Source: Candidatus Foliamicus sp. (lineage in GTDB: Bacteria > Pseudomonadota > Gammaproteobacteria > Steroidobacterales > Foliamicaceae). Taken from it: a stretch of 64,000 bases of DNA. The position numbers and the translations under genes are program-made. Of this stretch, positions 1-64,000 are shown one piece after another. The notes beneath the pieces are model-generated. The model saw nothing but the letters and a program-made list of their open reading frames with translations. It searched no databases and was not told the origin of the DNA. Position 1 is the first letter of the stretch. Every line of letters starts with the position of its first letter. The DNA is taken from the NCBI GenBank assembly GCA_965249285.1, contig OZ252226.1, positions 1,788,302-1,852,301 of the forward strand, given 5' to 3'.

Positions 1-657
1 ACGCTGGCGAAGGAAGTGTGCCGGCGAGCACCGGAATCGAACGGCGACTTGCGCACCAGGCGGTGAACGCCGGTCTCGGTCCGCAACCAGCCGTAGGCGT
101 AGTCGCCGCGCACATGCACAGTGGCGCTCTTGACGCCGGCCACTTCACCCTCCGAGGCCTCGATCAATTCCGCCTTGAACCGGTTGTGTTCGCAGAATTT
201 CAGGTACATGCGCAGCAGCATCTCGGCGAAGTCCTGCGCATCGTGGCCGCCGGAGCCTGCCGTCACTTCAAGAAACGCGTGGGCCCCGTCCATGGCGCCG
301 CCGAACATGCGGCGGAATTCGAGCTGCTCCACCTCGGTGGCCAGCTCCTCTATGCCCTGCCCGATATCCTCGAGCGTGGCTTCATCCTGCTCTTCCAGCG
401 CCAATTCCAGCAATTCGCCCAATTCGTCGACATTCGACGTGAGGCGATCCAGGACCTCGGTTACCGACTTGAGTGAAGCACGTTCGCGGCCCAGCGCCCC
501 GGCGCGCTGTGAGTCGGACCACACGGAAGAGTCGGCGAGCTCGGTTTCTACCTTACTTAAGCGCCGGGCCTTGCCGGCGTAATCAAAGATACCCCCTAAG
601 CGCTTCCAGACGGGCGCCCAAATCGGCAAGAACCGGCTTGAGTTGTGATAATTCCAT
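1..657 (-). CDS. prfB: Peptide chain release factor 2, +1 programmed frameshift; 3' end runs off the window
   Basis: ATG at 657 gives MELSQLKPVLADLGARLEALRGYL, then CTT TGA at 588-583. The +1 frame continues DYAGK...EFRRMFGG...SGGHDAQDFAEMLLRMY...LRTETGVHRLVRKSPFDSGARRHTSFAS, typical RF2. Confidence 0.97.
582..597 (-). promoter_or_regulatory. RF2 autoregulatory +1 frameshift cassette (internal SD, slippery CTT, UGA)
   Basis: Minus strand reads AGGGGG TAT CTT TGA T, matching the known prfB signal apart from the base after UGA. Confidence 0.95.
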
Positions 658-704
658 GGCCGTGCAAGCGTACGGCAAACCCCCCGCGCAAAGCAACACA
701 AGCC

Positions 705-819
705 CCCTGGGAACGAGGGCATCCCTGGGAACGAGGGCATCTTGCCCTCGACGAGGGCGGGACGCCCTCATTCACATCATTTGGCTCCCGGCGAGGGCAG
801 GATGCCCTCGTTCCCAGGG
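705..819. repeat. REP/REPIN-like palindromic element, family A, copy 1
   Basis: CCCTGGGAACGAGGGCATC (twice)...GAGGGCAGGATGCCCTCGTTCCCAGGG; inner hairpins GAGGGC-N5-GCCCTC. Confidence 0.9.
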
Positions 820-821
820 CT

Positions 822-1187
822 TTACCGGATGCGCAGGGCGGCGGCGACAGCGCGGCGTTCGGACACCAGGACGTTGTAGGTGCGGCAGGCCGCGCCGGTG
901 TCCATAACTTCCAGTCCGATCCCCCGGTTCAGCAGCAGCATGCCAAGTTCCTGTTCCGGGAAACGCTGGCGCTCGCCGGTGCCCAGAATGATGACATCCG
1001 GCTGTTCCTCGATCAGCGGCATGAGGTGATCCAGCGTAACCGGTTCATCCTCGGAAATAGACCAGGGGCGCACTTTCCGCGGACTGAGCAATACCGCCTC
1101 GCGCCATATATCGCCACCGATGCGCAATTCTCCCGGCCGCCACCAACGCACGGTGAGCGCAGCAGCGGTCTCAAGCTGCAGCTTCAA
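822..1187 (-). CDS. Mth938-like domain protein (DUF498/NDUFAF3 family)
   Basis: 121 aa with PDVIILGTG and GIGLEVMDTGAACRTYNVLVSERRAVAAAL. Confidence 0.9.
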   Translation of the reverse strand: MKLQLETAAALTVRWWRPGELRIGGDIWREAVLLSPRKVRPWSISEDEPVTLDHLMPLIEEQPDVIILGTGERQRFPEQELGMLLLNRGIGLEVMDTGAACRTYNVLVSERRAVAAALRIR

Positions 1188-2797
1188 GTGGCCGCGGACA
1201 GCTGCTCGCGCAGCCTCAGCTTGCTGACCTTGCCGGTGGCGGTATGGGGCAGTTCATCGACGAATTTCACCGCATCGGGGATCCACCACGTGGCCACCTT
1301 GCCTTGGAACCAGACCAGCAATTCGGCCGCATCCACCGAAGCGTTGTTCTTCAGGCACACAATCAACAAGGGCCGCTCGGTCCATTTCTCATGCGGCATG
1401 GCGATCACCGCCGCTTCGCTCACGGCGGGGTGCGCCATGGCCACGTCTTCCAACTCGATGGAACTGATCCACTCGCCCCCGGACTTGATCAAGTCCTTTG
1501 TGCGGTCGGTGATGTGCATAAATCCTTCCGGATCGATGCTTGCTACGTCCCCGGTGTCGAACCATCCGTCCTCGAGCGCGGACTCCTTCGCACGGTAGTA
1601 GCGGCTGGCGATCCAGGGCCCACGTACCTGCAGGCGTCCCACGGCCTTGCCGTCCCTCGGCAATTCGTTACCGTCGTCGTCCACCACCCGCATTTCCACC
1701 CCGTACGGTGCGCGCCCCTGGGTCAGCCGCTGGGCCAGCCGGGCGTCGGCATCCAGCTTCCCGGTGCCGGTCGTGGGTGCATTCACGCTGCCCAGAGGGC
1801 TCATTTCGGTCATTCCCCACGCATGACAAACTCGAATGCCGTAGCGCGTTTCAAAGTCTTCCAGCATTGAGCGCGGGCAGGCCGCGCCTCCGACCACCAG
1901 TTTTTTCACGGTCTCCAGACGCCCTCCGGTCGCGTCCAGGTAGTTGAGCAAACCCAGCCACACCGTGGGCACGCCCAGCGCCGTGATCACGCGCTCGTTG
2001 TTCATCATCGCCGCCAGGGCCTGGGGATCACCGGCCTTGGGTCCCGGAAGCACCAGCTTGGCGCCCACCATGGGCGCGCAGTAAACCACCCCCCAGGCAT
2101 TGGCGTGAAACATCGGAACAACCGGCAGGATGCTGTCCGTGCCCTTGATGCTGATTGCGTCGGACAAACCGCTGGCGTAGGTGTGCAGGATGGTCGAGCG
2201 GTGCGAGTACAGGACACCCTTGGGATTGCCGGTAGTGCCCGAGGTGTAGCACATCGAACTGGCCGTGTTCTCATCCAGGTCCGGCCAGTCAAACGAATCG
2301 CTCTCGCCTTCAATCAATTCCTCGTAGCAGACCAGACCCGGCACGGAGGACTCCGGCATGGCTTCCTTCGAGCACAACAGAACCAAGGTCTGCACCGTGG
2401 GAAAGGCCTTGTGCAGCTTTTCCAGCAACGGCAACAGCAGCGGATCGGCAAACAGGAAGCGGTCTTCGGCGTGGTTGACGATGTACTGGAGCTGCTCGGG
2501 GAACAGCCTGGGATTGACGGTGTGGAGGACCCCGCCCATACAGGAAATCCCGTAATACAGCTCCATGTGGCGGTAGTCGTTCCAGGCCAGCGTCGCCACC
2601 CGGTCGCCCTGGTTCAGGCCCAGGCGCTTGAGCGCGTTGGCCAGTTGCGCGCAGCGGCGAAAAATCCCGGCGTAAGTCGTGCGGTGCGCCGGGTTCTCCA
2701 CGGTAAGCGAATAAACTTCCGATCCGCCGTGCTGCGCCTCCGCGTGGCGCATCAGGCTGGTGACCGTGAGGGGGTATTCCATCATCAATCCCTGCAT
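1184..2797 (-). CDS. Medium/long-chain fatty acyl-CoA ligase (AlkK/DmdB-like)
   Basis: MQGLMMEYPLT N-terminus, AMP-binding YTSGTTGNPKG, WGMTE, GWFDTGD, IKSGGEWISSIELE, TATGKVSK. Confidence 0.9.
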   Translation of the reverse strand: MQGLMMEYPLTVTSLMRHAEAQHGGSEVYSLTVENPAHRTTYAGIFRRCAQLANALKRLGLNQGDRVATLAWNDYRHMELYYGISCMGGVLHTVNPRLFPEQLQYIVNHAEDRFLFADPLLLPLLEKLHKAFPTVQTLVLLCSKEAMPESSVPGLVCYEELIEGESDSFDWPDLDENTASSMCYTSGTTGNPKGVLYSHRSTILHTYASGLSDAISIKGTDSILPVVPMFHANAWGVVYCAPMVGAKLVLPGPKAGDPQALAAMMNNERVITALGVPTVWLGLLNYLDATGGRLETVKKLVVGGAACPRSMLEDFETRYGIRVCHAWGMTEMSPLGSVNAPTTGTGKLDADARLAQRLTQGRAPYGVEMRVVDDDGNELPRDGKAVGRLQVRGPWIASRYYRAKESALEDGWFDTGDVASIDPEGFMHITDRTKDLIKSGGEWISSIELEDVAMAHPAVSEAAVIAMPHEKWTERPLLIVCLKNNASVDAAELLVWFQGKVATWWIPDAVKFVDELPHTATGKVSKLRLREQLSAAT

Positions 2798-2958
2798 GGT
2801 TCTCGCACCTCCGCAGTATTCCTTCCTGGTTGAAAATGTAGCACACCTTCAGCATGAATCCGGCGACCCGGTTTGCGGCGTGCACGAGCCGAATTCCCGC
2901 TCATCGCCGGCGCTCGAAGCCTGGTTACCCGCATTGGCGGGAATGGCCCAGGCATGCC

Positions 2959-3909
2959 TCAGTTCCGGGGCGGCAGCAGGCCGATGGGTTCAACCGGCTT
3001 GCCGTTGCGGCGGATCTCGAAATGCAGCATGGCGACATTGCCCGATCCTACGCCCATGGTGGCAATCGGTTGACCGGCGCGCACCGCGTCGCCCTCGCTC
3101 ACCAGAATCTTCTCGTTGTGGCCATAGGCGCTGAGCCATTGGGGAGTGTGCTGCACGATCACCAGCAGCCCGTATGCCTTCAGGCCATCCCCTGCGTACA
3201 TGACCTTGCCGCTGTCGGCAGTCACAATATCCTGCCCGCGCTCGCCCATGATGCGGATGCCGAAATCGCCCGCGCGCACCCTTGCACTCTTGGCATCTAC
3301 GCTCCCTTGCGTGGGCCATCGCCACTTGCCCTTGCCCGGCGCGGGACCGGCCGACGAGGAGGCCCCGGAAGAGGAAGGGCTGGCCTTGGGCGGAGCAGAC
3401 CGCCCCCCAACCGCCGCCTTTGCGCCGGCCCCGGCCGCTGAGGCGACCGGCTTGGCCTCCCGAACGCCCCCGGTGGCCGCGCCAGGCGCCGGAGAAGCTA
3501 TGGCTCCGACCGTTGCGGAGCCCGCAGCAGATCCACCCTGTTCGGCAACCGCGGAGCCGGGCGGAGGCGTGAGGCTGAGCCGCTGACCCACAAGAATCAG
3601 GCTGCCGTCCCCCAGCTTGTTCCACGCCGCCAGGTCGGCCACCCGCACGCGAGAGCGCCAGGCAATCGAGAACAGGGTATCGCCGGACTCCACCGTGTAC
3701 CACTGCTCGACCATCCCCGAGGACGGCTCCGCCGCCTTCGCTTCTGCCGGCCGCGAGGCCGCCGGCGAAGGCGCAGGCGCCCCGACCGGCGTCTGCCCGG
3801 GGGGACCAGGAGTCTCTGGAATCCAGCCCCAACAGCCGGACAAGAGCAAACCGCCAACGGCAAGCAAACAGTGCGTGCGCAGGGATCGAAAATGAGGAAA
3901 GAATTTCAC
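2959..3909 (-). CDS. nlpD: LysM + M23 peptidase-family lipoprotein (amidase activator)
   Basis: Lipobox LLLSGC, LysM YTVESGDTLFSIAW, M23 domain YGHN and LHFEIRR; follows surE-pcm-yqaA. Start probably GTG 3909 (GTGA overlap) or ATG 3921, not 4161. Confidence 0.9.
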   Translation of the reverse strand: MKFFPHFRSLRTHCLLAVGGLLLSGCWGWIPETPGPPGQTPVGAPAPSPAASRPAEAKAAEPSSGMVEQWYTVESGDTLFSIAWRSRVRVADLAAWNKLGDGSLILVGQRLSLTPPPGSAVAEQGGSAAGSATVGAIASPAPGAATGGVREAKPVASAAGAGAKAAVGGRSAPPKASPSSSGASSSAGPAPGKGKWRWPTQGSVDAKSARVRAGDFGIRIMGERGQDIVTADSGKVMYAGDGLKAYGLLVIVQHTPQWLSAYGHNEKILVSEGDAVRAGQPIATMGVGSGNVAMLHFEIRRNGKPVEPIGLLPPRN

Positions 3910-4484
3910 AGGTACCACCATAACCCAACGGTCAATACGGCGAGACCCACAAGCGCCCAGCCGACCGTATCCGAATATCGAAGGGCATTGAGCGCCTTGG
4001 GTCCGATCCAGGCAGCCAGCCCGCCCACCAGAAAGAAGCGCAAGCCACGTCCCAGCAGCGAGGCAGCCAGAAATGTGCCCACGTCCATGCTCAGGGCGCC
4101 GGCGGAAATCGCGAAGACCTTGTACGGCAACGGTGTGAAGGCCGCCAGAACCAGCGCCCAATAGCCCCAGCGCTGATACCAGCCCTGCACCTGTGAGTAT
4201 TTCTCGCCCCAGCCGAGCTCCTCGATCCAGGGCAGCAGTGCGTCAATCGCTAGGTAACCCAGCAGCAATCCAACCAATCCCCCGGCCACGGAGAAAACCA
4301 GGGTCAAAGAGGCCAGCCGCAGCATTCTTTTTGGGGCCGCGGCGCACATCGGAACCAGCATTACGTCAACCGCGATCGGAAAGAAAATCGACTCGGCAAA
4401 GCTGACCGCGCACAATACGGCCGGCGCCTGCCGCATTCGGGCCCAAGCCAGAACACGATCGGCGAGCGGTGCAAATACCTGCAT
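3906..4484 (-). CDS. yqaA: YqaA/DedA-family membrane protein
   Basis: SFAESIFFPIAVDVML, AAFTPLPYKVFAI, GRGLRFF motifs; usual position after pcm. Confidence 0.88.
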   Translation of the reverse strand: MQVFAPLADRVLAWARMRQAPAVLCAVSFAESIFFPIAVDVMLVPMCAAAPKRMLRLASLTLVFSVAGGLVGLLLGYLAIDALLPWIEELGWGEKYSQVQGWYQRWGYWALVLAAFTPLPYKVFAISAGALSMDVGTFLAASLLGRGLRFFLVGGLAAWIGPKALNALRYSDTVGWALVGLAVLTVGLWWYL

Positions 4485-4501
4485 GGCGGGACGTTGCGGA
4501 T

Positions 4502-5194
4502 TCAGCCCCGGCCCGGCAAAAGCGGCACGAACGCTACCGGTGCGAGGCTTTCGCTGAGGTCGCCCTCTTCCCCGCGCTCAATGCGCACCAATTCCTGGTG
4601 GCCATGGTCACCCACGGGAATGACAAGCCGCCCACCCGGAGCAAGTTGTTCGAGCAGCGCCCGGGGCACGGCCACTGCTCCAGCGGCCACCAGAATCGCG
4701 TCGAAAGGGGCCTGTCCCGGCCATCCCAACATCCCGTCGCCATGGCGGAAGCGCACATTGTTGCAGCGCAGTTCCGCCAGCAGCGGGCGAGCCGCCGCCA
4801 GCAGGGACCCGATCCGTTCAATGCTGAACAGGCGACGAACCAGCGGCGCGAGGATGGCGGTCTGATAGCCCGAACCGCATCCCACTTCCAGGACTTTTCC
4901 CGGCCGCCGCATCCTGCCGGCGTCGTCCATCAACAGCGCCTGGGTCATCAGCGCCACAACGTAGGGCTGGGAAATAGTCTGGCCGGATCCGATCGGCAGC
5001 GCGTTGTCGTTGTAGGCATAACGCTCAAGGGCCTCATCGATAAACAGGTGGCGCGGAGTGCGGCGAATCTGCTCGAGCACTTCGGCGCTGCGGATTCCGC
5101 GTTCCCGAAGCGAATCGGCCAGCCGGTCGCGGGCCCTTGCGGAAGTCAGGCCGATGCCGCTTTGGCGGCGTTGCGTCGATTGGGCGCCGGTCAT
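4502..5194 (-). CDS. pcm: Protein-L-isoaspartate O-methyltransferase
   Basis: GQTISQPYVVA, KVLEVGCGSGYQ, HGDGMLGWP..APFDAI. Confidence 0.96.
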   Translation of the reverse strand: MTGAQSTQRRQSGIGLTSARARDRLADSLRERGIRSAEVLEQIRRTPRHLFIDEALERYAYNDNALPIGSGQTISQPYVVALMTQALLMDDAGRMRRPGKVLEVGCGSGYQTAILAPLVRRLFSIERIGSLLAAARPLLAELRCNNVRFRHGDGMLGWPGQAPFDAILVAAGAVAVPRALLEQLAPGGRLVIPVGDHGHQELVRIERGEEGDLSESLAPVAFVPLLPGRG

Positions 5195-5934
5195 AGCTCC
5201 AACCAGTCGCGGGTGGCCTCAAGACGGTTGTGATCGGTGAGGTCGGAATGCAGCGGAGTCACCGAAATCCAGCCGTCGCGCAGGGCAAAAAAGTCTGTGC
5301 CCGGACCGGCGTCCAGCCCATGCCCGGGAAGGCCCATCCAATAAAGCTTGCCGCCGTAGGGATCGTCGGAGATCCTCACCCGCGCCGCCTTGTGGCGGTG
5401 CCCCATACGGGTCAGCTTGAAGCCGCGAATTTCGTCCCATGGCAGGTCCGGAACATTCACGTTCAAGAGCATGTTCCCGGGCGGTCGATTCCTGTTCAGC
5501 CGCTCGAACAGTTCGCTGACGGCGCGCTCGGCCGAGTCAAAGTTCTTGGGTGGATAGCCGGCAACGGATACGGCCACCGCCGGCACGTCCAGGACCCGGG
5601 CCTCCATCGCCGCGGCCACGGTACCGGAGTAGAGCACGTCATCGCCCAGATTGGGACCGTGATTGATGCCGGAAAACACCATGTCGGGATCCTCCGGCAG
5701 TAGTCCGGTGATGGCGATATGCACACAGTCCGTGGGAGTGCCCGAGCAGTACCAGCGGTTGTTCCCCAGCTGCGTGACCCGCAGCGGCTCAAACAGCGTG
5801 AGTGAATTGCTGGCCCCGCTGTGATTGCGCTCAGGCGCGACAATCATGATTTCCGCCAGTCCCAGCAGTGCCCGCTCCAGGACCTGGAGGCCCTCCGCGC
5901 GGTAGCCGTCGTCGTTGGAAAGCAGCACCCGCAC
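5191..5934 (-). CDS. surE: 5'/3'-nucleotidase SurE
   Basis: LLSNDDG, SGASNSLT, GTPTDCV, SGINHGPNLGDDVLYSGTVAAAME. Confidence 0.97.
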   Translation of the reverse strand: MRVLLSNDDGYRAEGLQVLERALLGLAEIMIVAPERNHSGASNSLTLFEPLRVTQLGNNRWYCSGTPTDCVHIAITGLLPEDPDMVFSGINHGPNLGDDVLYSGTVAAAMEARVLDVPAVAVSVAGYPPKNFDSAERAVSELFERLNRNRPPGNMLLNVNVPDLPWDEIRGFKLTRMGHRHKAARVRISDDPYGGKLYWMGLPGHGLDAGPGTDFFALRDGWISVTPLHSDLTDHNRLEATRDWLEL

Positions 5935-5942
5935 GGAAGCGC

Positions 5943-6278
5943 CTATTCCCTTGCATCGCCGGGCGGGTCGCCCGGCTCGGCGGTCTCGGGCTCAGCCTGT
6001 TCCTCGACCAGCAGGTAAATCTTCTCGTCCGGGCCGATCATGCCCAACTCGGAACGCGCCAGCCGTTCGATTTCCTCATCGCCTTGTTTGAGGTCTTCGA
6101 CTTCCGCGGCCAGCCGGCGGTTGCGCTCCCGTAACTCGGCGTTGTTGCGATCCTGTTCGGCGACTTCTTTCTGTGCCCGGAACAGGCCCGCCAATCCATC
6201 GTCGGCGAACCACAGGGGATATTGCAGCGCGGCCAATGCCACGCAGGCCGCCAGTATGCCGACTGTCTTAGCTCGCAT
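5943..6278 (-). CDS. ftsB: Cell division protein FtsB
   Basis: One TM helix, LQYPLW, coiled coil, IERLARSELGMI; directly after eno. Confidence 0.92.
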   Translation of the reverse strand: MRAKTVGILAACVALAALQYPLWFADDGLAGLFRAQKEVAEQDRNNAELRERNRRLAAEVEDLKQGDEEIERLARSELGMIGPDEKIYLLVEEQAEPETAEPGDPPGDARE

Positions 6279-6289
6279 GGCTCAACAAG

Positions 6290-6399
6290 GCCCCGACCCT
6301 GGCCCCCGTCCGGCGGGAGACGCAACGGGCACATCCCTGTGGCTCGGCGTCGGCATCCTGCCTCCGACGCTCCCGCCGGACGGGGGCCAGGGTCGGGGC
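6290..6399. repeat. Palindromic element, family B, copy 1 (perfect 30-bp arms, 50-nt core)
   Basis: 6290-6319 is the exact reverse complement of 6370-6399; the core resembles that at 59033-59081. Confidence 0.88.
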
Positions 6400-6402
6400 T
6401 CT

Positions 6403-8576
<2,174 letters not shown>

Positions 8577-8583
8577 CGGCGCG

Positions 8584-10292
<1,709 letters not shown>

Positions 10293-10303
10293 GACTACCG
10301 CCA

Positions 10304-10372
10304 AACGCGCTGGGAACGAGGGCATCCTGCGCTCGTCGAGGGCGAGACGCCCTCGTTCCCAGGGACGCGTTG
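10304..10372. repeat. REP-like element, family A, copy 2
   Basis: TGGGAACGAGGGCATCCTGCGCTCG TCGAGGGCGAGACGCCCTCGTTCCCAGGG inside AACGCG/CGCGTT arms. Confidence 0.9.
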
Positions 10373-10375
10373 GGT

Positions 10376-11362
10376 TCAGTCGGAGTCTGGGGGCGCAAGT
10401 GGCGCAATGCAAATGCGGCCCCGGCGGCGGGTCAGGCGCGCGCCGCGCCAGCGGGCTTCCGGATGGCGGTCGGCAGCCGCGTTCAGAAGCATGTCCAGCG
10501 CCGCGTTCAGGCGCGCCTCGGAGGGCGCCGGAATATCCAGGGCGGCCAATCGCGCGCGCAACAGATTGGCCCGCCGCGCCGGCGGCAGTTTCAGCAGCCC
10601 ATCGCATTCAATGCTGTCCGCGCGGACTATCCCTTGCCCGTCGAGTTCGGCCAGCGCGAGCAGCAATTCCTGGGTATCGCCGGCCAGGCGGGCCAGGCGC
10701 CCGGCCGTGGCGCCGGCGCCCGGCCATCGCTCGCGCAACAGCGGCAGCACTTTGTCGCGCAGGAACGAGCGGTCGAAACCGGTATCGCGATTGGAGGGGT
10801 CCTCCACAAAGGTTGCGCCCTTGCTTTCGAGCCAGGCCTTGAGTTCGCGCCGAGGCACGTCCAGCAACGGCCGCAGCAGCCACCCGCCCCCGCAACGCTG
10901 GCTTTCGCGAATTCCGGCCAGGCCGCTCACGCCGGCGCCACGCAACATGCGCAGCAGCAGGGTTTCCCACTGGTCGTCCTGGTGGTGCGCGGTGAGCAGG
11001 CATTCGCCCGGCTCCATCAACCTGCCCAGGGCCTGATAGCGGGCCCGCCGCGCAGCCGCCTCCAGTCCTCTCCCGTCCGTTGTGACCTGCACCTCGCAAA
11101 CCTGCAAGGGAACATCGAGAGCCCCTGCAACCACCGCACAATGCGCAACCCAATCGGCAGCCTCGTTCCGCAGGCCGTGATTGATATGCGCGGCCCGCAG
11201 GTTTCCGCGCCCCGACTCCCCCAGCAGTTCATGCAAAGCCAGCATCAAGGCCGTGGAATCCGGCCCCCCGCTGAACGCCACCAGAAGCTTTCGCTCCCGC
11301 CAATCCGGCCGCGAGCGATCCAGCGCCGCCTCGAGTGTTTCCGGGACCGGGTGGGAGTTCAC
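10376..11362 (-). CDS. tilS: tRNA(Ile)-lysidine synthetase, short form
   Basis: AFSGGPDS, HINHGLR, ARRARY, TAHHQDDQWET, LLRPLL, EDPSN..DRSFLR. Confidence 0.95.
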   Translation of the reverse strand: MNSHPVPETLEAALDRSRPDWRERKLLVAFSGGPDSTALMLALHELLGESGRGNLRAAHINHGLRNEAADWVAHCAVVAGALDVPLQVCEVQVTTDGRGLEAAARRARYQALGRLMEPGECLLTAHHQDDQWETLLLRMLRGAGVSGLAGIRESQRCGGGWLLRPLLDVPRRELKAWLESKGATFVEDPSNRDTGFDRSFLRDKVLPLLRERWPGAGATAGRLARLAGDTQELLLALAELDGQGIVRADSIECDGLLKLPPARRANLLRARLAALDIPAPSEARLNAALDMLLNAAADRHPEARWRGARLTRRRGRICIAPLAPPDSD

Positions 11363-11410
11363 ATCACCATCGTTGCGGTTCCGTCCCGTTGCGGCAACCC
11401 ACTGCCTGGA

Positions 11411-12304
11411 CTATGCGGCTTCACCGGCCAGCACCGCTTGCGGGTCTCGAGCCAGGTCCGGGTGATGGAGCTCAACCAGACGCCGCAATTCGACCGGCAA
11501 TTCCGCCATCGACGCCGCCCGGCCGCCCCGCCCGTTCTGCACCGTATGTCCCGGCGTATCTCCCATCTGCATCCAGGGGCGAAAGGCCGTGTTGGCCACA
11601 TAAGACACATCGCACGGCGCCCAGGCCAGAGACGGATCCGACAGCTTGGTCCAGCTTCCCTGGTTGGTCGTCCACTCGCGATAGAAAAAACTCGGCTTTG
11701 AGTCATCCGCGGAGAAAACCTGGGCGCTTACATCCTGGCGTATGTAGAAATCATCGCCGCGCCGCTGCGGCTGGCTTAAGAACCGCCGGCTTTCCACCCG
11801 GCCGGAGGCGAAAAAGGCGCCGCCGTCGCGAGTCTCATCGTCCATGGTGAACTCCCGCGTCTCTTCGGATCGAACCGTAATGTCGTTGGCCGACGGGCCA
11901 GACCGGTAGAGGGGCACGTCCACGATCTGGCCTGTAATGGGCATTGTGAGTGTATCCAGCAACTCACCCGTCGAGATATCCACGTACATGGCAACTTCCA
12001 GGGAAACGCCCTCGTACAAGCCTTCGTCCACGCGCCGCACCTGCCGCAAGGTCGTCGACAACAGCCGATAGAGCGGATAGGTCACACCCTGCACAAAAGC
12101 GTAGTTCACCGCATCCACCCAGCCCATGGTCACACGGTCATCCAGGCTGGAGCGCAACTTGACGAACATCCGCAGCATCTCCTCATCACTCAGTTCGAGG
12201 TCGATGAGACCCGGTCTTTCCTGTGCCTCAGCCGGCAGGCTCGCCAGCAGCGGCGCTGCCAGCGCACCGGCCAGCACCGAACGCCGATTAAATTCTCTGC
12301 TCAT
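11411..12304 (-). CDS. Tat-exported protein, probably DUF1838 family
   Basis: Twin-arginine signal MSREFNRRSVLAG...AEAQ, strong SD GAGGAGG; FVKLRSSL and FRPWMQMGD recalled as DUF1838-like. Confidence 0.65.
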   Translation of the reverse strand: MSREFNRRSVLAGALAAPLLASLPAEAQERPGLIDLELSDEEMLRMFVKLRSSLDDRVTMGWVDAVNYAFVQGVTYPLYRLLSTTLRQVRRVDEGLYEGVSLEVAMYVDISTGELLDTLTMPITGQIVDVPLYRSGPSANDITVRSEETREFTMDDETRDGGAFFASGRVESRRFLSQPQRRGDDFYIRQDVSAQVFSADDSKPSFFYREWTTNQGSWTKLSDPSLAWAPCDVSYVANTAFRPWMQMGDTPGHTVQNGRGGRAASMAELPVELRRLVELHHPDLARDPQAVLAGEAA

Positions 12305-12481
12305 GCTTCCTCCTCAAGATTGTGCGCATTGTGCCTGACCCCAAAACCGCCTTGAGCAAGTCAGACCGTCTTTGCCATTGCAAAATGCTCCTGCCCCTGC
12401 CCGTGCCCGTGCGCGGGCGACGTGACTTGAGGCTCTGCTCCCTGTTTTCAGGCCAGGAATGTGGCGTACCTGGCGCAAGGT

Positions 12482-13438
12482 TCAGGCGTCGCGGTATACG
12501 CCGTAGTTGAGCAAGCGCTGATGACGCCGCTCTAACAATTGCGTGGTTTCCAGCCGGGTCAGGCTCAAAAGTTGCTTTGCAATCGATTGCTTCAGGGTGG
12601 CGACGGCGGCGGCCGGGTCGCGGTGGGCGCCGCCCAGGGGTTCTTCCAGGACTTCGTCCACCAGCTTGAGACTCAGCAGTCGCTTGGCGGTAATGCCCAT
12701 GGCCTGGGCCGCCTCGGATGCGTGGTCGGCGCTCTTCCAGAGAATGCTGGCACAGCCCTCCGGCGAAATCACCGAGTAAATGCTGTACTGCATCATGATC
12801 ACGACGTCCGCAACGCCGATGGCCAGCGCGCCGCCCGAACCGCCCTCGCCGATGATGGCGCTGATGATCGGGGTCTTCAGTCCCACCATGCAACTCAGGC
12901 TCGAGGCGATGGCTTCGCTCTGGCCGCGCTCCTCGGCGCCAATTCCCGGGTAGGCGCCGGGTGTATCGATCAGCGTCACCACCGGCAGGCCGAACTTCTC
13001 GGCAAGAAGCATAAGGCGCTGGGCCTTGCGATAGCCCTCCGGGCGGGTCATTCCATAGTTGCGCCGCACCCTTGAGGTGGTATCGCGCCCTTTCTGGTGA
13101 CCGATGAGCATGACCGGGGTGCCGTCGATCCGCGCCAGGCCACCCACCAGGGCGTAGTCGTCGGCGTACATGCGGTCGCCGTGCAGTTCCTGAAATTCGG
13201 CGGTCATGGCGGCGATGTAGTCCAGCGAGTAAGGGCGCTTGGGGTGACGGGCCACCAGCGCGGTCTGCCAGGGCGTCAGCTTGCGGTAAATGCCGCGCGT
13301 AAGCGACTGGCTGCTGCGCTGCAGGCGCTGGATCTCGGCGGCCACATCCACGCCGGAGTCGTTGTCGAGAAACCTCAGTTGCTCGATCTTGCTTTCCAGC
13401 TCCGCTATGGGCTGTTCGAAGTCAAGAAACGATTCCAT
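12482..13438 (-). CDS. accA: Acetyl-CoA carboxylase carboxyltransferase alpha subunit
   Basis: [46 protein letters not shown]. Confidence 0.98.
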
Positions 13439-13570
13439 ACGCAGTGCGTCCGAACCTGGCCGGGCTTGCGATTGTAAGCCCTACGCGGCCCGAATTGCTC
13501 CGGCGCGCTCCCGAGAACCGGCCAAACCCACGCCAAAACCTGCAAGCAAAAACCTGGGAGCCGTTGGCAG

Positions 13571-13665
13571 GGAACAACGCCGGGAGCGAGGGCTTCCAGC
13601 CCTCGGCGACAGCCTGTCCCCGACCCTGATCGGGGAGCAAGATGCCCTCGCTCCGAGCGTGTTCC
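13571..13665. repeat. REP-like element, family A, copy 3 (with CCTGTCCCCGACCCTGATCGGGG insert)
   Basis: GGGAGCGAGGGCTTCCAGCCCTCG...AGCAAGATGCCCTCGCTCC. Confidence 0.85.
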
Positions 13666-13693
13666 TTGCGCGCCGGCGCCGCTGGAACCGCGG

Positions 13694-16660
13694 TCAAAAC
13701 TCCCAGTTGGCCTCCACGAACAGCACCTGGCCGCGCGCGTCGTAACGAGTGAGATCGTAAGGCCGGCCACCCCACGGCGTAGCCGGCGGATCGGCGTCCA
13801 GCACGTTGCGTCCGCCGCCACGCAGCTGCAGGCCATTGTCGAATCGATAGCTCACGGTCAGATCAACGCTGACATAGGAGTCCGCTTTCAATGTGGGCCG
13901 AGCCTGGAACCTGAATGCACAGCGACCAACCGCTGCCGGACATGAACCGGTGCGATCATTCTCGTAGCTGGGCGTATAGCGCACGAACAGATCGGCGCCG
14001 TACCTACCAGCCGTCCAGGCCAGCGATCCCACGAGCTCGTACTCATTGCTGCCCCAGGTAGTGCCTGCGCGGTGAATCGGTTCCGCTCCCGGGACGATTG
14101 TGAAATACTCGTCGAGCACCCGCATGTAACTGATTCCCGGCCTGAAGGCGCCCCAGGCGCTGGTAAAGCTGTATTCCAGTTCGGTAGTGACGATTTCACT
14201 TACTTTATCGGAGAGATTGAGTTGCCTGGGGAATACCTTGATCGCGTTTCCATCCGCGTCACGCTCGACGATCTGGGGAAGCAAGAACGCAACTTCCGGT
14301 TCGTTGAAAAGCAGGGTATAGGAATACTCTATCTTGTCCGTGTAATCGACCTTTGACCAATGCACGGTCCAACGCAAGCCCGGCAACGCAGCGGGCGTCC
14401 AGTCGAAGCTCAATGAGTAGGTATCCGAAGATTCGGGCTTCAAGTCTTCCCCAACGCTGTAGATTACATGCCTGCGGACCTGGCACCCGAAAGCGAGACA
14501 GACGGGACCGCCGGGGACATCATAGGGATCCCGCACGTAAACAGTGTCCTCGTGAGGATCCCGCACATGAAAGATATCGCTGAACACCGGTGGGCGAAAC
14601 GATTCCGACCAGGAGGCGAGAAACGCCAGGTTCTCCGTGGGCTCATAGCGCAAGCCGATCCGTGGGCTTGTGTTGCTCTGCTTGACGCCAATGATGTTGG
14701 GCTCACCTTCAAGAAGCCAGAAGCCGTCCGGTCCCCGCACACGCCCGCCGTTCGCATTACGCACATAGTTGATGCCGCCAAAGGCGCCGGTGGCTTCGTA
14801 GCTGTCGTAGCGCGCCTGCACGTTCAGAACTAACGCTTGCAAGCCCGGGCGAGCGTTGCCCGGGCCAACAATGGGGAATGCGAATTCGGCAAACAACGCC
14901 GTCAGATCCTCTTTGGGATTCTCCAGGCCGAACAATACCTCCAACCCCTTGGTGACGGTGCCCGCCGAAACCTGTGATGGGTCTTCCTGCTCCAGGCCTA
15001 TGCGTATCTCGCGCATCTGCGTACCGACCGCGTAGCTGACCGGGCCGCCCGGCAACTGGAAGAACTCTCCGCGTGCCAGCAACTCGTAAGTGTCCGTCTT
15101 GGTGGAGCCTCTATGCGGCCCTATCCACGGCGAGGCCAGTTCTCCGAGCTCAGGACTCTGCCTTGAGCCATCGCCGAACAGGTTGATTGCCACGGCGGGA
15201 TCAGAGCTGGCAAACAATTCCTGTAGCCGCTCTTTCGCCGGATCGAAATCGGAAAAGGAGTCCGGTCTTCTTCTGTAGTTAATCTGCCAGCCGAAGTTCT
15301 CCGATTCGGAGCGTGCCACCTGGAATTCCAACTGGTGCTTGTCCGCGAAGTCCCAGATAAACCCGGCATTGATATTGCGTTGTTCGTTCTTCGATTCGTG
15401 GTACGCGCCGGGCAAAGCACCGGCATTCACCTCGGCGGTGGGCAGGTAGTTCACCCTGACGGCCTGGCCGAAGGGGTTGAAGGCATTGCTTGCCGGCACC
15501 TCGTAACTGGACAGCTCGGTTCGATATTCCTGGTAGGCCTCGTGCTCGGAATACAGCAAATCCACGAAAACCCGAAAGTCCTCGGAGACGTATTGTTCGA
15601 CAAACAAAGTCAGCGACGTATTTGTGGCTTCCTCGCCGTTTTGTGGCGGCACGTAGTCGACGGGAATGATGTCTGTTGTGAAGTCGTCGACGGTTGCCCC
15701 CTCGCCGCTGTGCCCGGCGGGAAGCTGAAGCGCGCTACCACATGCATATTGCCCCCAGGAGGCTGTGCAAAGCCTCCGCAATACGCCCGGCTGGCCCGTC
15801 GTGATACTGCGATCGTCGAATTCCGGGCCGAACAAGCTGCGAAAGTCATTGGTGGTCCATCCGGTCTTGGCGTTGGAAATGGGATCTTGCGAGGTCCGCT
15901 GCAGCGTCCCTGTGATCTGGCCGCTCCCCCAACCGTAGCCACCCTGAATGCTGGCATTGGTTCTGTCGGCGTCGGTGGAGCTGAAGTCCTGGCGCAGCGT
16001 CACAGCGGCGCCGGTGTAGTTCCTCTTGGTAATGAAGTTGATTACCCCGCCAATGGCGTCGGCGCCATACACCGCCGAGCCGCCATCCAACTGAATGTCG
16101 ATCCTTTCAATGGCCGAAAGAGGCACATTCAAAAGGTTGGCGTAGCCGTCCTCATCCCCGGCCCGTCCGGCGATACGCCGCCCGTTGATCAGCACCAGCG
16201 TGTTGGCCGAGCCCAGGGCGCGCAAGTTGGCCGTGGAAGTGCCGAAACCCGTTATGACCTCGAAAAGGATGAGCCCGGTCGAAAGATTATCGACGGCCCT
16301 CAGGTTCTTATCCACATCGCTGGGAGCGAGAGCGGAGTTTTCAAGCCCGCTGGTTTGCTGCGTAATCGACGCATAGGTCCAGGGCAGGGTGCGCATCAAC
16401 TCTTCTACGTTCGACACGCCGAGACGCTTGATATCTTCCGCCGTGATGCTGTAGACGCGCGCAGTAGCGTCACCCATGGCCAATCGGGAGCCGGTGACCG
16501 TCTGGGCCTCCAGCTCGATCGGTTCTTCAACCGCGCTCGGCGCGGATTCGTCCGTGGCCGCCTCTTCTTCGGTGTCGGCGTCCTGCCCCACCCCAATCGC
16601 CGGAACGGCGAATACCAGAATCAATGCCGCGAGCCCGCGGCCAGAAAGCTTCAGACCCAT
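13694..16660 (-). CDS. TonB-dependent outer membrane receptor
   Basis: Signal peptide, TonB-box-like AQTVTGSRL, plug LRALGSANTLVLINGRR and DGGSAVYGADAIGGVINFI, C-terminal NWEF. ATG 16660 preferred over 16681. Confidence 0.93.
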   Translation of the reverse strand: MGLKLSGRGLAALILVFAVPAIGVGQDADTEEEAATDESAPSAVEEPIELEAQTVTGSRLAMGDATARVYSITAEDIKRLGVSNVEELMRTLPWTYASITQQTSGLENSALAPSDVDKNLRAVDNLSTGLILFEVITGFGTSTANLRALGSANTLVLINGRRIAGRAGDEDGYANLLNVPLSAIERIDIQLDGGSAVYGADAIGGVINFITKRNYTGAAVTLRQDFSSTDADRTNASIQGGYGWGSGQITGTLQRTSQDPISNAKTGWTTNDFRSLFGPEFDDRSITTGQPGVLRRLCTASWGQYACGSALQLPAGHSGEGATVDDFTTDIIPVDYVPPQNGEEATNTSLTLFVEQYVSEDFRVFVDLLYSEHEAYQEYRTELSSYEVPASNAFNPFGQAVRVNYLPTAEVNAGALPGAYHESKNEQRNINAGFIWDFADKHQLEFQVARSESENFGWQINYRRRPDSFSDFDPAKERLQELFASSDPAVAINLFGDGSRQSPELGELASPWIGPHRGSTKTDTYELLARGEFFQLPGGPVSYAVGTQMREIRIGLEQEDPSQVSAGTVTKGLEVLFGLENPKEDLTALFAEFAFPIVGPGNARPGLQALVLNVQARYDSYEATGAFGGINYVRNANGGRVRGPDGFWLLEGEPNIIGVKQSNTSPRIGLRYEPTENLAFLASWSESFRPPVFSDIFHVRDPHEDTVYVRDPYDVPGGPVCLAFGCQVRRHVIYSVGEDLKPESSDTYSLSFDWTPAALPGLRWTVHWSKVDYTDKIEYSYTLLFNEPEVAFLLPQIVERDADGNAIKVFPRQLNLSDKVSEIVTTELEYSFTSAWGAFRPGISYMRVLDEYFTIVPGAEPIHRAGTTWGSNEYELVGSLAWTAGRYGADLFVRYTPSYENDRTGSCPAAVGRCAFRFQARPTLKADSYVSVDLTVSYRFDNGLQLRGGGRNVLDADPPATPWGGRPYDLTRYDARGQVLFVEANWEF

Positions 16661-16802
16661 AACGATGCCCCCTCTTGGCAAGTGCCGACACTACGCCACC
16701 ATCAACCGATCAGAGCGGGTCGCCAAAAAGATCGTGGGTCGCGCCAGCTTCAGCTGTGTTACAGCTGACTCCTCACTACATCACGCGGTTTTCAGACCTT
16801 TC

Positions 16803-19800
16803 TCAGCCACCATTGGCGTACACGAACCGAAAATCACTTACGGCGGAAGATTGTTTGAGCGCATATCGCAGGTCGCTGCCGGCCCGGACGGTCCAGTTGG
16901 CGCCCAGCCGCAACCTGCCGAAGGCGCTCTTGCCGGCGTACTCGATGACCACCTGCGTGCCGCCGGGCATGTGACCCTGCAACAACTCCCTCAATTCCTC
17001 AAAGGTTTCGGCCGGTTGCGAGTCGGCCGCACAGCGCAGCAGCAGCAGGCGGGCGCTCTGTTCCATTACCTCTTCCAGCGACTCCACGGAGTCCGCGTAC
17101 ATATTGATCGAGCCGCGCTGCAGGCGAGAAACACGGCCCTTTACCAGTACCAGCGAATGCGGGGTGATGAGGCGAGCAGGCGGGGCGCCCGAATCCCAGC
17201 GTGGCAGCCGCACCGGCAGGCGCGTCTTGCCGTCGTCCAGGTCAAAGTAGTTGGCGCCGGCTCTGCGCCACTTGCGTAACACGCTGCCGGCCACCACGAT
17301 GACCGAATCGTTGTGCTCCTCCGGCCTGCCGGGCTGTGCGCGGTCCAGAATCTCGCGCAGGCTTCCGCCGGTGAAACTGCGCGCTTCGTGTCGGCATTCG
17401 TCGAAGGGATGACCGCTCAAGCAGAATCCCAAGCTGCGGCGTTCGCCGTCCAGGCATTCGCGCAGGCCCCAGGCCGGAATGTCGGGGACCTCGATCCGCA
17501 TGGGTTGTCCGCCGCCGTCATCGAACAGGCCATCCTGGCCGTTCTCGGCGTCCCTTGCCGCCTGAGCGGCGGCGGCTAGCGCAGCGGGCAGAACCTGGAT
17601 CACCGCGGCGCGATTCGGACAAAGGCCGTCCAGGGCCCCGGATCTCGCCAGGGTTTCGGCCTGCCGCTGATGCAATCCGCCGCTGCTGATGCGGGAAAAG
17701 AAGTCGGTGAGTCCCGAATAAGGTCCGCCACTCTCGCGCTCGGCAAAGATGGCTTGGGCCGCGGCCTGCCCCAGACCTCGAATGGCGCCGAGCCCGCAGC
17801 GAACGGTTTTGTCGTCAACGGCGCTGAACCCGACCTCAGATTGATTCACGTCCGGGGGCAGCACCGCAAGTCCCAGCGCCAGGCATTCCTGGGTCATCCA
17901 GTACAAGCGGTCATGGGCGCCCATGTCGGTGGTCATGGTGGAGGCCATGTACTGGGCCGGATAATGCGCCTTCAGCCAGGCCGTCCGGTACGCGACCGTG
18001 GCGTAGGCGGTGGAGTGCGACTTGTTGAAGCCGTAGCCGGCGAAAGTCTCCATCAGGTTGAAAATGTGCTCGGCCTTGCCTCTTGTCAGCCCATGCTCCA
18101 GCGCTCCGTCGACGAACACCGAGCGCTGGTCGGCCATTTCCTCTTTCAGCTTCTTGCCCATGGCCCGGCGCAGCACATCGGCCTGGGCGAAGCTGTATCC
18201 CGCGACCCGGCGGGCGATCTCCATGACCTGCTCCTGGTACAGGATCACGCCGTAGGTCTCGCTCAGCAGTTCACGCAGGTCCTCGTGCAGGTAATCCACC
18301 TGCTCCTGGCCGTGCTTGCGCTTGATGTAGGTATCGGCCATGCCGGTCTGCAAGGGGCCGGGGCGGAACAGCGCCACCAGCGCGATCATGTCGCTGAAGC
18401 GGTCGGGCCTGAGGTCGCGAATAAGGTCGCGCATTCCCCTGGACTCAAGCTGAAACACCGCGCGGGTTCGCAGGTTGCCGAGCAACTCGAACACCTTGGG
18501 ATCGTCCAGCGGGATGCGTTCGATGTCCAGCGGCTGCTCGCCGTTTGCGTCCCGGGCCCGGTTGACCTCTTCCACGGTGCGGGTAATGGTGGTGAGATCA
18601 TTCAGCGCCAGGAAATCGAATTTCACCAGGCCGACCGACTCGATATCATCCTTATCGAACTGGGTCACCGTGGGCGAGTCGTGTTCCTGGCGGTACAAGG
18701 GCGTGAATTGCTCCAGATCGGAGGGAGCGATCACTACGCCGCCCGCGTGGGTGCTGGAATTGCGCGGCAAACCCTCCAATTGCAGCGCCAAATCGATGAC
18801 TTCACCGGCCTCGGTGTCGGTGGTGTACAGATGGCGCAGCTCACGGTCGTCCTTCATGGCCTGCTCGATGGTCACGCCCACCGGCAGGGGCGGGATCAGT
18901 CCGGCGATCTGCTCGCCCAAACCCAGTGGCAACCCCAACACCCGGGTCGCATCCTTGATTGCGGCGCGCGCCGCCAGGCGATTGAAAGTGATGATCTGGG
19001 CCACCCGGTCCTTGCCGTATTCCGTAGCCACGTGCTCCAGCACGCTCTCCCGCCGCTCGGCGCAGAAGTCGATATCGATATCGGGCATGGATATCCGCTC
19101 GGGATTCAGGAAGCGTTCGAAGATCAACCCGTAATGCAGCGGGTCGATGGTGGTAATGGCCAGGGCGTAACTGATGAGCGAACCAGCCGCCGAACCCCGG
19201 CCCGGCCCCACCGGAACATCGTTGTCGCGCGCCCAGCGCACGATGTCCGCGACAATCAGGAAATAGCCCGGATAGTCCATGCGCCGGACCACTTCCAATT
19301 CGGCCTGCAAGCGATTCTCGTATTTCTCCGGAAGTTTGACTTCCGCATCCCCGGCGTCTTTAAGGCCGAGTTGCCGAATCAGACCCGCGCGCGCCTGCGA
19401 TTCGAGAAACTCCCCTTCGCCGCGGCCTGCGGGGACCCGCGCCTTCGGCAACATGGGTTTACCGAGCTTCATTTCCACGCTGCATGCGCGCGCGATCGCC
19501 AGCGTATTGCTCAAGGCCTCCGGCAAGTCGGCAAACAGCTCGGCCATTTCCTCCGGGGGCCTCAAGTACTGCTGCGAGGTGTAGCGGCTGACACGGCTGG
19601 GGTCGTTCAGTGTCTCTCCCAAATGAATGCACACGCGAGCTTCGTGGGCCCTGAACTCGCTGCTATCCAGGAACCGCACGGCATTGACTGCCACCAGCGG
19701 AATGCCTTCATCGTTGGCCAGTTCCAGCGTGCGCTGCGCCAATTCCGTTTCACCCGGGCGACCCAGCCTGCTTACCTCAAGAAACAGGGCCTCGCCGATC

Positions 19801-20288
19801 ATGCTTCTGAGAGCCAGCACCAGGTCACGCTCGCGATGCGCCTGGGGTCCTTCCCCGGAGGGACTGTTCAAGGCAATCAGGCCGATCAGCCCTCCAAGCG
19901 CCTCGGCATTCAGCCACTGCCGGCGCACACAAGGCGACTCGCGGGCCTCCATTTCCAGATGCATGCGCGTTAGCAGGCGCAGGAGATTCCGGTACCCGGC
20001 GGCGTTACGGCACAGGAGCGTGATCCGGCCCGGCCCGGCCTCGGGCCCCTCCGCCGCGAGGTGGAGGTCGGCGCCGAGTATCGGCTTGACGCCGGCACTC
20101 AGCGCGGCACGGTAAAAGCGCACCGCCCCAAACATATTGTTCAGGTCCGTGAGCGCCACAGCCGGCATGCCCCGTTCCCGCACTACCCGGCAAAAACCGC
20201 CTTCGCCATCGCTTATTCGCAGCACGGAGTCCACCAGGGAATACTCCGAATGCAAGCGCAGATGTGCGAATTGCGCGCTCTTCTCCAC
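16803..20288 (-). CDS. dnaE: DNA polymerase III alpha subunit
   Basis: HLRLHSEYSL, PGRGSAAGS, FERFLNPER, MPDIDIDF, KFDFL, GYGFNKSH. GTG 20288 is the likely start. Confidence 0.97.
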   Translation of the reverse strand: MEKSAQFAHLRLHSEYSLVDSVLRISDGEGGFCRVVRERGMPAVALTDLNNMFGAVRFYRAALSAGVKPILGADLHLAAEGPEAGPGRITLLCRNAAGYRNLLRLLTRMHLEMEARESPCVRRQWLNAEALGGLIGLIALNSPSGEGPQAHRERDLVLALRSMIGEALFLEVSRLGRPGETELAQRTLELANDEGIPLVAVNAVRFLDSSEFRAHEARVCIHLGETLNDPSRVSRYTSQQYLRPPEEMAELFADLPEALSNTLAIARACSVEMKLGKPMLPKARVPAGRGEGEFLESQARAGLIRQLGLKDAGDAEVKLPEKYENRLQAELEVVRRMDYPGYFLIVADIVRWARDNDVPVGPGRGSAAGSLISYALAITTIDPLHYGLIFERFLNPERISMPDIDIDFCAERRESVLEHVATEYGKDRVAQIITFNRLAARAAIKDATRVLGLPLGLGEQIAGLIPPLPVGVTIEQAMKDDRELRHLYTTDTEAGEVIDLALQLEGLPRNSSTHAGGVVIAPSDLEQFTPLYRQEHDSPTVTQFDKDDIESVGLVKFDFLALNDLTTITRTVEEVNRARDANGEQPLDIERIPLDDPKVFELLGNLRTRAVFQLESRGMRDLIRDLRPDRFSDMIALVALFRPGPLQTGMADTYIKRKHGQEQVDYLHEDLRELLSETYGVILYQEQVMEIARRVAGYSFAQADVLRRAMGKKLKEEMADQRSVFVDGALEHGLTRGKAEHIFNLMETFAGYGFNKSHSTAYATVAYRTAWLKAHYPAQYMASTMTTDMGAHDRLYWMTQECLALGLAVLPPDVNQSEVGFSAVDDKTVRCGLGAIRGLGQAAAQAIFAERESGGPYSGLTDFFSRISSGGLHQRQAETLARSGALDGLCPNRAAVIQVLPAALAAAAQAARDAENGQDGLFDDGGGQPMRIEVPDIPAWGLRECLDGERRSLGFCLSGHPFDECRHEARSFTGGSLREILDRAQPGRPEEHNDSVIVVAGSVLRKWRRAGANYFDLDDGKTRLPVRLPRWDSGAPPARLITPHSLVLVKGRVSRLQRGSINMYADSVESLEEVMEQSARLLLLRCAADSQPAETFEELRELLQGHMPGGTQVVIEYAGKSAFGRLRLGANWTVRAGSDLRYALKQSSAVSDFRFVYANGG

Positions 20289-20295
20289 TACCTGA

Positions 20296-20883
20296 TCAAC
20301 CTCCGATACACGCCCGCACCGGGCGGAAACTGCGCCGGTGGGCCGGGCAGGCGCCGAGCCGCTCAAGGGCGGCGCGATGCACCGGTACGGCGTAACCCTT
20401 ATGGTCCGCCAGGTGATATCCCGGCCATTCGAGGTCCAGGCGACGCATCATGCGATCACGCCATTCCTTGGCCAGGATCGAAGCGGCTGCGATCGCGTGG
20501 CAGCGGCTATCTCCGCGAATCACGGCTTCAAGCTCCACGTCGCGCCGCCACTTCCAGGGCAGATCGGGCAAGTACGGACCGTCCACCTGAACCAGTGCCG
20601 GCTTCTGCGGCAATGCGAGCACCGCCCGGCGCATGGCCAGGAGGCTTGCCTGCAGCACGTTCAGCCGATCGATTTCCTCGACCGTAGCCAGCCCCACCGC
20701 CCAGGCTACGCAAGCGGACCGTATTTTCCTTTCCAGCTGCGCGCGCTGTTTCGGCGACAACTGCTTGGAGTCGCGCACTCCGATCACCCTCCGCCCGGCA
20801 TGAAAGGCAACCGCCGCGGCCACCACCGGCCCGGCCAGCGCCCCCCGGCCGGCTTCATCCACGCCCGCTTGCAAGCCTCCCAT
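20296..20883 (-). CDS. rnhB: Ribonuclease HII
   Basis: AGVDEAGRGALAGPV, DSKQL, VDG, IAAASILAK, HKGY, HRRSF. Confidence 0.96.
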   Translation of the reverse strand: MGGLQAGVDEAGRGALAGPVVAAAVAFHAGRRVIGVRDSKQLSPKQRAQLERKIRSACVAWAVGLATVEEIDRLNVLQASLLAMRRAVLALPQKPALVQVDGPYLPDLPWKWRRDVELEAVIRGDSRCHAIAAASILAKEWRDRMMRRLDLEWPGYHLADHKGYAVPVHRAALERLGACPAHRRSFRPVRACIGG

Positions 20884-20886
20884 AGA

Positions 20887-22047
20887 TCAGGGAGCTCGCG
20901 CCAGGCTCAAGACCGCGCGGGCCGCCGCGTCGCTGACGCCACGCCCCAGCATGCCCGAAAGTTGTGCAAATTCAGCGCGCATTGCCCGGCGAGCGCCGGC
21001 GTCATCGTACAAGTCCAAAAGCGCCGCTCCGAGGAGCGCGCCGCGGGCTCGGTCCTGCAGGAATTCCGGCGCCAACTCACGGCCGGCAAGTACGTTGGGC
21101 AAAGCCACCCAGGGCGTTTTCAGCAGGCGAAAGGCGGCTGCGATCCAGGCCGTAAGGGGGGCAACCCGGTAGGCCACGACAAGCGGACAACCACGCAGCA
21201 TGGCCTCCATCGTAACCGTGCCGGAAGCCGCCAGCGCCAGATCGGCCTCCCGCAGCAGAGAGCGGGCGTTTGCGTGGGTGCAGCCGACCTCAACTCCCGG
21301 CGCAAGACGCTTGAGAATCGCGGAAAATTCCGCCCCGCGCCGGGGCGAGGCGGCAGCCGTTGCAAACCGCGCGCCGGGCCGGCGGGCGGCCAGCCAGGCC
21401 GCCGCCCTGGCGACCGGCGGGCCGATGCGGGCGACCTCGGAGCTCCTTGAGCCCGGCAGCAGCGCAACCAGCAGGTCGCCTTCCCTGCCATGGCCGGCAG
21501 TCTCCGCGGCATCGGCCTGTTCGTCGGCGAGCTCGTCGGCCATCGGGTGGCCTACAAACTCGGCGGCAATGCCCTTTTCCAGCAACAGGCCGGGTTCAAA
21601 CGGCAGCAGGCACAAGACCTGGTCGCAGCAGCGCCGGATGCGCCGCGCCCGACCCGCGCGCCAGGCCCATATGGAGGGGCATACGTATTGCACGGTGCGC
21701 ACGCCCTGCCGCTTCATGCGCCCGGCCAAGCCGAGGTTGAGCTCCGGGGCATCCACTCCTACAAACACGTCCGGGCGAAACTCGGCAAGCTGCCGTAAGA
21801 GCCGGCGGCGAAGCACCCACAGCCTGGGCAGGTGGCGGACGATTTCCGCCAGGCCCATGACCGCAAACTCCGATGCATCCAGCATTTGCCGGCAGCCTGC
21901 CGCGCGCATGGCCGGGCCGGCCACTCCGGCCACTTCGATTTCCACCGGGCCGGCGTGCAGGGAACGAATCAGCCCTGCAGCCAACCGGTCACCGGAGGAT
22001 TCGCCGGCGACCACCGCGATGCGCAGGGCGCGATCCGCCGTGCTCAA
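20887..22047 (-). CDS. lpxB: Lipid-A-disaccharide synthase
   Basis: TTG 22047 overlaps lpxA TGA; VAGESSGD, GVDAPELN, LLPFE, FVGHP, LPGSR, ASGT, LPNVLAG. Confidence 0.95.
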   Translation of the reverse strand: MSTADRALRIAVVAGESSGDRLAAGLIRSLHAGPVEIEVAGVAGPAMRAAGCRQMLDASEFAVMGLAEIVRHLPRLWVLRRRLLRQLAEFRPDVFVGVDAPELNLGLAGRMKRQGVRTVQYVCPSIWAWRAGRARRIRRCCDQVLCLLPFEPGLLLEKGIAAEFVGHPMADELADEQADAAETAGHGREGDLLVALLPGSRSSEVARIGPPVARAAAWLAARRPGARFATAAASPRRGAEFSAILKRLAPGVEVGCTHANARSLLREADLALAASGTVTMEAMLRGCPLVVAYRVAPLTAWIAAAFRLLKTPWVALPNVLAGRELAPEFLQDRARGALLGAALLDLYDDAGARRAMRAEFAQLSGMLGRGVSDAAARAVLSLARAP

Positions 22048-22823
22048 CGCAAGAGGCCGCGCCCGGTTTCGGCCAGAAACTCGGCCATGAGCACCAGCTC
22101 GGGCTGCTCCCGGGCGGCCTCGGCAATGATCTCGGTTGCCCTGGCGCGGCTGAGCTCCTTGCGATACAGCGTTCGATACGCTCGTTCGATGTTGGCTCGC
22201 TGCTCGGCGCTGAAACCGTGGCGCCGCAAGCCGATGACATTCACTCCGCGCGGCTTCGGCGGCTGCCCGGCCACCAGCACGCAGGGCGGCACGTCGCGGG
22301 TAATGCCGGCGTAAATCCCGACGAAACTGTAATCGCCGATCCGGCAGAACTGGTGCGCTCCGGAAAATCCGGCCATCGTCACATGATTGCCGATCTGCAC
22401 ATGGCCCGCCAGGCTGGCTAAGTTCGCCATGATCACTCCGTCGCCCAGGGTGCAGTCGTGCGCGATATGCACGCTGGCCATCAGCCAGCATTCGTTCCCT
22501 ATGCGGGTGACGCCACCCCCTTCTTCGGTGCCGCGATTGATCGTGACGAACTCTCGAATCGTATTGTCGTCGCCGATCTCAAGGCGGCTAGCCTCTCCCG
22601 GGCGAAATTTCTTGTCCTGCGGATCTCGCCCAACGGCGGCATGCGGATGGATGACGTTTCTCTCGCCCATGCGAGTAGGCCCTTCCACCACGGCATGCGA
22701 TCCGACCTTGCTGCCCGGGCCGATTTCCGCCTCCGGCCCGATAACCGCGTATGGCCCGACTTCCACGTCCGGCGCCAACTCGGCCCGCGAAGAGACGATC
22801 GCCGTGGGATGAACCGTGGTCAT
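22044..22823 (-). CDS. lpxA: UDP-N-acetylglucosamine acyltransferase
   Basis: [10 protein letters not shown], hexapeptide repeats, [30 protein letters not shown]. Confidence 0.96.
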
Positions 22824-23863
22824 TCGCTGCGCTCCAGCCGCCGGACTCTCCGGTGCAACTCGTCGAGATGGCGGAATCGTACCGCATTCCGGCGCCAGCT
22901 TGAGACCTCTTCCATGGGGGTCATGGAGCCGGCGTAGGCACCCGGTTTGTCGATGGAACGGGTAACCACGGTTCGGGCCAGCAGGACCACATCGTCGCAG
23001 ATTTCGAGGTGACCCGCCACGCCCACGTGACCGGCGATCCGGCACCTGCGGCCGATCCTGGCGCTGCCGGCAATCCCGCACCCGGCCGCCATCGCGGTGT
23101 GCTCGCCGATGTGCACGTTGTGGCCGATCTGAATCAGGTTGTCCAGGCGAACGCCGGAGCCGATTACGGTGTCGTCCAGGGCTCCGCGATCGATTACGGT
23201 ATTGGCGCCAATCTCCACGTCGTCGCCGATGCGCAGGGAGCCGAGCTGAGGAATCTTGCGCCAGCTTCCGCCCTCATCCGGCGCCTGGCCGAATCCGTCG
23301 GAGCCGAGCACGGCGCCGGGATGCACCAGGCAGCGCCGTCCCACCCGAACCCCCTCGCATACCGTGACGCTCGCCAACAGACGCGTGTCCGCGCCGATGC
23401 GCGCCTTGGCGCCCACCGTGACATTGGGCCCAATGAATACACCGCGCTCCAGTACGGCGCCGGCGCCAACCCGTGCGCCTGCCGCCACCTCGCAAGTCTC
23501 ATCAAGGCTCGCTTGGGGTGACACCGAAGCGTGCGGATGGACCCCTCGCTCAAGAGGCAGAAGCTGATGCAGATCGTCGGCCACGCAGGCGTATACGCGG
23601 TACGGATCGGCCGTAATCAGGGCCGGAACGGGACATTCACCGGCATCCTGTTCGCTCAAGATCACCGCACCCGCGCTGGTGGATTGCAGATCGCTCAAAT
23701 AGGCCCGGTGAAGAAAGAACGCGATGCTGGCCGAATCGGCCCGGGCCAGCGAAGCAGCGCGATGAACCCGAGTGCCGGGCTTCCCGTGCAGGGCGCAATC
23801 GTGACGCCGGGCCAGTTCGCTAAGGGTCAACCCCCGTTCGTGCTGCGAACGCCTTTCCATCAA
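22820..23863 (-). CDS. lpxD: UDP-3-O-acylglucosamine N-acyltransferase
   Basis: [39 protein letters not shown]. Confidence 0.96.
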
Positions 23864-23920
23864 GAGTGCGGCCGCACGCAGTCTGTTGCGTTTCCACAGC
23901 CGCCGGCCACCGCCTGAGAA

Positions 23921-24454
23921 TCAGTCCTGCTGCTCGCTGCTGTAGGTTTCCTGCAAGGCGCCCAGGACCTGCGGGGTAATGTTGACGGCGTCGCTGGCAT
24001 GCACCACGCCGCCGGTCAGCACCAGGTCGTAGCCGTTATCTTCCGATACCTGCCTGATGTGGGACAGGAAAATGGCCCCCAGGTCACGCTGGCTGTTGTT
24101 ATTCTCCAACTGCAGGTCTTCCTCAAAAGCCTGGCCCATTTGCTGAATCTCGCGGCGCAGCGCCACCATTTGCCGTTCGGTGCTGCGCAACTGCTCGGTG
24201 CCCATGGTTTCCCTGTCTCGTTCGTAGTTTTTCTGCAGCTCCTCCAGTTCGGTCTGCTTAGCGCTGAGATCGCGCTGCCGGGAAGCGAACATTTCACTGA
24301 GCGCCTCCTGGGCCGCTCGTCCTTGGGGAGACTCCACTCTCAGAGCGTCCAGGTTGACGAAACCGATCTTCAAGGCAGTTTCCTGGGCCATCAAGCCTCC
24401 GGCGGCGAACACGCCTACGGCAGCAGCCAACATGAGTTTTTGTACGATTTTCAT
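23921..24454 (-). CDS. skp: Periplasmic chaperone Skp/OmpH
   Basis: Signal peptide, KIGFVN, helical body, GYDLVL; between bamA and lpxD. Confidence 0.9.
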   Translation of the reverse strand: MKIVQKLMLAAAVGVFAAGGLMAQETALKIGFVNLDALRVESPQGRAAQEALSEMFASRQRDLSAKQTELEELQKNYERDRETMGTEQLRSTERQMVALRREIQQMGQAFEEDLQLENNNSQRDLGAIFLSHIRQVSEDNGYDLVLTGGVVHASDAVNITPQVLGALQETYSSEQQD

Positions 24455-24504
24455 AGCCTATGACAAGCCTCTTCTTGCAATGGGGTTGGGGCGGGGTCAA
24501 ACAA

Positions 24505-26913
24505 TCAGAACGCACCGCCCAGCGAAAACTGGAAGCGTTCCACTTCGTCCCCCCAAAAGCGATCAGTCTCGGGATCGGCGTTAAGCGGCGCGGCGAAGCT
24601 GAATCTCAACAGACCCAGGGGCGCCAACCACTCTGCACCTATTCCGACCGAACGCTTAATTTTACTTGTGTCAAAGTCGTAACTCAACGGATCGCCCATA
24701 CGATCAAAGAACGTCAGGTCGGAAGTGGAGAACACATTGCCGACATCCAGGAACACGGCCAGGCGCGCGCTTTGCCGGAATCGCTGCGGCAGCGGCAGTA
24801 TCAGTTCCAACTGGCCGGTCACCAAAAGGTTGCCCCCGTAAGCATTGCCGAAGCGGTCCTTGGGACCCAGCCGGTATTCCTTGAATCCGCGCACCGAATC
24901 CGGTCCGCCACCGTAATAGTGCTTGTACGGCGGCACCGCCGTGGTATCGCCGAAGGACTCGGAAATCCCGACATCCGCGTTCAGGCGCAGGCCGAACCAC
25001 CTTAGGCCCGGCACCGGCAGATACTGCGTGTATTGATAGCGCGCGGTAGCGTACTCGACGTCACTGCCGGGAACCGTGGCCGCGAGCGATAGCCGGTGGC
25101 GCATGCCGCGGTCGGGGAAAAGCACCCGGTTGCGGCTGTCGTAGAGCCAGCCCATCAGCAATTCGAGGCTGTTGAACTTGGACCCGTAGTACAGCTGCGG
25201 CTCTCCCGTAATCGCATTGGTAACCATGCGCTCGTAGGGTTTGCCGTTCGCTTGCACCCACTGCCGGGACTGTTCGTTGCTGAACTGGGTGGTGATGAGA
25301 TCGGCCTGTTGCAAGGTCGCGCCAAGGATCAGGCTCTGGTACTCGCTGATCGGATAGCTGAGCTCCGTCGATGCCGAAGCGGTGGTGGTATCCAGGTCCG
25401 ATCCCGCGGCAATCAATTGGCTGTAGTTCTGATAGGAAAGCGATCCGGTAATGCTCACCCCGTTCATGGTTGCGTACGGGTCAGTGTACGACAGGTTGTA
25501 CAAGCGTGAATAATTGGTGCCGGTTAATCCAAGGGCGAGCCGATTGCCGCGCCCGAAAAGGTTGGTGTGCACGGCGCTTCCGCTCAATTGGAGCTTGTAA
25601 TAGCCCGAGTAGCCTACCGAGCCCTGAAATTCGCCCGGCTGCCGTTCACTCAGGCTGAACACTACGTCCACCTGGTCCTGCGAGCCCGGCACCCGCAGAG
25701 TCTCAAAGTCCACTTCCTCCAGGTACGGCAGCCGCTGCAAACGGATCTTGGAGCGCTCCAGAAGATCGTTGGACAGGTAGGCGCCCTCGAACTGGCGCAG
25801 CTCGCGGCGCAGAACCTCGTCGTCAATGGACGAGGCGCCGTCGAAACTGATGCGCCGCACGTAAACCCGGCGCTCGGCGCTGATCAGAAGCGTGACGGCA
25901 ATCTCGCCGCTCTCTTCGTCGATCTCGGGGATCGGCGTGACCTCGGCGAACCCATAGCCCTCCTGCCCCAGCCGCAGCCGGATCAGTTCACTGCTCTGGG
26001 TGATGAGCTGCTGGGAAAAGCGCATGCCGGGCTTGAGCAGCACGTAGCGGTTCAACTCCGCCTCGTCCACCACGAAATCGCCGGCCAGCTTCACGTCGGA
26101 CACGATGTAGTTGCTGCCCTCGCGAATATTGATGGTGATGAATACGTCCTTCAGGTCGGGCGACAGGGTCACCTGGGTGGATTCCAGGTCGAAATCCGCG
26201 TAACCGCGATCGAGGTAGTAGGAGCGGAGCTTCTCCAGGTCGCCCTGCAGGGCTTCACGCGAGTAGCGGTCGTCCTGGCGGATGAAAGACAGCCAGTTCG
26301 GCGTCTTCAATTCAAAATCCTTCTTGAGCTCCTTGTCGGTGAACAGCTCATTGCCCACGATGTTGATCTGGCGAATGCGGGAGCGATCGCCCTCGGTGAT
26401 GTCAATCACCACGTCAACCTTGTTGTCGGGCAACCCGGTGACGTCCACATTGACTTCGGCGCCGTACTTGCCGCGACCGAAATAGAGATCCGTCAGGGAC
26501 AGCTCGACCTCTTCCAGAACCGACGGCTTGACCAGGCTGCCGGCCGAGATGCCGTTGCCGGACAGGGTCTTGGTGAGATCCTCGGTCTTGACATCCTTGT
26601 TGCCCTCAATCAGTAGCGATTCGATTGTCGGCTGCTCACGAACCGCCACAACCAGTGCGTCGCCGTCACGCCGGAATTCAACATCGGCGAAAAAGCCCGA
26701 CCCGTACAGGCCGCGCAGCAATTGCCGGATCGAGCCTGCATCCAGCGTGTCGCCGATGTTCACCGGCAGATAGTTCAACACGGCGCCCTCGGAAATCCTC
26801 TGCAGCCCCTCGATTCGTATGTCCCGCACTATGAACTCATCCTCCTGCGCCGGGGCCTGCGTTAAGGGCAAAGCCAGCAGCAGGGCCGCCGCCAGAATCA
26901 TTAGCCGCTTCAT
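24505..26913 (-). CDS. bamA: Outer membrane protein assembly factor BamA
   Basis: IRIEGLQRI, POTRA repeats, SVRGFKE, GIGAEWLAPLGLLRFSFA, terminal F. Confidence 0.97.
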   Translation of the reverse strand: MKRLMILAAALLLALPLTQAPAQEDEFIVRDIRIEGLQRISEGAVLNYLPVNIGDTLDAGSIRQLLRGLYGSGFFADVEFRRDGDALVVAVREQPTIESLLIEGNKDVKTEDLTKTLSGNGISAGSLVKPSVLEEVELSLTDLYFGRGKYGAEVNVDVTGLPDNKVDVVIDITEGDRSRIRQINIVGNELFTDKELKKDFELKTPNWLSFIRQDDRYSREALQGDLEKLRSYYLDRGYADFDLESTQVTLSPDLKDVFITINIREGSNYIVSDVKLAGDFVVDEAELNRYVLLKPGMRFSQQLITQSSELIRLRLGQEGYGFAEVTPIPEIDEESGEIAVTLLISAERRVYVRRISFDGASSIDDEVLRRELRQFEGAYLSNDLLERSKIRLQRLPYLEEVDFETLRVPGSQDQVDVVFSLSERQPGEFQGSVGYSGYYKLQLSGSAVHTNLFGRGNRLALGLTGTNYSRLYNLSYTDPYATMNGVSITGSLSYQNYSQLIAAGSDLDTTTASASTELSYPISEYQSLILGATLQQADLITTQFSNEQSRQWVQANGKPYERMVTNAITGEPQLYYGSKFNSLELLMGWLYDSRNRVLFPDRGMRHRLSLAATVPGSDVEYATARYQYTQYLPVPGLRWFGLRLNADVGISESFGDTTAVPPYKHYYGGGPDSVRGFKEYRLGPKDRFGNAYGGNLLVTGQLELILPLPQRFRQSARLAVFLDVGNVFSTSDLTFFDRMGDPLSYDFDTSKIKRSVGIGAEWLAPLGLLRFSFAAPLNADPETDRFWGDEVERFQFSLGGAF

Positions 26914-26917
26914 AGGC

Positions 26918-28306
26918 TCAGCCTCCGGTGCGGAAGAACCCGCTGATGTCGTTGAACAGGGCTACGGCCATGATGGTCAACACCAGGGCCAGGCCGACCC
27001 TCTGCACGGCCAGCTGGGTCCGTTCCGGGATGGGCCGTCCACGCAGCTGTTCAATGGTCTGGTTGACGATCTGCCCGCCATCCAGGATCGGAATAGGCAA
27101 CAGGTTGAGGATGCCCAGGCTCACGCTCACCAGCGCCAGAAAGGTCACAAACGCGACCGGGCTTACCTGGACGGCTTCTCCGGCGTAGCGGGCGATTCCC
27201 ACGGGACCGTTCAGCGTGCGTAGCGACACGTCTCCGGTAAACATGTTGCCTAGCACCCGGAATGTGAGGCTGGTTATGCGGCCGGTCTCCCTGACACCCC
27301 GCGCCAGGGCCTCGAGTGGCCCGAAACGCTGGGTCACACGCAGGTGAGAATCCGCTTCGGGCGATTGCATGACGCCGACAAAACCGATGGCTGCAGGACC
27401 GGAAGCCCCTTGGGGCGGATTCTCCCGGCGACTGCCGATTTCCACGTACAGGCGCTGCTCGATCCCGTCTCGAACCACGGTCATCGGCACGCTCTCGCCC
27501 GGCCGGGCGCGAACGTATTCGACCCATTGCTGCCAAGTGGATATCACTTCCCCGCCGGCCGCCAGAATGCGGTCGCCTTCAGCAAGGCCGGCCATTTGCG
27601 CGGGACTGTCCGGGATTACCTCCCCCAGGATGGGCCGCCGCGCCGTCATCGGCTGAAGTCCGGCGGCGGCAAACAGATTGCCTTCCTCAAGAATGGCCCT
27701 TTTCTGCTCCGAAAGGTCCAGGACCAGATCGCGGCGGGCGCCCTGAGCATCTTCCACCGTAACCCGTACCGAAGGCTCGCCCAGGATCTGATCGACGATC
27801 GCCATCACGGTGGCCTGCCAGGTGGGAGACTCGCGATCCTCAATCGCCACTATGCGGTCGCCGGCGCGCAGGCCGGCCTGTTCCGCCGCGCTGCCGGGCG
27901 CAACCCCTCCAACCAGAGGCGCGAATGCCTGCGTGCCGACCATGAAGATCGCCCAGTAGGCCACGATAGCGAACAGAAAGTTCATGCCCGGCCCGGCCGC
28001 AAGCACGAATATGCGTTGCCAGTAGGGACGGCGATTGAAGCTGCGATGCAGCTCGTCGTCGGCAACCGGGCCCTCGCGCTCGTCCAAAAGGCGCACGTAC
28101 CCGCCGATGGGAAGCGCACGCAACTGGTACTCGGTGGCATCGACTCCGGCCTTCTTGCGCCAGATGGCCGGCCCGAACCCGATTGAGAACTCCAACACCT
28201 TCACGCCGGACATGCGGGCCGCGATGTAATGCCCCCATTCGTGCACGGCCACCAGCAGGCTGATTGCCAGCGCAAAGGCGCCAATTGCGATCAGGATGTC
28301 AATAAT
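26918..28306 (-). CDS. rseP: RIP metalloprotease RseP (start codon uncertain)
   Basis: HEWGH, FSIGFG, PIGGYV, GPGMN, two PDZ domains, NLLPIPILDGG. The TM1 frame is open back to ATT 28303/28306; the first canonical start, GTG 28252, is too late. Confidence 0.9.
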   Translation of the reverse strand: MIDILIAIGAFALAISLLVAVHEWGHYIAARMSGVKVLEFSIGFGPAIWRKKAGVDATEYQLRALPIGGYVRLLDEREGPVADDELHRSFNRRPYWQRIFVLAAGPGMNFLFAIVAYWAIFMVGTQAFAPLVGGVAPGSAAEQAGLRAGDRIVAIEDRESPTWQATVMAIVDQILGEPSVRVTVEDAQGARRDLVLDLSEQKRAILEEGNLFAAAGLQPMTARRPILGEVIPDSPAQMAGLAEGDRILAAGGEVISTWQQWVEYVRARPGESVPMTVVRDGIEQRLYVEIGSRRENPPQGASGPAAIGFVGVMQSPEADSHLRVTQRFGPLEALARGVRETGRITSLTFRVLGNMFTGDVSLRTLNGPVGIARYAGEAVQVSPVAFVTFLALVSVSLGILNLLPIPILDGGQIVNQTIEQLRGRPIPERTQLAVQRVGLALVLTIMAVALFNDISGFFRTGG

Positions 28307-28357
28307 ATTCTTGGACCGGGTGTTCTTTCGGTAACCGCTACTCCGGCGGAAACCCCT

Positions 28358-28366
28358 ATGCTAGCA
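28358..28366 (-). promoter_or_regulatory. Putative extended -10 promoter for rseP-bamA
   Basis: TG-C-TAGCAT upstream of rseP; no clear -35. Confidence 0.35.
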
Positions 28367-28380
28367 AAAACAGGCACTTT

Positions 28381-28546
28381 GGAGCGAGCGCATCCCCTGG
28401 GAGTTTTCGCAGCGGGCGCCGCTGCCCTGACGCGCAGGGAACACGTTGGGAACCAGGGCTTCCCCTGGGAACGAGGGCATCCTGCCCTCGTCGAGAGCCT
28501 GTCCCCGCCGCTGATCGGGGAGCGAGACGCCCTCGTTCCCAGGGGG
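28381..28546. repeat. Composite REP-like element, family A, copy 4, between cdsA and rseP
   Basis: Accessory module CCCTGGGAGTTTTCGCAGCGGGCGCCGCTGCCCTGACGCGCAGGGAAC, then REP arms and the CCTGTCCCC...TGATCGGGG insert. Confidence 0.9.
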
Positions 28547-28565
28547 CGGGTTCTTGCGCGGATTG

Positions 28566-29375
28566 CTAAAGGGTCAGCCATCCGAGTGGTTCGAATGCCA
28601 GCAGCGCCAGCAGGGGCGCCGTGGCCAGGCTGCTGTCCATGCGATCGAGCATGCCGCCGTGGCCGGGCAGCAGTCGGCCGCTGTCCTTGAGCCCAGCACG
28701 CCGCTTGAACAAGCTTACGGTCAAATCTCCGAGCATTGATACGCCTCCTACCGCCAGGCCCGCCAAGGTCCAATACAGCGCCGATTGCCCCAGATAAAAG
28801 GATGCGCCAAGGCCGGCAATGGTCGCCGTCGCCAGGCCTCCGTACGCGCCTTCGACGGTCTTGCCGCTGCTGAGCACAGGCGCCAGCGGCCGCCGGCCCA
28901 GCAATTTGCCGATAACGAAAGCGCCGGTGTCGGCGGCGCCCACCAAGAGCAACAAAATCAGCAGCAGATCGGCCCGGCCGGCTCCGATCAGCGCCAGAAC
29001 CGCCAACCAGGCAGGCGCCAATCCCAGCAGGCCGCAAACCGCAACCGCGCCGTTGCTCATCGATGCTCCCGAATTGCGCACAACGACTAACGCCAGGCAC
29101 CACCAGGCCACACCCAGGACCATGACCGCATAGACGGCAGGATAAGGCGGCGGTTTGGCCACCGGCAAGGCCAGCGCCAGGGCGAACAGGAGGATTGCAA
29201 CAGACCTCGGCAGCATTCCGTCGATGCCGGCCATCCGCAACCATTCACGCCAGCAAAGCAGCAGCACCAGGCCGATCAAGGTAAGTTTCACGGTTACGGG
29301 CACAAGGCTGGTGGCCACCACCGCCGCGATGAGCGCGGCGGCCGTCAGCAACCGGGTCGGCAAGAATTTGCTCAT
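28566..29375 (-). CDS. cdsA: Phosphatidate cytidylyltransferase
   Basis: Polytopic; DTGAF, SSGKTVEG, KRRAGLKDSG.LLPGHGGMLDRMDS. Confidence 0.95.
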   Translation of the reverse strand: MSKFLPTRLLTAAALIAAVVATSLVPVTVKLTLIGLVLLLCWREWLRMAGIDGMLPRSVAILLFALALALPVAKPPPYPAVYAVMVLGVAWWCLALVVVRNSGASMSNGAVAVCGLLGLAPAWLAVLALIGAGRADLLLILLLLVGAADTGAFVIGKLLGRRPLAPVLSSGKTVEGAYGGLATATIAGLGASFYLGQSALYWTLAGLAVGGVSMLGDLTVSLFKRRAGLKDSGRLLPGHGGMLDRMDSSLATAPLLALLAFEPLGWLTL

Positions 29376-30070
29376 GCGGTCCCGAACCGTCTCTGCCGCA
29401 CGGCATAGTCACTCAGGGCCGCTTCAAGATCATCGGCGCCGAAGTCGGGCCACAGCACCGGCGTGAAGTACAGCTCCGTATAAGCGAGGTGCCAGAGCAG
29501 GAAATTGCTGATTCTGCGCTCGCCCCCGCTGCGAATCATGAGATCGGGCGGCGGCAGTCCGCCAAGCCCGGTGCGCCGGGCAAACGTCTCCACTGAGATC
29601 CGCTCGGGGTCCAGTTCCCCGCGCGCCGCCTCCACGGCCATTTCCCTGGCCACGCCGGCAATTTCCTGCTGGCCCCCGTAGGACAAGGCGATAACCAGTT
29701 GCATTCGGTCATTGTCGCGGGTGTTTTCCTCCGCCTTGTCCAGAGCAGCCCTGATACGATGCGAAAACAGGCTGCGGTCACCGATACAGCGCAGCCGAAT
29801 ACCGTTGTCGTTGAGCAGCCCCATGTGCCGCCGCAGCCGGTCGGTCAGCAAGCTCATCAGCTCGCTGACTTCGTTCCGGGGCCGATTCCAGTTCTCGCTG
29901 CTCAGGCCGAACAGTGTGAGCACGGGCAGGCCGCGCCGGGCGCAAAGCTCCACGATGTTCCGGGCCGCCTCAACGCCGGCGCGATGCCCGTCGGAGCGCG
30001 GTTGGCCAAGCCGGGAGGCCCAGCGGCCATTGCCGTCCATGATGATCGCCAAATGCTGCAGAGACTCCAT
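29372..30070 (-). CDS. uppS: Undecaprenyl diphosphate synthase
   Basis: HLAIIMDGNGRWA, SSENWNRP, DLMIRSGGERRISNFLLW. Confidence 0.97.
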   Translation of the reverse strand: MESLQHLAIIMDGNGRWASRLGQPRSDGHRAGVEAARNIVELCARRGLPVLTLFGLSSENWNRPRNEVSELMSLLTDRLRRHMGLLNDNGIRLRCIGDRSLFSHRIRAALDKAEENTRDNDRMQLVIALSYGGQQEIAGVAREMAVEAARGELDPERISVETFARRTGLGGLPPPDLMIRSGGERRISNFLLWHLAYTELYFTPVLWPDFGADDLEAALSDYAVRQRRFGTA

Positions 30071-30114
30071 TGATTCCTAAAACAAGCAACACGCATTTGC
30101 CCGTCAGGCCTTAG

Positions 30115-30281
30115 TGTGCTGTCCCGCAAGTAACTGCAAAGCAGTTACGACAATAATTTGCGGTTTCCTCCCCGGCGGCGTTGCTCCTCCTTATGTGGGG
30201 CCTGCCACACTGCGTCGTCGCGCCTTGCCGGGAAGAAAAAATTCCTCGCATCTTAATCACAGCTATTCGCGGGACAGCACA
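30115..30281. mobile_element. 167-bp MITE with 22-bp TGT...ACA terminal inverted repeats (IS481/IS3-like ends)
   Basis: Left TGTGCTGTCCCGCAAGTAACTG vs right (reverse complement) TGTGCTGTCCCGCGAATAGCTG, 19/22 identical; flanks TTAG and CTAG; no ORF. Confidence 0.75.
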
Positions 30282-30839
30282 CTAGATTGACATGATGTCC
30301 TGTTCTTTTTCCTGCAGCATCGCATCCATACTCGCGATGTGCTCGTCGGTAAGCTTCTGGATGTCATCCGCGGCCCGCCGCTCCTCATCCTCGGTTACCA
30401 TCTTTTCCTTCACCAACTGCTTTGTATCGGTCAGCACGTCGCGGCGGATGTTGCGCACCGCCACCCGGCCCATTTCCGTTTCGTGGCGTGCTACGCGCAC
30501 CAGCTCGTGGCGGCGTTCTTCGGTCAGCTCGGGAATCGGCACCCGGATCACGATGCCGGCGGTGACCGGGTTGAATCCCAGGCCGGACTCGCGGATCGCC
30601 TTCTCGATCGGCTGAACCATGTTGGCCTCCCACGGAGACACCGCAAGCGTCCGGGAATCCTCTACCGTGATGCTGGCCACCTGGCGCAGCGGCGTATCGA
30701 CGCCGTAATAGGGCGCCGACAGATGATCGATCAGTCCTGCGTGGGCGCGGCCGGTCCGCAGGCGGGAGAGATTCGAGCGCAGGGCCGCGACGCTTTTGTC
30801 CATGCGTGTGATTGCGTCATCCCTAAGCTCGTCAATCAT
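30282..30839 (-). CDS. frr: Ribosome recycling factor
   Basis: LRTGRA, YYGVDTPL, PELTEERR, VRNIRRD. ATG 30839 preferred. Confidence 0.97.
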   Translation of the reverse strand: MIDELRDDAITRMDKSVAALRSNLSRLRTGRAHAGLIDHLSAPYYGVDTPLRQVASITVEDSRTLAVSPWEANMVQPIEKAIRESGLGFNPVTAGIVIRVPIPELTEERRHELVRVARHETEMGRVAVRNIRRDVLTDTKQLVKEKMVTEDEERRAADDIQKLTDEHIASMDAMLQEKEQDIMSI

Positions 30840-30874
30840 TTGCGTCCCCTTGCCGTTTCGGGTCGCCCCCAAGG

Positions 30875-31603
30875 TTAATCCGCGGCGCTGGTTACCAGCG
30901 TGCCGACATTCTCACCGCGCACAATCCGCAACAGAACGCCGGGCAGGCCGACATCATAAACGCGAATCGGCAGGTCGTTGTCGCGGCACATCACCGCCGC
31001 CGTGGAGTCCATGACACCCAGCCGGCCCCCGATCAACTGGTCGTGCGATATACGCTCGTAGCGCGTGGCGTCCGGCTCCAGATTGGGGTCGGCGGAATAG
31101 ACGCCGTCCACCTTGGTCCCCTTGATCAGAAGGTCGGCGCCGATTTCCACCGCGCGCAGGCTGGCGGCGGTATCCGTGGAAAGATAGGGATTCCCGGTGC
31201 CGGCGGCGAATATGCATACCCGGCCCTTCTCCAGGTGGCGCATTGCGCGCCGCCGTATGTAGTCTTCGCACACCGCCCGCACCGCCATCGATGACATCAC
31301 CCGGACACCCGCCCCCAGGCGCTCAAGCGCATCCTGAAGCGCCAGGGCGTTGATGACCGTGGCCAGCATCCCCATGTGATCGGCGGTAACGCGATCCATG
31401 CCCGCCTGGGCCAGCCATTCACCGCGAAAAATATTGCCGCCGCCCACCACGACCGCGGTCTGCACACCCAGGTCGGAAAGTTCCTGAACTTCGCCCGCGA
31501 TGCGCTCAAGCATCGACATGTCGATGCCGTGCGGCTGCCGGCCCATCAGGGCCTCGCCGCTCAGCTTCAGCAAAATACGGCGCAGCGTCGGCGCTACGCT
31601 CAC
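30875..31603 (-). CDS. pyrH: UMP kinase
   Basis: [43 protein letters not shown]. Confidence 0.97.
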
Positions 31604-32472
31604 CGATGCTCCCGTAGCTGGGCTTCGACCTCTTCGGCAAGATCGCTGACGGGGCGTTCCACGCCCTCGCCCACTTCAAAGCGCACAAATCCATGCACCC
31701 GGGCCTTGTGGGTATTGAGCAGCGCGCCTACCTTGAGCTTGCTGTCACGCACGAAGATCTGCCCGCTCAGGCAGATGCCATCGAGAAACTTCCGCAAGCG
31801 GCCTTCCACCATGCGCGCCAGAATTTCCGGCGGCTTGCCGGAGTCGGCTGCCTGGTCAGTAAGAAAAGCGCGCTCACGCTCCACGACTTCGGCCGGGACA
31901 TTGTCGGGAGAAACATGCTGCGGGCGCATTGCCGCGACATGCATGGCTATATTCCTGCCCAGTTCAGGGTCACCGCCCTCCATGTCCACCACCACGCCGA
32001 TCCGTTGGTTGTGGACGTAGATGGATGCACCGCCCTGTGGCTCCATGCGCCGAAAACGGCGCACGCTGATGTTCTCGCCGATCCGCGCCACCGCGTCCTG
32101 CCGGGTCTGCTCCAGGGACTGCCCGTCCACTTGCAGCGCCAGCAGGGCATTGAGGTCCTCGGGCGCCTCATCCAGCACGGTTCGGGCCACGCAAGCCGCA
32201 TATTCGCGAAAGTCCTGGCGCCGGGCCACGAAATCGGTTTCGCAATTCACCTCGGCGATAGCAACCGCGCCCGAATCTTCGGCCACCGCAATCACTCCTT
32301 CCGCGGCAGCCCGGCCGGCCTTCTTCTCGGCCGCCGCGGCGCCTTTCAGGCGCAACAGGTTGCGCGCGGCCTCCGCGTCGCCGTTGGTCTCGGTCAACGC
32401 GCGCTTGCAGTCCATCATCCCCGCGCCGGTCGATTCCCGCAGGACCTTAACCTGGGCGGCGGTGATCGCCAA
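31600..32472 (-). CDS. tsf: Elongation factor Ts
   Basis: [41 protein letters not shown]; TTG start. Confidence 0.98.
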
Positions 32473-32475
32473 GAC

Positions 32476-33744
32476 CTAGTCCGCCTTTTCGGCCGGAGCC
32501 GGAGCTTCCTCGGCGGCGGGCGGGGGGGCCGGAGCCGGAGCTTCCTCGGCGGCGGGCGGGGGGGCCGGAGCCGGAGCTTCCTCGGCGGCGGGCGGGGGGG
32601 CCGGAGCCGGAGCTTCCTCGGCGGCGGGCGGGGGGGCCGGAGCCGGAGCTTCCTCGGCGGCGGGCGGGGGGGCCGGAGCCGGAGCTTCCTCGGCGGCGGG
32701 CGCAGGGGCCGGGGCCGGGGCTTCCTCGGCGGCGGGCGCGGGGGCCGGAGCCGGAGCTTCCTCGGCGGCGGGCGGGAGGGCCGGAGCTGGAGCTTCCTCG
32801 GCGGCGGGCGGGGGGGCCGGAGCCGCGCCCGCCCCGACCCTACGCGCTTTCGGCGCCACCGGCGGCGCGGCTTCGGCAGGTCTGGCGTCGCGGTCCTCCC
32901 GCTCGCGGGCTACCGCAGCCGTGCGTCGCGGCATGCGCCGCGTTACGCCCCGCAAACGCGCCGGCGTCTTGGCCCGCGACCGGGGACGATCCGATTTGGC
33001 AATCGGCTTGCCGGATTCGTCCAGCTCCACGAATTCGTCGTCGCCCAGGGAAATCTCGGGCACCTCCTCGCGTCCCTGCATGATTGCATCGGCGATACCG
33101 CGCGCGTACAGCTCAGCGGCTCGTATGGCGTCATCGTTGCCGGGAATCATGTAGTCCACGTCCTGCGGCGAACAGTTGGTGTCCACCACGGCGGCCACCG
33201 GAATGCCGAGCTTCTTGGCTTCGTTCAGGGCAATGTGCTCGTGCTCCAGGTCGATGATGAACACCGCATCCGGCAGCGAGTCCATGGCGCGGATTCCGCC
33301 GAGGGAGCGCTTCAGCTTTGCCAGCTCGCGCTTGAGTCCCAACGCTTCCTTCTTGGTGAACCTCTCGCGCATGGTCCCTTCTTCGAGGGCTTCCAGCTCT
33401 TCCAGGCGAGCGATTGACTTCTTGATGGTCTTGAGATTGGTGAGCGTGCCGCCGAGCCAGCGATGACTGACGTACGGCATGCCGCAACGCGTAGCTTCGT
33501 TGCGTATGGCATGTTGCGCGGCCCGCTTGGTACCCACGAACAGCACGGTGCCGCGCTGGGCCGCCACCGATCGCACGAACTCACAGGTCTTCTGGTAGAG
33601 CGGAACGGTCTGCTCCAGATCGATGATGTGGAGCTGATTGCGTTCGCCATAGATAAACGGCGCCATTTTCGGGTTCCAGTGCCTGGCCCGATGCCCGAAG
33701 TGCACGCCCGCATGCAACATTTCACGTACGGTGATTTCCGCCAA
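32476..33744 (-). CDS. rpsB: 30S ribosomal protein S2 with long Pro/Ala/Glu C-terminal extension
   Basis: [29 protein letters not shown]; TTG 33744 follows SD GGAG. Confidence 0.97.
32491..32826. repeat. 36-bp coding tandem repeat, 9 units ([12 protein letters not shown])
   Basis: CTTCCTCGGCGGCGGGC recurs nine times at 36-bp period. Confidence 0.95.
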
Positions 33745-33978
33745 GAGTTTGCTCCTGTGAATCGCAAGAACCTCCGGAGAGCCAAATCGTAACAACCGGG
33801 ACATTCAGCCGCCGGTTGCCGACTCGCCGAAGCGAACCCGCAATTCTATAACAACCGCCCTTCGCGCTGCAGGGGGGCCAGCGGAACTTCGGCAGGTCCC
33901 GCCCAGGTCGCCGCAGGCACATCGGACCCGATGCACGCTACTATTGGCAGGGGCACACCCGGGTAATGACAGAGCGCC

Positions 33979-34749
33979 ATGCAGGTCACCATCAAGTCCG
34001 GCGAAGAGCGGCAGCGCATGCGCGTGGCAGGCCGGCTTGCGGCCGAAGTGCTGGACATGATCGCAGCGCATGTGCGCCCCGGCGTTACCACCGACGAGCT
34101 GAACCGGATCTGTCACCAATACATTACCGAGCAACAGCAGGCCATCCCCGCCCCGCTCAACTACCGTGGGTTTCCCCGTTCCATCTGCACCTCCTTGAAC
34201 CAGGTCGTTTGCCACGGGATACCCAGCGACCGCAAGCTGCGCGACGGCGACATGCTCAACATCGATATTACGGTGATCAAGGACGGCTTTCATGGCGACA
34301 CCAGCCGCATATTTCATGTCGGCCGGCCGAGCATAAAGGCGCGGCGACTGGCAGGGATAACTTTTGAAGCCATGTGGGCGGGCATTCGCCAGATTGCGCC
34401 GGGCAAGCGCCTGGGAGACATCGGCCATGCAATCCAGACGCTGGCCGAATCCAAGGGCTTGAGCGTGGTGCGCGAATACTGCGGCCACGGGATCGGCCGG
34501 GTGTTCCACGAACCACCCAACGTGCTGCACTACGGCGAGCCGGGCACCGGCATTGGCTTGCGCGAAGGCATGACCATTACGGTGGAGCCGATGCTTAACG
34601 AAGGCCGCCCGGAGACCCGGTTACTGCCGGACGGGTGGACGGTAGTGACGCGTGACCGGAAACTGTCGGCGCAATGGGAGCATACAGTGCTGGTTACCTC
34701 CGAGGGATACGAAGTCCTTACGCTGGGAGCGGGGCCGGTTGAGCCCTGA
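33979..34749 (+). CDS. map: Type I methionine aminopeptidase
   Basis: VCHGIP, NIDITV, GDTS, GHGIG..FHE, TVEPM, SAQWEHT. Confidence 0.97.
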   Translation: MQVTIKSGEERQRMRVAGRLAAEVLDMIAAHVRPGVTTDELNRICHQYITEQQQAIPAPLNYRGFPRSICTSLNQVVCHGIPSDRKLRDGDMLNIDITVIKDGFHGDTSRIFHVGRPSIKARRLAGITFEAMWAGIRQIAPGKRLGDIGHAIQTLAESKGLSVVREYCGHGIGRVFHEPPNVLHYGEPGTGIGLREGMTITVEPMLNEGRPETRLLPDGWTVVTRDRKLSAQWEHTVLVTSEGYEVLTLGAGPVEP

Positions 34750-37396
34750 GCAAGCAACCGTCGACCAGAACGCCGCGCTCAGCGCGGCTTTGCGGGCCGG
34801 CGAGCTGGACGCGTATCGCGAACGCCTGCGGGAGCAGGCCGCCCGCATACGCGGCTGGTTCGAAGAGGGCGAAAGAAGCACTGCCCAGCTGCTGAAGTTA
34901 CGCTCTACCCTGCTGGACGAATTGCTGTGCGAGGCATGGCGGCTGCACGCCGGTCCGGCATTGCGGTCGGCCGCCCTGCTGGCGGTCGGGGGTTACGGGC
35001 GCGAAGAAATGTACCCGGCCTCCGACGTGGACGTACTGGTGCTGTTGCCGCACGGCTATTCACGCAGCGCAAGAACCGAGGTCGGCGGTTTTCTGGCGTT
35101 TCTGTGGGACATGGGACTCAAGCCCGGCCATGGCGCCCGCACCGTGGGCGAGTCGCGTGACCAGGCCCGTGCCGACGTAACGATCATGACGGCGCTGCTG
35201 GAAGCCCGGCTTCTGACCGGCTCCGAGCGGCTGTTCGCCCAACTGAAGAAAGCGATCAATGCGCGTAGCGTGTGGCCCTCCTGGCAGTTTTACCGGGCCA
35301 AGGCCCGGGAGCAAAGCGCCAGGCGCCGCGAACATGGCGATACCGCTTCCATCCTGGAACCCGACGTCAAGAACGGGCCCGGCGGACTACGGGACCTGCA
35401 CACCGTGAACTGGATCATGCTGCGGCGTTTCGGCTCGGCAACGCTGGACACGTTGGCGGAACGGAAGCTGATATCCGCCGATAAGTTCGCAGGCCTGCGC
35501 CGGGCCGGGGATTTTCTCTCGCGCGTGCGCTTTGCCCTGCACCTTATCTCCGGCCGCATGGAAGACCGGCTGCTGTTCGAACACCAAAAGCAGCTTGCCG
35601 CCATTTTCGGATACCTGGATCAGACCGGCAACCGCGCCGTAGAGCAATTCATGCAGCGCTACTACCGAACTACCCGCAGCATTTCCCTGTTCCGTGAGAT
35701 CGCGACTCAACGCCTGGGCGACATCATCACACCGCAGCGCGCCGGCGCCAGGCGCCTGAACGCGCGCTTTATGCTGCGCAACGGCTGCCTGGACACGCGC
35801 CGAGAGGACCTCTTCAGCGTCTTGCGGCGGGCGGTACTGGAACCGTTTCTCCTGCGGCAGCGGCAACCGGAAATCCGCGGTTTCAGCGCCGCGCTGATTG
35901 AGCGCCTGATCGAAGCCGTGCCGAATATCGATGCCGGGTTCCGGGAAGACCCGAAGATCCGCCGCATGTTCATGCAAATCCTGTCCGCGCCGCCGGACGC
36001 CCCCAGCCAGCTTGAGGCCATGAACCGCTATGGCGTCCTGGGCGCCTACATCCCGGAATTCGGGCTGATTACCGGCCGGATGCAGTATGACCTCTTTCAC
36101 AGCTATACGGTGGATGCGCACATTCTGCGGGTGGTCGGAAACCTCCGCCGTTTCGGCCTTCGGGAGGGCCAGGAGCAGGATCCGCGGCTGGCGAAAATCA
36201 TGCAAGGCATCGACAATCCGACAGTCTTGTTCATCGCCGGGCTGTTTCACGATATCGCCAAGGGACGCGATGGAGATCACTCGGAACTGGGTGCTTCGGA
36301 CGCCCAGCGGTTCTGCTCCAGGCACGGCTTGAACCCTCGTGAGTCGGCATTGGCGGCGTGGCTGGTGCGCCATCACCTGCAACTGTCGATGACCGCGCAA
36401 AAGAAGGACGTGTACGATCCGGCGGTTGTACGTGAGTTCGCCCGCCTGGTGGGCGACCAGGTCCATCTCGATCACCTGTACCTGCTAACGGTTGCCGACG
36501 TGCGCGGCACCAACCCGAACCTGTGGACGGCCTGGAAGGCGCGGGTGTTCGAAGATCTGTACCGCCAGACGGAACAAGCGCTGCGGATGAAAATCGAGCA
36601 CCCCAGCGGGACCGAGGAACTTCTGGCGGAACGCGAGCAGGCCGCGCTACTGGAATTGCGCTGCCGGGGGTTGAATGAAGACGAGGCACGGGCGCTCTGG
36701 AGCCGGTTCCCGGAAGACTATTTCTGGCTTTTCCGCGACGACGAAATCGTGTGGCACACCCAGGCCCTGCAGTCGGCCGGTAAGCAGGCCGGGGGCTTTC
36801 TGGTCGCAACCAGGGCCGATTCTCCGGACGGCAACACGGCGATATTGGTGCACGGCCCGGCCGCCGTTCACCGGTTCTTCATTACCTGTTCGGTGCTGGA
36901 CGCCCGGGGACTCAACATTCTTGATGCGCGCATCCTGCCCTCCGGCAACAAACTCAGCCTTGCCCAGTACCTGGTGGTGCAGCGGGACGGCGCGCCGCTG
37001 CGCGACCAGCAGCAGCTGGATCTGGTCTGTGATGCCGTGCGTAAATCGCTGGCCCGGGCGAAACCGCCGGCGCGGCCGGTGCGCCGCAAGCTGCCGCGGC
37101 GTTTGCGGGCCTTCGATGTAGGGGTGAAGGTCAGCTTCCGGAGCGACCCGCGCAAGCGTCATACGGTGATGGAACTGGTCGCTGCCGACTGTCCCGGACT
37201 TCTCGGCCTGGTGGGCGGCATCCTGACGCGCCGCCACATCGGGGTGCGTAGCGCGAAGATCGCCACATTCGGGGAGCGCGCCGAGGACGTGTTTCACCTG
37301 ACCAATGCCGATCGCAAGCCGCTGTCGGAACAAGAGCGGGATGCGCTGCTGGCGGCGCTGACCGCCGAACTACTGGATGACACTAGCCTGAAATAA
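34739..37396 (+). CDS. glnD: [PII] uridylyltransferase/uridylyl-removing enzyme
   Basis: AVGGYGR, SDVDVL, LEPDVKNGPGGLRD, HSYTVDAH, LFHDIAKG, two ACT domains; TTG 34739 overlaps map. Confidence 0.97.
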   Translation: MSPEQATVDQNAALSAALRAGELDAYRERLREQAARIRGWFEEGERSTAQLLKLRSTLLDELLCEAWRLHAGPALRSAALLAVGGYGREEMYPASDVDVLVLLPHGYSRSARTEVGGFLAFLWDMGLKPGHGARTVGESRDQARADVTIMTALLEARLLTGSERLFAQLKKAINARSVWPSWQFYRAKAREQSARRREHGDTASILEPDVKNGPGGLRDLHTVNWIMLRRFGSATLDTLAERKLISADKFAGLRRAGDFLSRVRFALHLISGRMEDRLLFEHQKQLAAIFGYLDQTGNRAVEQFMQRYYRTTRSISLFREIATQRLGDIITPQRAGARRLNARFMLRNGCLDTRREDLFSVLRRAVLEPFLLRQRQPEIRGFSAALIERLIEAVPNIDAGFREDPKIRRMFMQILSAPPDAPSQLEAMNRYGVLGAYIPEFGLITGRMQYDLFHSYTVDAHILRVVGNLRRFGLREGQEQDPRLAKIMQGIDNPTVLFIAGLFHDIAKGRDGDHSELGASDAQRFCSRHGLNPRESALAAWLVRHHLQLSMTAQKKDVYDPAVVREFARLVGDQVHLDHLYLLTVADVRGTNPNLWTAWKARVFEDLYRQTEQALRMKIEHPSGTEELLAEREQAALLELRCRGLNEDEARALWSRFPEDYFWLFRDDEIVWHTQALQSAGKQAGGFLVATRADSPDGNTAILVHGPAAVHRFFITCSVLDARGLNILDARILPSGNKLSLAQYLVVQRDGAPLRDQQQLDLVCDAVRKSLARAKPPARPVRRKLPRRLRAFDVGVKVSFRSDPRKRHTVMELVAADCPGLLGLVGGILTRRHIGVRSAKIATFGERAEDVFHLTNADRKPLSEQERDALLAALTAELLDDTSLK

Positions 37397-37525
37397 CCCT
37401 GGGAGTTTTCGCAGCAGGCGCCGCTGCGCTGACGCTCAGGGAACCCCCTGGGCACGAGGGCATCCTGCCCTCGTCGAGGGCCTGTCCCCGACCCTGATCG
37501 GGGAGCTGGAAGCCCTCGTTCCCGG
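37397..37525. repeat. Composite REP-like element, family A, copy 5, between convergent glnD and hda
   Basis: Same accessory module, REP arms and insert as copy 4. Confidence 0.9.
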
Positions 37526-38815
37526 CTAACGGGCGGAGCGCCCCTCCACTATTCCCTCGCGCAATGCCAGGCGCACGAAGGGCACGGTCAACTGCTTGCT
37601 GCGGCTGGCCGCCAGCGCCGCCAGCCGGTCCACCAGGTTGAATACATCGCTGGGGTTGCGCTTCACGCGCCGCATCAGGAAACGCGCGGTAGCTTCGGGC
37701 AGGGCAATTCCCCGGCTGCGCATCCGCAACTGCACCGCCTCCAGCCGCTCTTCATCGGTTAATGGCAACAGCTTCCAGATCTGCCCCGAGGCCAATCGCG
37801 TGCGCAGGTCGTCACGCTGAAATCCCGCACCCGCCGGAGTGCCGGCCGCGGCCAGCACCAGGCGCGCACCGCGTCTCTCCAACTCCCGGCAAAGAACGCC
37901 CATGGCCTCTTCCAGCGCCGGCGCTCCCGCCAGCCGGCCGGCATCGTCAATGCACAAGAGTTCAATCTTCCCCAGGGAATCCAGGGCGTCGGGTTTGAAT
38001 CCGGCGTGCGCGGGCAGGTAGGCCGAGGATAGCCCACCGTCGGTCGCCGCTCTCATCGTCGCCAGCAGCAAATGGGTCTTGCCGGTGGCCGGCGCGCCCC
38101 ACAACCAGAAAGGCGGTCCGCCATCCTGATCGATGAAGCCCCGCAGCGCCGACACCACATCGGCGTTGCTGCCGTTGTAGAAATTCTCGAATACGCAGGG
38201 GTCCTCGCGGCTCACCTCCAATTCCAATTGCCGCTTGTCCCCGCTGGCGGAGACGGTGTCTTCAATCTTGCGTTGGGCGGCCAGCCTGGTGCCGGAGAGA
38301 ACGTAGTCCACCCCGCTGAGTACCGCCAGCAGCAGGGCCAGGGCGCCGCCGATCTGAATCCAGTCCACCGGCAGAATTCCAGGGAATGCCTGCGCGGCAA
38401 TCACCGCGACTCCCAGGCAGATCTGCAGGACGGTGTTCATCCGGCTTACCGTGGACGGACGCGGGCGCAATTCGCCCCGGAGTAAGCGGAAGGCCTGCCA
38501 GCCCCCGACGATTACCAGGTCGCGGGCGATGACCACCGCGGCCAGCCAGGCAGGAATGTGGGAAAGTGCCGCCAGCGTCACGTAGACACTGGCCAGCAAG
38601 ACCTTGTCCGCCATCGGATCCAGCACCGACCCAAGGTAACTGTCCAGACTCCAGCGTTTGGCCAGAAAACCGTCCAGCCAGTCGGATAGTGCGGCAACCG
38701 CCAGCAGCAGCAGGGCCTGGCCGTAGCGGCCGCCCGCCAAAGCCACCACGATGACCGGCGCAAGCAGCAGCCGGAACACGCAGATCAGGTTCGGAATGTG
38801 CCTTGTAACGCTCAT
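37526..38815 (-). CDS. hda: Fusion of a CDP-alcohol phosphatidyltransferase (aa 1-~180) and DnaA regulatory inactivator Hda (aa ~196-429)
   Basis: N-half: IPNLICVFR, SDWLDGFLAKR, GSVLDPMADK. C-half: QLELEV, FENFY, GAPATGKTHLL, LCIDD, DLRTRL. No stop between the halves. Confidence 0.88.
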   Translation of the reverse strand: MSVTRHIPNLICVFRLLLAPVIVVALAGGRYGQALLLLAVAALSDWLDGFLAKRWSLDSYLGSVLDPMADKVLLASVYVTLAALSHIPAWLAAVVIARDLVIVGGWQAFRLLRGELRPRPSTVSRMNTVLQICLGVAVIAAQAFPGILPVDWIQIGGALALLLAVLSGVDYVLSGTRLAAQRKIEDTVSASGDKRQLELEVSREDPCVFENFYNGSNADVVSALRGFIDQDGGPPFWLWGAPATGKTHLLLATMRAATDGGLSSAYLPAHAGFKPDALDSLGKIELLCIDDAGRLAGAPALEEAMGVLCRELERRGARLVLAAAGTPAGAGFQRDDLRTRLASGQIWKLLPLTDEERLEAVQLRMRSRGIALPEATARFLMRRVKRNPSDVFNLVDRLAALAASRSKQLTVPFVRLALREGIVEGRSAR

Positions 38816-39810
38816 GATCCGGCCTTGGCCAGCTTGAAAGGTATCCCCAATGAGTCCAAAGCGTCCCGCAAAGGCGCTTCGGCGGTTCGGGAAGTGATTC
38901 GTAAAGTTAGCGAATCACGCGTGGCGCTGTCCACCCTCCACTCGCGCACCGCTTGCAGGGCATCCAGCCTTGACTGAAGATCCTCATAGGTCTGCACATC
39001 GCGGACTGGAGCCACCACCAGCAGGTACGAACGGATCGGTCCCTGGGTAGCCATAAAGCGCGCCGCCAGCATGTCGGTTGCAAGGTGCACTGCTTCGGCT
39101 GTGTCGCTCACCCACACCCTGCGCCACAGCCCGTTCTCGCGCAAGCTCCACTCGATGTCGTCCAGGGTGCTGGGAACCGCCACCCGGCCCAGTATGAACA
39201 ATTCATCGTCCACTTGCGGCAGGCACTGCGCGAAACCGGTCCACAGGTCCTCGGCGCATTGTTCCGCCGCGACCCCGTCGGTCCCGGGCGGAAAGTCGAT
39301 TTCAATGCCGCGCAAAGCCGACACTTCCTCAAGGGTCCGTTCAAGAGCATCGCTCAACACAATACGCAGATCCACCGTTGTTGCGGAGGCTTCGACGGAT
39401 TGGGCCGGCCTGAACAACCAGCGCTCGCCATCGTTAATCACCAGCCACAATGAAAGCTGCGGGCGTTCCCCCTCCCAGATGCTCTCTCCGGCCTGCTCCA
39501 GGACCTGGCGCACCACGGCATCGTCGAATTCCGCTTCCAGGCGGGTACCGTCAATGACGCGATACTGCCGCACGATACTCAACGCCGGCGGAAAGCGCTC
39601 CGTTAGATCGGCGGCGCTGCGGCGCCCGGTCACGCGCACCAGCAAGCGTCCCAGCGCGTCCTGCGCGGCAGTTGCCAGGCTGGCCTGACTCGAATCGCGC
39701 AGCGGCACGGTGGACCGAAACGGGGCCTCGGTTGCAATAGCTCCGGACGCGAGAAGCAGCGTCAAAGCCAAAGCCTGTGGCACGATGCGCTGGAGCATTG
39801 AAAAAGGCAT
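38812..39810 (-). CDS. DUF2066-family exported protein
   Basis: Signal peptide, ALGRLLVRVTG, FDDAVVRQVLEQAG..W...RP.L.LWL; divergent from purM as in other gammaproteobacteria. Confidence 0.75.
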   Translation of the reverse strand: MPFSMLQRIVPQALALTLLLASGAIATEAPFRSTVPLRDSSQASLATAAQDALGRLLVRVTGRRSAADLTERFPPALSIVRQYRVIDGTRLEAEFDDAVVRQVLEQAGESIWEGERPQLSLWLVINDGERWLFRPAQSVEASATTVDLRIVLSDALERTLEEVSALRGIEIDFPPGTDGVAAEQCAEDLWTGFAQCLPQVDDELFILGRVAVPSTLDDIEWSLRENGLWRRVWVSDTAEAVHLATDMLAARFMATQGPIRSYLLVVAPVRDVQTYEDLQSRLDALQAVREWRVDSATRDSLTLRITSRTAEAPLRDALDSLGIPFKLAKAGS

Positions 39811-39851
39811 TATAGGATGCGCAGTTTCGCACGGTGACGCCAAGAGAAGCA

Positions 39852-40871
39852 ATGAAATTGAGCAAACCGATCACCTATCGGGCAGCGGGCGTGGACCTTG
39901 AGCGGGGCGCGGATGTTGTGCGCCGAATCGCTCCGCTTGCGCGCGCCACCCATCGCCCGGGGGTGCTGGGCGGGATCGGCGGATTCGGCGGACTATTCGA
40001 GGCGCCGATTGACCGCTACCAAAACCCGGTGCTGGTGGCGGGTACCGACGGCGTGGGGACCAAGCTGAAGCTGTGCCTGGACGCGGGCCGCCTGGATGCG
40101 CCGGGGGTGGACCTGGTTGCGATGTGCGTGAATGACGTGCTTGCCCAGGGGGCCGAGCCGTTGTTTTTTCTCGACTACTGCGCCGCCAACCGGGTTGACC
40201 CGGACCGTCTGGAACAAGTGATCAAGGGGATCGCCGAGGGCTGCAAGGAAGCCGGCGCCGCCTTGCTCGGGGGCGAAACGGCGGAACTGCCCAATACCTA
40301 TGTCGACGATCGGTTGGAACTGGTCGGCTTCTGCGTCGGCGTCGCCGAGCGGGACCGCCTCGTGGACGGAAGCGCCGTGAAAGAAGGCGATGTGCTGCTG
40401 GGTCTGGCATCGTCCGGTCCACATTCCAACGGCTTTTCCATCGTCAATAACGTGATTGCGCGCGCCGGTGGATTACAGGCGCTGCCACGCGAGCTCATCA
40501 ACGCCCTGTGCGAACCGACGCGGATCTACGTCCGCTCAGTACTCGCGCTGGCGCAATCGGGCCGGCTCAACGCCGTTGCCCATATCACCGGTGGCGGCCT
40601 GCCCGAAAACATGGCCCGGATTCTTCCCCGGGGCCTCGGCGCCCGAATCGACACCGGCGCATGGCCCTGGCCTGAAGTGTTTGGCTGGTTGAGCCGCACG
40701 GGGCCGGTCGAGCGCGAGGAGATGCTGCGCACCTTCAATTGCGGCATCGGGATGGTGCTGGCGACCCCGCCGGAGGAAGCTAGCGGAGTCATGGAAAGCC
40801 TGGCGAACGCCGGCGAGCAGGTCTGGAACATCGGCGCGGTTGAAGGCGGCGGCGGCGTGACGCTTACCTGA
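39852..40871 (+). CDS. purM: Phosphoribosylformylglycinamidine cyclo-ligase
   Basis: YRAAGVD, GTDGVGTK, GGETAE, HSNGFS, HITGGG, TFNCGIG. Confidence 0.98.
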   Translation: MKLSKPITYRAAGVDLERGADVVRRIAPLARATHRPGVLGGIGGFGGLFEAPIDRYQNPVLVAGTDGVGTKLKLCLDAGRLDAPGVDLVAMCVNDVLAQGAEPLFFLDYCAANRVDPDRLEQVIKGIAEGCKEAGAALLGGETAELPNTYVDDRLELVGFCVGVAERDRLVDGSAVKEGDVLLGLASSGPHSNGFSIVNNVIARAGGLQALPRELINALCEPTRIYVRSVLALAQSGRLNAVAHITGGGLPENMARILPRGLGARIDTGAWPWPEVFGWLSRTGPVEREEMLRTFNCGIGMVLATPPEEASGVMESLANAGEQVWNIGAVEGGGGVTLT

Positions 40872-40893
40872 CAAGGACAAGGGCCCTGGCGTC

Positions 40894-41547
40894 GTGAGCT
40901 TGCGAACCGTCGTTCTGTTGTCGGGAACGGGCAGCAATTTTCAGGCGATTCTCGACCGGGTGGCCTCCGGGGGCCTGAATCTTGAGGTAGTTGCGGCGCT
41001 GAGCGATCGACCCGATGCCCCGGGTCTTGAACGCGCGCGCAAGGCCGGCCTGGCGGCGATCGGCATTCCCCGTTCCGACTTTCCCGATCCGCGATCCTGG
41101 TGGGACGCCATTGGCGGACGCTTGCGTTCCATGGGCGCCGATTTACTGGTGCTGGCCGGGTTCATGAGGATTCTTCCGCCGGACTTGTGCGAGGAATACA
41201 GGGGCCGCGCACTTAACATTCACCCTTCGCTGCTGCCGCGATATCCGGGACTGCACACCTATCGCCGGGTGCTGAAAGCCGGCGACCCCTGGCACGGCGC
41301 TACCGTGCACTTCATCACATCCGACCTCGATTACGGTCCGCGGATCGCCCAGGCGCGGGTCAGCGTATCGCGCCAGGACGACGAAGCCTCGCTTCAGTCC
41401 AGGATACAAGCCTGCGAGCATGTCCTGTATCCTCGCGTGCTGGAATGGATAGCGGAAGGCCGCCTGGCCATGAGCGAAAGCCACGCAATCCTGGATGAGC
41501 GGGAATTGAAAAATCCGATCGTGTTTGAGGAACAGGAGCTGTTGTGA
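40894..41547 (+). CDS. purN: Phosphoribosylglycinamide formyltransferase
   Basis: SGTGSNFQA, LAGFMRIL, NIHPSLLP.YPG, HGATVHF, DYGP. Confidence 0.97.
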   Translation: MSLRTVVLLSGTGSNFQAILDRVASGGLNLEVVAALSDRPDAPGLERARKAGLAAIGIPRSDFPDPRSWWDAIGGRLRSMGADLLVLAGFMRILPPDLCEEYRGRALNIHPSLLPRYPGLHTYRRVLKAGDPWHGATVHFITSDLDYGPRIAQARVSVSRQDDEASLQSRIQACEHVLYPRVLEWIAEGRLAMSESHAILDERELKNPIVFEEQELL

Positions 41548-42317
41548 TCCCAATCAGGACATCCCTCGCGGCATCGCTGCTGATGCTTTCCGGCCTGGCC
41601 ATGGCGGTCGAAACCGGCGAGCCGCAGCGTGCAATCGAAAGCATCGGCGTCCTCTACGATGTGGACGCCCCGTTGGGGCAGCGCGCCTTGAGCTTGAGCA
41701 TTATCCGGCGGGAAGGCGAAGGATACGCCTACGAGACTTTCTCCCGCGGGCTAGGCCTGGCGCGCCTGTTCATTGCCTCGAATGGACTGGAGCGCACCCG
41801 TTTCGGTCTCGATACGGGCGGGATGGTGCAGCCGGTGGCGTACATGTGCCGTTCCTGCGACGGCAAGAAAGATGGGCTGGTGGAAATCTCCTACGACTGG
41901 CGGGCGCATCGCGCCTTGTACAGCGAAAAGGACGAACAGGCGGAATTCGAGCTTCAGCCCCGGGCAATGGACCGCAAGGCCTGGGAGATTCAGACGATGC
42001 TGGATATTGGCGCCGGCCGTCCGCTGGCGATGCAACCCACGCTGGAAGCCGGCAAGCTCAAGTTGTACGGAGGCCAAATGCTGGGCGAAGAAACGCTAAG
42101 CACACCGGCCGGCGAGCTGCAGACGGTCAAGTACCGAAGGCAGCGCGAAGGCTCGGAGAATTTTCAGTACATCTGGTACGCCAGGGAGCTGGGCTGGCTG
42201 CCGGCCCGCTGGGAAATCTGGCGGAAGGACAAGCGCACCTTCATCATTGAGGCCCAGAACTATGGCTGGGGCGAAGACGCGGCGTTGGCCATGCGCCAGG
42301 ACTGGGTGGACAAGTGA
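41544..42317 (+). CDS. DUF3108-family exported protein
   Basis: Signal peptide, beta-rich; [24 protein letters not shown]; lies between purN and dcd. Confidence 0.7.
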
Positions 42318-42880
42318 GCGTTGGCTCGGACGCGTGGATCCGGCGCATGGCGGCGGAGCATCGCATGATCGAGCCGTTCGCCGAGCAACAGGTGCGGCGG
42401 GCCGGCGATCGCTCGGTAATTTCGTATGGCGTTTCCAGCTACGGCTACGACGTGCGCTGCGCGAGCGAATTCAAGATCTTCACCAATATTCATTCGGCGG
42501 TGGTGGATCCCAAGAATTTCGAGAGCAAGAGCTTCGTATCGTTTGCCGGCGACCACTGCGTAATCCCACCCAACTCCTTTGCGTTGGCGCGCACGGTGGA
42601 GTACTTCCGCATTCCTCGCGACGTGCTCACGATCTGCCTGGGCAAGTCCACCTACGCCCGCTGCGGCATTATCGTGAACGTAACGCCGCTGGAGCCGGAA
42701 TGGGAGGGCTACGTGACCCTGGAATTCTCCAACACCACACCCCTGCCGGCGAAGATCTACGCCAACGAGGGGGTAGCGCAGATGATTTTCTTCCTGGCCG
42801 GGGAGGTGTGCGAAACCTCGTACAAGGACCGCGGCGGCAAGTACCAGGGCCAGACCGGCGTAACCCTCCCCAAGACCTGA
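42314..42880 (+). CDS. dcd: dCTP deaminase
   Basis: [38 protein letters not shown]. Confidence 0.97.
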
Positions 42881-42904
42881 CGTGACGCCATTCCCCAAAC
42901 CGCT

Positions 42905-43008
42905 CCTGGGAACGAGGGCTTCCTGCCCTCGACGAGGGCAGGAAGCCCTCGTTCCCAACGTGCCCCCTGCGCGTCAGCGCAGCGGCGCCTGCTGTGAAAA
43001 ATCCCAGC
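42905..43008. repeat. Composite REP-like element, family A, copy 6 (accessory module inverted)
   Basis: CTGGGAACGAGGGCTTCCTGCCCTCGACGAGGGCAGGAAGCCCTCGTTCCCA followed by the reverse complement of the accessory module. Confidence 0.9.
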
Positions 43009-43046
43009 GTATTTCGCTCGGGTCGTGAAGCTGCAGGGCTGAGTGG

Positions 43047-43913
43047 ATGGCGGCAGTAGCGTTCATAGGGCTAGGCGTGATGGGCTATCCGATGGCCGGG
43101 CACCTGGCAGGCGCCGGGCATGCCGTAACCGTTTATAACCGCACCCTGAGCAAGGCGCGCCGCTGGGTGGACGAGTTTGGCGGAGCGCTGGCCACCAGCC
43201 CTGCGGAGGCTTGTCGGGATGCGGACTTCGTGTTTACCTGCGTGGGACGCGACGAGGATGTGCGGGCCGTGACGCTGACATCGAACGGAGCGTTCGCCGG
43301 CATACGCCCGGGAGCGACCTTCATCGATCACACGACCACTTCGGCCGAGCTGGCGCGCGAGCTTGACAGCACCGCCCGCGAACGGAGATTCGGTTTTCTG
43401 GATGCGCCGGTATCCGGTGGCCAGGCCGGGGCCGAGAACGGCAAGCTGGCCATCATGGTGGGTGGCCGCCAAGCAGACTACGACCGCGTGTATTCCCTGC
43501 TGGACTGCTACGCCGCGCGCATAGACCGTATGGGACCGGCGGGAGCCGGGCAACTCACCAAGATGGTCAACCAGATCTGTATTGCGGGCCTGGTGCAGGG
43601 GTTGTCGGAGGGATTGAACTTCGCACAGCGCGCCGGCCTGGACGGCGAGCAGGTGGCCCGCTTGATCGGCGGAGGAGCAGCCCAGTCCTGGCAACTGGAC
43701 AACCGACATGCAACGATGCTCTCAGACGATTTCGAGTTCGGTTTTGCGGTCGACTGGATGCGCAAGGACCTGGGCTATGCGATGGAAGAAGCCAGGCGCA
43801 ACGGCGCCGAGCTACCGGTCACCGAGATCGTGGACCGCTGGTATGCGGAAATCCAGGCGATGGGCGGCGGCCGCTGGGACACCTCCAGCCTAATCCGCCG
43901 CCTCCGCGCATAA
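43047..43913 (+). CDS. NAD(P)-dependent oxidoreductase, 3-hydroxyisobutyrate dehydrogenase family
   Basis: GLGVMG, DAPVSGG, KMVNQ, WMRKDL. Confidence 0.92.
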   Translation: MAAVAFIGLGVMGYPMAGHLAGAGHAVTVYNRTLSKARRWVDEFGGALATSPAEACRDADFVFTCVGRDEDVRAVTLTSNGAFAGIRPGATFIDHTTTSAELARELDSTARERRFGFLDAPVSGGQAGAENGKLAIMVGGRQADYDRVYSLLDCYAARIDRMGPAGAGQLTKMVNQICIAGLVQGLSEGLNFAQRAGLDGEQVARLIGGGAAQSWQLDNRHATMLSDDFEFGFAVDWMRKDLGYAMEEARRNGAELPVTEIVDRWYAEIQAMGGGRWDTSSLIRRLRA

Positions 43914-43920
43914 CCTGCAC

Positions 43921-44047
43921 CCTGGGAGGGAGGGCAGGATGCCCTCGTCCTGGGAGGGAGGGCATCCTGCCCTCCGTACGCGGAACACACTCCTGGGAAC
44001 GAGCGCGTCGCACCCCTGACGAGGGCATCCTGCCCTCGTTCCCAGGG
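43921..44047. repeat. REP-like cluster, family A, copy 7
   Basis: Three GAGGGC-N5-GCCCTC hairpins with CCTGGGA/TCCCAGGG flanks. Confidence 0.85.
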
Positions 44048-44058
44048 TCGGTGAAGAG

Positions 44059-44424
44059 GGGCAAGCCGGCCGGTAAGCCGGGTTCTGTCGAGGGCAATCA
44101 TTCATCTAGGACCGCCGTCGCCGGCGGCCTCAAGCAGCTTACCCGGAAGCGCGCGCGGACATACGCATTGCTCCCCTATTTAGCCTTGCTCCGAACGGGG
44201 TTTACCCTGCCACGGCTGTTGCCAGCCGCGCGGTGCGCTCTTACCGCACCATTTCACCCTTACCCGGGCCCGCTAGGGGCGCCGGGCGGTATATTTTCTG
44301 TGGCACTTTCCGTAGGCTTGCGCCTCCCAGGCGTTACCTGGCGTCCCGTCCGCCGGAGCCCGGACTTTCCTCCCGCCGCACCGGAAACCCGGTAACGGCC
44401 GGCGATTGCCTGGCCGGCTTGCCC
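44059..44424 (-). ncRNA. rnpB: RNase P RNA (type A)
   Basis: Minus strand has GAGGAAAGTCCGGGCTCC, AGTGCCACAGAAAA, GGGTAAACCCC and ACAGAACCCGGCTTA; the ends form a 13-bp P1 helix. Confidence 0.97.
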
Positions 44425-44430
44425 ACCTCC

Positions 44431-44459
44431 AAACTAGTCCAGAGCGCGCCTTTTTGCAA
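44431..44459 (-). promoter_or_regulatory. Putative sigma70 promoter of rnpB
   Basis: TTGCAA-N17-TAGTTT ending 6 nt before the P1 helix. Confidence 0.6.
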
Positions 44460-44462
44460 GCT

Positions 44463-44516
44463 CCTGGGAAGGAGGGCATCCTGCCCTCCGAGGGCTGGAA
44501 GCCCTCGTTCCCGGGG
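44463..44516. repeat. REP-like element, family A, copy 8
   Basis: CCTGGGAAGGAGGGCATCCTGCCCTCCGAGGGCTGGAAGCCCTCGTTCCCGGGG. Confidence 0.88.
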
Positions 44517-44536
44517 TCTTCGGTGGGTGCGATAAC

Positions 44537-45895
44537 ATGGCGCACGGGCAGCCAAGGGGAGAATCCGTGAACGAACAAGGCATCGGTGGGCGCATCGGGC
44601 GCATAAGTCTGGCCGCCGGGGTGCGCGTATCGCACTTCTGGACCTACATGTACGCATCCCTGATCTGTATCGGGATGCTGTCGAACATGAACTTCTCCCA
44701 GCCCTATATCCTCATTTATCATCTGGGAATTGCCGACGCGGACATCGGCGAGGTTACCGGCGGGCTCACCCTGGTCACCGAGATCGTGAGCCTGTTCCTG
44801 ATCTGGCCTTTCGGCATGCTGGCCGACCGCATCGGACGCCGCCCGGTGATTATTCTTGGCATTGGCCTTCTGGGCTTGTCTTATGGCCTGTACCCCTGGG
44901 CCACCGAAGTGTCTCACTTGATGTATTTCAGGATCATCTTCGGCGTCGGGGTGGCCGCAACGGCAGCAATGACGGCCACGATCCAGAACGATTACCCGGT
45001 TGAGTCTTCGCGTGGACGCGTAGTGGGCTTCAGCTCGGCGTTTAACGCCCTGGGTATCGTGTTCGCCACGCGGCTGGTATCCGCCCTGCCTAAATGGCTG
45101 CAGGACGCGGGCATGGAGCCGATCGCCGCGGGTCGTTACGCCTATGGCGCGGCGGCGCTGGCGTGCTTCGTGTCGATGTTGATATTCCGCTTCGGACTGA
45201 AAGGAGGCGTGCCGGAAGAAGCGCGCCAGCGCCCGCGTTGGGTGGAGCTGTTAAAGATAAGCATCTCGCAGATGAGAAATCCACGCACCGTGCTGGCCTA
45301 TCTGTCGGCGATGACGGCGCGCGGAGACATCGTTGTGGCCGGCTTGTTCATGTCCCTGTGGGCCAGCACCGCGGTGCGAGCCGCGGGCGGCGACGTGGCC
45401 GTGGCGCAATACCAGGTGTGGCTGCCCTTTGCCATAATGCACGTGTTCGCGGTCGGGTGGTCGTTCGTATTCGGCGCCATCCTGGACCGCATCAACCGCG
45501 TTGCGGGGCTGGTAATTGCCCTGGGGCTTGGTGTGGTGGCTTACGGTTCGATGTACTTTGTAGGCTCACCGCTGGATCTGCGCATGTTGCCGGCCTTTGC
45601 ACTCCTGGGCATGGCCATGGCAGGCGCCATGATGAGCAGCATGGCGCTGGTGGGCCAGGAAGCGCCGGCGCGCGAGCGGGGCGCGGTGATCGGCATGCTG
45701 AGCATGTTCGGCTCGGTGGGCATCATGGTTGCGGCCGTGGTGGGCGGGGCGCTGTTCAGCCCAGCCACGCCATGGGCGCCGTTCGTGCTGGTGGCCGGGG
45801 CGCAGGCGGCGCTACTGGTGTTGGCCATAGTCATCTGGATCGTGGCGCCGGGCGACTGGAAGGCGGCGTCCGGGGCGCGCGCCAGCAGTTCCTGA
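44537..45895 (+). CDS. MFS transporter
   Basis: About 12 hydrophobic segments; motif A GMLADRIGRR and GAILDRINR. Confidence 0.9.
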   Translation: MAHGQPRGESVNEQGIGGRIGRISLAAGVRVSHFWTYMYASLICIGMLSNMNFSQPYILIYHLGIADADIGEVTGGLTLVTEIVSLFLIWPFGMLADRIGRRPVIILGIGLLGLSYGLYPWATEVSHLMYFRIIFGVGVAATAAMTATIQNDYPVESSRGRVVGFSSAFNALGIVFATRLVSALPKWLQDAGMEPIAAGRYAYGAAALACFVSMLIFRFGLKGGVPEEARQRPRWVELLKISISQMRNPRTVLAYLSAMTARGDIVVAGLFMSLWASTAVRAAGGDVAVAQYQVWLPFAIMHVFAVGWSFVFGAILDRINRVAGLVIALGLGVVAYGSMYFVGSPLDLRMLPAFALLGMAMAGAMMSSMALVGQEAPARERGAVIGMLSMFGSVGIMVAAVVGGALFSPATPWAPFVLVAGAQAALLVLAIVIWIVAPGDWKAASGARASSS

Positions 45896-47574
45896 TCCAC
45901 GGGCGGATTGAAGAACGTCTGCGAACGGCTGTCCGCCCAGCAGACGTCCACTCGATCGACGCTCGCTCGCTCGCCCAAACCGAAAATCGGCGCGGGCTCA
46001 TCGACCGAGTTGTAGCCGGTGGAGGAGAAGATTTCGCGCCACTGGATCAGGTCGCCGGACACCACGCGAATGCGAGCATTCAACCTCTGCCCTTCAAGGC
46101 GCACCTTGATCCAGTGATTGCCGTTGCCCTGGTTCAGCCATAGAAAGTTACGCTGCGGGTCAGAGAGCATCTCGCCGCGGTTGTAGAAGGTTCGGGCGGT
46201 GCCGACGATGTCGGCGAAACCGTCGCCGTTGACGTCACCGCTGGCAACGCCGGCGCCGATGCTGAAGCCCACCGCTCCCGATCCCTCGGTCACGTCGCTG
46301 AAGGTGCCGTCGCCGTTATTGCGAAGCAGTGTATTGGTGGCCGGCTCAAAGGCGATGTAGAACTGCACAGACGGCGGCAATTCTTCCACGATGTCGTTGA
46401 TCAGCACGTTAGAGGGGCCGCCGTTACTGACATAGATGTCAAGCCAGCCGTCATTGTCGTAGTCCGCCATCGTGCAGCCACGGGCGCCGCCCAAGTCCCC
46501 GGCGCCCGAAGCAAGCGAAATGTCGGTAAAGCCGGGCGCGCCGGTTTCCGCGTAGTCGTTGCGAACCAGTCGATTGGCCTGGTCCGCGTTGGGCAGATAG
46601 GCGTCGATATCTCCATCGTTGTCCACATCTCCCAGGCAGACGCCGTTGGCGTTGCCCGGGTTGAGAAAAGCCCAACCCGAAGGCGGCGTTCTGGACCGTG
46701 TGATATCGGCGAATTTGCCGCCGCCCTGGTTCATGTACAGCACGCTGGGCCCGCCTTCGTTCGGAGCAAGCAGATCCAGGTCACCGTCAAAATCGAAATC
46801 GAACCAGCCCGGCGACCCCTGGCTGTTGGCCTCTTTCACGCTCTTGAGTAGAACCACGCCCGCGTCTTGTGTCGTGTCCTCGAATTTGCCGTTACCCAGG
46901 TTGCGGAACAGCGCCTGGTCCACGTCGTAATCGGCTGAACGCCACACCAGGTCCAGCCACCCGTCGCCGTCGTAGTCGCCGAAGCCTACGCCCCCGGACG
47001 TGGCGGTAATGCCTTTATTGGACTGGTCGTCGTCCACCCCCCTGCGCATCAATCCCGCTTCGCCGGTAACTTCTTCGAATTGCGCGTCGCCGCTGTCGGC
47101 CAAAAGGTTTCGGTACAGCGTTACAGGCGGATCGTAGCCGGCCCGGCTGCCCGACTGCATGTTGGCCACGACCAGATCGTCGTCACCATCAAGGTCGTAG
47201 TCGCCGAATGTGATGCCCCTGCCCAGTCCACCCTCGTTGGTTGCACCGCGAGCCTGCGCCACGTCAGTGAAGTAGCCGCGGCCGTCGTTCTCCCACAAGC
47301 GGTTGCGGAAATCCAGACCGGCCGTTCCACTATCGTTGTTGGTGACGTAGATATCCGCGTCACCGTCGCCGTCGTAGTCGTTGAAGGCCACTCCTGCGCC
47401 GTCAAGGCCCGTGTCGGCGATGCCGCGCTCTTCCGCTTGCTCCACAAAGCGAATCGGCGCGGGCGCTTGGGCCTCGGGCGTGTCAGTCACACAGGCCGCG
47501 GCCAGCAATCCGGCAACCAGCGCGGGTCCAAGTCGTGCACAAAAAAGACCCTGGGAACGAGGGTGCGCAGCCAT
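45541..47574 (-). CDS. FG-GAP/CRTAC1-like beta-propeller lipoprotein with ASPIC/UnbV domain
   Basis: Lipobox LLAAAC, seven D-x-[DN]-x-D-G-x-x-D repeats, GNHWIKVRLEG and FGLG. Confidence 0.85.
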   Translation of the reverse strand: MAAHPRSQGLFCARLGPALVAGLLAAACVTDTPEAQAPAPIRFVEQAEERGIADTGLDGAGVAFNDYDGDGDADIYVTNNDSGTAGLDFRNRLWENDGRGYFTDVAQARGATNEGGLGRGITFGDYDLDGDDDLVVANMQSGSRAGYDPPVTLYRNLLADSGDAQFEEVTGEAGLMRRGVDDDQSNKGITATSGGVGFGDYDGDGWLDLVWRSADYDVDQALFRNLGNGKFEDTTQDAGVVLLKSVKEANSQGSPGWFDFDFDGDLDLLAPNEGGPSVLYMNQGGGKFADITRSRTPPSGWAFLNPGNANGVCLGDVDNDGDIDAYLPNADQANRLVRNDYAETGAPGFTDISLASGAGDLGGARGCTMADYDNDGWLDIYVSNGGPSNVLINDIVEELPPSVQFYIAFEPATNTLLRNNGDGTFSDVTEGSGAVGFSIGAGVASGDVNGDGFADIVGTARTFYNRGEMLSDPQRNFLWLNQGNGNHWIKVRLEGQRLNARIRVVSGDLIQWREIFSSTGYNSVDEPAPIFGLGERASVDRVDVCWADSRSQTFFNPPVDQELLARAPDAAFQSPGATIQMTMANTSSAACAPATSTNGAHGVAGLNSAPPTTAATMMPTEPNMLSMPITAPRSRAGASWPTSAMLLIMAPAMAMPRSAKAGNMRRSSGEPTKYIEP

Positions 47575-49727
47575 TACGCCGCCTCCGCAGCAGCGCCGAC
47601 AGCCGACGGCGGCAGCTTGAACGGCAGTTTGCGCAGGCGCTTGCCCAGCGCTGCGAAAACCGCGTTGCCTACGGCAGGCGCAACCGGTGGTACGCCAACC
47701 TCGCCGATTCCTCCGATCGGGGCGCCGCTATTGAGTAGGTGCACCCGGATTTCCGGTGTGTCGTTCATGGTCACCATCCTGTAGGTGTCGAAATTCCGCT
47801 CCACCACGCCGTTCTCGTCGAGATGAATGTCCCCGTGCAAGGCCGCGGTCAGACCGTAGATGATGCCGCCGCTGATCTGCGCTTCAAGTGTTGCCGGATC
47901 AACCGCCAGACCGCAATCCACGGCGCAGTCAATACGCTCCACACGAAGCTGCCCGCCATTTGTTGAAACCCGCGCCACCTGCGCCACGTAGGTCCCGAAA
48001 CTAGCCGAACAGGCAATGCCCCGGCCCGTGCCCGGCGCAAGCGGAGTCCCCCAGCCGGACTCCTTGGCCGCCAGCGCCAGCACCGGCGACATTCGTGACT
48101 CCGCCGGCAGCAGGGATTGCCGGAAAGCGTACCGATCGCGCCCCGCGGCATGAGCCAGCTCGTCAACGAAAGTTTCGACAAAAAAGCAATTGTAGGAATG
48201 GGCGACGGAGCGCCAGAAGCCCAGGTTGACCGGCGCATGGGGACTGGAATGGGTCACTTCGACGTTCGGCGCCTGGTACGGAAAGTCCACGGCTCCCTGC
48301 AAGGCAGTGGGGTCCGCCTTGAGTCCAATGCCACGCATCTGCCTTAGCAAGGACGGGGCGGCGATGTGCTGTCGCCAGGCAATCAGCGCGCCGGACTGGT
48401 CCAGCGCCGCATCCATACGACTCAAGGCGGCCGGGCGGAAATAGCCATGCTGCATATCGTCCTCGCGGGTCCACATCACCTTGACCGGACGGCCCGCATA
48501 TTGCGAGGCCAGCACCGCCTCGGCAACGTAATCGGTTTCCAGGCGGCGGCCGAAACCGCCCCCCAGCGGGAGGGTGTGTATGCGCACGGCTTCGATGGGC
48601 AAGCCGGTGAGCTTCGCGGCAACCCTTTGAGCCTGCGTCTGCACCTGGGTGGGCGCCCAGATCTCGCAGCGATTGACATCCACGTCCGCGGTGCAGTTCA
48701 TCGGCTCCATCGTGGCATGGTGCAGAAACGGAACTTCGTACTGCGCGGTGACGCGGCGCACTGAAGGACCTTGCAACGCCTGGTTGACGTCGCCCTCGCT
48801 GCGCGCCGGGGGAACGGGGTCATAAAGGGCCATGGCCAGCTCGCGCCGGAAACCGGCTGCGGGGTTCTGCGCGCCTGATGGGTCTCCCTCGCCGGCCGGA
48901 ATCCAGGCAACCTCAAGCGCGGCCCGGGCCTGCTGCGCCTGCCAGAAATCACCTGCCAGCACTACGACGCCCGGCGGCCGATGCTGGTCGCCCGGTATTT
49001 CGAACACATCCGCAACGCCCGGGAGCCCAAGGGCAGCTTCGCTTTCGTAGACCGGGCGAAGTGGAACCGAACCGGGCCACGGAGACCGAGCGATAAGAGC
49101 TGTCAACTGCCGGGGCAGCCGCACGTCGATGGCATAACCCTGGGCGCCGAGGGCCTTGGACGGAATATCCGGGCGCGGAAATGACTTGCCCACCAGGCGG
49201 AATTGCGACGGATCCTTAAGAGGAGGAGCGGCCGGCGGCTCCAGTTGCGCCGCGGCGTAAACCAGCGAGCCGTAGCTCAAGCGGACCCCGGTAGCACGAT
49301 TGACGACTTCGCCTTCCTGACAAACGCATTCGGAGAGGCTCATGCCCCACTCCACCGCGGCTGCCGTTCGGAGCATTTCCCTTGCCGAGGCGGCAGCTTC
49401 CCGCAACAGGTCGTAGGAGCCGCGTATCGATGAACTGCCGCTGGTGGCCATGCCCCGCGGCCAGCCCGCGGGGTTATCGGGCATGCGCGCAAGCACCATG
49501 CTTTCCCAGGGCGCTTCCAGTTCTTCGGCGACGATCCGCGCCAGCGCCGCCGGACTGCCCTGCCCCATGTCCGTTCGGTCACACACAAACGACACTTCGC
49601 CGGAGGGGGAAATTGTTATCCAGGCGCTGGGACGAAACTTCTCCGCATCACTGGATCGGCCAGCCGGCAGATACACGGCCAGCGTTAATGATCCGCCCGC
49701 GGCGACGAAAGCCCGGCGGGTCAGCAT
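47574..49727 (-). CDS. Xanthine dehydrogenase-family molybdopterin subunit (IorB-like)
   Basis: LTRRAF N-terminus, DMGQG, HATMEPMN, GGGFGRR, WRSVAHS, GIGEVGVPP. Confidence 0.9.
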   Translation of the reverse strand: MLTRRAFVAAGGSLTLAVYLPAGRSSDAEKFRPSAWITISPSGEVSFVCDRTDMGQGSPAALARIVAEELEAPWESMVLARMPDNPAGWPRGMATSGSSSIRGSYDLLREAAASAREMLRTAAAVEWGMSLSECVCQEGEVVNRATGVRLSYGSLVYAAAQLEPPAAPPLKDPSQFRLVGKSFPRPDIPSKALGAQGYAIDVRLPRQLTALIARSPWPGSVPLRPVYESEAALGLPGVADVFEIPGDQHRPPGVVVLAGDFWQAQQARAALEVAWIPAGEGDPSGAQNPAAGFRRELAMALYDPVPPARSEGDVNQALQGPSVRRVTAQYEVPFLHHATMEPMNCTADVDVNRCEIWAPTQVQTQAQRVAAKLTGLPIEAVRIHTLPLGGGFGRRLETDYVAEAVLASQYAGRPVKVMWTREDDMQHGYFRPAALSRMDAALDQSGALIAWRQHIAAPSLLRQMRGIGLKADPTALQGAVDFPYQAPNVEVTHSSPHAPVNLGFWRSVAHSYNCFFVETFVDELAHAAGRDRYAFRQSLLPAESRMSPVLALAAKESGWGTPLAPGTGRGIACSASFGTYVAQVARVSTNGGQLRVERIDCAVDCGLAVDPATLEAQISGGIIYGLTAALHGDIHLDENGVVERNFDTYRMVTMNDTPEIRVHLLNSGAPIGGIGEVGVPPVAPAVGNAVFAALGKRLRKLPFKLPPSAVGAAAEAA

Positions 49728-49773
49728 CGTTCTAGTGGGGTTCCATGACCGGGCGGGGCTGGGCGGTCGAATT

Positions 49774-49864
49774 TGGCGGAGAGGGTGGGATTCGAACCCA
49801 CGAAGGGCTTCTAACCCTTACTCCCTTAGCAGGGGAGCGCTTTCGTCCGCTCAGCCACCTCTCC
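49774..49864 (-). tRNA. tRNA-Ser(GCT)
   Basis: GGAGAGG acceptor, CT-GCT-AA loop, long variable arm, GTTCGAATC, encoded CCA. Confidence 0.96.
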
Positions 49865-49865
49865 G

Positions 49866-50063
49866 CTACGATTCTTCTTCGTCTTCGGCAGCATTGCCTT
49901 GTTCTTCCACAATTCGCCGATAGACCTCTTCGCGATGCACGCTCACTTCGCGCGGCGCCTCAACACCCAGCCGGACCTGATTGCCCCGAATGTCCAGCAC
50001 TGCAATGCGCACGTTATCGCCAATGATGACGGCCTCTCCCGACCGCCGGGTAAGAATCAGCAT
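49866..50063 (-). CDS. csrA: Carbon storage regulator
   Basis: [15 protein letters not shown]...[22 protein letters not shown]; followed by tRNA-Ser as usual. Confidence 0.97.
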
Positions 50064-50183
50064 CCCTAAGCCTCCCTGGACGAGCGGCCACCCAGCATGG
50101 CCCAGGCCCGCCCTGATTATTGTGTCAAACATCATAACGCGGTTTCCTACCGCTTGCTACAAGACCTGGCGCCTGGCGATACC

Positions 50184-50672
50184 TCAAGCCTGCGCGTGGG
50201 CCTCGACCAGCCACAGGTTCTTGTCGACGGCACGCGAAATCTCCACGCACAGGTCTTCGGTATCGGCATCGCCAGCATCGCCGGCGGCGGCGATGGCGGC
50301 TCGCATGGCGGCGCCGAAAGCAGCCAGGGAAACGCTGACGGCCTCAACGTGGTCGCTGCCTGAATGAATGTCCAGCGGGTATGCCGGCAGGTCCGATCCC
50401 GCTGCCGCAACCGCCACCGTTCCCAGGGCAGTTCCGCCCAGGGTGGTAATGCGCTCGGCCAGATCGTCCACTTGCGTCAAGGTATCCGCATGAATGGTGT
50501 CGAACAGTTCGTGCAGTGCGATAAACGACGGCCCTTTTACATTCCAGTGGGCCTGCTTCATCTGGGTGGAGAGGTTCACCGCGTCAGCCAGGCGCGCGTT
50601 GAGCAGATTGATTATTTCTTCGCGCCTGGAATCCGGGAGGTCGATCTTGCTGGGGTGTAGCGCCATTCTCAT
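50184..50672 (-). CDS. dps: DNA starvation/stationary phase protection protein
   Basis: KQAHWNVKG..FIALHELFD, DDLAERI, LWLVEAH; SD AAGGAG before ATG 50672. Confidence 0.95.
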   Translation of the reverse strand: MRMALHPSKIDLPDSRREEIINLLNARLADAVNLSTQMKQAHWNVKGPSFIALHELFDTIHADTLTQVDDLAERITTLGGTALGTVAVAAAGSDLPAYPLDIHSGSDHVEAVSVSLAAFGAAMRAAIAAAGDAGDADTEDLCVEISRAVDKNLWLVEAHAQA

Positions 50673-50933
50673 TTGATGCTCCTTTTGGCTGGTGTTCAAA
50701 GAGACCTCGTTTGGCAGGAATAATTATCGCGCAGACAGGAAGTAATTTCCATCGCCGGGCATTCTCCGCACGCTTCAGCGCGCCGGGATGGCCAGGGCTT
50801 CAACCGCTTGCCTCGCGTGTTTGCAATTCCAGCGGCGTCCCGCCGGGACAATGCACTGCAAAGTTCGGCATAATCCCGCAGGAGATCGCTGCAAGATTTT
50901 GGGGCGCCTACGCTTTCAAGGGCCGAGTTTATT

Positions 50934-51794
50934 ATGGAGTCCCATTCGCTACTGCTTCTGTCCGGCTACTGCCTCTGCGTTCTTGCCGCCTCCTTTCTTG
51001 GCGGTAAGCTCTCGACTCTAGGCAAGCTCAGCCACACTCGCACACAGGTCGTAATGAGCCTGGTGGCCGGGTTTATCCTCGGCATCGCCCTTTTCCATCT
51101 GCTACCCGACGGCATGAGTCGCATTCCGGACCCGGTGCAGGCCGAACATGGTGTGCTGTGGATGGCGCTGGGAATCATCCTGATGGTTGTGCTCCTGCGC
51201 ATGTTCCAGTTTCACCAGCATGATTTCAGCGGTGAAGCCACGAATCTGTATGACCGGCAAGGGCAGGAGAGCGGGTCGCCCCAAGTCCGCAGCTTGCTTG
51301 GCATAGGAATGGGGATGGGAATTCACACGGTAACCGAAGGCATCGCCTTGGGGGCCAGCGTGCAAGTTGCCGTGCAGCAGCCCCAGAACGCGGCATTTGC
51401 GGGGCTCGGCGTATTTCTGGCCATCGTGCTGCACAAGCCGCTTGACGCCTATTCCATCGTCAGCATGATGCGTTCGGTAGGTTACGGCCAGCGATCCCGT
51501 ACGATTGCCAACCTGGGTTTTGCCCTGCTTTGTCCCGCGGTGGCGCTGGCGACTTTCGTGGTCAGCGATATGCCGGGCTTGTTCGAAGGACCGGCCGTAG
51601 GATACGCGCTGGCCTTCGCCGCGGGCACTTTCCTGTGCGTCGCGTTAAGCGACCTGCTTCCGGAAATACAGTTTCACAGCCATGACCGCGGCAAGCTGAT
51701 CCTTTGCTTTCTGGTAGGAATCGCCTTGGCGGTTGGGCTGCATTTCCTCGAAGCGGGCGTCGTGAACGGCGAACTACTGGCCCAGGGGCATTAG
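50934..51794 (+). CDS. ZIP-family divalent metal transporter
   Basis: HLLP, GIHTVTEG, VLHKPLD, SDLLPE, His-rich loops. Confidence 0.88.
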   Translation: MESHSLLLLSGYCLCVLAASFLGGKLSTLGKLSHTRTQVVMSLVAGFILGIALFHLLPDGMSRIPDPVQAEHGVLWMALGIILMVVLLRMFQFHQHDFSGEATNLYDRQGQESGSPQVRSLLGIGMGMGIHTVTEGIALGASVQVAVQQPQNAAFAGLGVFLAIVLHKPLDAYSIVSMMRSVGYGQRSRTIANLGFALLCPAVALATFVVSDMPGLFEGPAVGYALAFAAGTFLCVALSDLLPEIQFHSHDRGKLILCFLVGIALAVGLHFLEAGVVNGELLAQGH

Positions 51795-51801
51795 CCGCAG
51801 T

Positions 51802-51872
51802 CCCGAGAGCATCCTGCCCTGGGAACGAGGGCATCCTGCCCTTGTCGAGGGCTGAAAGCCCTCGTTCCCAGC
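51802..51872. repeat. REP-like element, family A, copy 9
   Basis: GCATCCTGCCCTGGGAACGAGGGCATCCTGCCCTTGTCGAGGGCTGAAAGCCCTCGTTCCCAG. Confidence 0.88.
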
Positions 51873-51899
51873 GGTCGCCGAATACTCGTTAAGCACCGA

Positions 51900-52694
51900 T
51901 CAGGCGCGCAAGCTGTACAGGGCGGGATCGTCCAGAATAGGCTTCAGAATCCGGTCCAGGCGATCGGCCATAGCGTTCACCTTGGCCGGGCTGTCCAGCA
52001 GGTCCTGACACACCTCCAGCGCCGCGCAGGGAAACCCGCGCTCCTCGGCATGATGATCCACGGTGTAGTCTTCCGGGTGTTTGCCGGAGTACGGCAGGTT
52101 GTTTCCTACCAGCAACTCTCCGGTGGAGCGCAGCCCATCCAATAGCGGGCGGGCAATTCGAGGATCCAGGTCCCATAGTACGCCGCAATCCCAGCGCCGG
52201 TCCTGGCCTTCCAGAAAACGCGTAAAGCTGTGAATTGCGATCAGAACCGGCGCTTCCACTATAGCCTGCAGGCGATCAAGCTCGCGATCAATGGCCGCAT
52301 GGTACGGCAAGTGAATCTCTGAAACGCGGCGGTTTTTTTGCTCCTCGCTCAAGTCCTGGTTGCCGGGAATGTCCACGCCGGCGCTACGGTCAAGAATAGA
52401 TGAGGAGTCGCTACGCGCGCGGTTGCAGTCCACAACCAGACGCGAGTAGTTGCAGAGAACAGCAGTAGCGTCCAGGCGTTTGCTCAAGGCCCGCGCCAGA
52501 TCGCCGGCGCCGATGTCCAGCGCGATATGGCTCTCGCAATGCTCGGACTCCAGGCCAAGGTGGTTCAGGACGCGGGGAATACGCCCGCTGGCGTGATCGC
52601 ACACGACGAGTTGGGGCGCCAGGGCCTCCCCGCGGAGCAACTCGTATGGCGGCGCCTCGAAGGAACCCAGCAAGGGCTGAGGCTCAAGCTTCAA
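51900..52694 (-). CDS. N-formylglutamate amidohydrolase family protein
   Basis: VVCDHAS, HIALDIG, YSRLVVDCNR, YHAAI, IHSFT, GNNLPY. Confidence 0.9.
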   Translation of the reverse strand: MKLEPQPLLGSFEAPPYELLRGEALAPQLVVCDHASGRIPRVLNHLGLESEHCESHIALDIGAGDLARALSKRLDATAVLCNYSRLVVDCNRARSDSSSILDRSAGVDIPGNQDLSEEQKNRRVSEIHLPYHAAIDRELDRLQAIVEAPVLIAIHSFTRFLEGQDRRWDCGVLWDLDPRIARPLLDGLRSTGELLVGNNLPYSGKHPEDYTVDHHAEERGFPCAALEVCQDLLDSPAKVNAMADRLDRILKPILDDPALYSLRA

Positions 52695-52768
52695 AGCGCT
52701 GGTTGAAATACCTGCATCTCCCTGCCAATAGTCATCGCTTCATGGTCAATCTAGGGCCTGTCAAAAAA

Positions 52769-52843
52769 TGGCGTCCCCAAGGGGATTCGAACCCCTGTTG
52801 CCGGCGTGAAAGGCCGGTGTCCTAACCTCTAGACGATGGGGAC
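52769..52843 (-). tRNA. tRNA-Glu(TTC)
   Basis: GTCCCCA acceptor, CT-TTC-AC loop, GTTCGAATC, CCA. Confidence 0.96.
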
Positions 52844-52853
52844 GCCGGGGTTC

Positions 52854-52929
<76 letters not shown>

Positions 52930-52944
52930 GCCACAAGTTGCGAA

Positions 52945-52973
52945 ATTGTATCCGTAAGCCAAGCTCTGCGCTA
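52945..52973 (-). promoter_or_regulatory. Putative promoter of tRNA-Ala/tRNA-Glu
   Basis: TAGCGC-N17-TACAAT. Confidence 0.45.
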
Positions 52974-53019
52974 GCCCGCCACGGAAGGCGGGGGCGCCGC
53001 TTTGTCGCGCGTTCGGCCC

Positions 53020-53994
53020 TCAGCCGCCGAACAGCAGGCGATTGAGATACGGCAGTCCGAGCGCGAGGATGACGCTTACGATCAGGCCGGACAGCGCCTT
53101 GAGTGCGTCCATCGAGACCATGCGCACAGTGTGCTTGAAGTCGGTGTCCGCCAGGTACATGGAGAGGGCGAACTCCCTGCCCGCCAGGAGCCCCAGGAAC
53201 ACCCAGGTGGTGCTCATCGGAATATTGCTCACTTCCTTGAACAGCAGCAGAATCACGCCATAAATGCAATCAATGATCGTAGCGGCGCGGATGTCGGTCG
53301 TGTCGGTCTTCGACAGGACGATCTTCTGAATTACGCCGCCGAAGGTATAAAAAATGTAGCCCTGCATGGCGATCAGCATCAATACGCCGAACGCCAGCCA
53401 TTGGATCGACAGTTGCCGCGGCAGGTAAACAAAGATGTTGGCGAGGTCCTGGATCAGCCATTGACTCCACAAGAAGGCCGTTGAAGACCATTGCAACAGG
53501 ACCCAGTAGCGCGGAATGGAATCCTTGCGGGTGCGATGAAAATATTCCGTGGCCCTATGAAAAACGAACTTGAACAGAACGATGGCGGCGACAAACGCCA
53601 CCACGTAACCCAACGCCGATTTCAGCAGCATGGCTTCAAGATTGCTGATCGTGAAGACACTCAGCACCAGGAAGGTGGTGCTCACCGGCACGCCTGCCCT
53701 GGTGAGAATCAGCAGCGCCAGCGGCGGGATAACGTGGATCCAGCTGATCCCGCCGGCGGGAACCGGAAACTTCGCCAGGCGACCGTAAGAAACGTCCCCG
53801 CCATGCGCAAACCAGCCATAGGCGAGCACCGCGCCGAGGATGCCGGAGGCGAACAGCCAAAGCACCCACCAGGGTCGGTGGGAATTGGACGACAGGAAGG
53901 TGCCCAGGGTTTGAATTGAATCGTTGGCAACCACTGCATAAGCCGCCAGCAGAAAGCCGGCGACCATGCAAATTTCTGTCAGTGAGAACGCCAA
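53020..53994 (-). CDS. Conserved polytopic membrane protein, possibly distantly PiT/permease-related
   Basis: About 10 TM segments; ANDSIQTLGTF, PVSTTF and PMSTTW internal-repeat motifs. Confidence 0.6.
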   Translation of the reverse strand: MAFSLTEICMVAGFLLAAYAVVANDSIQTLGTFLSSNSHRPWWVLWLFASGILGAVLAYGWFAHGGDVSYGRLAKFPVPAGGISWIHVIPPLALLILTRAGVPVSTTFLVLSVFTISNLEAMLLKSALGYVVAFVAAIVLFKFVFHRATEYFHRTRKDSIPRYWVLLQWSSTAFLWSQWLIQDLANIFVYLPRQLSIQWLAFGVLMLIAMQGYIFYTFGGVIQKIVLSKTDTTDIRAATIIDCIYGVILLLFKEVSNIPMSTTWVFLGLLAGREFALSMYLADTDFKHTVRMVSMDALKALSGLIVSVILALGLPYLNRLLFGG

Positions 53995-54172
53995 AGCCGA
54001 TTGTCGCTGCGCAAACGCGCCGCATTTCCCCCAGAAACCATCGCCGAATGAGTGAAGCCGGAGTGGCTGAACTATGCAGGCGCGAATAATACCCGGTATG
54101 CGGCCTCACAATGTTTCACTTTTGTGTCCGAATTCACCAGGGAGGCGCTTGCTCCAGCAAGCAGGAAAACCC

Positions 54173-54248
54173 CCCTGGGAACGAGGGCATCCTGCCCTCG
54201 CCGAGGGCAGGATGCCCTCGTTCCCAGCGTGTTCACTGCGAAAACTCG
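54173..54248. repeat. REP-like element, family A, copy 10 (near consensus)
   Basis: CCCTGGGAACGAGGGCATCCTGCCCTCGCCGAGGGCAGGATGCCCTCGTTCCCAG plus a partial accessory module. Confidence 0.92.
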
Positions 54249-54258
54249 TATCGAGAGC

Positions 54259-54939
54259 TTACCTGTCCAATTCTGACCCGTCGTCCGCGCCGGAGATTGC
54301 GCGCAAGAATGAGGACACGTCAAGCAGTTCCTGCCCGCATACCTGATGCCCCATTGCGTACTCGCGCCATTCCACCCGGCAACCGGCCTTCTGAAGTTGT
54401 TCCCGCATTTGTAGGCCGAGGCGCAAGGGCAACACCTCGTCGAAGCGGCCGTGGGCCAGGAAACAGCGCAGCCCGGCCGCCGCGGCCCCGAAACCCAAAG
54501 GCGCCAGCGGGGGCAGATACGTGGATAGCGCGAGCACTCCGGCCACCGGCTTGTCGGCCAGCAAGGCGGTCCGCAGGGCGATCGTGCCGCCTTGCGAAAA
54601 TCCGGCGAGGACGATCCTTTCGCGGGACACGCCGCGCCCTTCTTCACGCTCGATCAATTCTTCCAGCAAGCGGCAACTTTCGGCCATACCGGCACTATCT
54701 ACCGGATGCACGCTATCCCGCGACTGGAGGTCAAACCAGGCGCGCATCGGCATGCCGCCGTTAATGGTCACGGGCCGCACCGGCGCATTCGGCAGCACGA
54801 ATCGCCAACCGGGCGCAGACGGAAGATCAAGTTCCGGCACGATCGGCCAGAAATCGCCGGCGTCGGCGCCCAGGCCGTGCAGCCAGATGACGGTGTTGAC
54901 GGGATCGGGGCCCGTGACTCGCTCCAGGCAGCCCAGCAT
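54259..54939 (-). CDS. Carboxylesterase/phospholipase (alpha/beta hydrolase)
   Basis: WLHGLGAD, AGFSQGG nucleophile elbow, HGRFDEV, MGHQV. Confidence 0.93.
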   Translation of the reverse strand: MLGCLERVTGPDPVNTVIWLHGLGADAGDFWPIVPELDLPSAPGWRFVLPNAPVRPVTINGGMPMRAWFDLQSRDSVHPVDSAGMAESCRLLEELIEREEGRGVSRERIVLAGFSQGGTIALRTALLADKPVAGVLALSTYLPPLAPLGFGAAAAGLRCFLAHGRFDEVLPLRLGLQMREQLQKAGCRVEWREYAMGHQVCGQELLDVSSFLRAISGADDGSELDR

Positions 54940-54941
54940 GA

Positions 54942-56390
54942 CTATCGGCGGCTGCGGACTTCCGATCCGGCGCCCGAATCGGAAGCAGCGATTCGGGCGT
55001 CGATGTAGGCCAGGGCCTTGCCGAGGCGACTCAGGGTGGCGGTCCGTCCGGCAAGAAACAGCGTAGTGTCGATGGGCGGCGAGACCGCATCACCGGTAAT
55101 CGCCACCCGCAACGGCTGACCCAGCTTGCCGAATCCGATTCCAGCGGACTCCACCACTTGCACAATACAGGCATGAATGTCCGCGGACGTCCAACTCGCA
55201 AGATCGGCCAGCGCCTCGCGGGCCGCCGCTAACGGTTCGCGCACCACCGGCCGGAGGAACTTGTGGGCCGCCCGCCGGTTGAGTTCGATCTCGGCGGAAT
55301 AAACCCAACGCGCGGACTCCGCCATGTCGGCCAGCGTCTCGGCGCGTTCTTGCCAGGCTTCGGCGACGGCAGCGAGCGGCGGTCCGTCGTGGGGGTTCAA
55401 ACCTAGTTGCCTGAGCTGGGCCTCCAGTCCCTCGCACAACGCAGTTGCCTCCATTGCTTTCATATGCTGCTGGTTGATCCAGTTCAGCTTGGCGGCGTCC
55501 AGGCGGGCCGCCGACGCGCCCAGGCCCTGACGGTCGAAATGGGCAATCAATTCCTCAACCGTAAACACCTCCTGATCGCCGTGCGACCAGCCCAATCGGG
55601 CCAGGTAATTGAGCACCGCCCCGGGCAGATACCCGGCCCGCAGGTAATGCAGCGCGTCGGTGGCTTCATCGCGCTTGGACAGTTTCCGGCCGTCCGGCGC
55701 CATAAGCAGCGGCAGATGGCAGTACTCCGGCGGCGTCCAGCCCAGCGCCTGGATCAACTGGAGCTGCCGGGGCGTGTTGTTGAGATGATCATCGCCGCGG
55801 ATGACCTGGCGCACGCCCATGTCCTGGTCATCGGTAACGCAACTCAAGTGGAACGTCGGCATACGATCCGCGCGCAGCAGCACCAGGTCGTCAAGCTGCG
55901 CGTTGCGATAGCGAACGTCGCCATGCAGCCAATCGCGCACAACGACCTCTTCGGTGTCCGGCCGGCGAAACCGCAGCACCGGCGAAACTCCCTGGCGCGG
56001 CTTGCTGCGCTCCCGGCAGCGTCCGTCGTAGCGTGGGTCATCGCCCCGTGCGCGTTGCTCTTCGCGCATGGCGGTGAGTTCCTCGGGGGTGCAATAGCAG
56101 TGGTACGCCAAGCCCATCTCAAGCAACTGATCCGCCACCTCGCGATGGCGCTCTACCCGCGAGGACTGCAGCAACGGTTCGCCGTCGAGATCCAGACCGA
56201 AGCGCTGGAGGGCGTCAATCAGGGTCCTTACATGCTCTTGGGAAGAGCGCTGACGATCGGTATCCTCGATCCGCAGCAGAAACTCCCCGCCGTGGCGCCG
56301 CGCATATAACCAGTTGTACAACGCCGTGCGCAGGCCCCCCAGGTGCAAGACGCCGGTGGGGCTGGGAGCAAAGCGGGTGCGAACAGACAT
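54942..56390 (-). CDS. gltX: Glutamate--tRNA ligase
   Basis: RFAPSPTGVLHLGG, LRIEDTD, IRGDDH, KLSKR. Confidence 0.97.
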   Translation of the reverse strand: MSVRTRFAPSPTGVLHLGGLRTALYNWLYARRHGGEFLLRIEDTDRQRSSQEHVRTLIDALQRFGLDLDGEPLLQSSRVERHREVADQLLEMGLAYHCYCTPEELTAMREEQRARGDDPRYDGRCRERSKPRQGVSPVLRFRRPDTEEVVVRDWLHGDVRYRNAQLDDLVLLRADRMPTFHLSCVTDDQDMGVRQVIRGDDHLNNTPRQLQLIQALGWTPPEYCHLPLLMAPDGRKLSKRDEATDALHYLRAGYLPGAVLNYLARLGWSHGDQEVFTVEELIAHFDRQGLGASAARLDAAKLNWINQQHMKAMEATALCEGLEAQLRQLGLNPHDGPPLAAVAEAWQERAETLADMAESARWVYSAEIELNRRAAHKFLRPVVREPLAAAREALADLASWTSADIHACIVQVVESAGIGFGKLGQPLRVAITGDAVSPPIDTTLFLAGRTATLSRLGKALAYIDARIAASDSGAGSEVRSRR

Positions 56391-56419
56391 ACGGACAAAG
56401 GGGTGGCAATCGGCGCCAC

Positions 56420-56449
56420 TTGCAGGCCGAGCAAGCGGCGGTCAATAAT
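56420..56449 (+). promoter_or_regulatory. Putative promoter of tRNA-Val
   Basis: TTGCAG-N18-AATAAT followed by a GC-rich discriminator. Confidence 0.45.
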
Positions 56450-56460
56450 ACCCGCCCACA

Positions 56461-56535
56461 GGGCGATTAGCTCAGGGGGAGAGCGCTGCCTTCACACGGC
56501 AGAGGTCGCTGGTTCAATCCCAGCATCGCCCACCA
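56461..56535 (+). tRNA. tRNA-Val(CAC)
   Basis: GGGCGAT acceptor, TT-CAC-AC loop, GTTCAATC, CCA; divergent from gltX. Confidence 0.95.
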
Positions 56536-56686
56536 CTCCTTCCGCTTGCGCATCGCCGGGTGGAGCGCTAGTAGGCCTTTCACGCGCTCCTCAAGATATA
56601 TGACCTGCACGCTACTTTTGGTTTGCGTTTCCTGGCCGGCCAGAGAAGTCCAGCAACCCAACTCTGAGACTCGCGGCGGTCGTTAT

Positions 56687-57073
56687 TTACTGCGGCGCGA
56701 ACTGGTTCAAGCATTGGATAACGGGCTTACTGGTGATGCCCAATGCGCGCACATGCGCTGCCAGTTTCGGCGCCGGAATCTGGCAGAACGCAATGAGTTC
56801 CATCAAGTAGGGCGGCGAGCAGCATACCAGGAGTGAGTAAGCGGCCCAGTCCATGTGATCTTTGTGGTGATGGTTGGGCGGCGCTGTCCGCAGATAGGCG
56901 TACATCCCTTTCCCCGATGGGCAATTGGCGATGCCCGCGCAATGCCGCCCGAGCAATTGTTGGATGACGCCGTCGGGGTTGTCGCAGGCAAATTCCTTCG
57001 GCGGGAGCTTGGCTTGGGCAAAACGCTCGGCGGACGCCAATTGCGGAAATGGACGCGTGTCAGGATGGGTCAT
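56687..57073 (-). CDS. Hypothetical protein, 128 aa, Cys/His-rich
   Basis: ATG preceded by AAGGA; no recognisable motif. Confidence 0.5.
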   Translation of the reverse strand: MTHPDTRPFPQLASAERFAQAKLPPKEFACDNPDGVIQQLLGRHCAGIANCPSGKGMYAYLRTAPPNHHHKDHMDWAAYSLLVCCSPPYLMELIAFCQIPAPKLAAHVRALGITSKPVIQCLNQFAPQ

Positions 57074-57194
57074 GGATCCTTGCGACCTTCACAGCCGAAG
57101 GAGCAAGCTCTACCAGCAAATGAGCGATCGTTTGGGGGTCTGCGGCGTACGGTTTGGGCGAGAGCCCAAGCAGGGGCTTGTCCGAGGCCGCGGC

Positions 57195-57587
57195 TCACTC
57201 GTCCGGCAGAGTCATAAGCAAACTGCGCGCCGGCGAGTGACCGTCGAGATCCAGAAGTTGATCCGTCCACGCCCGGCGCTTACCGAGCCGCTTTGCCAAC
57301 GCGGCCGGACTCATGCCTTGCTCGCACATGGCTGCATATAGCGCCAGTTTGCTCTCCACGAACGGTGGCAGCTGCACCACCGGGCGGCCTCGCGCCTCCG
57401 ACGGAACCGGAATTGCCCAACCACGAGAAATGTATCCGCCCAATCCGCCAATGAGGCAATCCTTCGCCTCGGACAGCGCTTCCCGTTCGCTCTCTCCTTC
57501 CGTGAGTGCTTTCGGCACGTCGGGAAATGACACCAATATTGCGCCGTTCCGCTGGCTCTTCAATGTAATGGGGCATGCGAAACGCAT
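57195..57587 (-). CDS. hicB: HicB-family antitoxin, C-terminus possibly degraded
   Basis: ILVSFPDVP.ALTEGES..EAL..AKDCL..GLGGY....AIPVPS, then an HTH-like MSPAALAKRLG. Confidence 0.78.
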   Translation of the reverse strand: MRFACPITLKSQRNGAILVSFPDVPKALTEGESEREALSEAKDCLIGGLGGYISRGWAIPVPSEARGRPVVQLPPFVESKLALYAAMCEQGMSPAALAKRLGKRRAWTDQLLDLDGHSPARSLLMTLPDE

Positions 57588-57603
57588 AGTGCAATTATGC
57601 GCG

Positions 57604-58974
57604 CTAAGACTTGCTCGGGCGGACCTCGGAGACAGCGCTTCTTAGTTCGGCGGTCTTTTGTGCGAGAAGTTCGGGATCGGCGTGGGTTTCGAGGTTCAGG
57701 CGCAACAGCGGTTCGGTGTTCGAGGCTCTCAGGTTGAATCGCCAGTCAGGAAATTCAACCGACAGGCCGTCGATGTGATCGACCACGCCGCCTTGACCGA
57801 CGTATTGCTCCTCCAGGCGGCTCAGCAGCGGAGGAAGCTCCTCGGCTGCCGGCAGGTTGATTTCGCCGCTGGTCGGGTAGCGTGCCTTGCGCTCGGCGGT
57901 GCGCTCGGCCAGGCCTCCGCCCTGCGCGGAGAGGATGCCCGCCATGAGCACCCAGGGGATCATGCCGGAGTCGCAGTAGAGGAACTCCCGGAAATAGTGG
58001 TGGGCGCTGCTCTCTCCCCCGTACACTGCGTCTTCCTCGCGCATCCGCTGTTTCAGGAATGCGTGCCCGGCCCGGTTCATGATTGGTTGCCCGCCCGCAG
58101 CCCGCACCTGCTCTTCGGTGTCCCACACAAGCTTGGGATCGTGGACCACCCGTCGATCCCCGGCCGGCCGGGAAGAAAGCAAGGTGGCCGCAAACATGCC
58201 TACGGTGTAGTACGGATCGACGTAATCGCCCCGCTCGTCAAAAAAACCGCAGCGGTCGAAATCGCCGTCGAAGGCTACGCCGAAATCGGCGCGATGCTCC
58301 AGGACCGCTTGCGAAGTGGCCAGGCGGGTGCTGTCGTGCAAGGGATTGGGCACGCCGTTCGGGAAACGCCCATCCGGCTCGGCCAGCAAGTGAACGATTT
58401 CCAGCGGCGTCTCCCCGGCCAGCACCTCCACGCTTGGGCCGGCGGCGCCGTTTCCTGAATTGATGACGAGCTTCAGCGGCTTTAGGGGAAACTCCTCGAC
58501 GAAGGAAAGGACTCTACGCCGCCACGAAGCATGAACGTCGACCCGCCGGATCCGGCCACGCGCGCCGCGCGGAATCGGGGACTCCGCCATTCGCGCAATA
58601 TCGGCAAGGCCGGTGTCGCCGCTGATCGGACGCGCTTCCTCGCGCACCAGCTTCAGGCCGTTGTAGTCGGCGGGATTGTGGCTGGCGGTCACCATGACTC
58701 CGGCGCCGCAGCCGAACCTTCCGGTAGCGAAATAGACCTGCTCGGTGCCGCAAAGGCCCAGGTCGGCGACATCGGCGCCGGCCCGTGTTACACCTTCGGC
58801 GACTGCGGCGGCTATCTCGGGACTGGACAGCCGGGCATCGTGGCCCAGGACAACTTCCTTTGCGCCGGTAAAACGAACCAGCGCAGCGCCGATCCGGCAG
58901 GCGAGGTCGGCATTGAACTCTTCCGGAACCCGCCCGCGAACGTCGTATGCCTTGAACGGCGGCTTAAGCCTCAT
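57604..58974 (-). CDS. manB: Phosphomannomutase/phosphoglucomutase (CpsG type)
   Basis: FKAYDVRG, TASHNP, DGDFDR, GESSAHHYF, RASNTEP. Confidence 0.95.
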   Translation of the reverse strand: MRLKPPFKAYDVRGRVPEEFNADLACRIGAALVRFTGAKEVVLGHDARLSSPEIAAAVAEGVTRAGADVADLGLCGTEQVYFATGRFGCGAGVMVTASHNPADYNGLKLVREEARPISGDTGLADIARMAESPIPRGARGRIRRVDVHASWRRRVLSFVEEFPLKPLKLVINSGNGAAGPSVEVLAGETPLEIVHLLAEPDGRFPNGVPNPLHDSTRLATSQAVLEHRADFGVAFDGDFDRCGFFDERGDYVDPYYTVGMFAATLLSSRPAGDRRVVHDPKLVWDTEEQVRAAGGQPIMNRAGHAFLKQRMREEDAVYGGESSAHHYFREFLYCDSGMIPWVLMAGILSAQGGGLAERTAERKARYPTSGEINLPAAEELPPLLSRLEEQYVGQGGVVDHIDGLSVEFPDWRFNLRASNTEPLLRLNLETHADPELLAQKTAELRSAVSEVRPSKS

Positions 58975-59003
58975 CTTGCTTCATTCACAATTGCGGACGG
59001 CGT

Positions 59004-59110
59004 TTGGCGCCCTCGTCCCTTCCTGCCGGGGGACGCATGAATCGATCCCTGGAGCTTGCTCCGGCATCCCTGCCTCCGATACCCCCGGCAGGAAGGGACG
59101 AGGGCGCCAA
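59004..59110. repeat. Palindromic element, family B, copy 2 (perfect 29-bp arms, 49-nt core)
   Basis: 59004-59032 is the exact reverse complement of 59082-59110. Confidence 0.88.
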
Positions 59111-59124
59111 GGACACCACCGGGC

Positions 59125-60828
59125 TCAGGCACGGCCGTAGGCGTCTTCGAAGCGCTCGATGTCGTCCTCGCCCAGGTATTCACCTAACTGCACTTCCACA
59201 ATCTCCGCCAGTTCTTTGCCCGGATTGTGAATCCGGTGGACGCTGCCCAGCGGAATGCAAATGTGATCGCCAACCTTAAGCGAATGGTTTTCGCCGTCGC
59301 GCTCGGCCACCGGCGAACCGCTCACCACCACCCAATGCTCATCTCGCCGGCGATGGCGCTGCAGCGAAAGCGTCTCGCCGGGAAGGACTCGCAGACACTT
59401 GACCTGGTAGCCCTCGCCCTGCCCCAGGCCTTCAAAGCTGCCCCAGGGCCGAAAGACTTCCTCGCCTACTGCATGCAATCCGGAGCCGTTGTCCTGCGCA
59501 AGCGGCTCGCCACGGCCCACGCCGAAGTATCGAAAGCCCTTGTCCCGCATGACGTCCGGCGAGTACAGGTTGCGGCCGTCAAAGACCACCGGTTTCTTGA
59601 GTTGGTCCCGCAGCTTGTCGAAGTCGGGCGAACGGAACTGCGGCCACTCGGTCACAACGGCCAGGGCGTCCGCGCCGTCCACCGCTTGGTCGGCATCGGC
59701 GGCGTACTCGATTCCCTCGCGATCGCCCAGCACCGCCCTGCAGCGCTCCATGGCCACCGGATCGTACGCCCGTACCCGGGCGCCCTGTGACAGCAGGAAA
59801 TCGATAAGCACCAGGCTGGGCGCCTCGCGCATGTCATCGGTGCCGGGTTTGAACGACAAGCCCCACAGGGCGATCAGGCGGCCGGCCAGCGTGTCTCCGA
59901 AGTAGGCCTTGATCTTGCGCCCCAGCGCGGCCTTCTGCGTCTCGTTGACGCGCGCTACAGCCTCGACGATCCGCGCCCGATAGCCGTGTTCGCGCGCGGT
60001 CTGCGCCAGCGCGGCGGTATCCTTCGGCAGACAGGAGCCTCCATAACCGCCGCCTGCGTACAGGTAGTTGTAGCCGATACGCTGGTCGGCGCCGATTGCG
60101 CTGCGCACCTGCTCGATATCGGCGCCGACGCGTTCGGCCAGACAGGCCAGCTCGTTCATAAAGCTGATGCGCGTGGCCAGCATGGCGTTGGCTGCGTACT
60201 TGGTCAGTTCCGCAGAGGAGCGATCCATGACCATGAGGCGATCGTGCTTGCGGTGAAACGGTGCGTACAAGCCGCTTAAGTAATCGATCGCGCGCTTGCT
60301 GCGGGTGCCGAGAATGATGCGTTCGGGGTGGGTGAAATCCGACACCGCCGCACCGCCTTTCAGGAATTCCGGATTGGACACGACGTCAAACTCATAATCG
60401 GCGCCACGATCGGCCAGGCGCCGGGCGATGCGCTCTTCCACCCGTGCAGAGGTGCCTACCGGAACGGTGGATTTGCACACCACCAGGCGATAGGCGGGCA
60501 TGTGATCGGCAATCGAATCGGCCACCGCGAAGACCTGGCGCAGATCGGCCTGTCCGTTGCCGCCGGGCGGAGTGCTGACGGCGATGAACTGGGCCTCGCC
60601 ATGTTCCACGCCGCTCTTGATGTCGGTGCTGAACCGCAGGCGGCCGGCCTTCAAATTCCTGTGAACCAGTTCCTCGAGCCCGGGCTCGAAAATGTGCAGC
60701 TCGCCCCGGCGGAGGCGTTCTATGGTGGCGCGGTCGATATCCAGGCCAACGACGCTGACGCCGGTTTCCGCGAAACAAGCGCCGGTCACGAGTCCCACGT
60801 AGCCGCAGCCGTGAACGGTAATCTTCAT
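59125..60828 (-). CDS. ugd: UDP-glucose/GDP-mannose 6-dehydrogenase fused to a type II phosphomannose isomerase cupin
   Basis: GCGYVG, KSTVPVGT, NPEFL, KYAAN, GYGGSCLPKD, FDGRN; then RPWG...SLQRH..DEHW...HRIHNPG...EDDIERFED. Confidence 0.9.
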   Translation of the reverse strand: MKITVHGCGYVGLVTGACFAETGVSVVGLDIDRATIERLRRGELHIFEPGLEELVHRNLKAGRLRFSTDIKSGVEHGEAQFIAVSTPPGGNGQADLRQVFAVADSIADHMPAYRLVVCKSTVPVGTSARVEERIARRLADRGADYEFDVVSNPEFLKGGAAVSDFTHPERIILGTRSKRAIDYLSGLYAPFHRKHDRLMVMDRSSAELTKYAANAMLATRISFMNELACLAERVGADIEQVRSAIGADQRIGYNYLYAGGGYGGSCLPKDTAALAQTAREHGYRARIVEAVARVNETQKAALGRKIKAYFGDTLAGRLIALWGLSFKPGTDDMREAPSLVLIDFLLSQGARVRAYDPVAMERCRAVLGDREGIEYAADADQAVDGADALAVVTEWPQFRSPDFDKLRDQLKKPVVFDGRNLYSPDVMRDKGFRYFGVGRGEPLAQDNGSGLHAVGEEVFRPWGSFEGLGQGEGYQVKCLRVLPGETLSLQRHRRRDEHWVVVSGSPVAERDGENHSLKVGDHICIPLGSVHRIHNPGKELAEIVEVQLGEYLGEDDIERFEDAYGRA

Positions 60829-60906
60829 GGCTACGCTATTTTAGGCGTGCGGCGTTACGCAGACGTTTCACCACTATAGCCGCGCCGCTTCTTGCACAGC
60901 CCCTCG

Positions 60907-60963
60907 CCCTGGGAACGAGGGGTTCCCGCCCTCGCGGAGGGCAGGATGCCCTCCATCCAAGGG
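60907..60963. repeat. REP-like element, family A, copy 11
   Basis: CCCTGGGAACGAGGGGTTCCCGCCCTCGCGGAGGGCAGGATGCCCTCCATCCAAGGG. Confidence 0.85.
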
Positions 60964-60969
60964 ATTCGG

Positions 60970-62511
60970 CTAGCCGAGGATCAATTTGGCCAATGGCGGT
61001 TGCGAGTCATCGTCGGCGGCCAGGCGCTTGGCATGTTCTACCCCCCACTGGTCAAAGGGATTCACGCCCAGCAACGCCGCCTGCACAAAAACCTTGTGCT
61101 CGTACCAGGCGATCAGGCCGCCAAGGTGCATGGGATCCAGCGTCTTGAGCAGCAGCACGCTGGAGGGCCGGCCGCCGGGCAGAGTCTTGTGGACCGCGAG
61201 AGGGTCCGATGCGATTTCGCTCTCGGCCAGGCCGCGGGCCATGGTTTCGGCCTGGGCCAGCATCTGGCGCAAGGCCTCCGCGTGCATCCCGGGATAGGCT
61301 CCACCGCTTCGGCGCACGGCGACGAAGTCCGCAGATACGGTGCTCGCTCCCTGCTGCGCCCATTGCATGATGGAATGCTGCGCGCTGGATCCGGTAACTC
61401 CCCACAGTGCCGCCACGCCCTTCACCGCCAGCGGAGTCCCTCGCGCGTCCTTGCTCTTGCCCAGGCTCTCCAGCTCCAGTTGCTGAAGATAGCCGGGAAG
61501 TAGGGCCAGGCGCGTGTCGTAGGGCAACTGGAGTTGGCTGGAGCAACCCAGAAACGACTGGTTCCAGAGCGCAAATAGCGCCATCAGCACCGGCAGGTTA
61601 CGGTCAGGCGGCGCCTGGAGAAAATGCTCGTCCAGCCATCGGCCCCCGGCGAGGAATTCGTTCATCCGGGCGCTGCCGAGTGCAATCCAGGCGCTCAGGC
61701 CGGCGGCCGACCACACCGAATAGCGTCCGCCCACGCCGTCGGGCATGACAAATTGCATTTCCGGATCGATGCCCCAGGAGGTCATGGCCTGCGGGTTGGA
61801 GGAAACGGCTGCGAATTGCCGGGCCGGGGCCTCCTCGCCCTGCCTGGCCACCAGCCAGTGGCGCGCCGAATAGGCGTTGGCCATCGTCTCCGTGGTGGAG
61901 AAACTCTTCGAGCACACCACCAACAGGGTCTCTTCGGGGACGGCCTCCGCCAGGGCGCGTTGCAGCTCCACGCCATCCATTTCGGACACGAATTTCACCG
62001 CCAGACTGCCGTCATCCGCCAGCGCCGAGCACAATAGCCGGGGCCCTAGATCGGATCCCCCGATACCGATATTGACCAGGCGAGTAAGCGGCCTGCCCCG
62101 GAGTCCCTTGACCTCGCCGGCCCGAAATCGCTCGGCAAAGGCAATTACTCGTTGACGTTCTTTCGCCAGAACGGGGTCGCGAGGATCCACCGCCCGGGCG
62201 TCCGGATGCACGGCGGCCCGATTCTCGCTGGGATTCACAACCTCGCCGTTGAACAGGGCGGCCCGCGCCGCCGGAATATTGCGCGCTTCGACCAGCTTCA
62301 GGAGAAGCCGGAGCGTCTCGGCCGTTACCTTCTGGCGGCTGAAGTCCAGCAACAATTCAGCCCCGCCCGGGCCCTCCTCGCACAGCGAGAATTCGCCAAA
62401 CCGCCCCGGCGTGTCCAGTAGATCGCCAAGACGCCAATCGCCGGCCCCGACTGCATGCTGGGTAAGCGCGGTCCACTCCGGCAGCTGGTCAACCGGCGGA
62501 CTATTCCTCAT
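60970..62511 (-). CDS. pgi: Glucose-6-phosphate isomerase
   Basis: GIGGSDLG, SKSFST.ET, VGGRYSVWS, QQLELESLGK, FDQWGVE. Confidence 0.95.
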   Translation of the reverse strand: MRNSPPVDQLPEWTALTQHAVGAGDWRLGDLLDTPGRFGEFSLCEEGPGGAELLLDFSRQKVTAETLRLLLKLVEARNIPAARAALFNGEVVNPSENRAAVHPDARAVDPRDPVLAKERQRVIAFAERFRAGEVKGLRGRPLTRLVNIGIGGSDLGPRLLCSALADDGSLAVKFVSEMDGVELQRALAEAVPEETLLVVCSKSFSTTETMANAYSARHWLVARQGEEAPARQFAAVSSNPQAMTSWGIDPEMQFVMPDGVGGRYSVWSAAGLSAWIALGSARMNEFLAGGRWLDEHFLQAPPDRNLPVLMALFALWNQSFLGCSSQLQLPYDTRLALLPGYLQQLELESLGKSKDARGTPLAVKGVAALWGVTGSSAQHSIMQWAQQGASTVSADFVAVRRSGGAYPGMHAEALRQMLAQAETMARGLAESEIASDPLAVHKTLPGGRPSSVLLLKTLDPMHLGGLIAWYEHKVFVQAALLGVNPFDQWGVEHAKRLAADDDSQPPLAKLILG

Positions 62512-62532
62512 GACGACGCTGCCGGGTCCGGC

Positions 62533-64000
62533 CTACAAGCGGTAGATGATCGCAAGCAGGCCGGTGATGGTCATGACGATGGTGTAAGGCAGCGCCATCA
62601 GCACCATGCGTCCATAGCTGAGACGAATCGCCGGCGCCAGCGAAGAGGTCAGCAGGAACAGGAAGGCCGCCTGTCCATTGGGAGTGCCCACGCTGGGGAT
62701 ATTGGTGCCGGTGTTGATGGCAACCACCATCAGCTCAAACTGGGCGCGATCCAACAGCCCGTCGAACAGCGCCTGCTTGACCTCTCCGATATACACCGTG
62801 GCCACGAACACGTTGTCGCTGATAATCGACAGCAACCCGTTGGCCAGGTACATGAGCGCCAACTGTTCGGTCCCTTCCCGCGTAAAAATCATTTCGGTGA
62901 CCGGCTTGAACAGTTTCTGGTCATAGATCACCGCAACGATGCCGAAGAACACCACCAGCAGCGCGGTAAACGGCAGGGCCTCCTGAAAGGCCTTGCCGAG
63001 ACGGTGCTCCTCGGTCACCCCGGAGAAGGCCGTAGCCAGCACAATGACCATCAGGCCGATCAGTCCGACTTCGGTATGGTGGAACTGATGCAGGCTGAGC
63101 GCCACGATAAGGACGACCGCCGCGATTCCCTGCGCCACGAGCGCCGCGTTCTGGGCCGGCGTGCGAGCATCGGCGGCTTCCTGGTCGGAGCGCTCGAGCA
63201 GTTTGCGCACCGGGGCGCTCAAGCGGGTCCCGTAACCGAACCAACCGGTCCATTCCAGCACTACACAGGTCAAAAGGCCCATCACCAGCACCGGGATCGT
63301 GACCGGGGCCATGGTCACGAAGAATTGACCGAAGTTCCAGCCTTCTTCGCCGAAGGCGCGACCGGCTTCCTTGGCAAGCAGAAGATTCTGCGGCTCGCCA
63401 ACCAGGGTAGTGACTCCGCCCAGCGCCGTGCCGACCGCGGCGTGCATCATCAGGCCCCGCAGGAACGACCGGAATTGGCGTATTTCCTGCATCCTGTCTT
63501 CGGGGACCTGCGAGTCATCATTCAAGCTCCCGACCGCCTTGCCGTCGCGGAACTCACTTACCACATCGTGATAAATGCGGTAGAAGCCGATCGCCACGGT
63601 GATGACCACCGCGGTGACGGTCAGCGCATCCAGATAGGCCGACAGCACCGCGGCCACGCCGCAGAACAGCAGCGCCAGCAGCCACTTCGCCCGCACCCCG
63701 AGCAGAATGCGGGTGAACACGTACAGCAGCATCTCCTTCATGAAGAAAATGCCGGCCACCATGAAGATCAGCAACAGGATGACCGGGAAATTGTCCAGCG
63801 TCTTGGTATAGAGGGTGGCCGGGGAGGTCATACCCATCAGCACCGCCTCGATCGCCAGCAGGCCTCCAGGTTGCAAGGGATAGCAACGCAAGGCCATCGC
63901 CAGGGTGAAAATGAACTCCAGCACCAGCAACCAGGCGGTAAAGAACTTTGCGTCCGGCGCCAGGAACCACAGCAGCGGGTTTATCACCAGGAATGCGATG
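62533..64000 (-). CDS. nhaB: Na+/H+ antiporter NhaB; 5' end outside the window
   Basis: [56 protein letters not shown]. Confidence 0.95.

Follow-up and report, generated by a model that had tools for sequence, protein, structure and literature searches.

Can an enzyme of phospholipid synthesis and the replication regulator Hda be parts of one natural protein and, if so, how did that protein arise and what would it do? Hda-mediated RIDA, regarded as the main brake on chromosome re-initiation in E. coli and its relatives, has to our knowledge been studied only as a soluble, clamp-bound process. The in vivo regulation of DnaA by acidic phospholipids, cardiolipin especially, has been debated since the late 1980s, and the debate persists largely because the lipid enzymes had no known genetic or physical link to the replication machinery. 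We analyzed a 64-kb stretch of Candidatus Foliamicus DNA (the window), in which an initial annotation, made from the letters alone, had proposed such a fusion and knew of no described precedent. The literature that we searched bears this out: we found no description of Hda fused to a CDP-alcohol phosphatidyltransferase, and no papers on Foliamicus. The architecture is new, while its parts are already known.

One reading frame encodes a transferase, a linker and a complete Hda

We found the proposed single, uninterrupted 429-aa open reading frame in full; it lies on the (-) strand, which the initial annotation left unstated, and a check of the sequence located every motif at the residues given for it (Table 1). 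A six-TM CDP-alcohol phosphatidyltransferase (residues 1–181) is followed by a short linker (182–195) and a complete Hda (196–420). The first domain matches Pfam CDP-OH_P_transf (E 3.5e-27, 96 bits against a cut-off of 22, residues 6–153). Its catalytic motif, D45-W-L-D48-G49-F-L-A52-K53...G62-x3-D66-x3-D70, is located on TM2-TM3. We scored residue conservation over 23 fused sequences and, for the transferase motif, also over 17 unfused orthologues. The motif is invariant in the former and conserved in the latter, except that position 53 is either K or R.

The Hda domain was claimed to be full, and it is. It covers positions 1–225 of the 226 in the NCBIfam Hda profile TIGR03420 (E 2.5e-53, residues 196–418), narrowly missing the equivalog cut-off (180.9 versus 194.8 bits) despite this near-full coverage, and the lid matches Hda_lid (E 1.1e-13, 51.4 bits against a cut-off of 27). 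By sequence, its PDB matches are 3BOS (1.7e-37) and 5X06 (7.9e-35). The clamp-binding-type motif QLELEV sits directly upstream of the AAA+ core and aligns residue for residue with the N-terminal QLSLPV of Shewanella Hda (3BOS), so that a motif that is N-terminal in free Hda is internal in the fusion. Across the fused sequences, Q196 and L199 are invariant and L197 nearly so; in Walker A, G240, A241, P242, T244, G245, K246 and T247 are invariant; in Walker B, L286, L287, C288 and D290 are invariant and D291 nearly so. The arginine-finger region DLRTRL aligns to DLVSRM of 3BOS, with R338, T339 and R340 invariant. No second pgsA-like or hda-like gene was found within the 64-kb window.

Table 1. 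Features of the fusion gene and its neighbors, in window positions
Feature	Residues	Positions	Strand	Basis or detail
Whole fusion ORF, 429 aa (CDP-alcohol phosphatidyltransferase + linker + Hda)	1–429	37526..38815	(-)	ORF list, Pfam, NCBIfam
Six-TM CDP-alcohol phosphatidyltransferase domain, CAP-type, probably cardiolipin-synthase-like	1–181	38273..38815	(-)	PF01066
Catalytic motif D45xxD48G49xxA52K53...G62xxxD66xxxD70-K71	45–71	38603..38683	(-)	Sequence checked
Acceptor-pocket signature P120-S-T-V-S124-R125-M-N127-T128-V-L-Q131	120–131	38423..38458	(-)	Alignment to 7DRJ
Variable polar linker, former C-terminal tail of the transferase	182–195	38231..38272	(-)	RKIEDTVSASGDKR
Complete Hda domain, AAA+ core + lid	196–420	37556..38230	(-)	TIGR03420
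Clamp-binding-type motif QLELEV	196–201	38213..38230	(-)	Alignment to 3BOS
Walker A GAPATGKT	240–247	38075..38098	(-)	Sequence checked
Walker B LLCIDD	286–291	37943..37960	(-)	Sequence checked
Box VII / arginine-finger region DLRTRL	336–341	37793..37810	(-)	R340 at 37796-37798
Hda lid domain	354–417	37565..37756	(-)	PF22688
DUF2066 gene, upstream of the fusion		38812..39852	(-)	PF09839, E 2.7e-19
purM, divergent, marks the ancestral hda locus		39834..40871	(+)	tblastn; Pfam AIRS/AIRS_C in family loci
glnD (uridylyltransferase), convergent with the fusion		34652..37396	(+)	Pfam GlnD domains in family loci

The fusion is a maintained feature of its lineage

The initial annotation suggested seeking the same architecture in other genomes, where it proved to be recurrent and under purifying selection. 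It is present in about 35 protein clusters (427–432 aa, 77–95% identity, 98–100% coverage), all of which carry both CDP-OH_P_transf and Hda_lid, many of them on Mb-scale contigs. The window's own 90% cluster has 24 members; the 15 members listed are all 429 aa long, several of them on contigs of 1–3.9 Mb, and the exact protein of the window is also on record on a 3.2 Mb contig. In a search among 1.84 billion representatives, the fusion was limited to a single 50%-identity cluster, and Candidatus Foliamicus is the only organism name attached to it. The fusion lineage is one of uncultured marine Gammaproteobacteria (Candidatus Foliamicus and relatives), in which the fusion is permanent. Over seven family sequences with a dS of about 1, both domains are strongly constrained (dN/dS of 0.15 in the transferase and 0.11 in Hda), while the linker reaches 0.69 and the C-terminal tail 1.0.

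A frameshift error in sequencing or assembly could falsely join two adjacent genes, and artefacts do exist at this locus: two calls (P0067 and P0036) are garbled across several frames, one contig (L089) has many fragmented genes, and another locus (L088) is a single 1-nt indel apart from a fused relative. However, dozens of independent assemblies, several of them with Mb-scale contigs, and about 35 clusters show the same in-frame junction; the linker indels among family members are whole codons (-1 to +2); each domain runs intact to the junction; and the errors observed at the locus split or scramble the fusion ORF and never create it. The artefact explanation is effectively refuted, and we consider it extremely improbable. 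We hold with near certainty that the fusion is one real polypeptide, maintained by selection in the Candidatus Foliamicus lineage.

No independent fusion was found elsewhere among the 1.84 billion representatives, the other long matches being frameshift-garbled calls or unrelated architectures. Four candidates were rejected: P0067 (428 aa), a gene call garbled across several frames; P0036, which belongs to the family but is frameshifted; P0120, an Hda with a low-complexity N-terminal extension; and P0180, in which the transferase is duplicated in tandem. It had also been considered that all close relatives might keep two genes. Instead, about 35 clusters are fused, and neither of the two close relatives that seemed unfused was accepted as a native two-gene state. 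The first (P0203, at L088) has a 1-nt deletion in an A-run when compared with a 97.4%-identical fused strain; the Hda ORF that follows the deletion is devoid of the clamp motif, and the same contig carries a split glnD as well. The second (P0204, at L089) lies on the contig with many fragmented genes.

The fusion joined an existing gene pair

In all six family loci compared, which come from independent assemblies, the gene order is purN-purM <> DUF2066 - fusion <- glnD - map, with DUF2066 directly upstream of the fusion on the same strand. Within the window, the TGA stop of DUF2066 overlaps the ATG of the fusion (ATGA at 38815-38812; sequence GGATCATGAGC). The true start of glnD is probably later than 34652, because map, placed by tblastn, ends at 34746. 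A 574-aa ORF in the same region (31693-33417, (+)) was rejected as the antisense shadow of tsf and rpsB.

The flanks of the fusion are also those of unfused hda loci (purN-purM <> DUF2066 - transferase - hda), establishing orthology by synteny. At the locus with the closest unfused Hda (L002), the order is DUF2066, a 193-aa CDP-OH_P_transf gene and hda. Among the matches listed, hda or hdaA lies just downstream of a transferase paralogue in 62 of 80 loci from other species, which belong to the Alpha- and Gammaproteobacteria, and the two genes are fused in none of the 80. The identity of HdaA in the alphaproteobacterial loci is secured by E values of 1e-49 to 1e-80, and in most related loci purM, searched by tblastn with the window ORF, lies upstream in divergent orientation. 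At six loci (L006, L019, L022, L028, L070 and L080), the stop of the transferase and the start of hda overlap as ATGA or TTGA, and an unrelated AI-2E transporter gene lies between the two in at least 13 gammaproteobacterial loci. Since the transferase and hda are conserved and often overlapping neighbors, the fusion is one of an existing gene pair and not a new combination.

These arrangements suggest a simple route. The ancestral order in the Alpha- and Gammaproteobacteria is purM <> (DUF2066) - CAP-type phosphatidyltransferase - (AI-2E transporter) - hda, with the transferase stop and hda start abutting or overlapping (ATGA) in many species. One small indel in the C-terminal tail of the transferase, which is poorly conserved, would suffice to lose the stop and bring hda into frame; the old tail became the linker.

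The junction carries no conserved internal start

Three details of the junction had been put forward. The out-of-frame TTGA does exist in the window (codons I184/E185), but it is absent from the other family members and is therefore without significance. The claim that splitting the ORF needs two indels fails, as at L088 a single 1-nt deletion in the linker was sufficient. The GTG at 38311, proposed as an internal start, is codon V169, a position that varies among V, T, M, A and S across the family; it is therefore not a conserved internal start.

A related possibility is that the working Hda is a free protein, released by internal translation initiation or by proteolysis of the linker, and that Hda is not tethered in vivo. 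The L197 codon is TTG or ATG in six of seven family members, one of which (L001) has a GGAG 8 nt upstream of it; the E. coli hda itself starts at a non-ATG codon (CTG); and the linker, disordered towards its C-terminal end in the AF2 model, could be accessible to proteases there. However, neither a start codon nor a Shine-Dalgarno sequence is conserved in the linker across the seven family sequences, the L197 codon being TTA in L086, and initiation at L197 would delete the invariant Q196 of the clamp motif. The variable V169 offers no better start, and no sigma-70-like promoter was found inside the gene; simple promoter and terminator scans of 37300-40100 found nothing. We judge release of a free Hda to be very unlikely.

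Hda is predicted to face the cytoplasm at the membrane

We characterized the topology and fold of the protein by prediction. The transferase is predicted to have six TM helices with both termini inside (K+R count of 14.7 inside versus 1.1 outside), and no hydrophobic segment was found in residues 196–429. Hda is thereby predicted to be cytoplasmic, about 20 residues from the membrane, and a membrane-tethered Hda, as first proposed, is the straightforward reading of this topology. Using an 81-sequence mixed alignment, AF2 returned a model with a pLDDT of 84.5, compared to 49 with the 23 fused sequences alone. The transferase helices in this model span residues 3–27, 31–55, 60–83, 89–113, 122–143 and 150–191, and only residues 192–204 (pLDDT <50) and 426–429 are disordered. 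Foldseek superimposed the Hda domain on the Hda chain 5X06_F (TM 0.88, rmsd 2.3 A) and the transferase on S. aureus PgsA (SaPgsA), 7DRJ (TM 0.75, rmsd 2.9 A). The pTM is 0.49, and the model therefore defines no contact between transferase and Hda.

The transferase is probably cardiolipin-synthase-like and not a PgsA

The initial annotation read the N-terminal domain as PgsA-like. That it is a bona fide PgsA, and not an enzyme of the cardiolipin-synthase type, would fit with pgsA TIGR00560 being the top-scoring NCBIfam transferase model (E 2.4e-26, residues 6–174), with SaPgsA being the sole solved homologue by sequence, and with part of the electropositive glycerol-3-phosphate pocket. In SaPgsA this pocket comprises Lys83, Arg110, Arg118, Lys137 and Tyr181 (PMC8640168), of which Lys83, Arg110 and Tyr181 are kept as K71, R98 and Y171. 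Against this reading, the TIGR00560 score of 93.4 bits falls below the curated cut-off of 109.1, as do those of the unfused orthologues (83–101 bits), and PRK10832 scores 57 against a cut-off of 304. Moreover, Lys137 of SaPgsA binds the phosphate of glycerol-3-phosphate, and the K137A mutant loses activity (PMC8640168); in the alignment to 7DRJ, this residue is replaced by Asn127, which is invariant in the fusion family. Arg118 aligns to Gln107, in a loop where the alignment is less certain.

The acceptor pocket separates the named relatives into two classes. Those named PgsA have Lys at site 127 and Gly at site 124 (15 of 16 in each case), whereas those named CLS by JGI have Asn at site 127 (21 of 22) and Ser at site 124 (19 of 22). 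The window protein is Ser124/Asn127 and matches the CLS-named class, the JGI names being automated annotations. The closest unfused relatives are likewise labelled 'cardiolipin synthase (CMP-forming)' by JGI, again an automated label. The family profile scored human CRLS1 at 127 bits and PgsAs at about 89, a ranking that is a lead only, as the CRLS1 and E. coli PgsA sequences used are unverified. NCBIfam ClsA (NF053678) scores 75.3 bits against a cut-off of 240 and aligns to the N-terminal half alone. A sequence search of the PDB, extended to an E of 10, yielded no structure of a CAP-type cardiolipin synthase. A CLS_cap clade in proteobacteria was inferred by Tian et al. 2012 (PMC3378450).

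By these signatures, the transferase is probably not PgsA, and we regard a bona fide PgsA as unlikely. Chemistry of the cardiolipin-synthase type, as suggested by the pocket residues, has about an even chance of being correct.

Proposed action of the fused protein

The protein is predicted to cross the membrane six times, beginning and ending in the cytoplasm, and its catalytic site is intact; a flexible linker of about 14 residues leads to a full Hda, whose clamp-binding motif starts about 20 residues past the membrane boundary. The N-terminal domain would still make an anionic phospholipid from CDP-diacylglycerol; from the acceptor-pocket signature, cardiolipin (PG as acceptor, CMP-forming) appears more probable than phosphatidylglycerol phosphate. 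The Hda domain would still carry out RIDA, the clamp-dependent hydrolysis of DnaA-ATP, only at the inner face of the membrane. DNA-loaded clamps must then come within a few nanometres of the bilayer, and tethering should restrict the access of Hda to them. We consider it fairly likely that Hda is functional while tethered.

The fusion may be real and yet functionally neutral: two unrelated housekeeping functions of an operon, the lipid enzyme and Hda, would have been joined by a tolerated indel and would each work on its own, the gene order being due to co-expression or genomic inertia and not to a mechanistic tie with DnaA. The near-free evolution of the linker (dN/dS 0.69), the lack of a defined contact between the domains in the AF2 model, the single origin of the fusion among the 1.84 billion representatives and the unrelated transporter gene that separates the pair in at least 13 loci are all consistent with neutrality, and E. 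coli has hda without this transferase. The conserved operon could indeed reflect co-expression alone. However, a soluble regulator that needs DNA-loaded clamps has been kept anchored to the membrane over a dS of about 1 and in dozens of lineages, with both halves strongly constrained, and pairing of the genes in 62 of 80 species among the matches listed, across two proteobacterial classes, is above expectation for unrelated neighbors. We view neutrality as a somewhat unlikely alternative.

We lean towards the explanation in which a single polypeptide, formed from an ancestral gene pair, likely acts as proposed above. The analysis establishes the fusion itself, its conservation, the integrity of its domains, its topology, its synteny and its non-PgsA signature; the enzymatic product, RIDA in the tethered state and functional coupling to the DnaA nucleotide cycle are what we infer for it. 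By 'Rosetta stone' logic, the deep conservation of the gene pair together with its fusion suggests that the separate proteins cooperate and perhaps physically associate, although a mechanistic coupling of the transferase to the DnaA cycle seems doubtful at present. A bolder extension, which we offer as a long shot, is that the pair, a single gene in Foliamicus and two adjacent or overlapping genes in most Alpha- and Gammaproteobacteria, would be a dedicated membrane module for the DnaA nucleotide cycle. The CAP-type cardiolipin synthase would make a local patch of the lipid most tied to DnaA nucleotide release, bound or fused Hda would hydrolyse DnaA-ATP there, and the inactivation and reactivation of the initiator would both be organised at the membrane. 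The CAP-type clade was inferred to be the bacterial sister of the mitochondrial cardiolipin synthase (Tian et al. 2012, PMC3378450); if the membrane module were real, the ancestor of the mitochondrial enzyme would have been linked to replication control.

A lipid-synthase–Hda protein, naturally fused and selectively kept, would supply a link between lipids and replication, as would the wider conservation of the gene pair, and the lipid-DnaA question becomes approachable in tractable unfused species (Pseudomonas relatives, Caulobacter and rhizobia). Our analysis also points to a candidate CAP-type cardiolipin synthase that is widespread in proteobacteria but uncharacterised; such an enzyme could be the source of the residual cardiolipin that is reported for double mutants of PLD-type cls (PMC4966929).

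Comparison with known systems

The fusion shares with Hda/HdaA (E. coli 5X06, Shewanella 3BOS) the AAA+ core and lid fold, Walker A and B, the Box VII arginine, a QLxLxL-type clamp motif right before the AAA+ core and a locus next to purM. Characterised Hda proteins are soluble, have about 230 aa and carry the clamp motif at the extreme N-terminus, whereas in the fusion a six-TM enzyme of 181 residues and a linker of 14 come first and the motif lies inside the chain.

The N-terminal domain resembles CAP-type ('eukaryote-like') cardiolipin synthases (EC 2.7.8.41) in its CDP-alcohol motif, its length of about 180 aa and its six TM helices, but differs in scoring far below the NCBIfam ClsA cut-off (75 versus 240). 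We know of no CAP-type enzyme that is fused to a replication protein, and we found no biochemical characterisation of the purM/hda-linked proteobacterial transferase subfamily in the literature that we searched. With S. aureus PgsA (7DRJ) the domain has in common the fold, the catalytic motif and the equivalents of Lys83 and Arg110; it departs from it in the Asn that replaces Lys137, the Gln aligned to Arg118 and a score below the pgsA cut-off.

In E. coli, the anionic lipids PG and cardiolipin promote the conversion of inactive ADP-DnaA to active ATP-DnaA, and Hda converts ATP-DnaA to ADP-DnaA (reviewed in PMC3645759). In that crosstalk between DnaA and acidic phospholipids, Hda and the lipid enzymes are distinct proteins, and neither a physical nor a genetic linkage between them is known. 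In the fusion, by contrast, an anionic-lipid-type synthase and Hda form one polypeptide, and in many other proteobacteria their genes are adjacent.

A fused transferase-Hda gene maintained by selection

The minus strand of the window encodes, without interruption, a 429-aa protein joining a CDP-alcohol phosphatidyltransferase (residues 1-181) to Hda (residues 196-420) through a linker. The initial annotation had described this single ORF, omitting its strand, and each motif that it listed is found at the residue it named. The N-terminal half matches CDP-OH_P_transf in Pfam (residues 6-153, E = 3.5e-27) and the NCBIfam pgsA model TIGR00560 (residues 6-174, E = 2.4e-26). The C-terminal half matches Hda_lid in Pfam (residues 354-417, E = 1.1e-13) and aligns to profile positions 1-225 of 226 in the NCBIfam Hda equivalog TIGR03420 (residues 196-418, E = 2.5e-53); its only departure from Hda membership is a score just under the cut-off (180.9 versus 194.8 bits).

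The initial annotation had proposed looking for this architecture in other genomes. Among 5.8 billion proteins searched, it recurs in 35 clusters (427-432 aa, 78-95% identity, 98-100% coverage), all with both domains and all inside one 50%-identity cluster. That cluster (P0035) is the only one with the architecture in an exhaustive HMMER search of 1.84 billion 50%-identity representatives. Four other candidate fusions were rejected, the database proteins P0067 and P0036 as frameshift-scrambled gene calls and P0120 and P0180 as unrelated architectures. The sole organism name on the fusion proteins is Candidatus Foliamicus (Gammaproteobacteria, Ca. Foliamicales). They are already public under single-domain names ('DnaA/Hda family protein' or 'CDP-alcohol phosphatidyltransferase family protein'), and our literature search found no paper on the fusion or on transferase-hda linkage. 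The fusion is a new domain architecture built of known kinds.

The window protein's 90% cluster has 24 members, several on contigs of 1-3.9 Mb; all 15 of the members listed are 429 aa long, and the identical protein is recorded on a 3.2 Mb contig. The gene order purN-purM <> DUF2066-fusion <- glnD-map is common to the window and six loci from independent assemblies. Seven family members, whose synonymous divergence is close to 1, give dN/dS values of 0.15 in the transferase domain, 0.11 in the Hda domain, 0.69 in the linker and 1.0 in the C-terminal tail, and linker indels between members are multiples of a codon.

Only two relatives look split, and in both the cause is an error or a recent lesion. 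At locus L088 (4001-5289), a 1-nt deletion in the linker A-run, relative to a 97.4%-identical fused strain, yields an 'Hda' ORF that begins VSRED and lacks the clamp motif, and glnD is broken on the same contig; the contig of locus L089 carries many fragmented genes. Both are long-read-style contigs of close relatives in which single-base indels split the fusion, glnD and purM, and their gene calls entered the protein database as the seemingly unfused P0203, P0204 and P0322. Together, the clusters, conserved loci, dN/dS, whole-codon indels and explained splits establish that the fusion is a real gene maintained by selection.

Origin from neighbouring genes

The nearest unfused Hda (42% identity) lies at locus L002, in the order purN-purM <> DUF2066-CDP-OH_P_transf (193 aa)-hda. 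Using the N-domain aligned with its unfused homologues, we surveyed a single genome from each species, kept the best 80 loci (L003-L082), and scored downstream hda with a profile that also picks up divergent alphaproteobacterial HdaA. None of the 80 is fused. An hda/hdaA gene lies just downstream of the transferase in 62: directly adjacent in about 28, within 1.5 kb in about 30 (often with an AI-2E-family transporter gene between), slightly more distant in two and on the opposite strand in two. Most of the 80 have a divergent purM upstream; the 18 without hda are chiefly from lineages outside Alpha- and Gammaproteobacteria. Alpha- and Gammaproteobacteria both retain the arrangement purM <> (DUF2066)-CAP-type transferase paralogue-(AI-2E transporter)-hda/hdaA (for example L034:4998-6308, L063:5001-6250 and L021:4998-7329). 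Polyphosphate kinase follows hdaA in L034, the one alphaproteobacterial locus examined for its next gene. In L016 (Sedimenticola selenatireducens) and L031, hda is convergent and immediately 3' of the transferase, a local inversion that retains adjacency.

In directly adjacent loci, the transferase stop and hda start abut or overlap (ATGA in L019, L022, L028 and L070; TTGA in L006 and L080; 1 nt in L049), and Hda begins M-(x)-Q-Q-L-P. Consequently, the fusion's invariant Q196 directly follows the former transferase C-terminal tail. One small indel in that tail would suffice to create the fusion; L088 represents the reverse event. The fusion might be a tolerated accident in a co-expressed operon, with no mechanistic meaning; we regard this main rival as rather unlikely. 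The ancient pairing, combined with the fusion, suggests a functional, possibly physical, partnership between transferase and Hda.

The stop of DUF2066 overlaps the fusion's start, and the two look translationally coupled from their sequence. Many gammaproteobacterial relatives also have DUF2066 5' of the transferase, so the module may include it as a third partner.

The surrounding window

Around the fusion lie ordinary genes of the chromosomal core (dnaE, lpxB, lpxD, bamA, rseP, cdsA, uppS, frr, pyrH, tsf, rpsB, map, glnD, purMN, dcd and RNase P RNA), and the window is not a mobile element. The gene cdsA sits in the usual pyrH-frr-uppS-cdsA-rseP-bamA cluster, and its proximity is probably ordinary synteny with no specific link. 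The lpxB protein either has an N-terminal extension or begins downstream of the longest-ORF start. The 574-aa ORF was rejected as a gene, being an antisense shadow. The true glnD start is probably later than 34652 (+), since the longest ORF overlaps map. These two ORFs exemplify the long spurious reading frames that this genome of 64% GC can contain.

Positions of features in the window
Feature	Position	Strand	Remark
lpxB ORF, 534 aa	20887-22491	-	LpxB domain from residue 158 only
cdsA (CDP-diacylglycerol synthase)	28566-29375	-	makes the transferase's donor substrate; about 8 kb from fusion
tsf	31615-32472	-
574-aa ORF	31693-33417	+	high GC3; no Pfam match; antisense to tsf and rpsB
rpsB	32932-33744	-
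map	33979-34746		overlapped by longest glnD ORF
Fusion	37526-38815	-	429 aa
DUF2066 gene	38812-39852	-	function unknown; ATGA overlap with fusion
RNase P RNA, bacterial class A	44058-44421	-	full length; 313 bits
FG-GAP/ASPIC-UnbV repeat protein, 677 aa	45541-47574	-	adjoins oxidoreductase subunit
Molybdopterin-binding oxidoreductase subunit	47574-49727
tRNA-Ser(gct)	49774-49864
tRNA-Glu(ttc)	52769-52843
tRNA-Ala(ggc)	52854-52929
324-aa ORF	53020-53994	-	no Pfam match
tRNA-Val(cac)	56461-56535

Hda domain and membrane geometry

Both halves of the fusion are intact. The Hda domain can be aligned over its full length with Hda proteins of known structure (Shewanella Hda 3BOS, E = 1.7e-37; the Hda chain of 5X06, E = 7.9e-35), with its QLELEV and DLRTRL aligned to QLSLPV (N-terminal) and DLVSRM of 3BOS. 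An AF2 model from an 81-sequence alignment (pLDDT 84.5) superposes its Hda domain on 5X06_F (TM 0.88, rmsd 2.3 A). Family-invariant residues include Q196 and L199 in the clamp motif, G240, T244, G245, K246 and T247 in Walker A, D290 in Walker B, and R338 and R340 in the arginine-finger region.

The model's membrane domain comprises six helices (3-27, 31-55, 60-83, 89-113, 122-143 and 150-191), the last reaching beyond the membrane to about residue 191. The family average for Lys+Arg is 14.7 on the side predicted to be cytoplasmic, against 1.1 on the opposite side, and no hydrophobic segment was found past residue 196, placing both membrane-domain termini in the cytoplasm. Hda is thereby predicted to lie on the cytoplasmic membrane face, its place of action. 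Residues 192-204, including the clamp motif, are modelled as disordered, as expected of an extended clamp-binding peptide; the pTM of 0.49 leaves the relative orientation of the domains unset. The anchored Hda would carry out clamp-dependent hydrolysis of DnaA-ATP (RIDA), for which a DNA-loaded clamp would have to approach the inner membrane to a few nanometres.

The proposal that an internal start could yield free Hda was not supported. Family linkers have no conserved start codon or Shine-Dalgarno sequence, the suggested GTG at 38311 is V169 and is not conserved, and no sigma-70-like site was found inside the gene. Six members have TTG or ATG as the L197 codon and one has TTA, and translation from this codon would lose the invariant Q196. 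The evidence is against internal initiation; proteolytic cleavage in the linker is possible.

The transferase compared with known enzymes

The initial annotation's PgsA/cardiolipin-synthase-like N-domain stands as to its intact catalytic CDP-alcohol motif, invariant in the family, but the domain does not appear to be a canonical PgsA. It shares the fold of S. aureus PgsA (SaPgsA, 7DRJ; TM 0.75, rmsd 2.9 A), yet its pgsA score is 93 bits (unfused orthologues, 83-101) against a curated cut-off of 109. In SaPgsA, Lys83, Arg110, Arg118, Lys137 and Tyr181 hold the glycerol-3-phosphate head-group phosphate, and K137A reduces activity (PMC8640168); Lys137 corresponds to the family's invariant Asn127, and Arg118 aligns with Gln107.

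We are evenly divided on whether this transferase is, by its sequence, a CMP-forming cardiolipin synthase. Its nearest unfused relatives (89-139 bits) bear the JGI name 'cardiolipin synthase (CMP-forming)', with PgsA names on weaker matches only. Proteins named cardiolipin synthase have Ser at site 124 (19/22) and Asn at site 127 (21/22), those named PgsA have Gly (15/16) and Lys (15/16), and the window protein has Ser/Asn. Tian et al. (2012) inferred a CLS_cap clade in diverse proteobacteria, separate from PgsA (PMC3378450). As no more than a lead, the family profile scores human CRLS1 at 127 bits and PgsAs at about 89, and CRLS1 also has the P-x-x-I-S-K-x-N-T-x-x-Q signature. However, the relatives' names are automated annotation, the NCBIfam ClsA model gives 75 bits, far short of its 240-bit cut-off, and our PDB search found no structure of a CAP-type cardiolipin synthase, all of which count against this assignment.

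The fusion is confined to one lineage and kept by selection, and its parent genes have been kept as neighbours in two proteobacterial classes. Its transferase would still produce anionic lipid, probably cardiolipin. A possible link to DnaA control is attractive, because acidic phospholipids help turn inactive ADP-DnaA into active ATP-DnaA, the reverse of what Hda does (PMC3645759), and because some cardiolipin, made by an unidentified synthase, persists at trace level in PLD-type cls double mutants (PMC4966929).

Follow-up and report, generated by a model that had tools for sequence, protein, structure and literature searches.

Type II phosphomannose isomerase (PMI) occurs as the C-terminal cupin of the bifunctional type II PMI-GDP-mannose pyrophosphorylases (ManC/AlgA/WbpW/XanB; TIGR01479), and also as stand-alone PMIs in bacteria, picocyanobacteria, cyanophages, chloroviruses and Thermococcus (7zvm/7zvy). 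Genuine genes that encode a PF01050 cupin alone, 110-135 aa long, are in fact common (see also PMC9602691), so the view taken in the initial annotation of this locus, that the cupin is normally the C-terminal domain of ManC, was too narrow. UDP-glucose dehydrogenases (UGDs) of the BceC type, represented by the Burkholderia cepacia structures 2y0c/2y0e, are three-domain enzymes with a GGSC(L/F)PKD motif. In the window, by which we mean the whole stretch of 64,000 nucleotides analysed here, a predicted UGD and a predicted type II PMI cupin are joined in one open reading frame, with the following parts:

59125 to 60828, minus strand: the fusion ORF, 567 aa, with an ATG start and its stop codon at 59125-59127 (ORF list, Pfam and NCBIfam)
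60283 to 60828, minus strand: UGD NAD-binding domain PF03721 (UDPG_MGDP_dh_N), residues 1-182, 195 bits, with the Rossmann motif GCGYVG
59941 to 60216, minus strand: UGD central/dimerisation domain PF00984, residues 205-296, 126 bits
59560 to 59871, minus strand: UGD UDP-binding domain PF03720, residues 320-423, 111 bits, with K327 and R334 kept
59455 to 59508, minus strand: linker, residues ~441-458, RGEPLAQDNGSGLHAVGE, predicted to be flexible
59143 to 59478, minus strand: type II PMI cupin PF01050 (MannoseP_isomer), match to residues 451-562, the domain reaching the C-terminus at 59128
59332 to 59367, minus strand: PMI motif S488-L-Q490-R-H492-R-R-R495-D-E497-H-W499, with His531 of the second motif at 59236-59238

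The complete three-domain UGD occupies residues 1 to about 440 and the cupin residues 451-567. All three dehydrogenase Pfam domains exceed their cutoffs, the NCBIfam nucleotide-sugar dehydrogenase model TIGR03026 scores 431 bits (cutoff 190), and the PF01050 match covers profile positions 5-116 of 116 with 126 bits (cutoff 23.6). Between them, the linker varies in sequence across the clade at a constant length, and its residues 445-450 have an AlphaFold pLDDT below 50. The GMP_PMI model TIGR01479 is matched by the fusion tail only at 353-467, with 125 bits (cutoff 373), and Pfam gave no match in the fusion to NTP_transferase (PF00483) or PF22640, i.e., the protein is without a guanylyltransferase domain. 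The characteristic motifs lie at residues 263-270 (GGSCLPKD), 488-492 (SLQRH), 497-499 (EHW) and 531-533 (HRI). The initial annotation, which had described a dehydrogenase and a ManC-type cupin in a single ORF, had quoted the motifs GSCLPKD, SLQRH, EHW and HRI and had noted the missing guanylyltransferase domain, is thus borne out by the ORF list, Pfam and NCBIfam.

Residues 1-439 align end to end with the Burkholderia cepacia UGD structure (523 bits), and alignment to the BceC structure 2y0e places K210, N214, the catalytic C266 (codon 60031-60033) and D270 in the central domain. The residues that serve as family criteria are present, namely C266, K210, N214, D270, E154, T121 and the Rossmann glycines G7/G9/G12. 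Across the fusion sequences, G7, G9, Y10, G12, D30, T86, S120, T121 and P153, as well as E154, E207, K210, N214, C266, D270, N295, K327 and R334, are each kept in 45-47 of 47; these residues match the invariant list of PMC4794789, as mapped by eye through the motifs and not from an alignment with the S. pyogenes protein. Among 201 unfused UGDs, 94 columns show at least 90% conservation, and the UGD half of the window's protein retains 92 of them; the dN/dS of this half, about 0.15, indicates purifying selection. The scores to equivalog NCBIfam models are 471 bits for TuaD (cutoff 700) and 360 bits for AglM (cutoff 670). Overall, the N-terminal half is most likely a BceC-like UDP-glucose 6-dehydrogenase, as predicted from these alignments.

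In the cupin half, S488, Q490, H492, R495, E497 and H531 are invariant in all 47 fusion sequences, and the same PMI motif residues form invariant columns across 92 aligned PF01050 cupins; the roles of the Ser, Gln, His and Arg408 of this motif are given in PMC9602691. The window's protein keeps 38 of 40 conserved cupin columns. Conservation within the protein is highest in the cupin, where the mean column identity is 0.94 as compared with 0.86-0.91 in the UGD domains, and the cupin's dN/dS of about 0.09 again indicates purifying selection. Both halves are thus maintained by selection, in keeping with the alternative offered in the initial annotation, that selection built a bifunctional enzyme. 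The AlphaFold model of the cupin (pLDDT 93) is an all-beta monocupin barrel that superposes best on the Thermococcus stand-alone PMIs 7zvy/7zvm, at TM-scores of 0.77-0.90. When the PDB was searched by sequence and profile for an experimental structure of this domain, only generic cupins at 32 bits or less were returned, and the profile search gave no structure closer than these.

There is virtually no chance that the fusion is an artefact of assembly or gene calling, such as a chimeric contig or a missed stop or frameshift between adjacent genes. One record, P0123/L082, annotates just the last 114 aa as a gene, as such an artefact might predict, but the L082 locus itself contains an intact 567-codon ORF. 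Logan contigs from the independent runs X1 and X2 cover 59149-60953 with no mismatches and no gaps, and run X5, which carries a different host label, covers 59032-60937 with 52 substitutions and no gaps; the junction, for which the initial annotation had proposed a read check, is spanned without interruption. The gap-free contigs and the intact ORF of L082 rule out a misassembly or hidden stop at the junction. In addition, about 46 database clusters from four sources (ENA, NCBI, JGI and Logan), at 75-96% identity, are every one exactly 567 aa long, and the codon-level selection signal runs on through the linker. A further reading, in which the N-terminal half would be an AlgD-like GDP-mannose 6-dehydrogenase that ties the PMI to GDP-mannose oxidation in one mannuronate pathway, is likewise extremely unlikely. 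Although the two dehydrogenases belong to the same Pfam superfamily, and the PMI and PMM neighbours hint at a mannose theme, the fusion scores 184 bits to the P. aeruginosa GDP-mannose dehydrogenase as against the 523 bits to the UGD structure, its nearest relatives (61-63% identity) are annotated as UDP-glucose 6-dehydrogenase, and the NCBIfam matches include no AlgD-type model.

The remaining alternatives would leave the protein with one working half, and here three relatives with a decayed dehydrogenase are informative. In L081, a genome nested beside the fusion-bearing L083, the region from pgi through the UGD is deleted, manB is separately deleted with a remnant left, and homology to the window restarts at residue ~451; the cupin that remains has a dN/dS of 0.06-0.14. 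P0391 carries an in-frame internal deletion that joins residues 1-222 to 443-567. P0046 is full length with the substitutions Y10R, E154G, K210R, N214S, C266G and D270G, and its UGD has lost all but 77 of the 94 conserved columns, yet its pairwise dN/dS is still about 0.17. Since the UGD was lost three times while the cupin stayed intact, the predicted isomerase appears to be the indispensable and autonomous part, with the dehydrogenase dispensable in some members. This argues against the unlikely reading that the cupin is a non-catalytic relic, or a dimerisation or sugar-phosphate-sensing module, in a protein that functions only as a UGD: survival of the cupin ORF through deletion, truncation or inactivation of the UGD makes no sense of a mere UGD-accessory role, and the low dN/dS, the high column identity and the invariance of the motif in all 47 sequences point the same way. 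What such a relic would have in its favour is that proteins sharing the PMI motif can be without PMI activity and that CBU0671 did not complement a manA mutant (PMC3204966), so that the motif alone is no proof of activity, together with the cupin's 47.5% identity to the E. coli ManC tail (residues 358-477) and the NCBI name of the proteins. The converse reading, in which the window's dehydrogenase half is a pseudoenzyme or regulatory scaffold, for instance one that binds NAD(H) or a UDP-sugar and controls the attached isomerase, leaving PMI as the sole catalytic activity, is quite unlikely. The window's protein and 45 of 46 clusters have an essentially intact set of catalytic and invariant residues and retain 88-92 of the 94 conserved columns; two of the clusters carry single substitutions (Y10H, K327N). 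The scaffold would fit with relatives that tolerate loss of UGD catalysis, with P0046, in which a full-length UGD fold under constraint (dN/dS ~0.17) has its catalytic residues replaced, and with two changes found clade-wide, P45H and E158G/A, at near-universal UGD positions (conservation above 90%). We take E158 to be the equivalent of Glu145 in S. pyogenes. Glu145 adjoins the UDP diphosphate, but it is just 76% conserved family-wide and contacts the phosphate through its backbone nitrogen (PMC4794789). If the UGD moiety were a sensing scaffold, the flux of fructose-6-phosphate into mannose would be gated by UDP-sugar or redox status, and P0046, with its dead, full-length, constrained UGD, would represent a pure regulatory form.

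In our search for the distribution of this architecture, an exhaustive HMMER run over 1.84 billion 50%-identity representatives, the UGD-cupin combination was present in one cluster among the 150 best-scoring matches, which were inspected; other long matches were UGD tandems, UGD-GT2, UGD-epimerase and intein-containing UGDs. The architecture searches reach UGDs down to about 35% identity, and fusions on more distant UGDs escape them. Word-indexed searches seemed biased towards short proteins, their lists lacking even the 567-aa fusions, and a half-and-half query (UGD C-domain plus cupin) gave only same-clade fragments and P0391 among the matches listed. The locus L019 was considered as a further fusion, as a tblastn match seemed to enter the cupin, and proved to be an ordinary 443-aa UGD. 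In database and literature searches, the UGD-cupin architecture turned up in no protein that is characterised or otherwise widespread, which agrees with the initial annotation, where no characterised enzyme of this kind was known. No paper on a UGD-cupin fusion or on 'Foliamicus' was found in the literature search; one relative bears the NCBI name Candidatus Foliamicus sp., and the NCBI annotation of these proteins is merely 'nucleotide sugar dehydrogenase'. As judged from these searches, the predicted UGD-PMI architecture is rare, and the fusion is a conserved gene of an uncultured marine gammaproteobacterial lineage that joins what are by prediction two ordinary enzymes.

The fusion gene lies among the following features:

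60970 to 62511, minus strand: pgi (glucose-6-phosphate isomerase), upstream; PF00342 419 bits, NF001211 518 bits, above cutoff
60907 to 60963, no strand given: REP-like palindromic repeat in the pgi-fusion spacer, of repeat families D2-D4, with at least 12 copies in the window
59006 to 59108, no strand given: perfect 24-nt inverted repeat in the fusion-manB spacer (arms 59006-59029 and 59085-59108), depth ~250x
57604 to 58974, minus strand: phosphomannomutase/phosphoglucomutase (PMM/PGM; ManB/AlgC type), downstream, with four PGM_PMM domains

The downstream mutase has its best NCBIfam matches to CpsG/PMM-PGM, under the equivalog cutoffs. The placement between pgi and a manB-type gene given in the initial annotation holds, and the gene order NhaB-pgi-fusion-PMM/PGM-gltX-hydrolase is conserved in relatives, on Mb-sized contigs. 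The pgi-fusion spacer is 141 nt in the window versus 53-89 nt in relatives because of the insertion of the REP-like repeat, which lies outside the enzyme and at which contig depth is 800-3200x, the flanks being at about 20-60x. The gap between the fusion and manB is only 6-32 nt in relatives. From the content of pgi, PMI and PMM, a contiguous route from glucose-6-phosphate through fructose-6-phosphate and mannose-6-phosphate to mannose-1-phosphate is a reasonable prediction. A tblastn search with E. coli ManC for a guanylyltransferase matched only the cupin in the window and in eight related loci, and the stand-alone GDP-mannose pyrophosphorylase that the initial annotation had suggested looking for was found neither in the 64-kb window nor, in relatives, at up to 10 kb from the fusion gene. 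The window, a housekeeping region, contains no glycosyltransferase cluster that would reveal the use of the products. A promoter/terminator scan over the three-gene stretch gave results at or under chance, and no RNA runs carrying the fusion sequence were found.

With regard to the origin of the fusion, the initial annotation had suggested, as one possibility, a deletion that fused ugd with the manC tail. Circumstantial support for this comes from the unfused UGDs nearest to the fusion (61-62% identity), whose genes are followed by a full-length manC directly or one gene further downstream. However, those manC genes, with 48-55% identity to the fusion cupin, are not especially close to it, and in a neighbour-joining tree 141 of 200 bootstraps placed the fusion cupin in a group whose other members were all stand-alone cupins, and 0 of 200 placed it with ManC tails exclusively. 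This grouping suggests that a fusion of ugd with a neighbouring stand-alone PMI gene is at least as likely. The identity ranking is mixed, with stand-alone cupins and ManC fragments both at 55-61% to the fusion cupin, and no class-diagnostic columns separating stand-alone cupins from ManC tails were found. The nearest stand-alone PF01050 genes are followed, after 8 bp, by a ROK sugar kinase gene.

We favour, at a probability of about 0.68, an inherited fusion in which a UGD and a PMI on a flexible linker supply precursors, the cupin being autonomous and essential and the UGD sometimes dispensable. The fusion is genuine, vertically inherited and fixed in one uncultured gammaproteobacterial lineage. 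Its polypeptide would comprise two enzymes that fold independently and are tethered by some 15 flexible residues. The dehydrogenase, residues 1 to about 440, would convert UDP-glucose to UDP-glucuronate with two NAD+ via a thioester intermediate on Cys266, and the C-terminal ~110 residues, a putative metal-dependent type II PMI monocupin, would interconvert fructose-6-phosphate and mannose-6-phosphate. As the UGD and PMI reactions are not consecutive, we do not propose substrate channelling; rather, the fusion most likely fixes the co-expression of two precursor-supply activities, which, with pgi upstream and PMM/PGM downstream, may provide hexose phosphates and nucleotide sugars for a surface polysaccharide. 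The analysis demonstrates the architecture and its conservation, purifying selection, the retention of the motifs, a predicted fold and a decay that affects the dehydrogenase alone; both activities, their substrates and what the fusion is for are inferred from sequence. The protein is most likely a bifunctional enzyme feeding sugar-nucleotide precursors, a new architecture built from known domains.

If both halves are active, this would be an undescribed bifunctional enzyme for sugar-nucleotide precursor supply and the second natural case, after ManC/AlgA, of a type II PMI barrel on an enzyme of a non-neighbouring step, and it would be relevant to the question of why fusions of this small barrel are so frequent. 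The clade amounts to a natural experiment, in which intact, point-inactivated, internally deleted and fully deleted UGDs accompany the same conserved isomerase, and these variants can reveal whether the barrel needs a partner. The database label also has a practical consequence, since it hides what may be the sole PMI of these uncultured bacteria, so that metabolic reconstructions would mis-score mannose activation as absent. Both domains and both chemistries are already well known, and no new field is opened.

Compared with the BceC-type UGD, the fusion has the same three domains and the same catalytic motifs, but adds a C-terminal cupin seen in no characterised UGD, carries P45H and E158G/A as clade features, and misses the NCBIfam equivalog cutoffs. 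The other UGD fusions among the representatives (UGD-UGD, UGD-glycosyltransferase 2, UGD-NAD epimerase/dehydratase and inteins) are without PF01050, and they show an apparent proneness of UGD to C-terminal fusion with other polysaccharide-pathway enzymes. With the ManC family the fusion shares a homologous C-terminal cupin with the motifs S-x-Q-x-H-x-x-R-x-E-H-W and H-R-x-x-N, and in both the cupin is joined to a nucleotide-sugar enzyme that would not catalyse the adjacent step, whereas the fusion lacks the NTP_transferase and beta-helix domains and has a dehydrogenase as its partner. Stand-alone type II PMIs have the same domain at the same size and form the nearest tree group of the fusion cupin, to which the bacterial ones are 50-59% identical. 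The derived form in L081 is exactly such a stand-alone PMI-type gene, whereas the window's cupin lacks its own start codon and is produced as the C-terminal end of a UGD.

The 567-aa open reading frame at 59125-60828 (minus strand) starts with ATG and lies exactly where the initial annotation had placed it. The motifs claimed for it were all read in the translation (GGSCLPKD at residues 263-270, SLQRH at 488-492, EHW at 497-499 and HRI at 531-533), and the claimed neighbours are both present on its strand.

Features of the fusion locus
57604-58974, minus strand: four-domain phosphomannomutase/phosphoglucomutase (PMM/PGM, manB), the downstream gene
59125-60828, minus strand: the fusion gene
Fusion residues 1-182, 205-296 and 320-423: the three domains of the UDP-glucose/GDP-mannose dehydrogenase family (Pfam)
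Fusion residues 451-562: PF01050, "Mannose-6-phosphate isomerase C-terminal" (Pfam, 126 bits against a gathering score of 23.6)
60970-62511, minus strand: pgi, the upstream gene

The N-terminal part belongs to the nucleotide-sugar dehydrogenase family (NCBIfam TIGR03026, 431 bits against a cutoff of 190) and is very probably a UDP-glucose 6-dehydrogenase (UGD); its 439 residues can be aligned over their whole length to the structure of UDP-glucose dehydrogenase from Burkholderia cepacia (523 bits), compared with 184 bits for the Pseudomonas GDP-mannose dehydrogenase. The C-terminal part belongs to the PF01050 family of type II phosphomannose isomerase (PMI) domains; the Pfam match is full-length (profile positions 5-116 of 116), and the generic Cupin_2 model also matches. 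Membership in the bifunctional ManC/AlgA family was considered and rejected because the defining guanylyltransferase domain is absent: Pfam detects no nucleotidyltransferase domain in the ORF, as had been claimed, and only positions 353-467 of the NCBIfam GMP_PMI model are matched by the tail, far under the model cutoff.

The fusion is biological and not an artefact, since gap-free contigs cross it, all full-length homologs retrieved share its length, and its frame is intact even where one record splits it. The initial annotation had called for a read check of the junction. Independently assembled contigs from two public runs of one sample span 59149-60953 with 0 mismatches and 0 gaps, and a 1906-nt contig from a run with a different host label spans 59032-60937 with 52 substitutions and 0 gaps. 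A search of 5.8 billion protein clusters returned 46 full-length clusters at 75-96% identity, drawn from ENA, NCBI, JGI and Logan assemblies with contigs of 2.2-3.5 Mb among them, and all 46 are 567 aa long with the same five Pfam domains. The split record is an NCBI gene call covering only the last 114 codons, at a locus (L082, 3063-4766) where the 567-codon frame is unbroken; in that MAG, these codons are called "phosphomannose isomerase type II C-terminal cupin domain". Elsewhere the NCBI name is "nucleotide sugar dehydrogenase", which masks the PMI domain, so that annotation is inconsistent between records.

Both halves keep their catalytic motifs. Of the 94 columns with 90% or higher conservation among 201 unfused UGD relatives, the window protein retains 92, including the Rossmann glycines, Tyr10, Asp30, Thr86, Ser120-Thr121, Pro153-Glu154, Glu207, Lys210, Asn214, Cys266, Asp270, Asn295, Lys327 and Arg334, which were equated by motif with the invariant set tabulated in PMC4794789. 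The other two columns, Pro and Glu in more than 90% of the same relatives, are changed clade-wide: P45H (codon 45, 60694-60696) and E158G/A (codon 158, 60355-60357), the latter within NPEFLK(E>G)G. Position 158 is equivalent to Glu145 of S. pyogenes, which is 76% conserved family-wide and lies beside the UDP diphosphate, making contact via its backbone nitrogen (PMC4794789). The only clade member with Glu at 158 is P0046, a protein whose catalytic residues are otherwise destroyed, and we regard E158G/A as a lineage peculiarity and no sign of inactivity. In the cupin, 38 of 40 columns with 85% or higher conservation across 118 further PF01050 domains are retained. None of the 47 fusion sequences varies at the Ser, Gln, His or Arg of the shared PMI motif, at the Glu that follows or at the His of the second motif. 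The motif residues serve to bind phosphate, open the sugar ring and bind zinc, and Arg408 of the Pseudomonas enzyme also has an assigned role (PMC9602691). UGD part, linker and cupin have median pairwise dN/dS values of 0.15, 0.20 and 0.09, respectively (Nei-Gojobori, seven genes).

AlphaFold2 models two confident domains joined by a segment (residues 445-450) with pLDDT below 50, and the overall pTM of 0.69 predicts no fixed packing between them. Modelled alone, the cupin reaches pLDDT 93, and its best full-length superpositions are on stand-alone Thermococcus phosphomannose isomerases (TM-score 0.77-0.78 by query, 0.85-0.90 by target); profile search found no closer solved structure.

Three relatives have lost the dehydrogenase and kept the cupin, and these natural variants are the most useful by-product of the analysis. 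In L081 (5426-6590), a locus on a 2.76-Mb contig, the 618 bp after NhaB are unrelated to the window. Homology restarts at 59477, at about residue 451, where the Pfam cupin match begins, and continues to the stop codon; between cupin and gltX, manB is reduced to a 53-codon remnant. The cupin there forms an open gene of 131-139 aa in which no motif residue is missing, and its pairwise dN/dS against the fusions is 0.06-0.14. The insert, which replaces the stretch from pgi through UGD, codes for a 148-182-aa protein with GGxGxD-like calcium-binding repeats. This stand-alone state is derived, because the closest relative of L081 among the genomes compared, L083 (GltX 83%, NhaB 90%), bears an intact fusion. 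In the 345-aa P0391 (Candidatus Foliamicus sp., 2.45-Mb contig), fusion residues 1-222 are joined in frame to 443-567, a deletion that takes out the catalytic cysteine and the UDP-binding domain. P0046 (L086, 2280-3983) retains 567 aa and all five Pfam domains, with substitutions including Y10R, T86A, K119I, E154G, K210R, Y211C, N214S, C266G, P268S, K269R and D270G; it keeps 77 of the 94 conserved UGD columns, against 88-92 in every other member, and its cupin motif is unaltered. Y211C and N214S are common to P0046 and P0391. The two proteins may, judging from their sequences, stem from a common inactivated ancestor. Read most simply, the three variants mean that the isomerase is indispensable and autonomous and that some members of the lineage can do without the dehydrogenase.

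As for origin, the initial annotation proposed an in-frame deletion joining ugd to the tail of manC. The gene order it presupposes does occur: the nearest unfused UGDs (61-62% identity) have a full-length manC downstream on the same strand, 365 bp away in locus L094 and one gene off in L093, where PMM/PGM lies further along. However, the ManC tails beside these UGDs are only 48-55% identical to the fusion cupin, no closer than many others. In neighbour-joining trees, the fusion clade is monophyletic in 200/200 bootstraps, and its nearest group consists of stand-alone cupins only in 141/200 and of ManC tails only in 0/200, which leans towards a stand-alone PMI gene as the source. Such PF01050 genes are abundant and genuine in our data and elsewhere (PMC9602691); the stand-alone label was assigned by length and a Met start, and no single column separates them from ManC tails. 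Either route may have produced the fusion. In the stand-alone cupins nearest the fusion's (loci L095-L099, e.g., L095 4075-5464), 8 bp separate the cupin gene from a downstream gene for a ROK-family sugar kinase, a pairing consistent with a hexose being phosphorylated and then isomerised.

Relatives share with the window the gene order NhaB, pgi, fusion, PMM/PGM, gltX, alpha/beta-hydrolase, at a housekeeping-protein identity of only 77-87%. These genomes are labelled "MAG: Gammaproteobacteria bacterium", and one is Candidatus Foliamicus sp., family Candidatus Foliamicaceae. Beyond the sugar genes, the window carries ordinary chromosomal genes (enolase, CTP synthase, DnaE, LpxB, BamA, RseP, S2, GlnD) and no polysaccharide gene cluster. 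The S2 gene (ORF 32476-33804, minus strand) carries ten tandem 36-nt units at 32419-32897, which would encode a long repetitive C-terminal extension; the S2 domain occupies only residues 29-244 of 442. Between manB and tRNA-Val/gltX, a 130-aa ORF (57195-57587, minus strand) that weakly matches a HicB-like antitoxin (22 bits, short of the cutoff) looks like an insertion specific to this genome, as L083 and another related locus, L084, hold just ~160-210 nt there.

The three sugar genes are close-packed in relatives (spacers of 53-89 nt and 6-32 nt), compared with about 140-150 nt on both sides of the fusion in the window, where each spacer holds a repeat.

Repeats in the window
59006-59029 / 59085-59108: perfect 24-nt inverted repeat, 55-nt loop, occupying the fusion-manB spacer
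60907-60963: REP-like palindrome inserted in the pgi-fusion spacer
723-751, 10308-10364, 13578-13606, 28463-28491, 37446-37474, 42904-42958, 43920-44058, 44462-44514, 51817-51873, 54173-54227: further REP-like copies

The REP-like element (consensus CTGGGAACGAGGGCATCCTGCCCTCG-CGAGGGCAGGATGCCCTCGTTCCCAG) has at least 12 copies in the 64 kb, mostly intergenic, and in translation yields a recurring spurious peptide, PWERG.PALAEGRMPS. In public contigs, word depth at the 60907-60963 copy is 800-3200x against ~20-60x in the flanks, and many contigs end there. The 24-nt inverted repeat, at ~250x, is probably another multi-copy element, and with no T-run after it, it is no obvious terminator.

When 1.84 billion 50%-identity representatives were searched exhaustively with HMMER, the best 150 matches included a single fusion representative, the other 149 being plain UGDs, UGD tandems, UGD-glycosyltransferase, UGD-epimerase or intein-bearing UGDs. 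A second search, whose query gave the UGD C-domain and the cupin equal weight, turned up no independent fusion, and full-length matches came from only 3 of 185,579 species-representative genomes. The initial annotation knew of no characterised enzyme of this architecture, and we likewise found no published paper on it. As far as these searches reach (very divergent UGD fusions would escape them), the combination is uncharacterised and confined to one uncultured lineage. Other architectures seen outside the window (P0241, P0278, P0297, P0346, P0256, P0318, P0334) comprise head-to-tail UGD-UGD tandems of 910-942 aa, fusions of UGD to glycosyltransferase 2 or NAD epimerase/dehydratase, and UGDs whose central domain is split, near the catalytic-Cys motif, by inteins that carry LAGLIDADG endonucleases.

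Overall, we consider the protein a probable bifunctional UGD and PMI (probability roughly 0.7). It would carry two independent active sites, one converting UDP-glucose to UDP-glucuronate and the other interconverting fructose-6-phosphate and mannose-6-phosphate. As an operon with pgi and PMM/PGM, the locus would feed hexose phosphates into both the UDP-glucose and GDP-mannose branches; no guanylyltransferase was found in the window or within 10 kb of the fusion gene in relatives. A conserved PMI motif is no proof of PMI activity (PMC3204966). In practical terms, present annotation masks a probable phosphomannose isomerase. Channelling is not expected, since the two reactions are adjacent in no pathway. 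ManC/AlgA, the classical home of this cupin, likewise joins two non-adjacent steps, with PMI as step 1 and guanylyltransferase as step 3 of GDP-mannose synthesis (PMC3204966).
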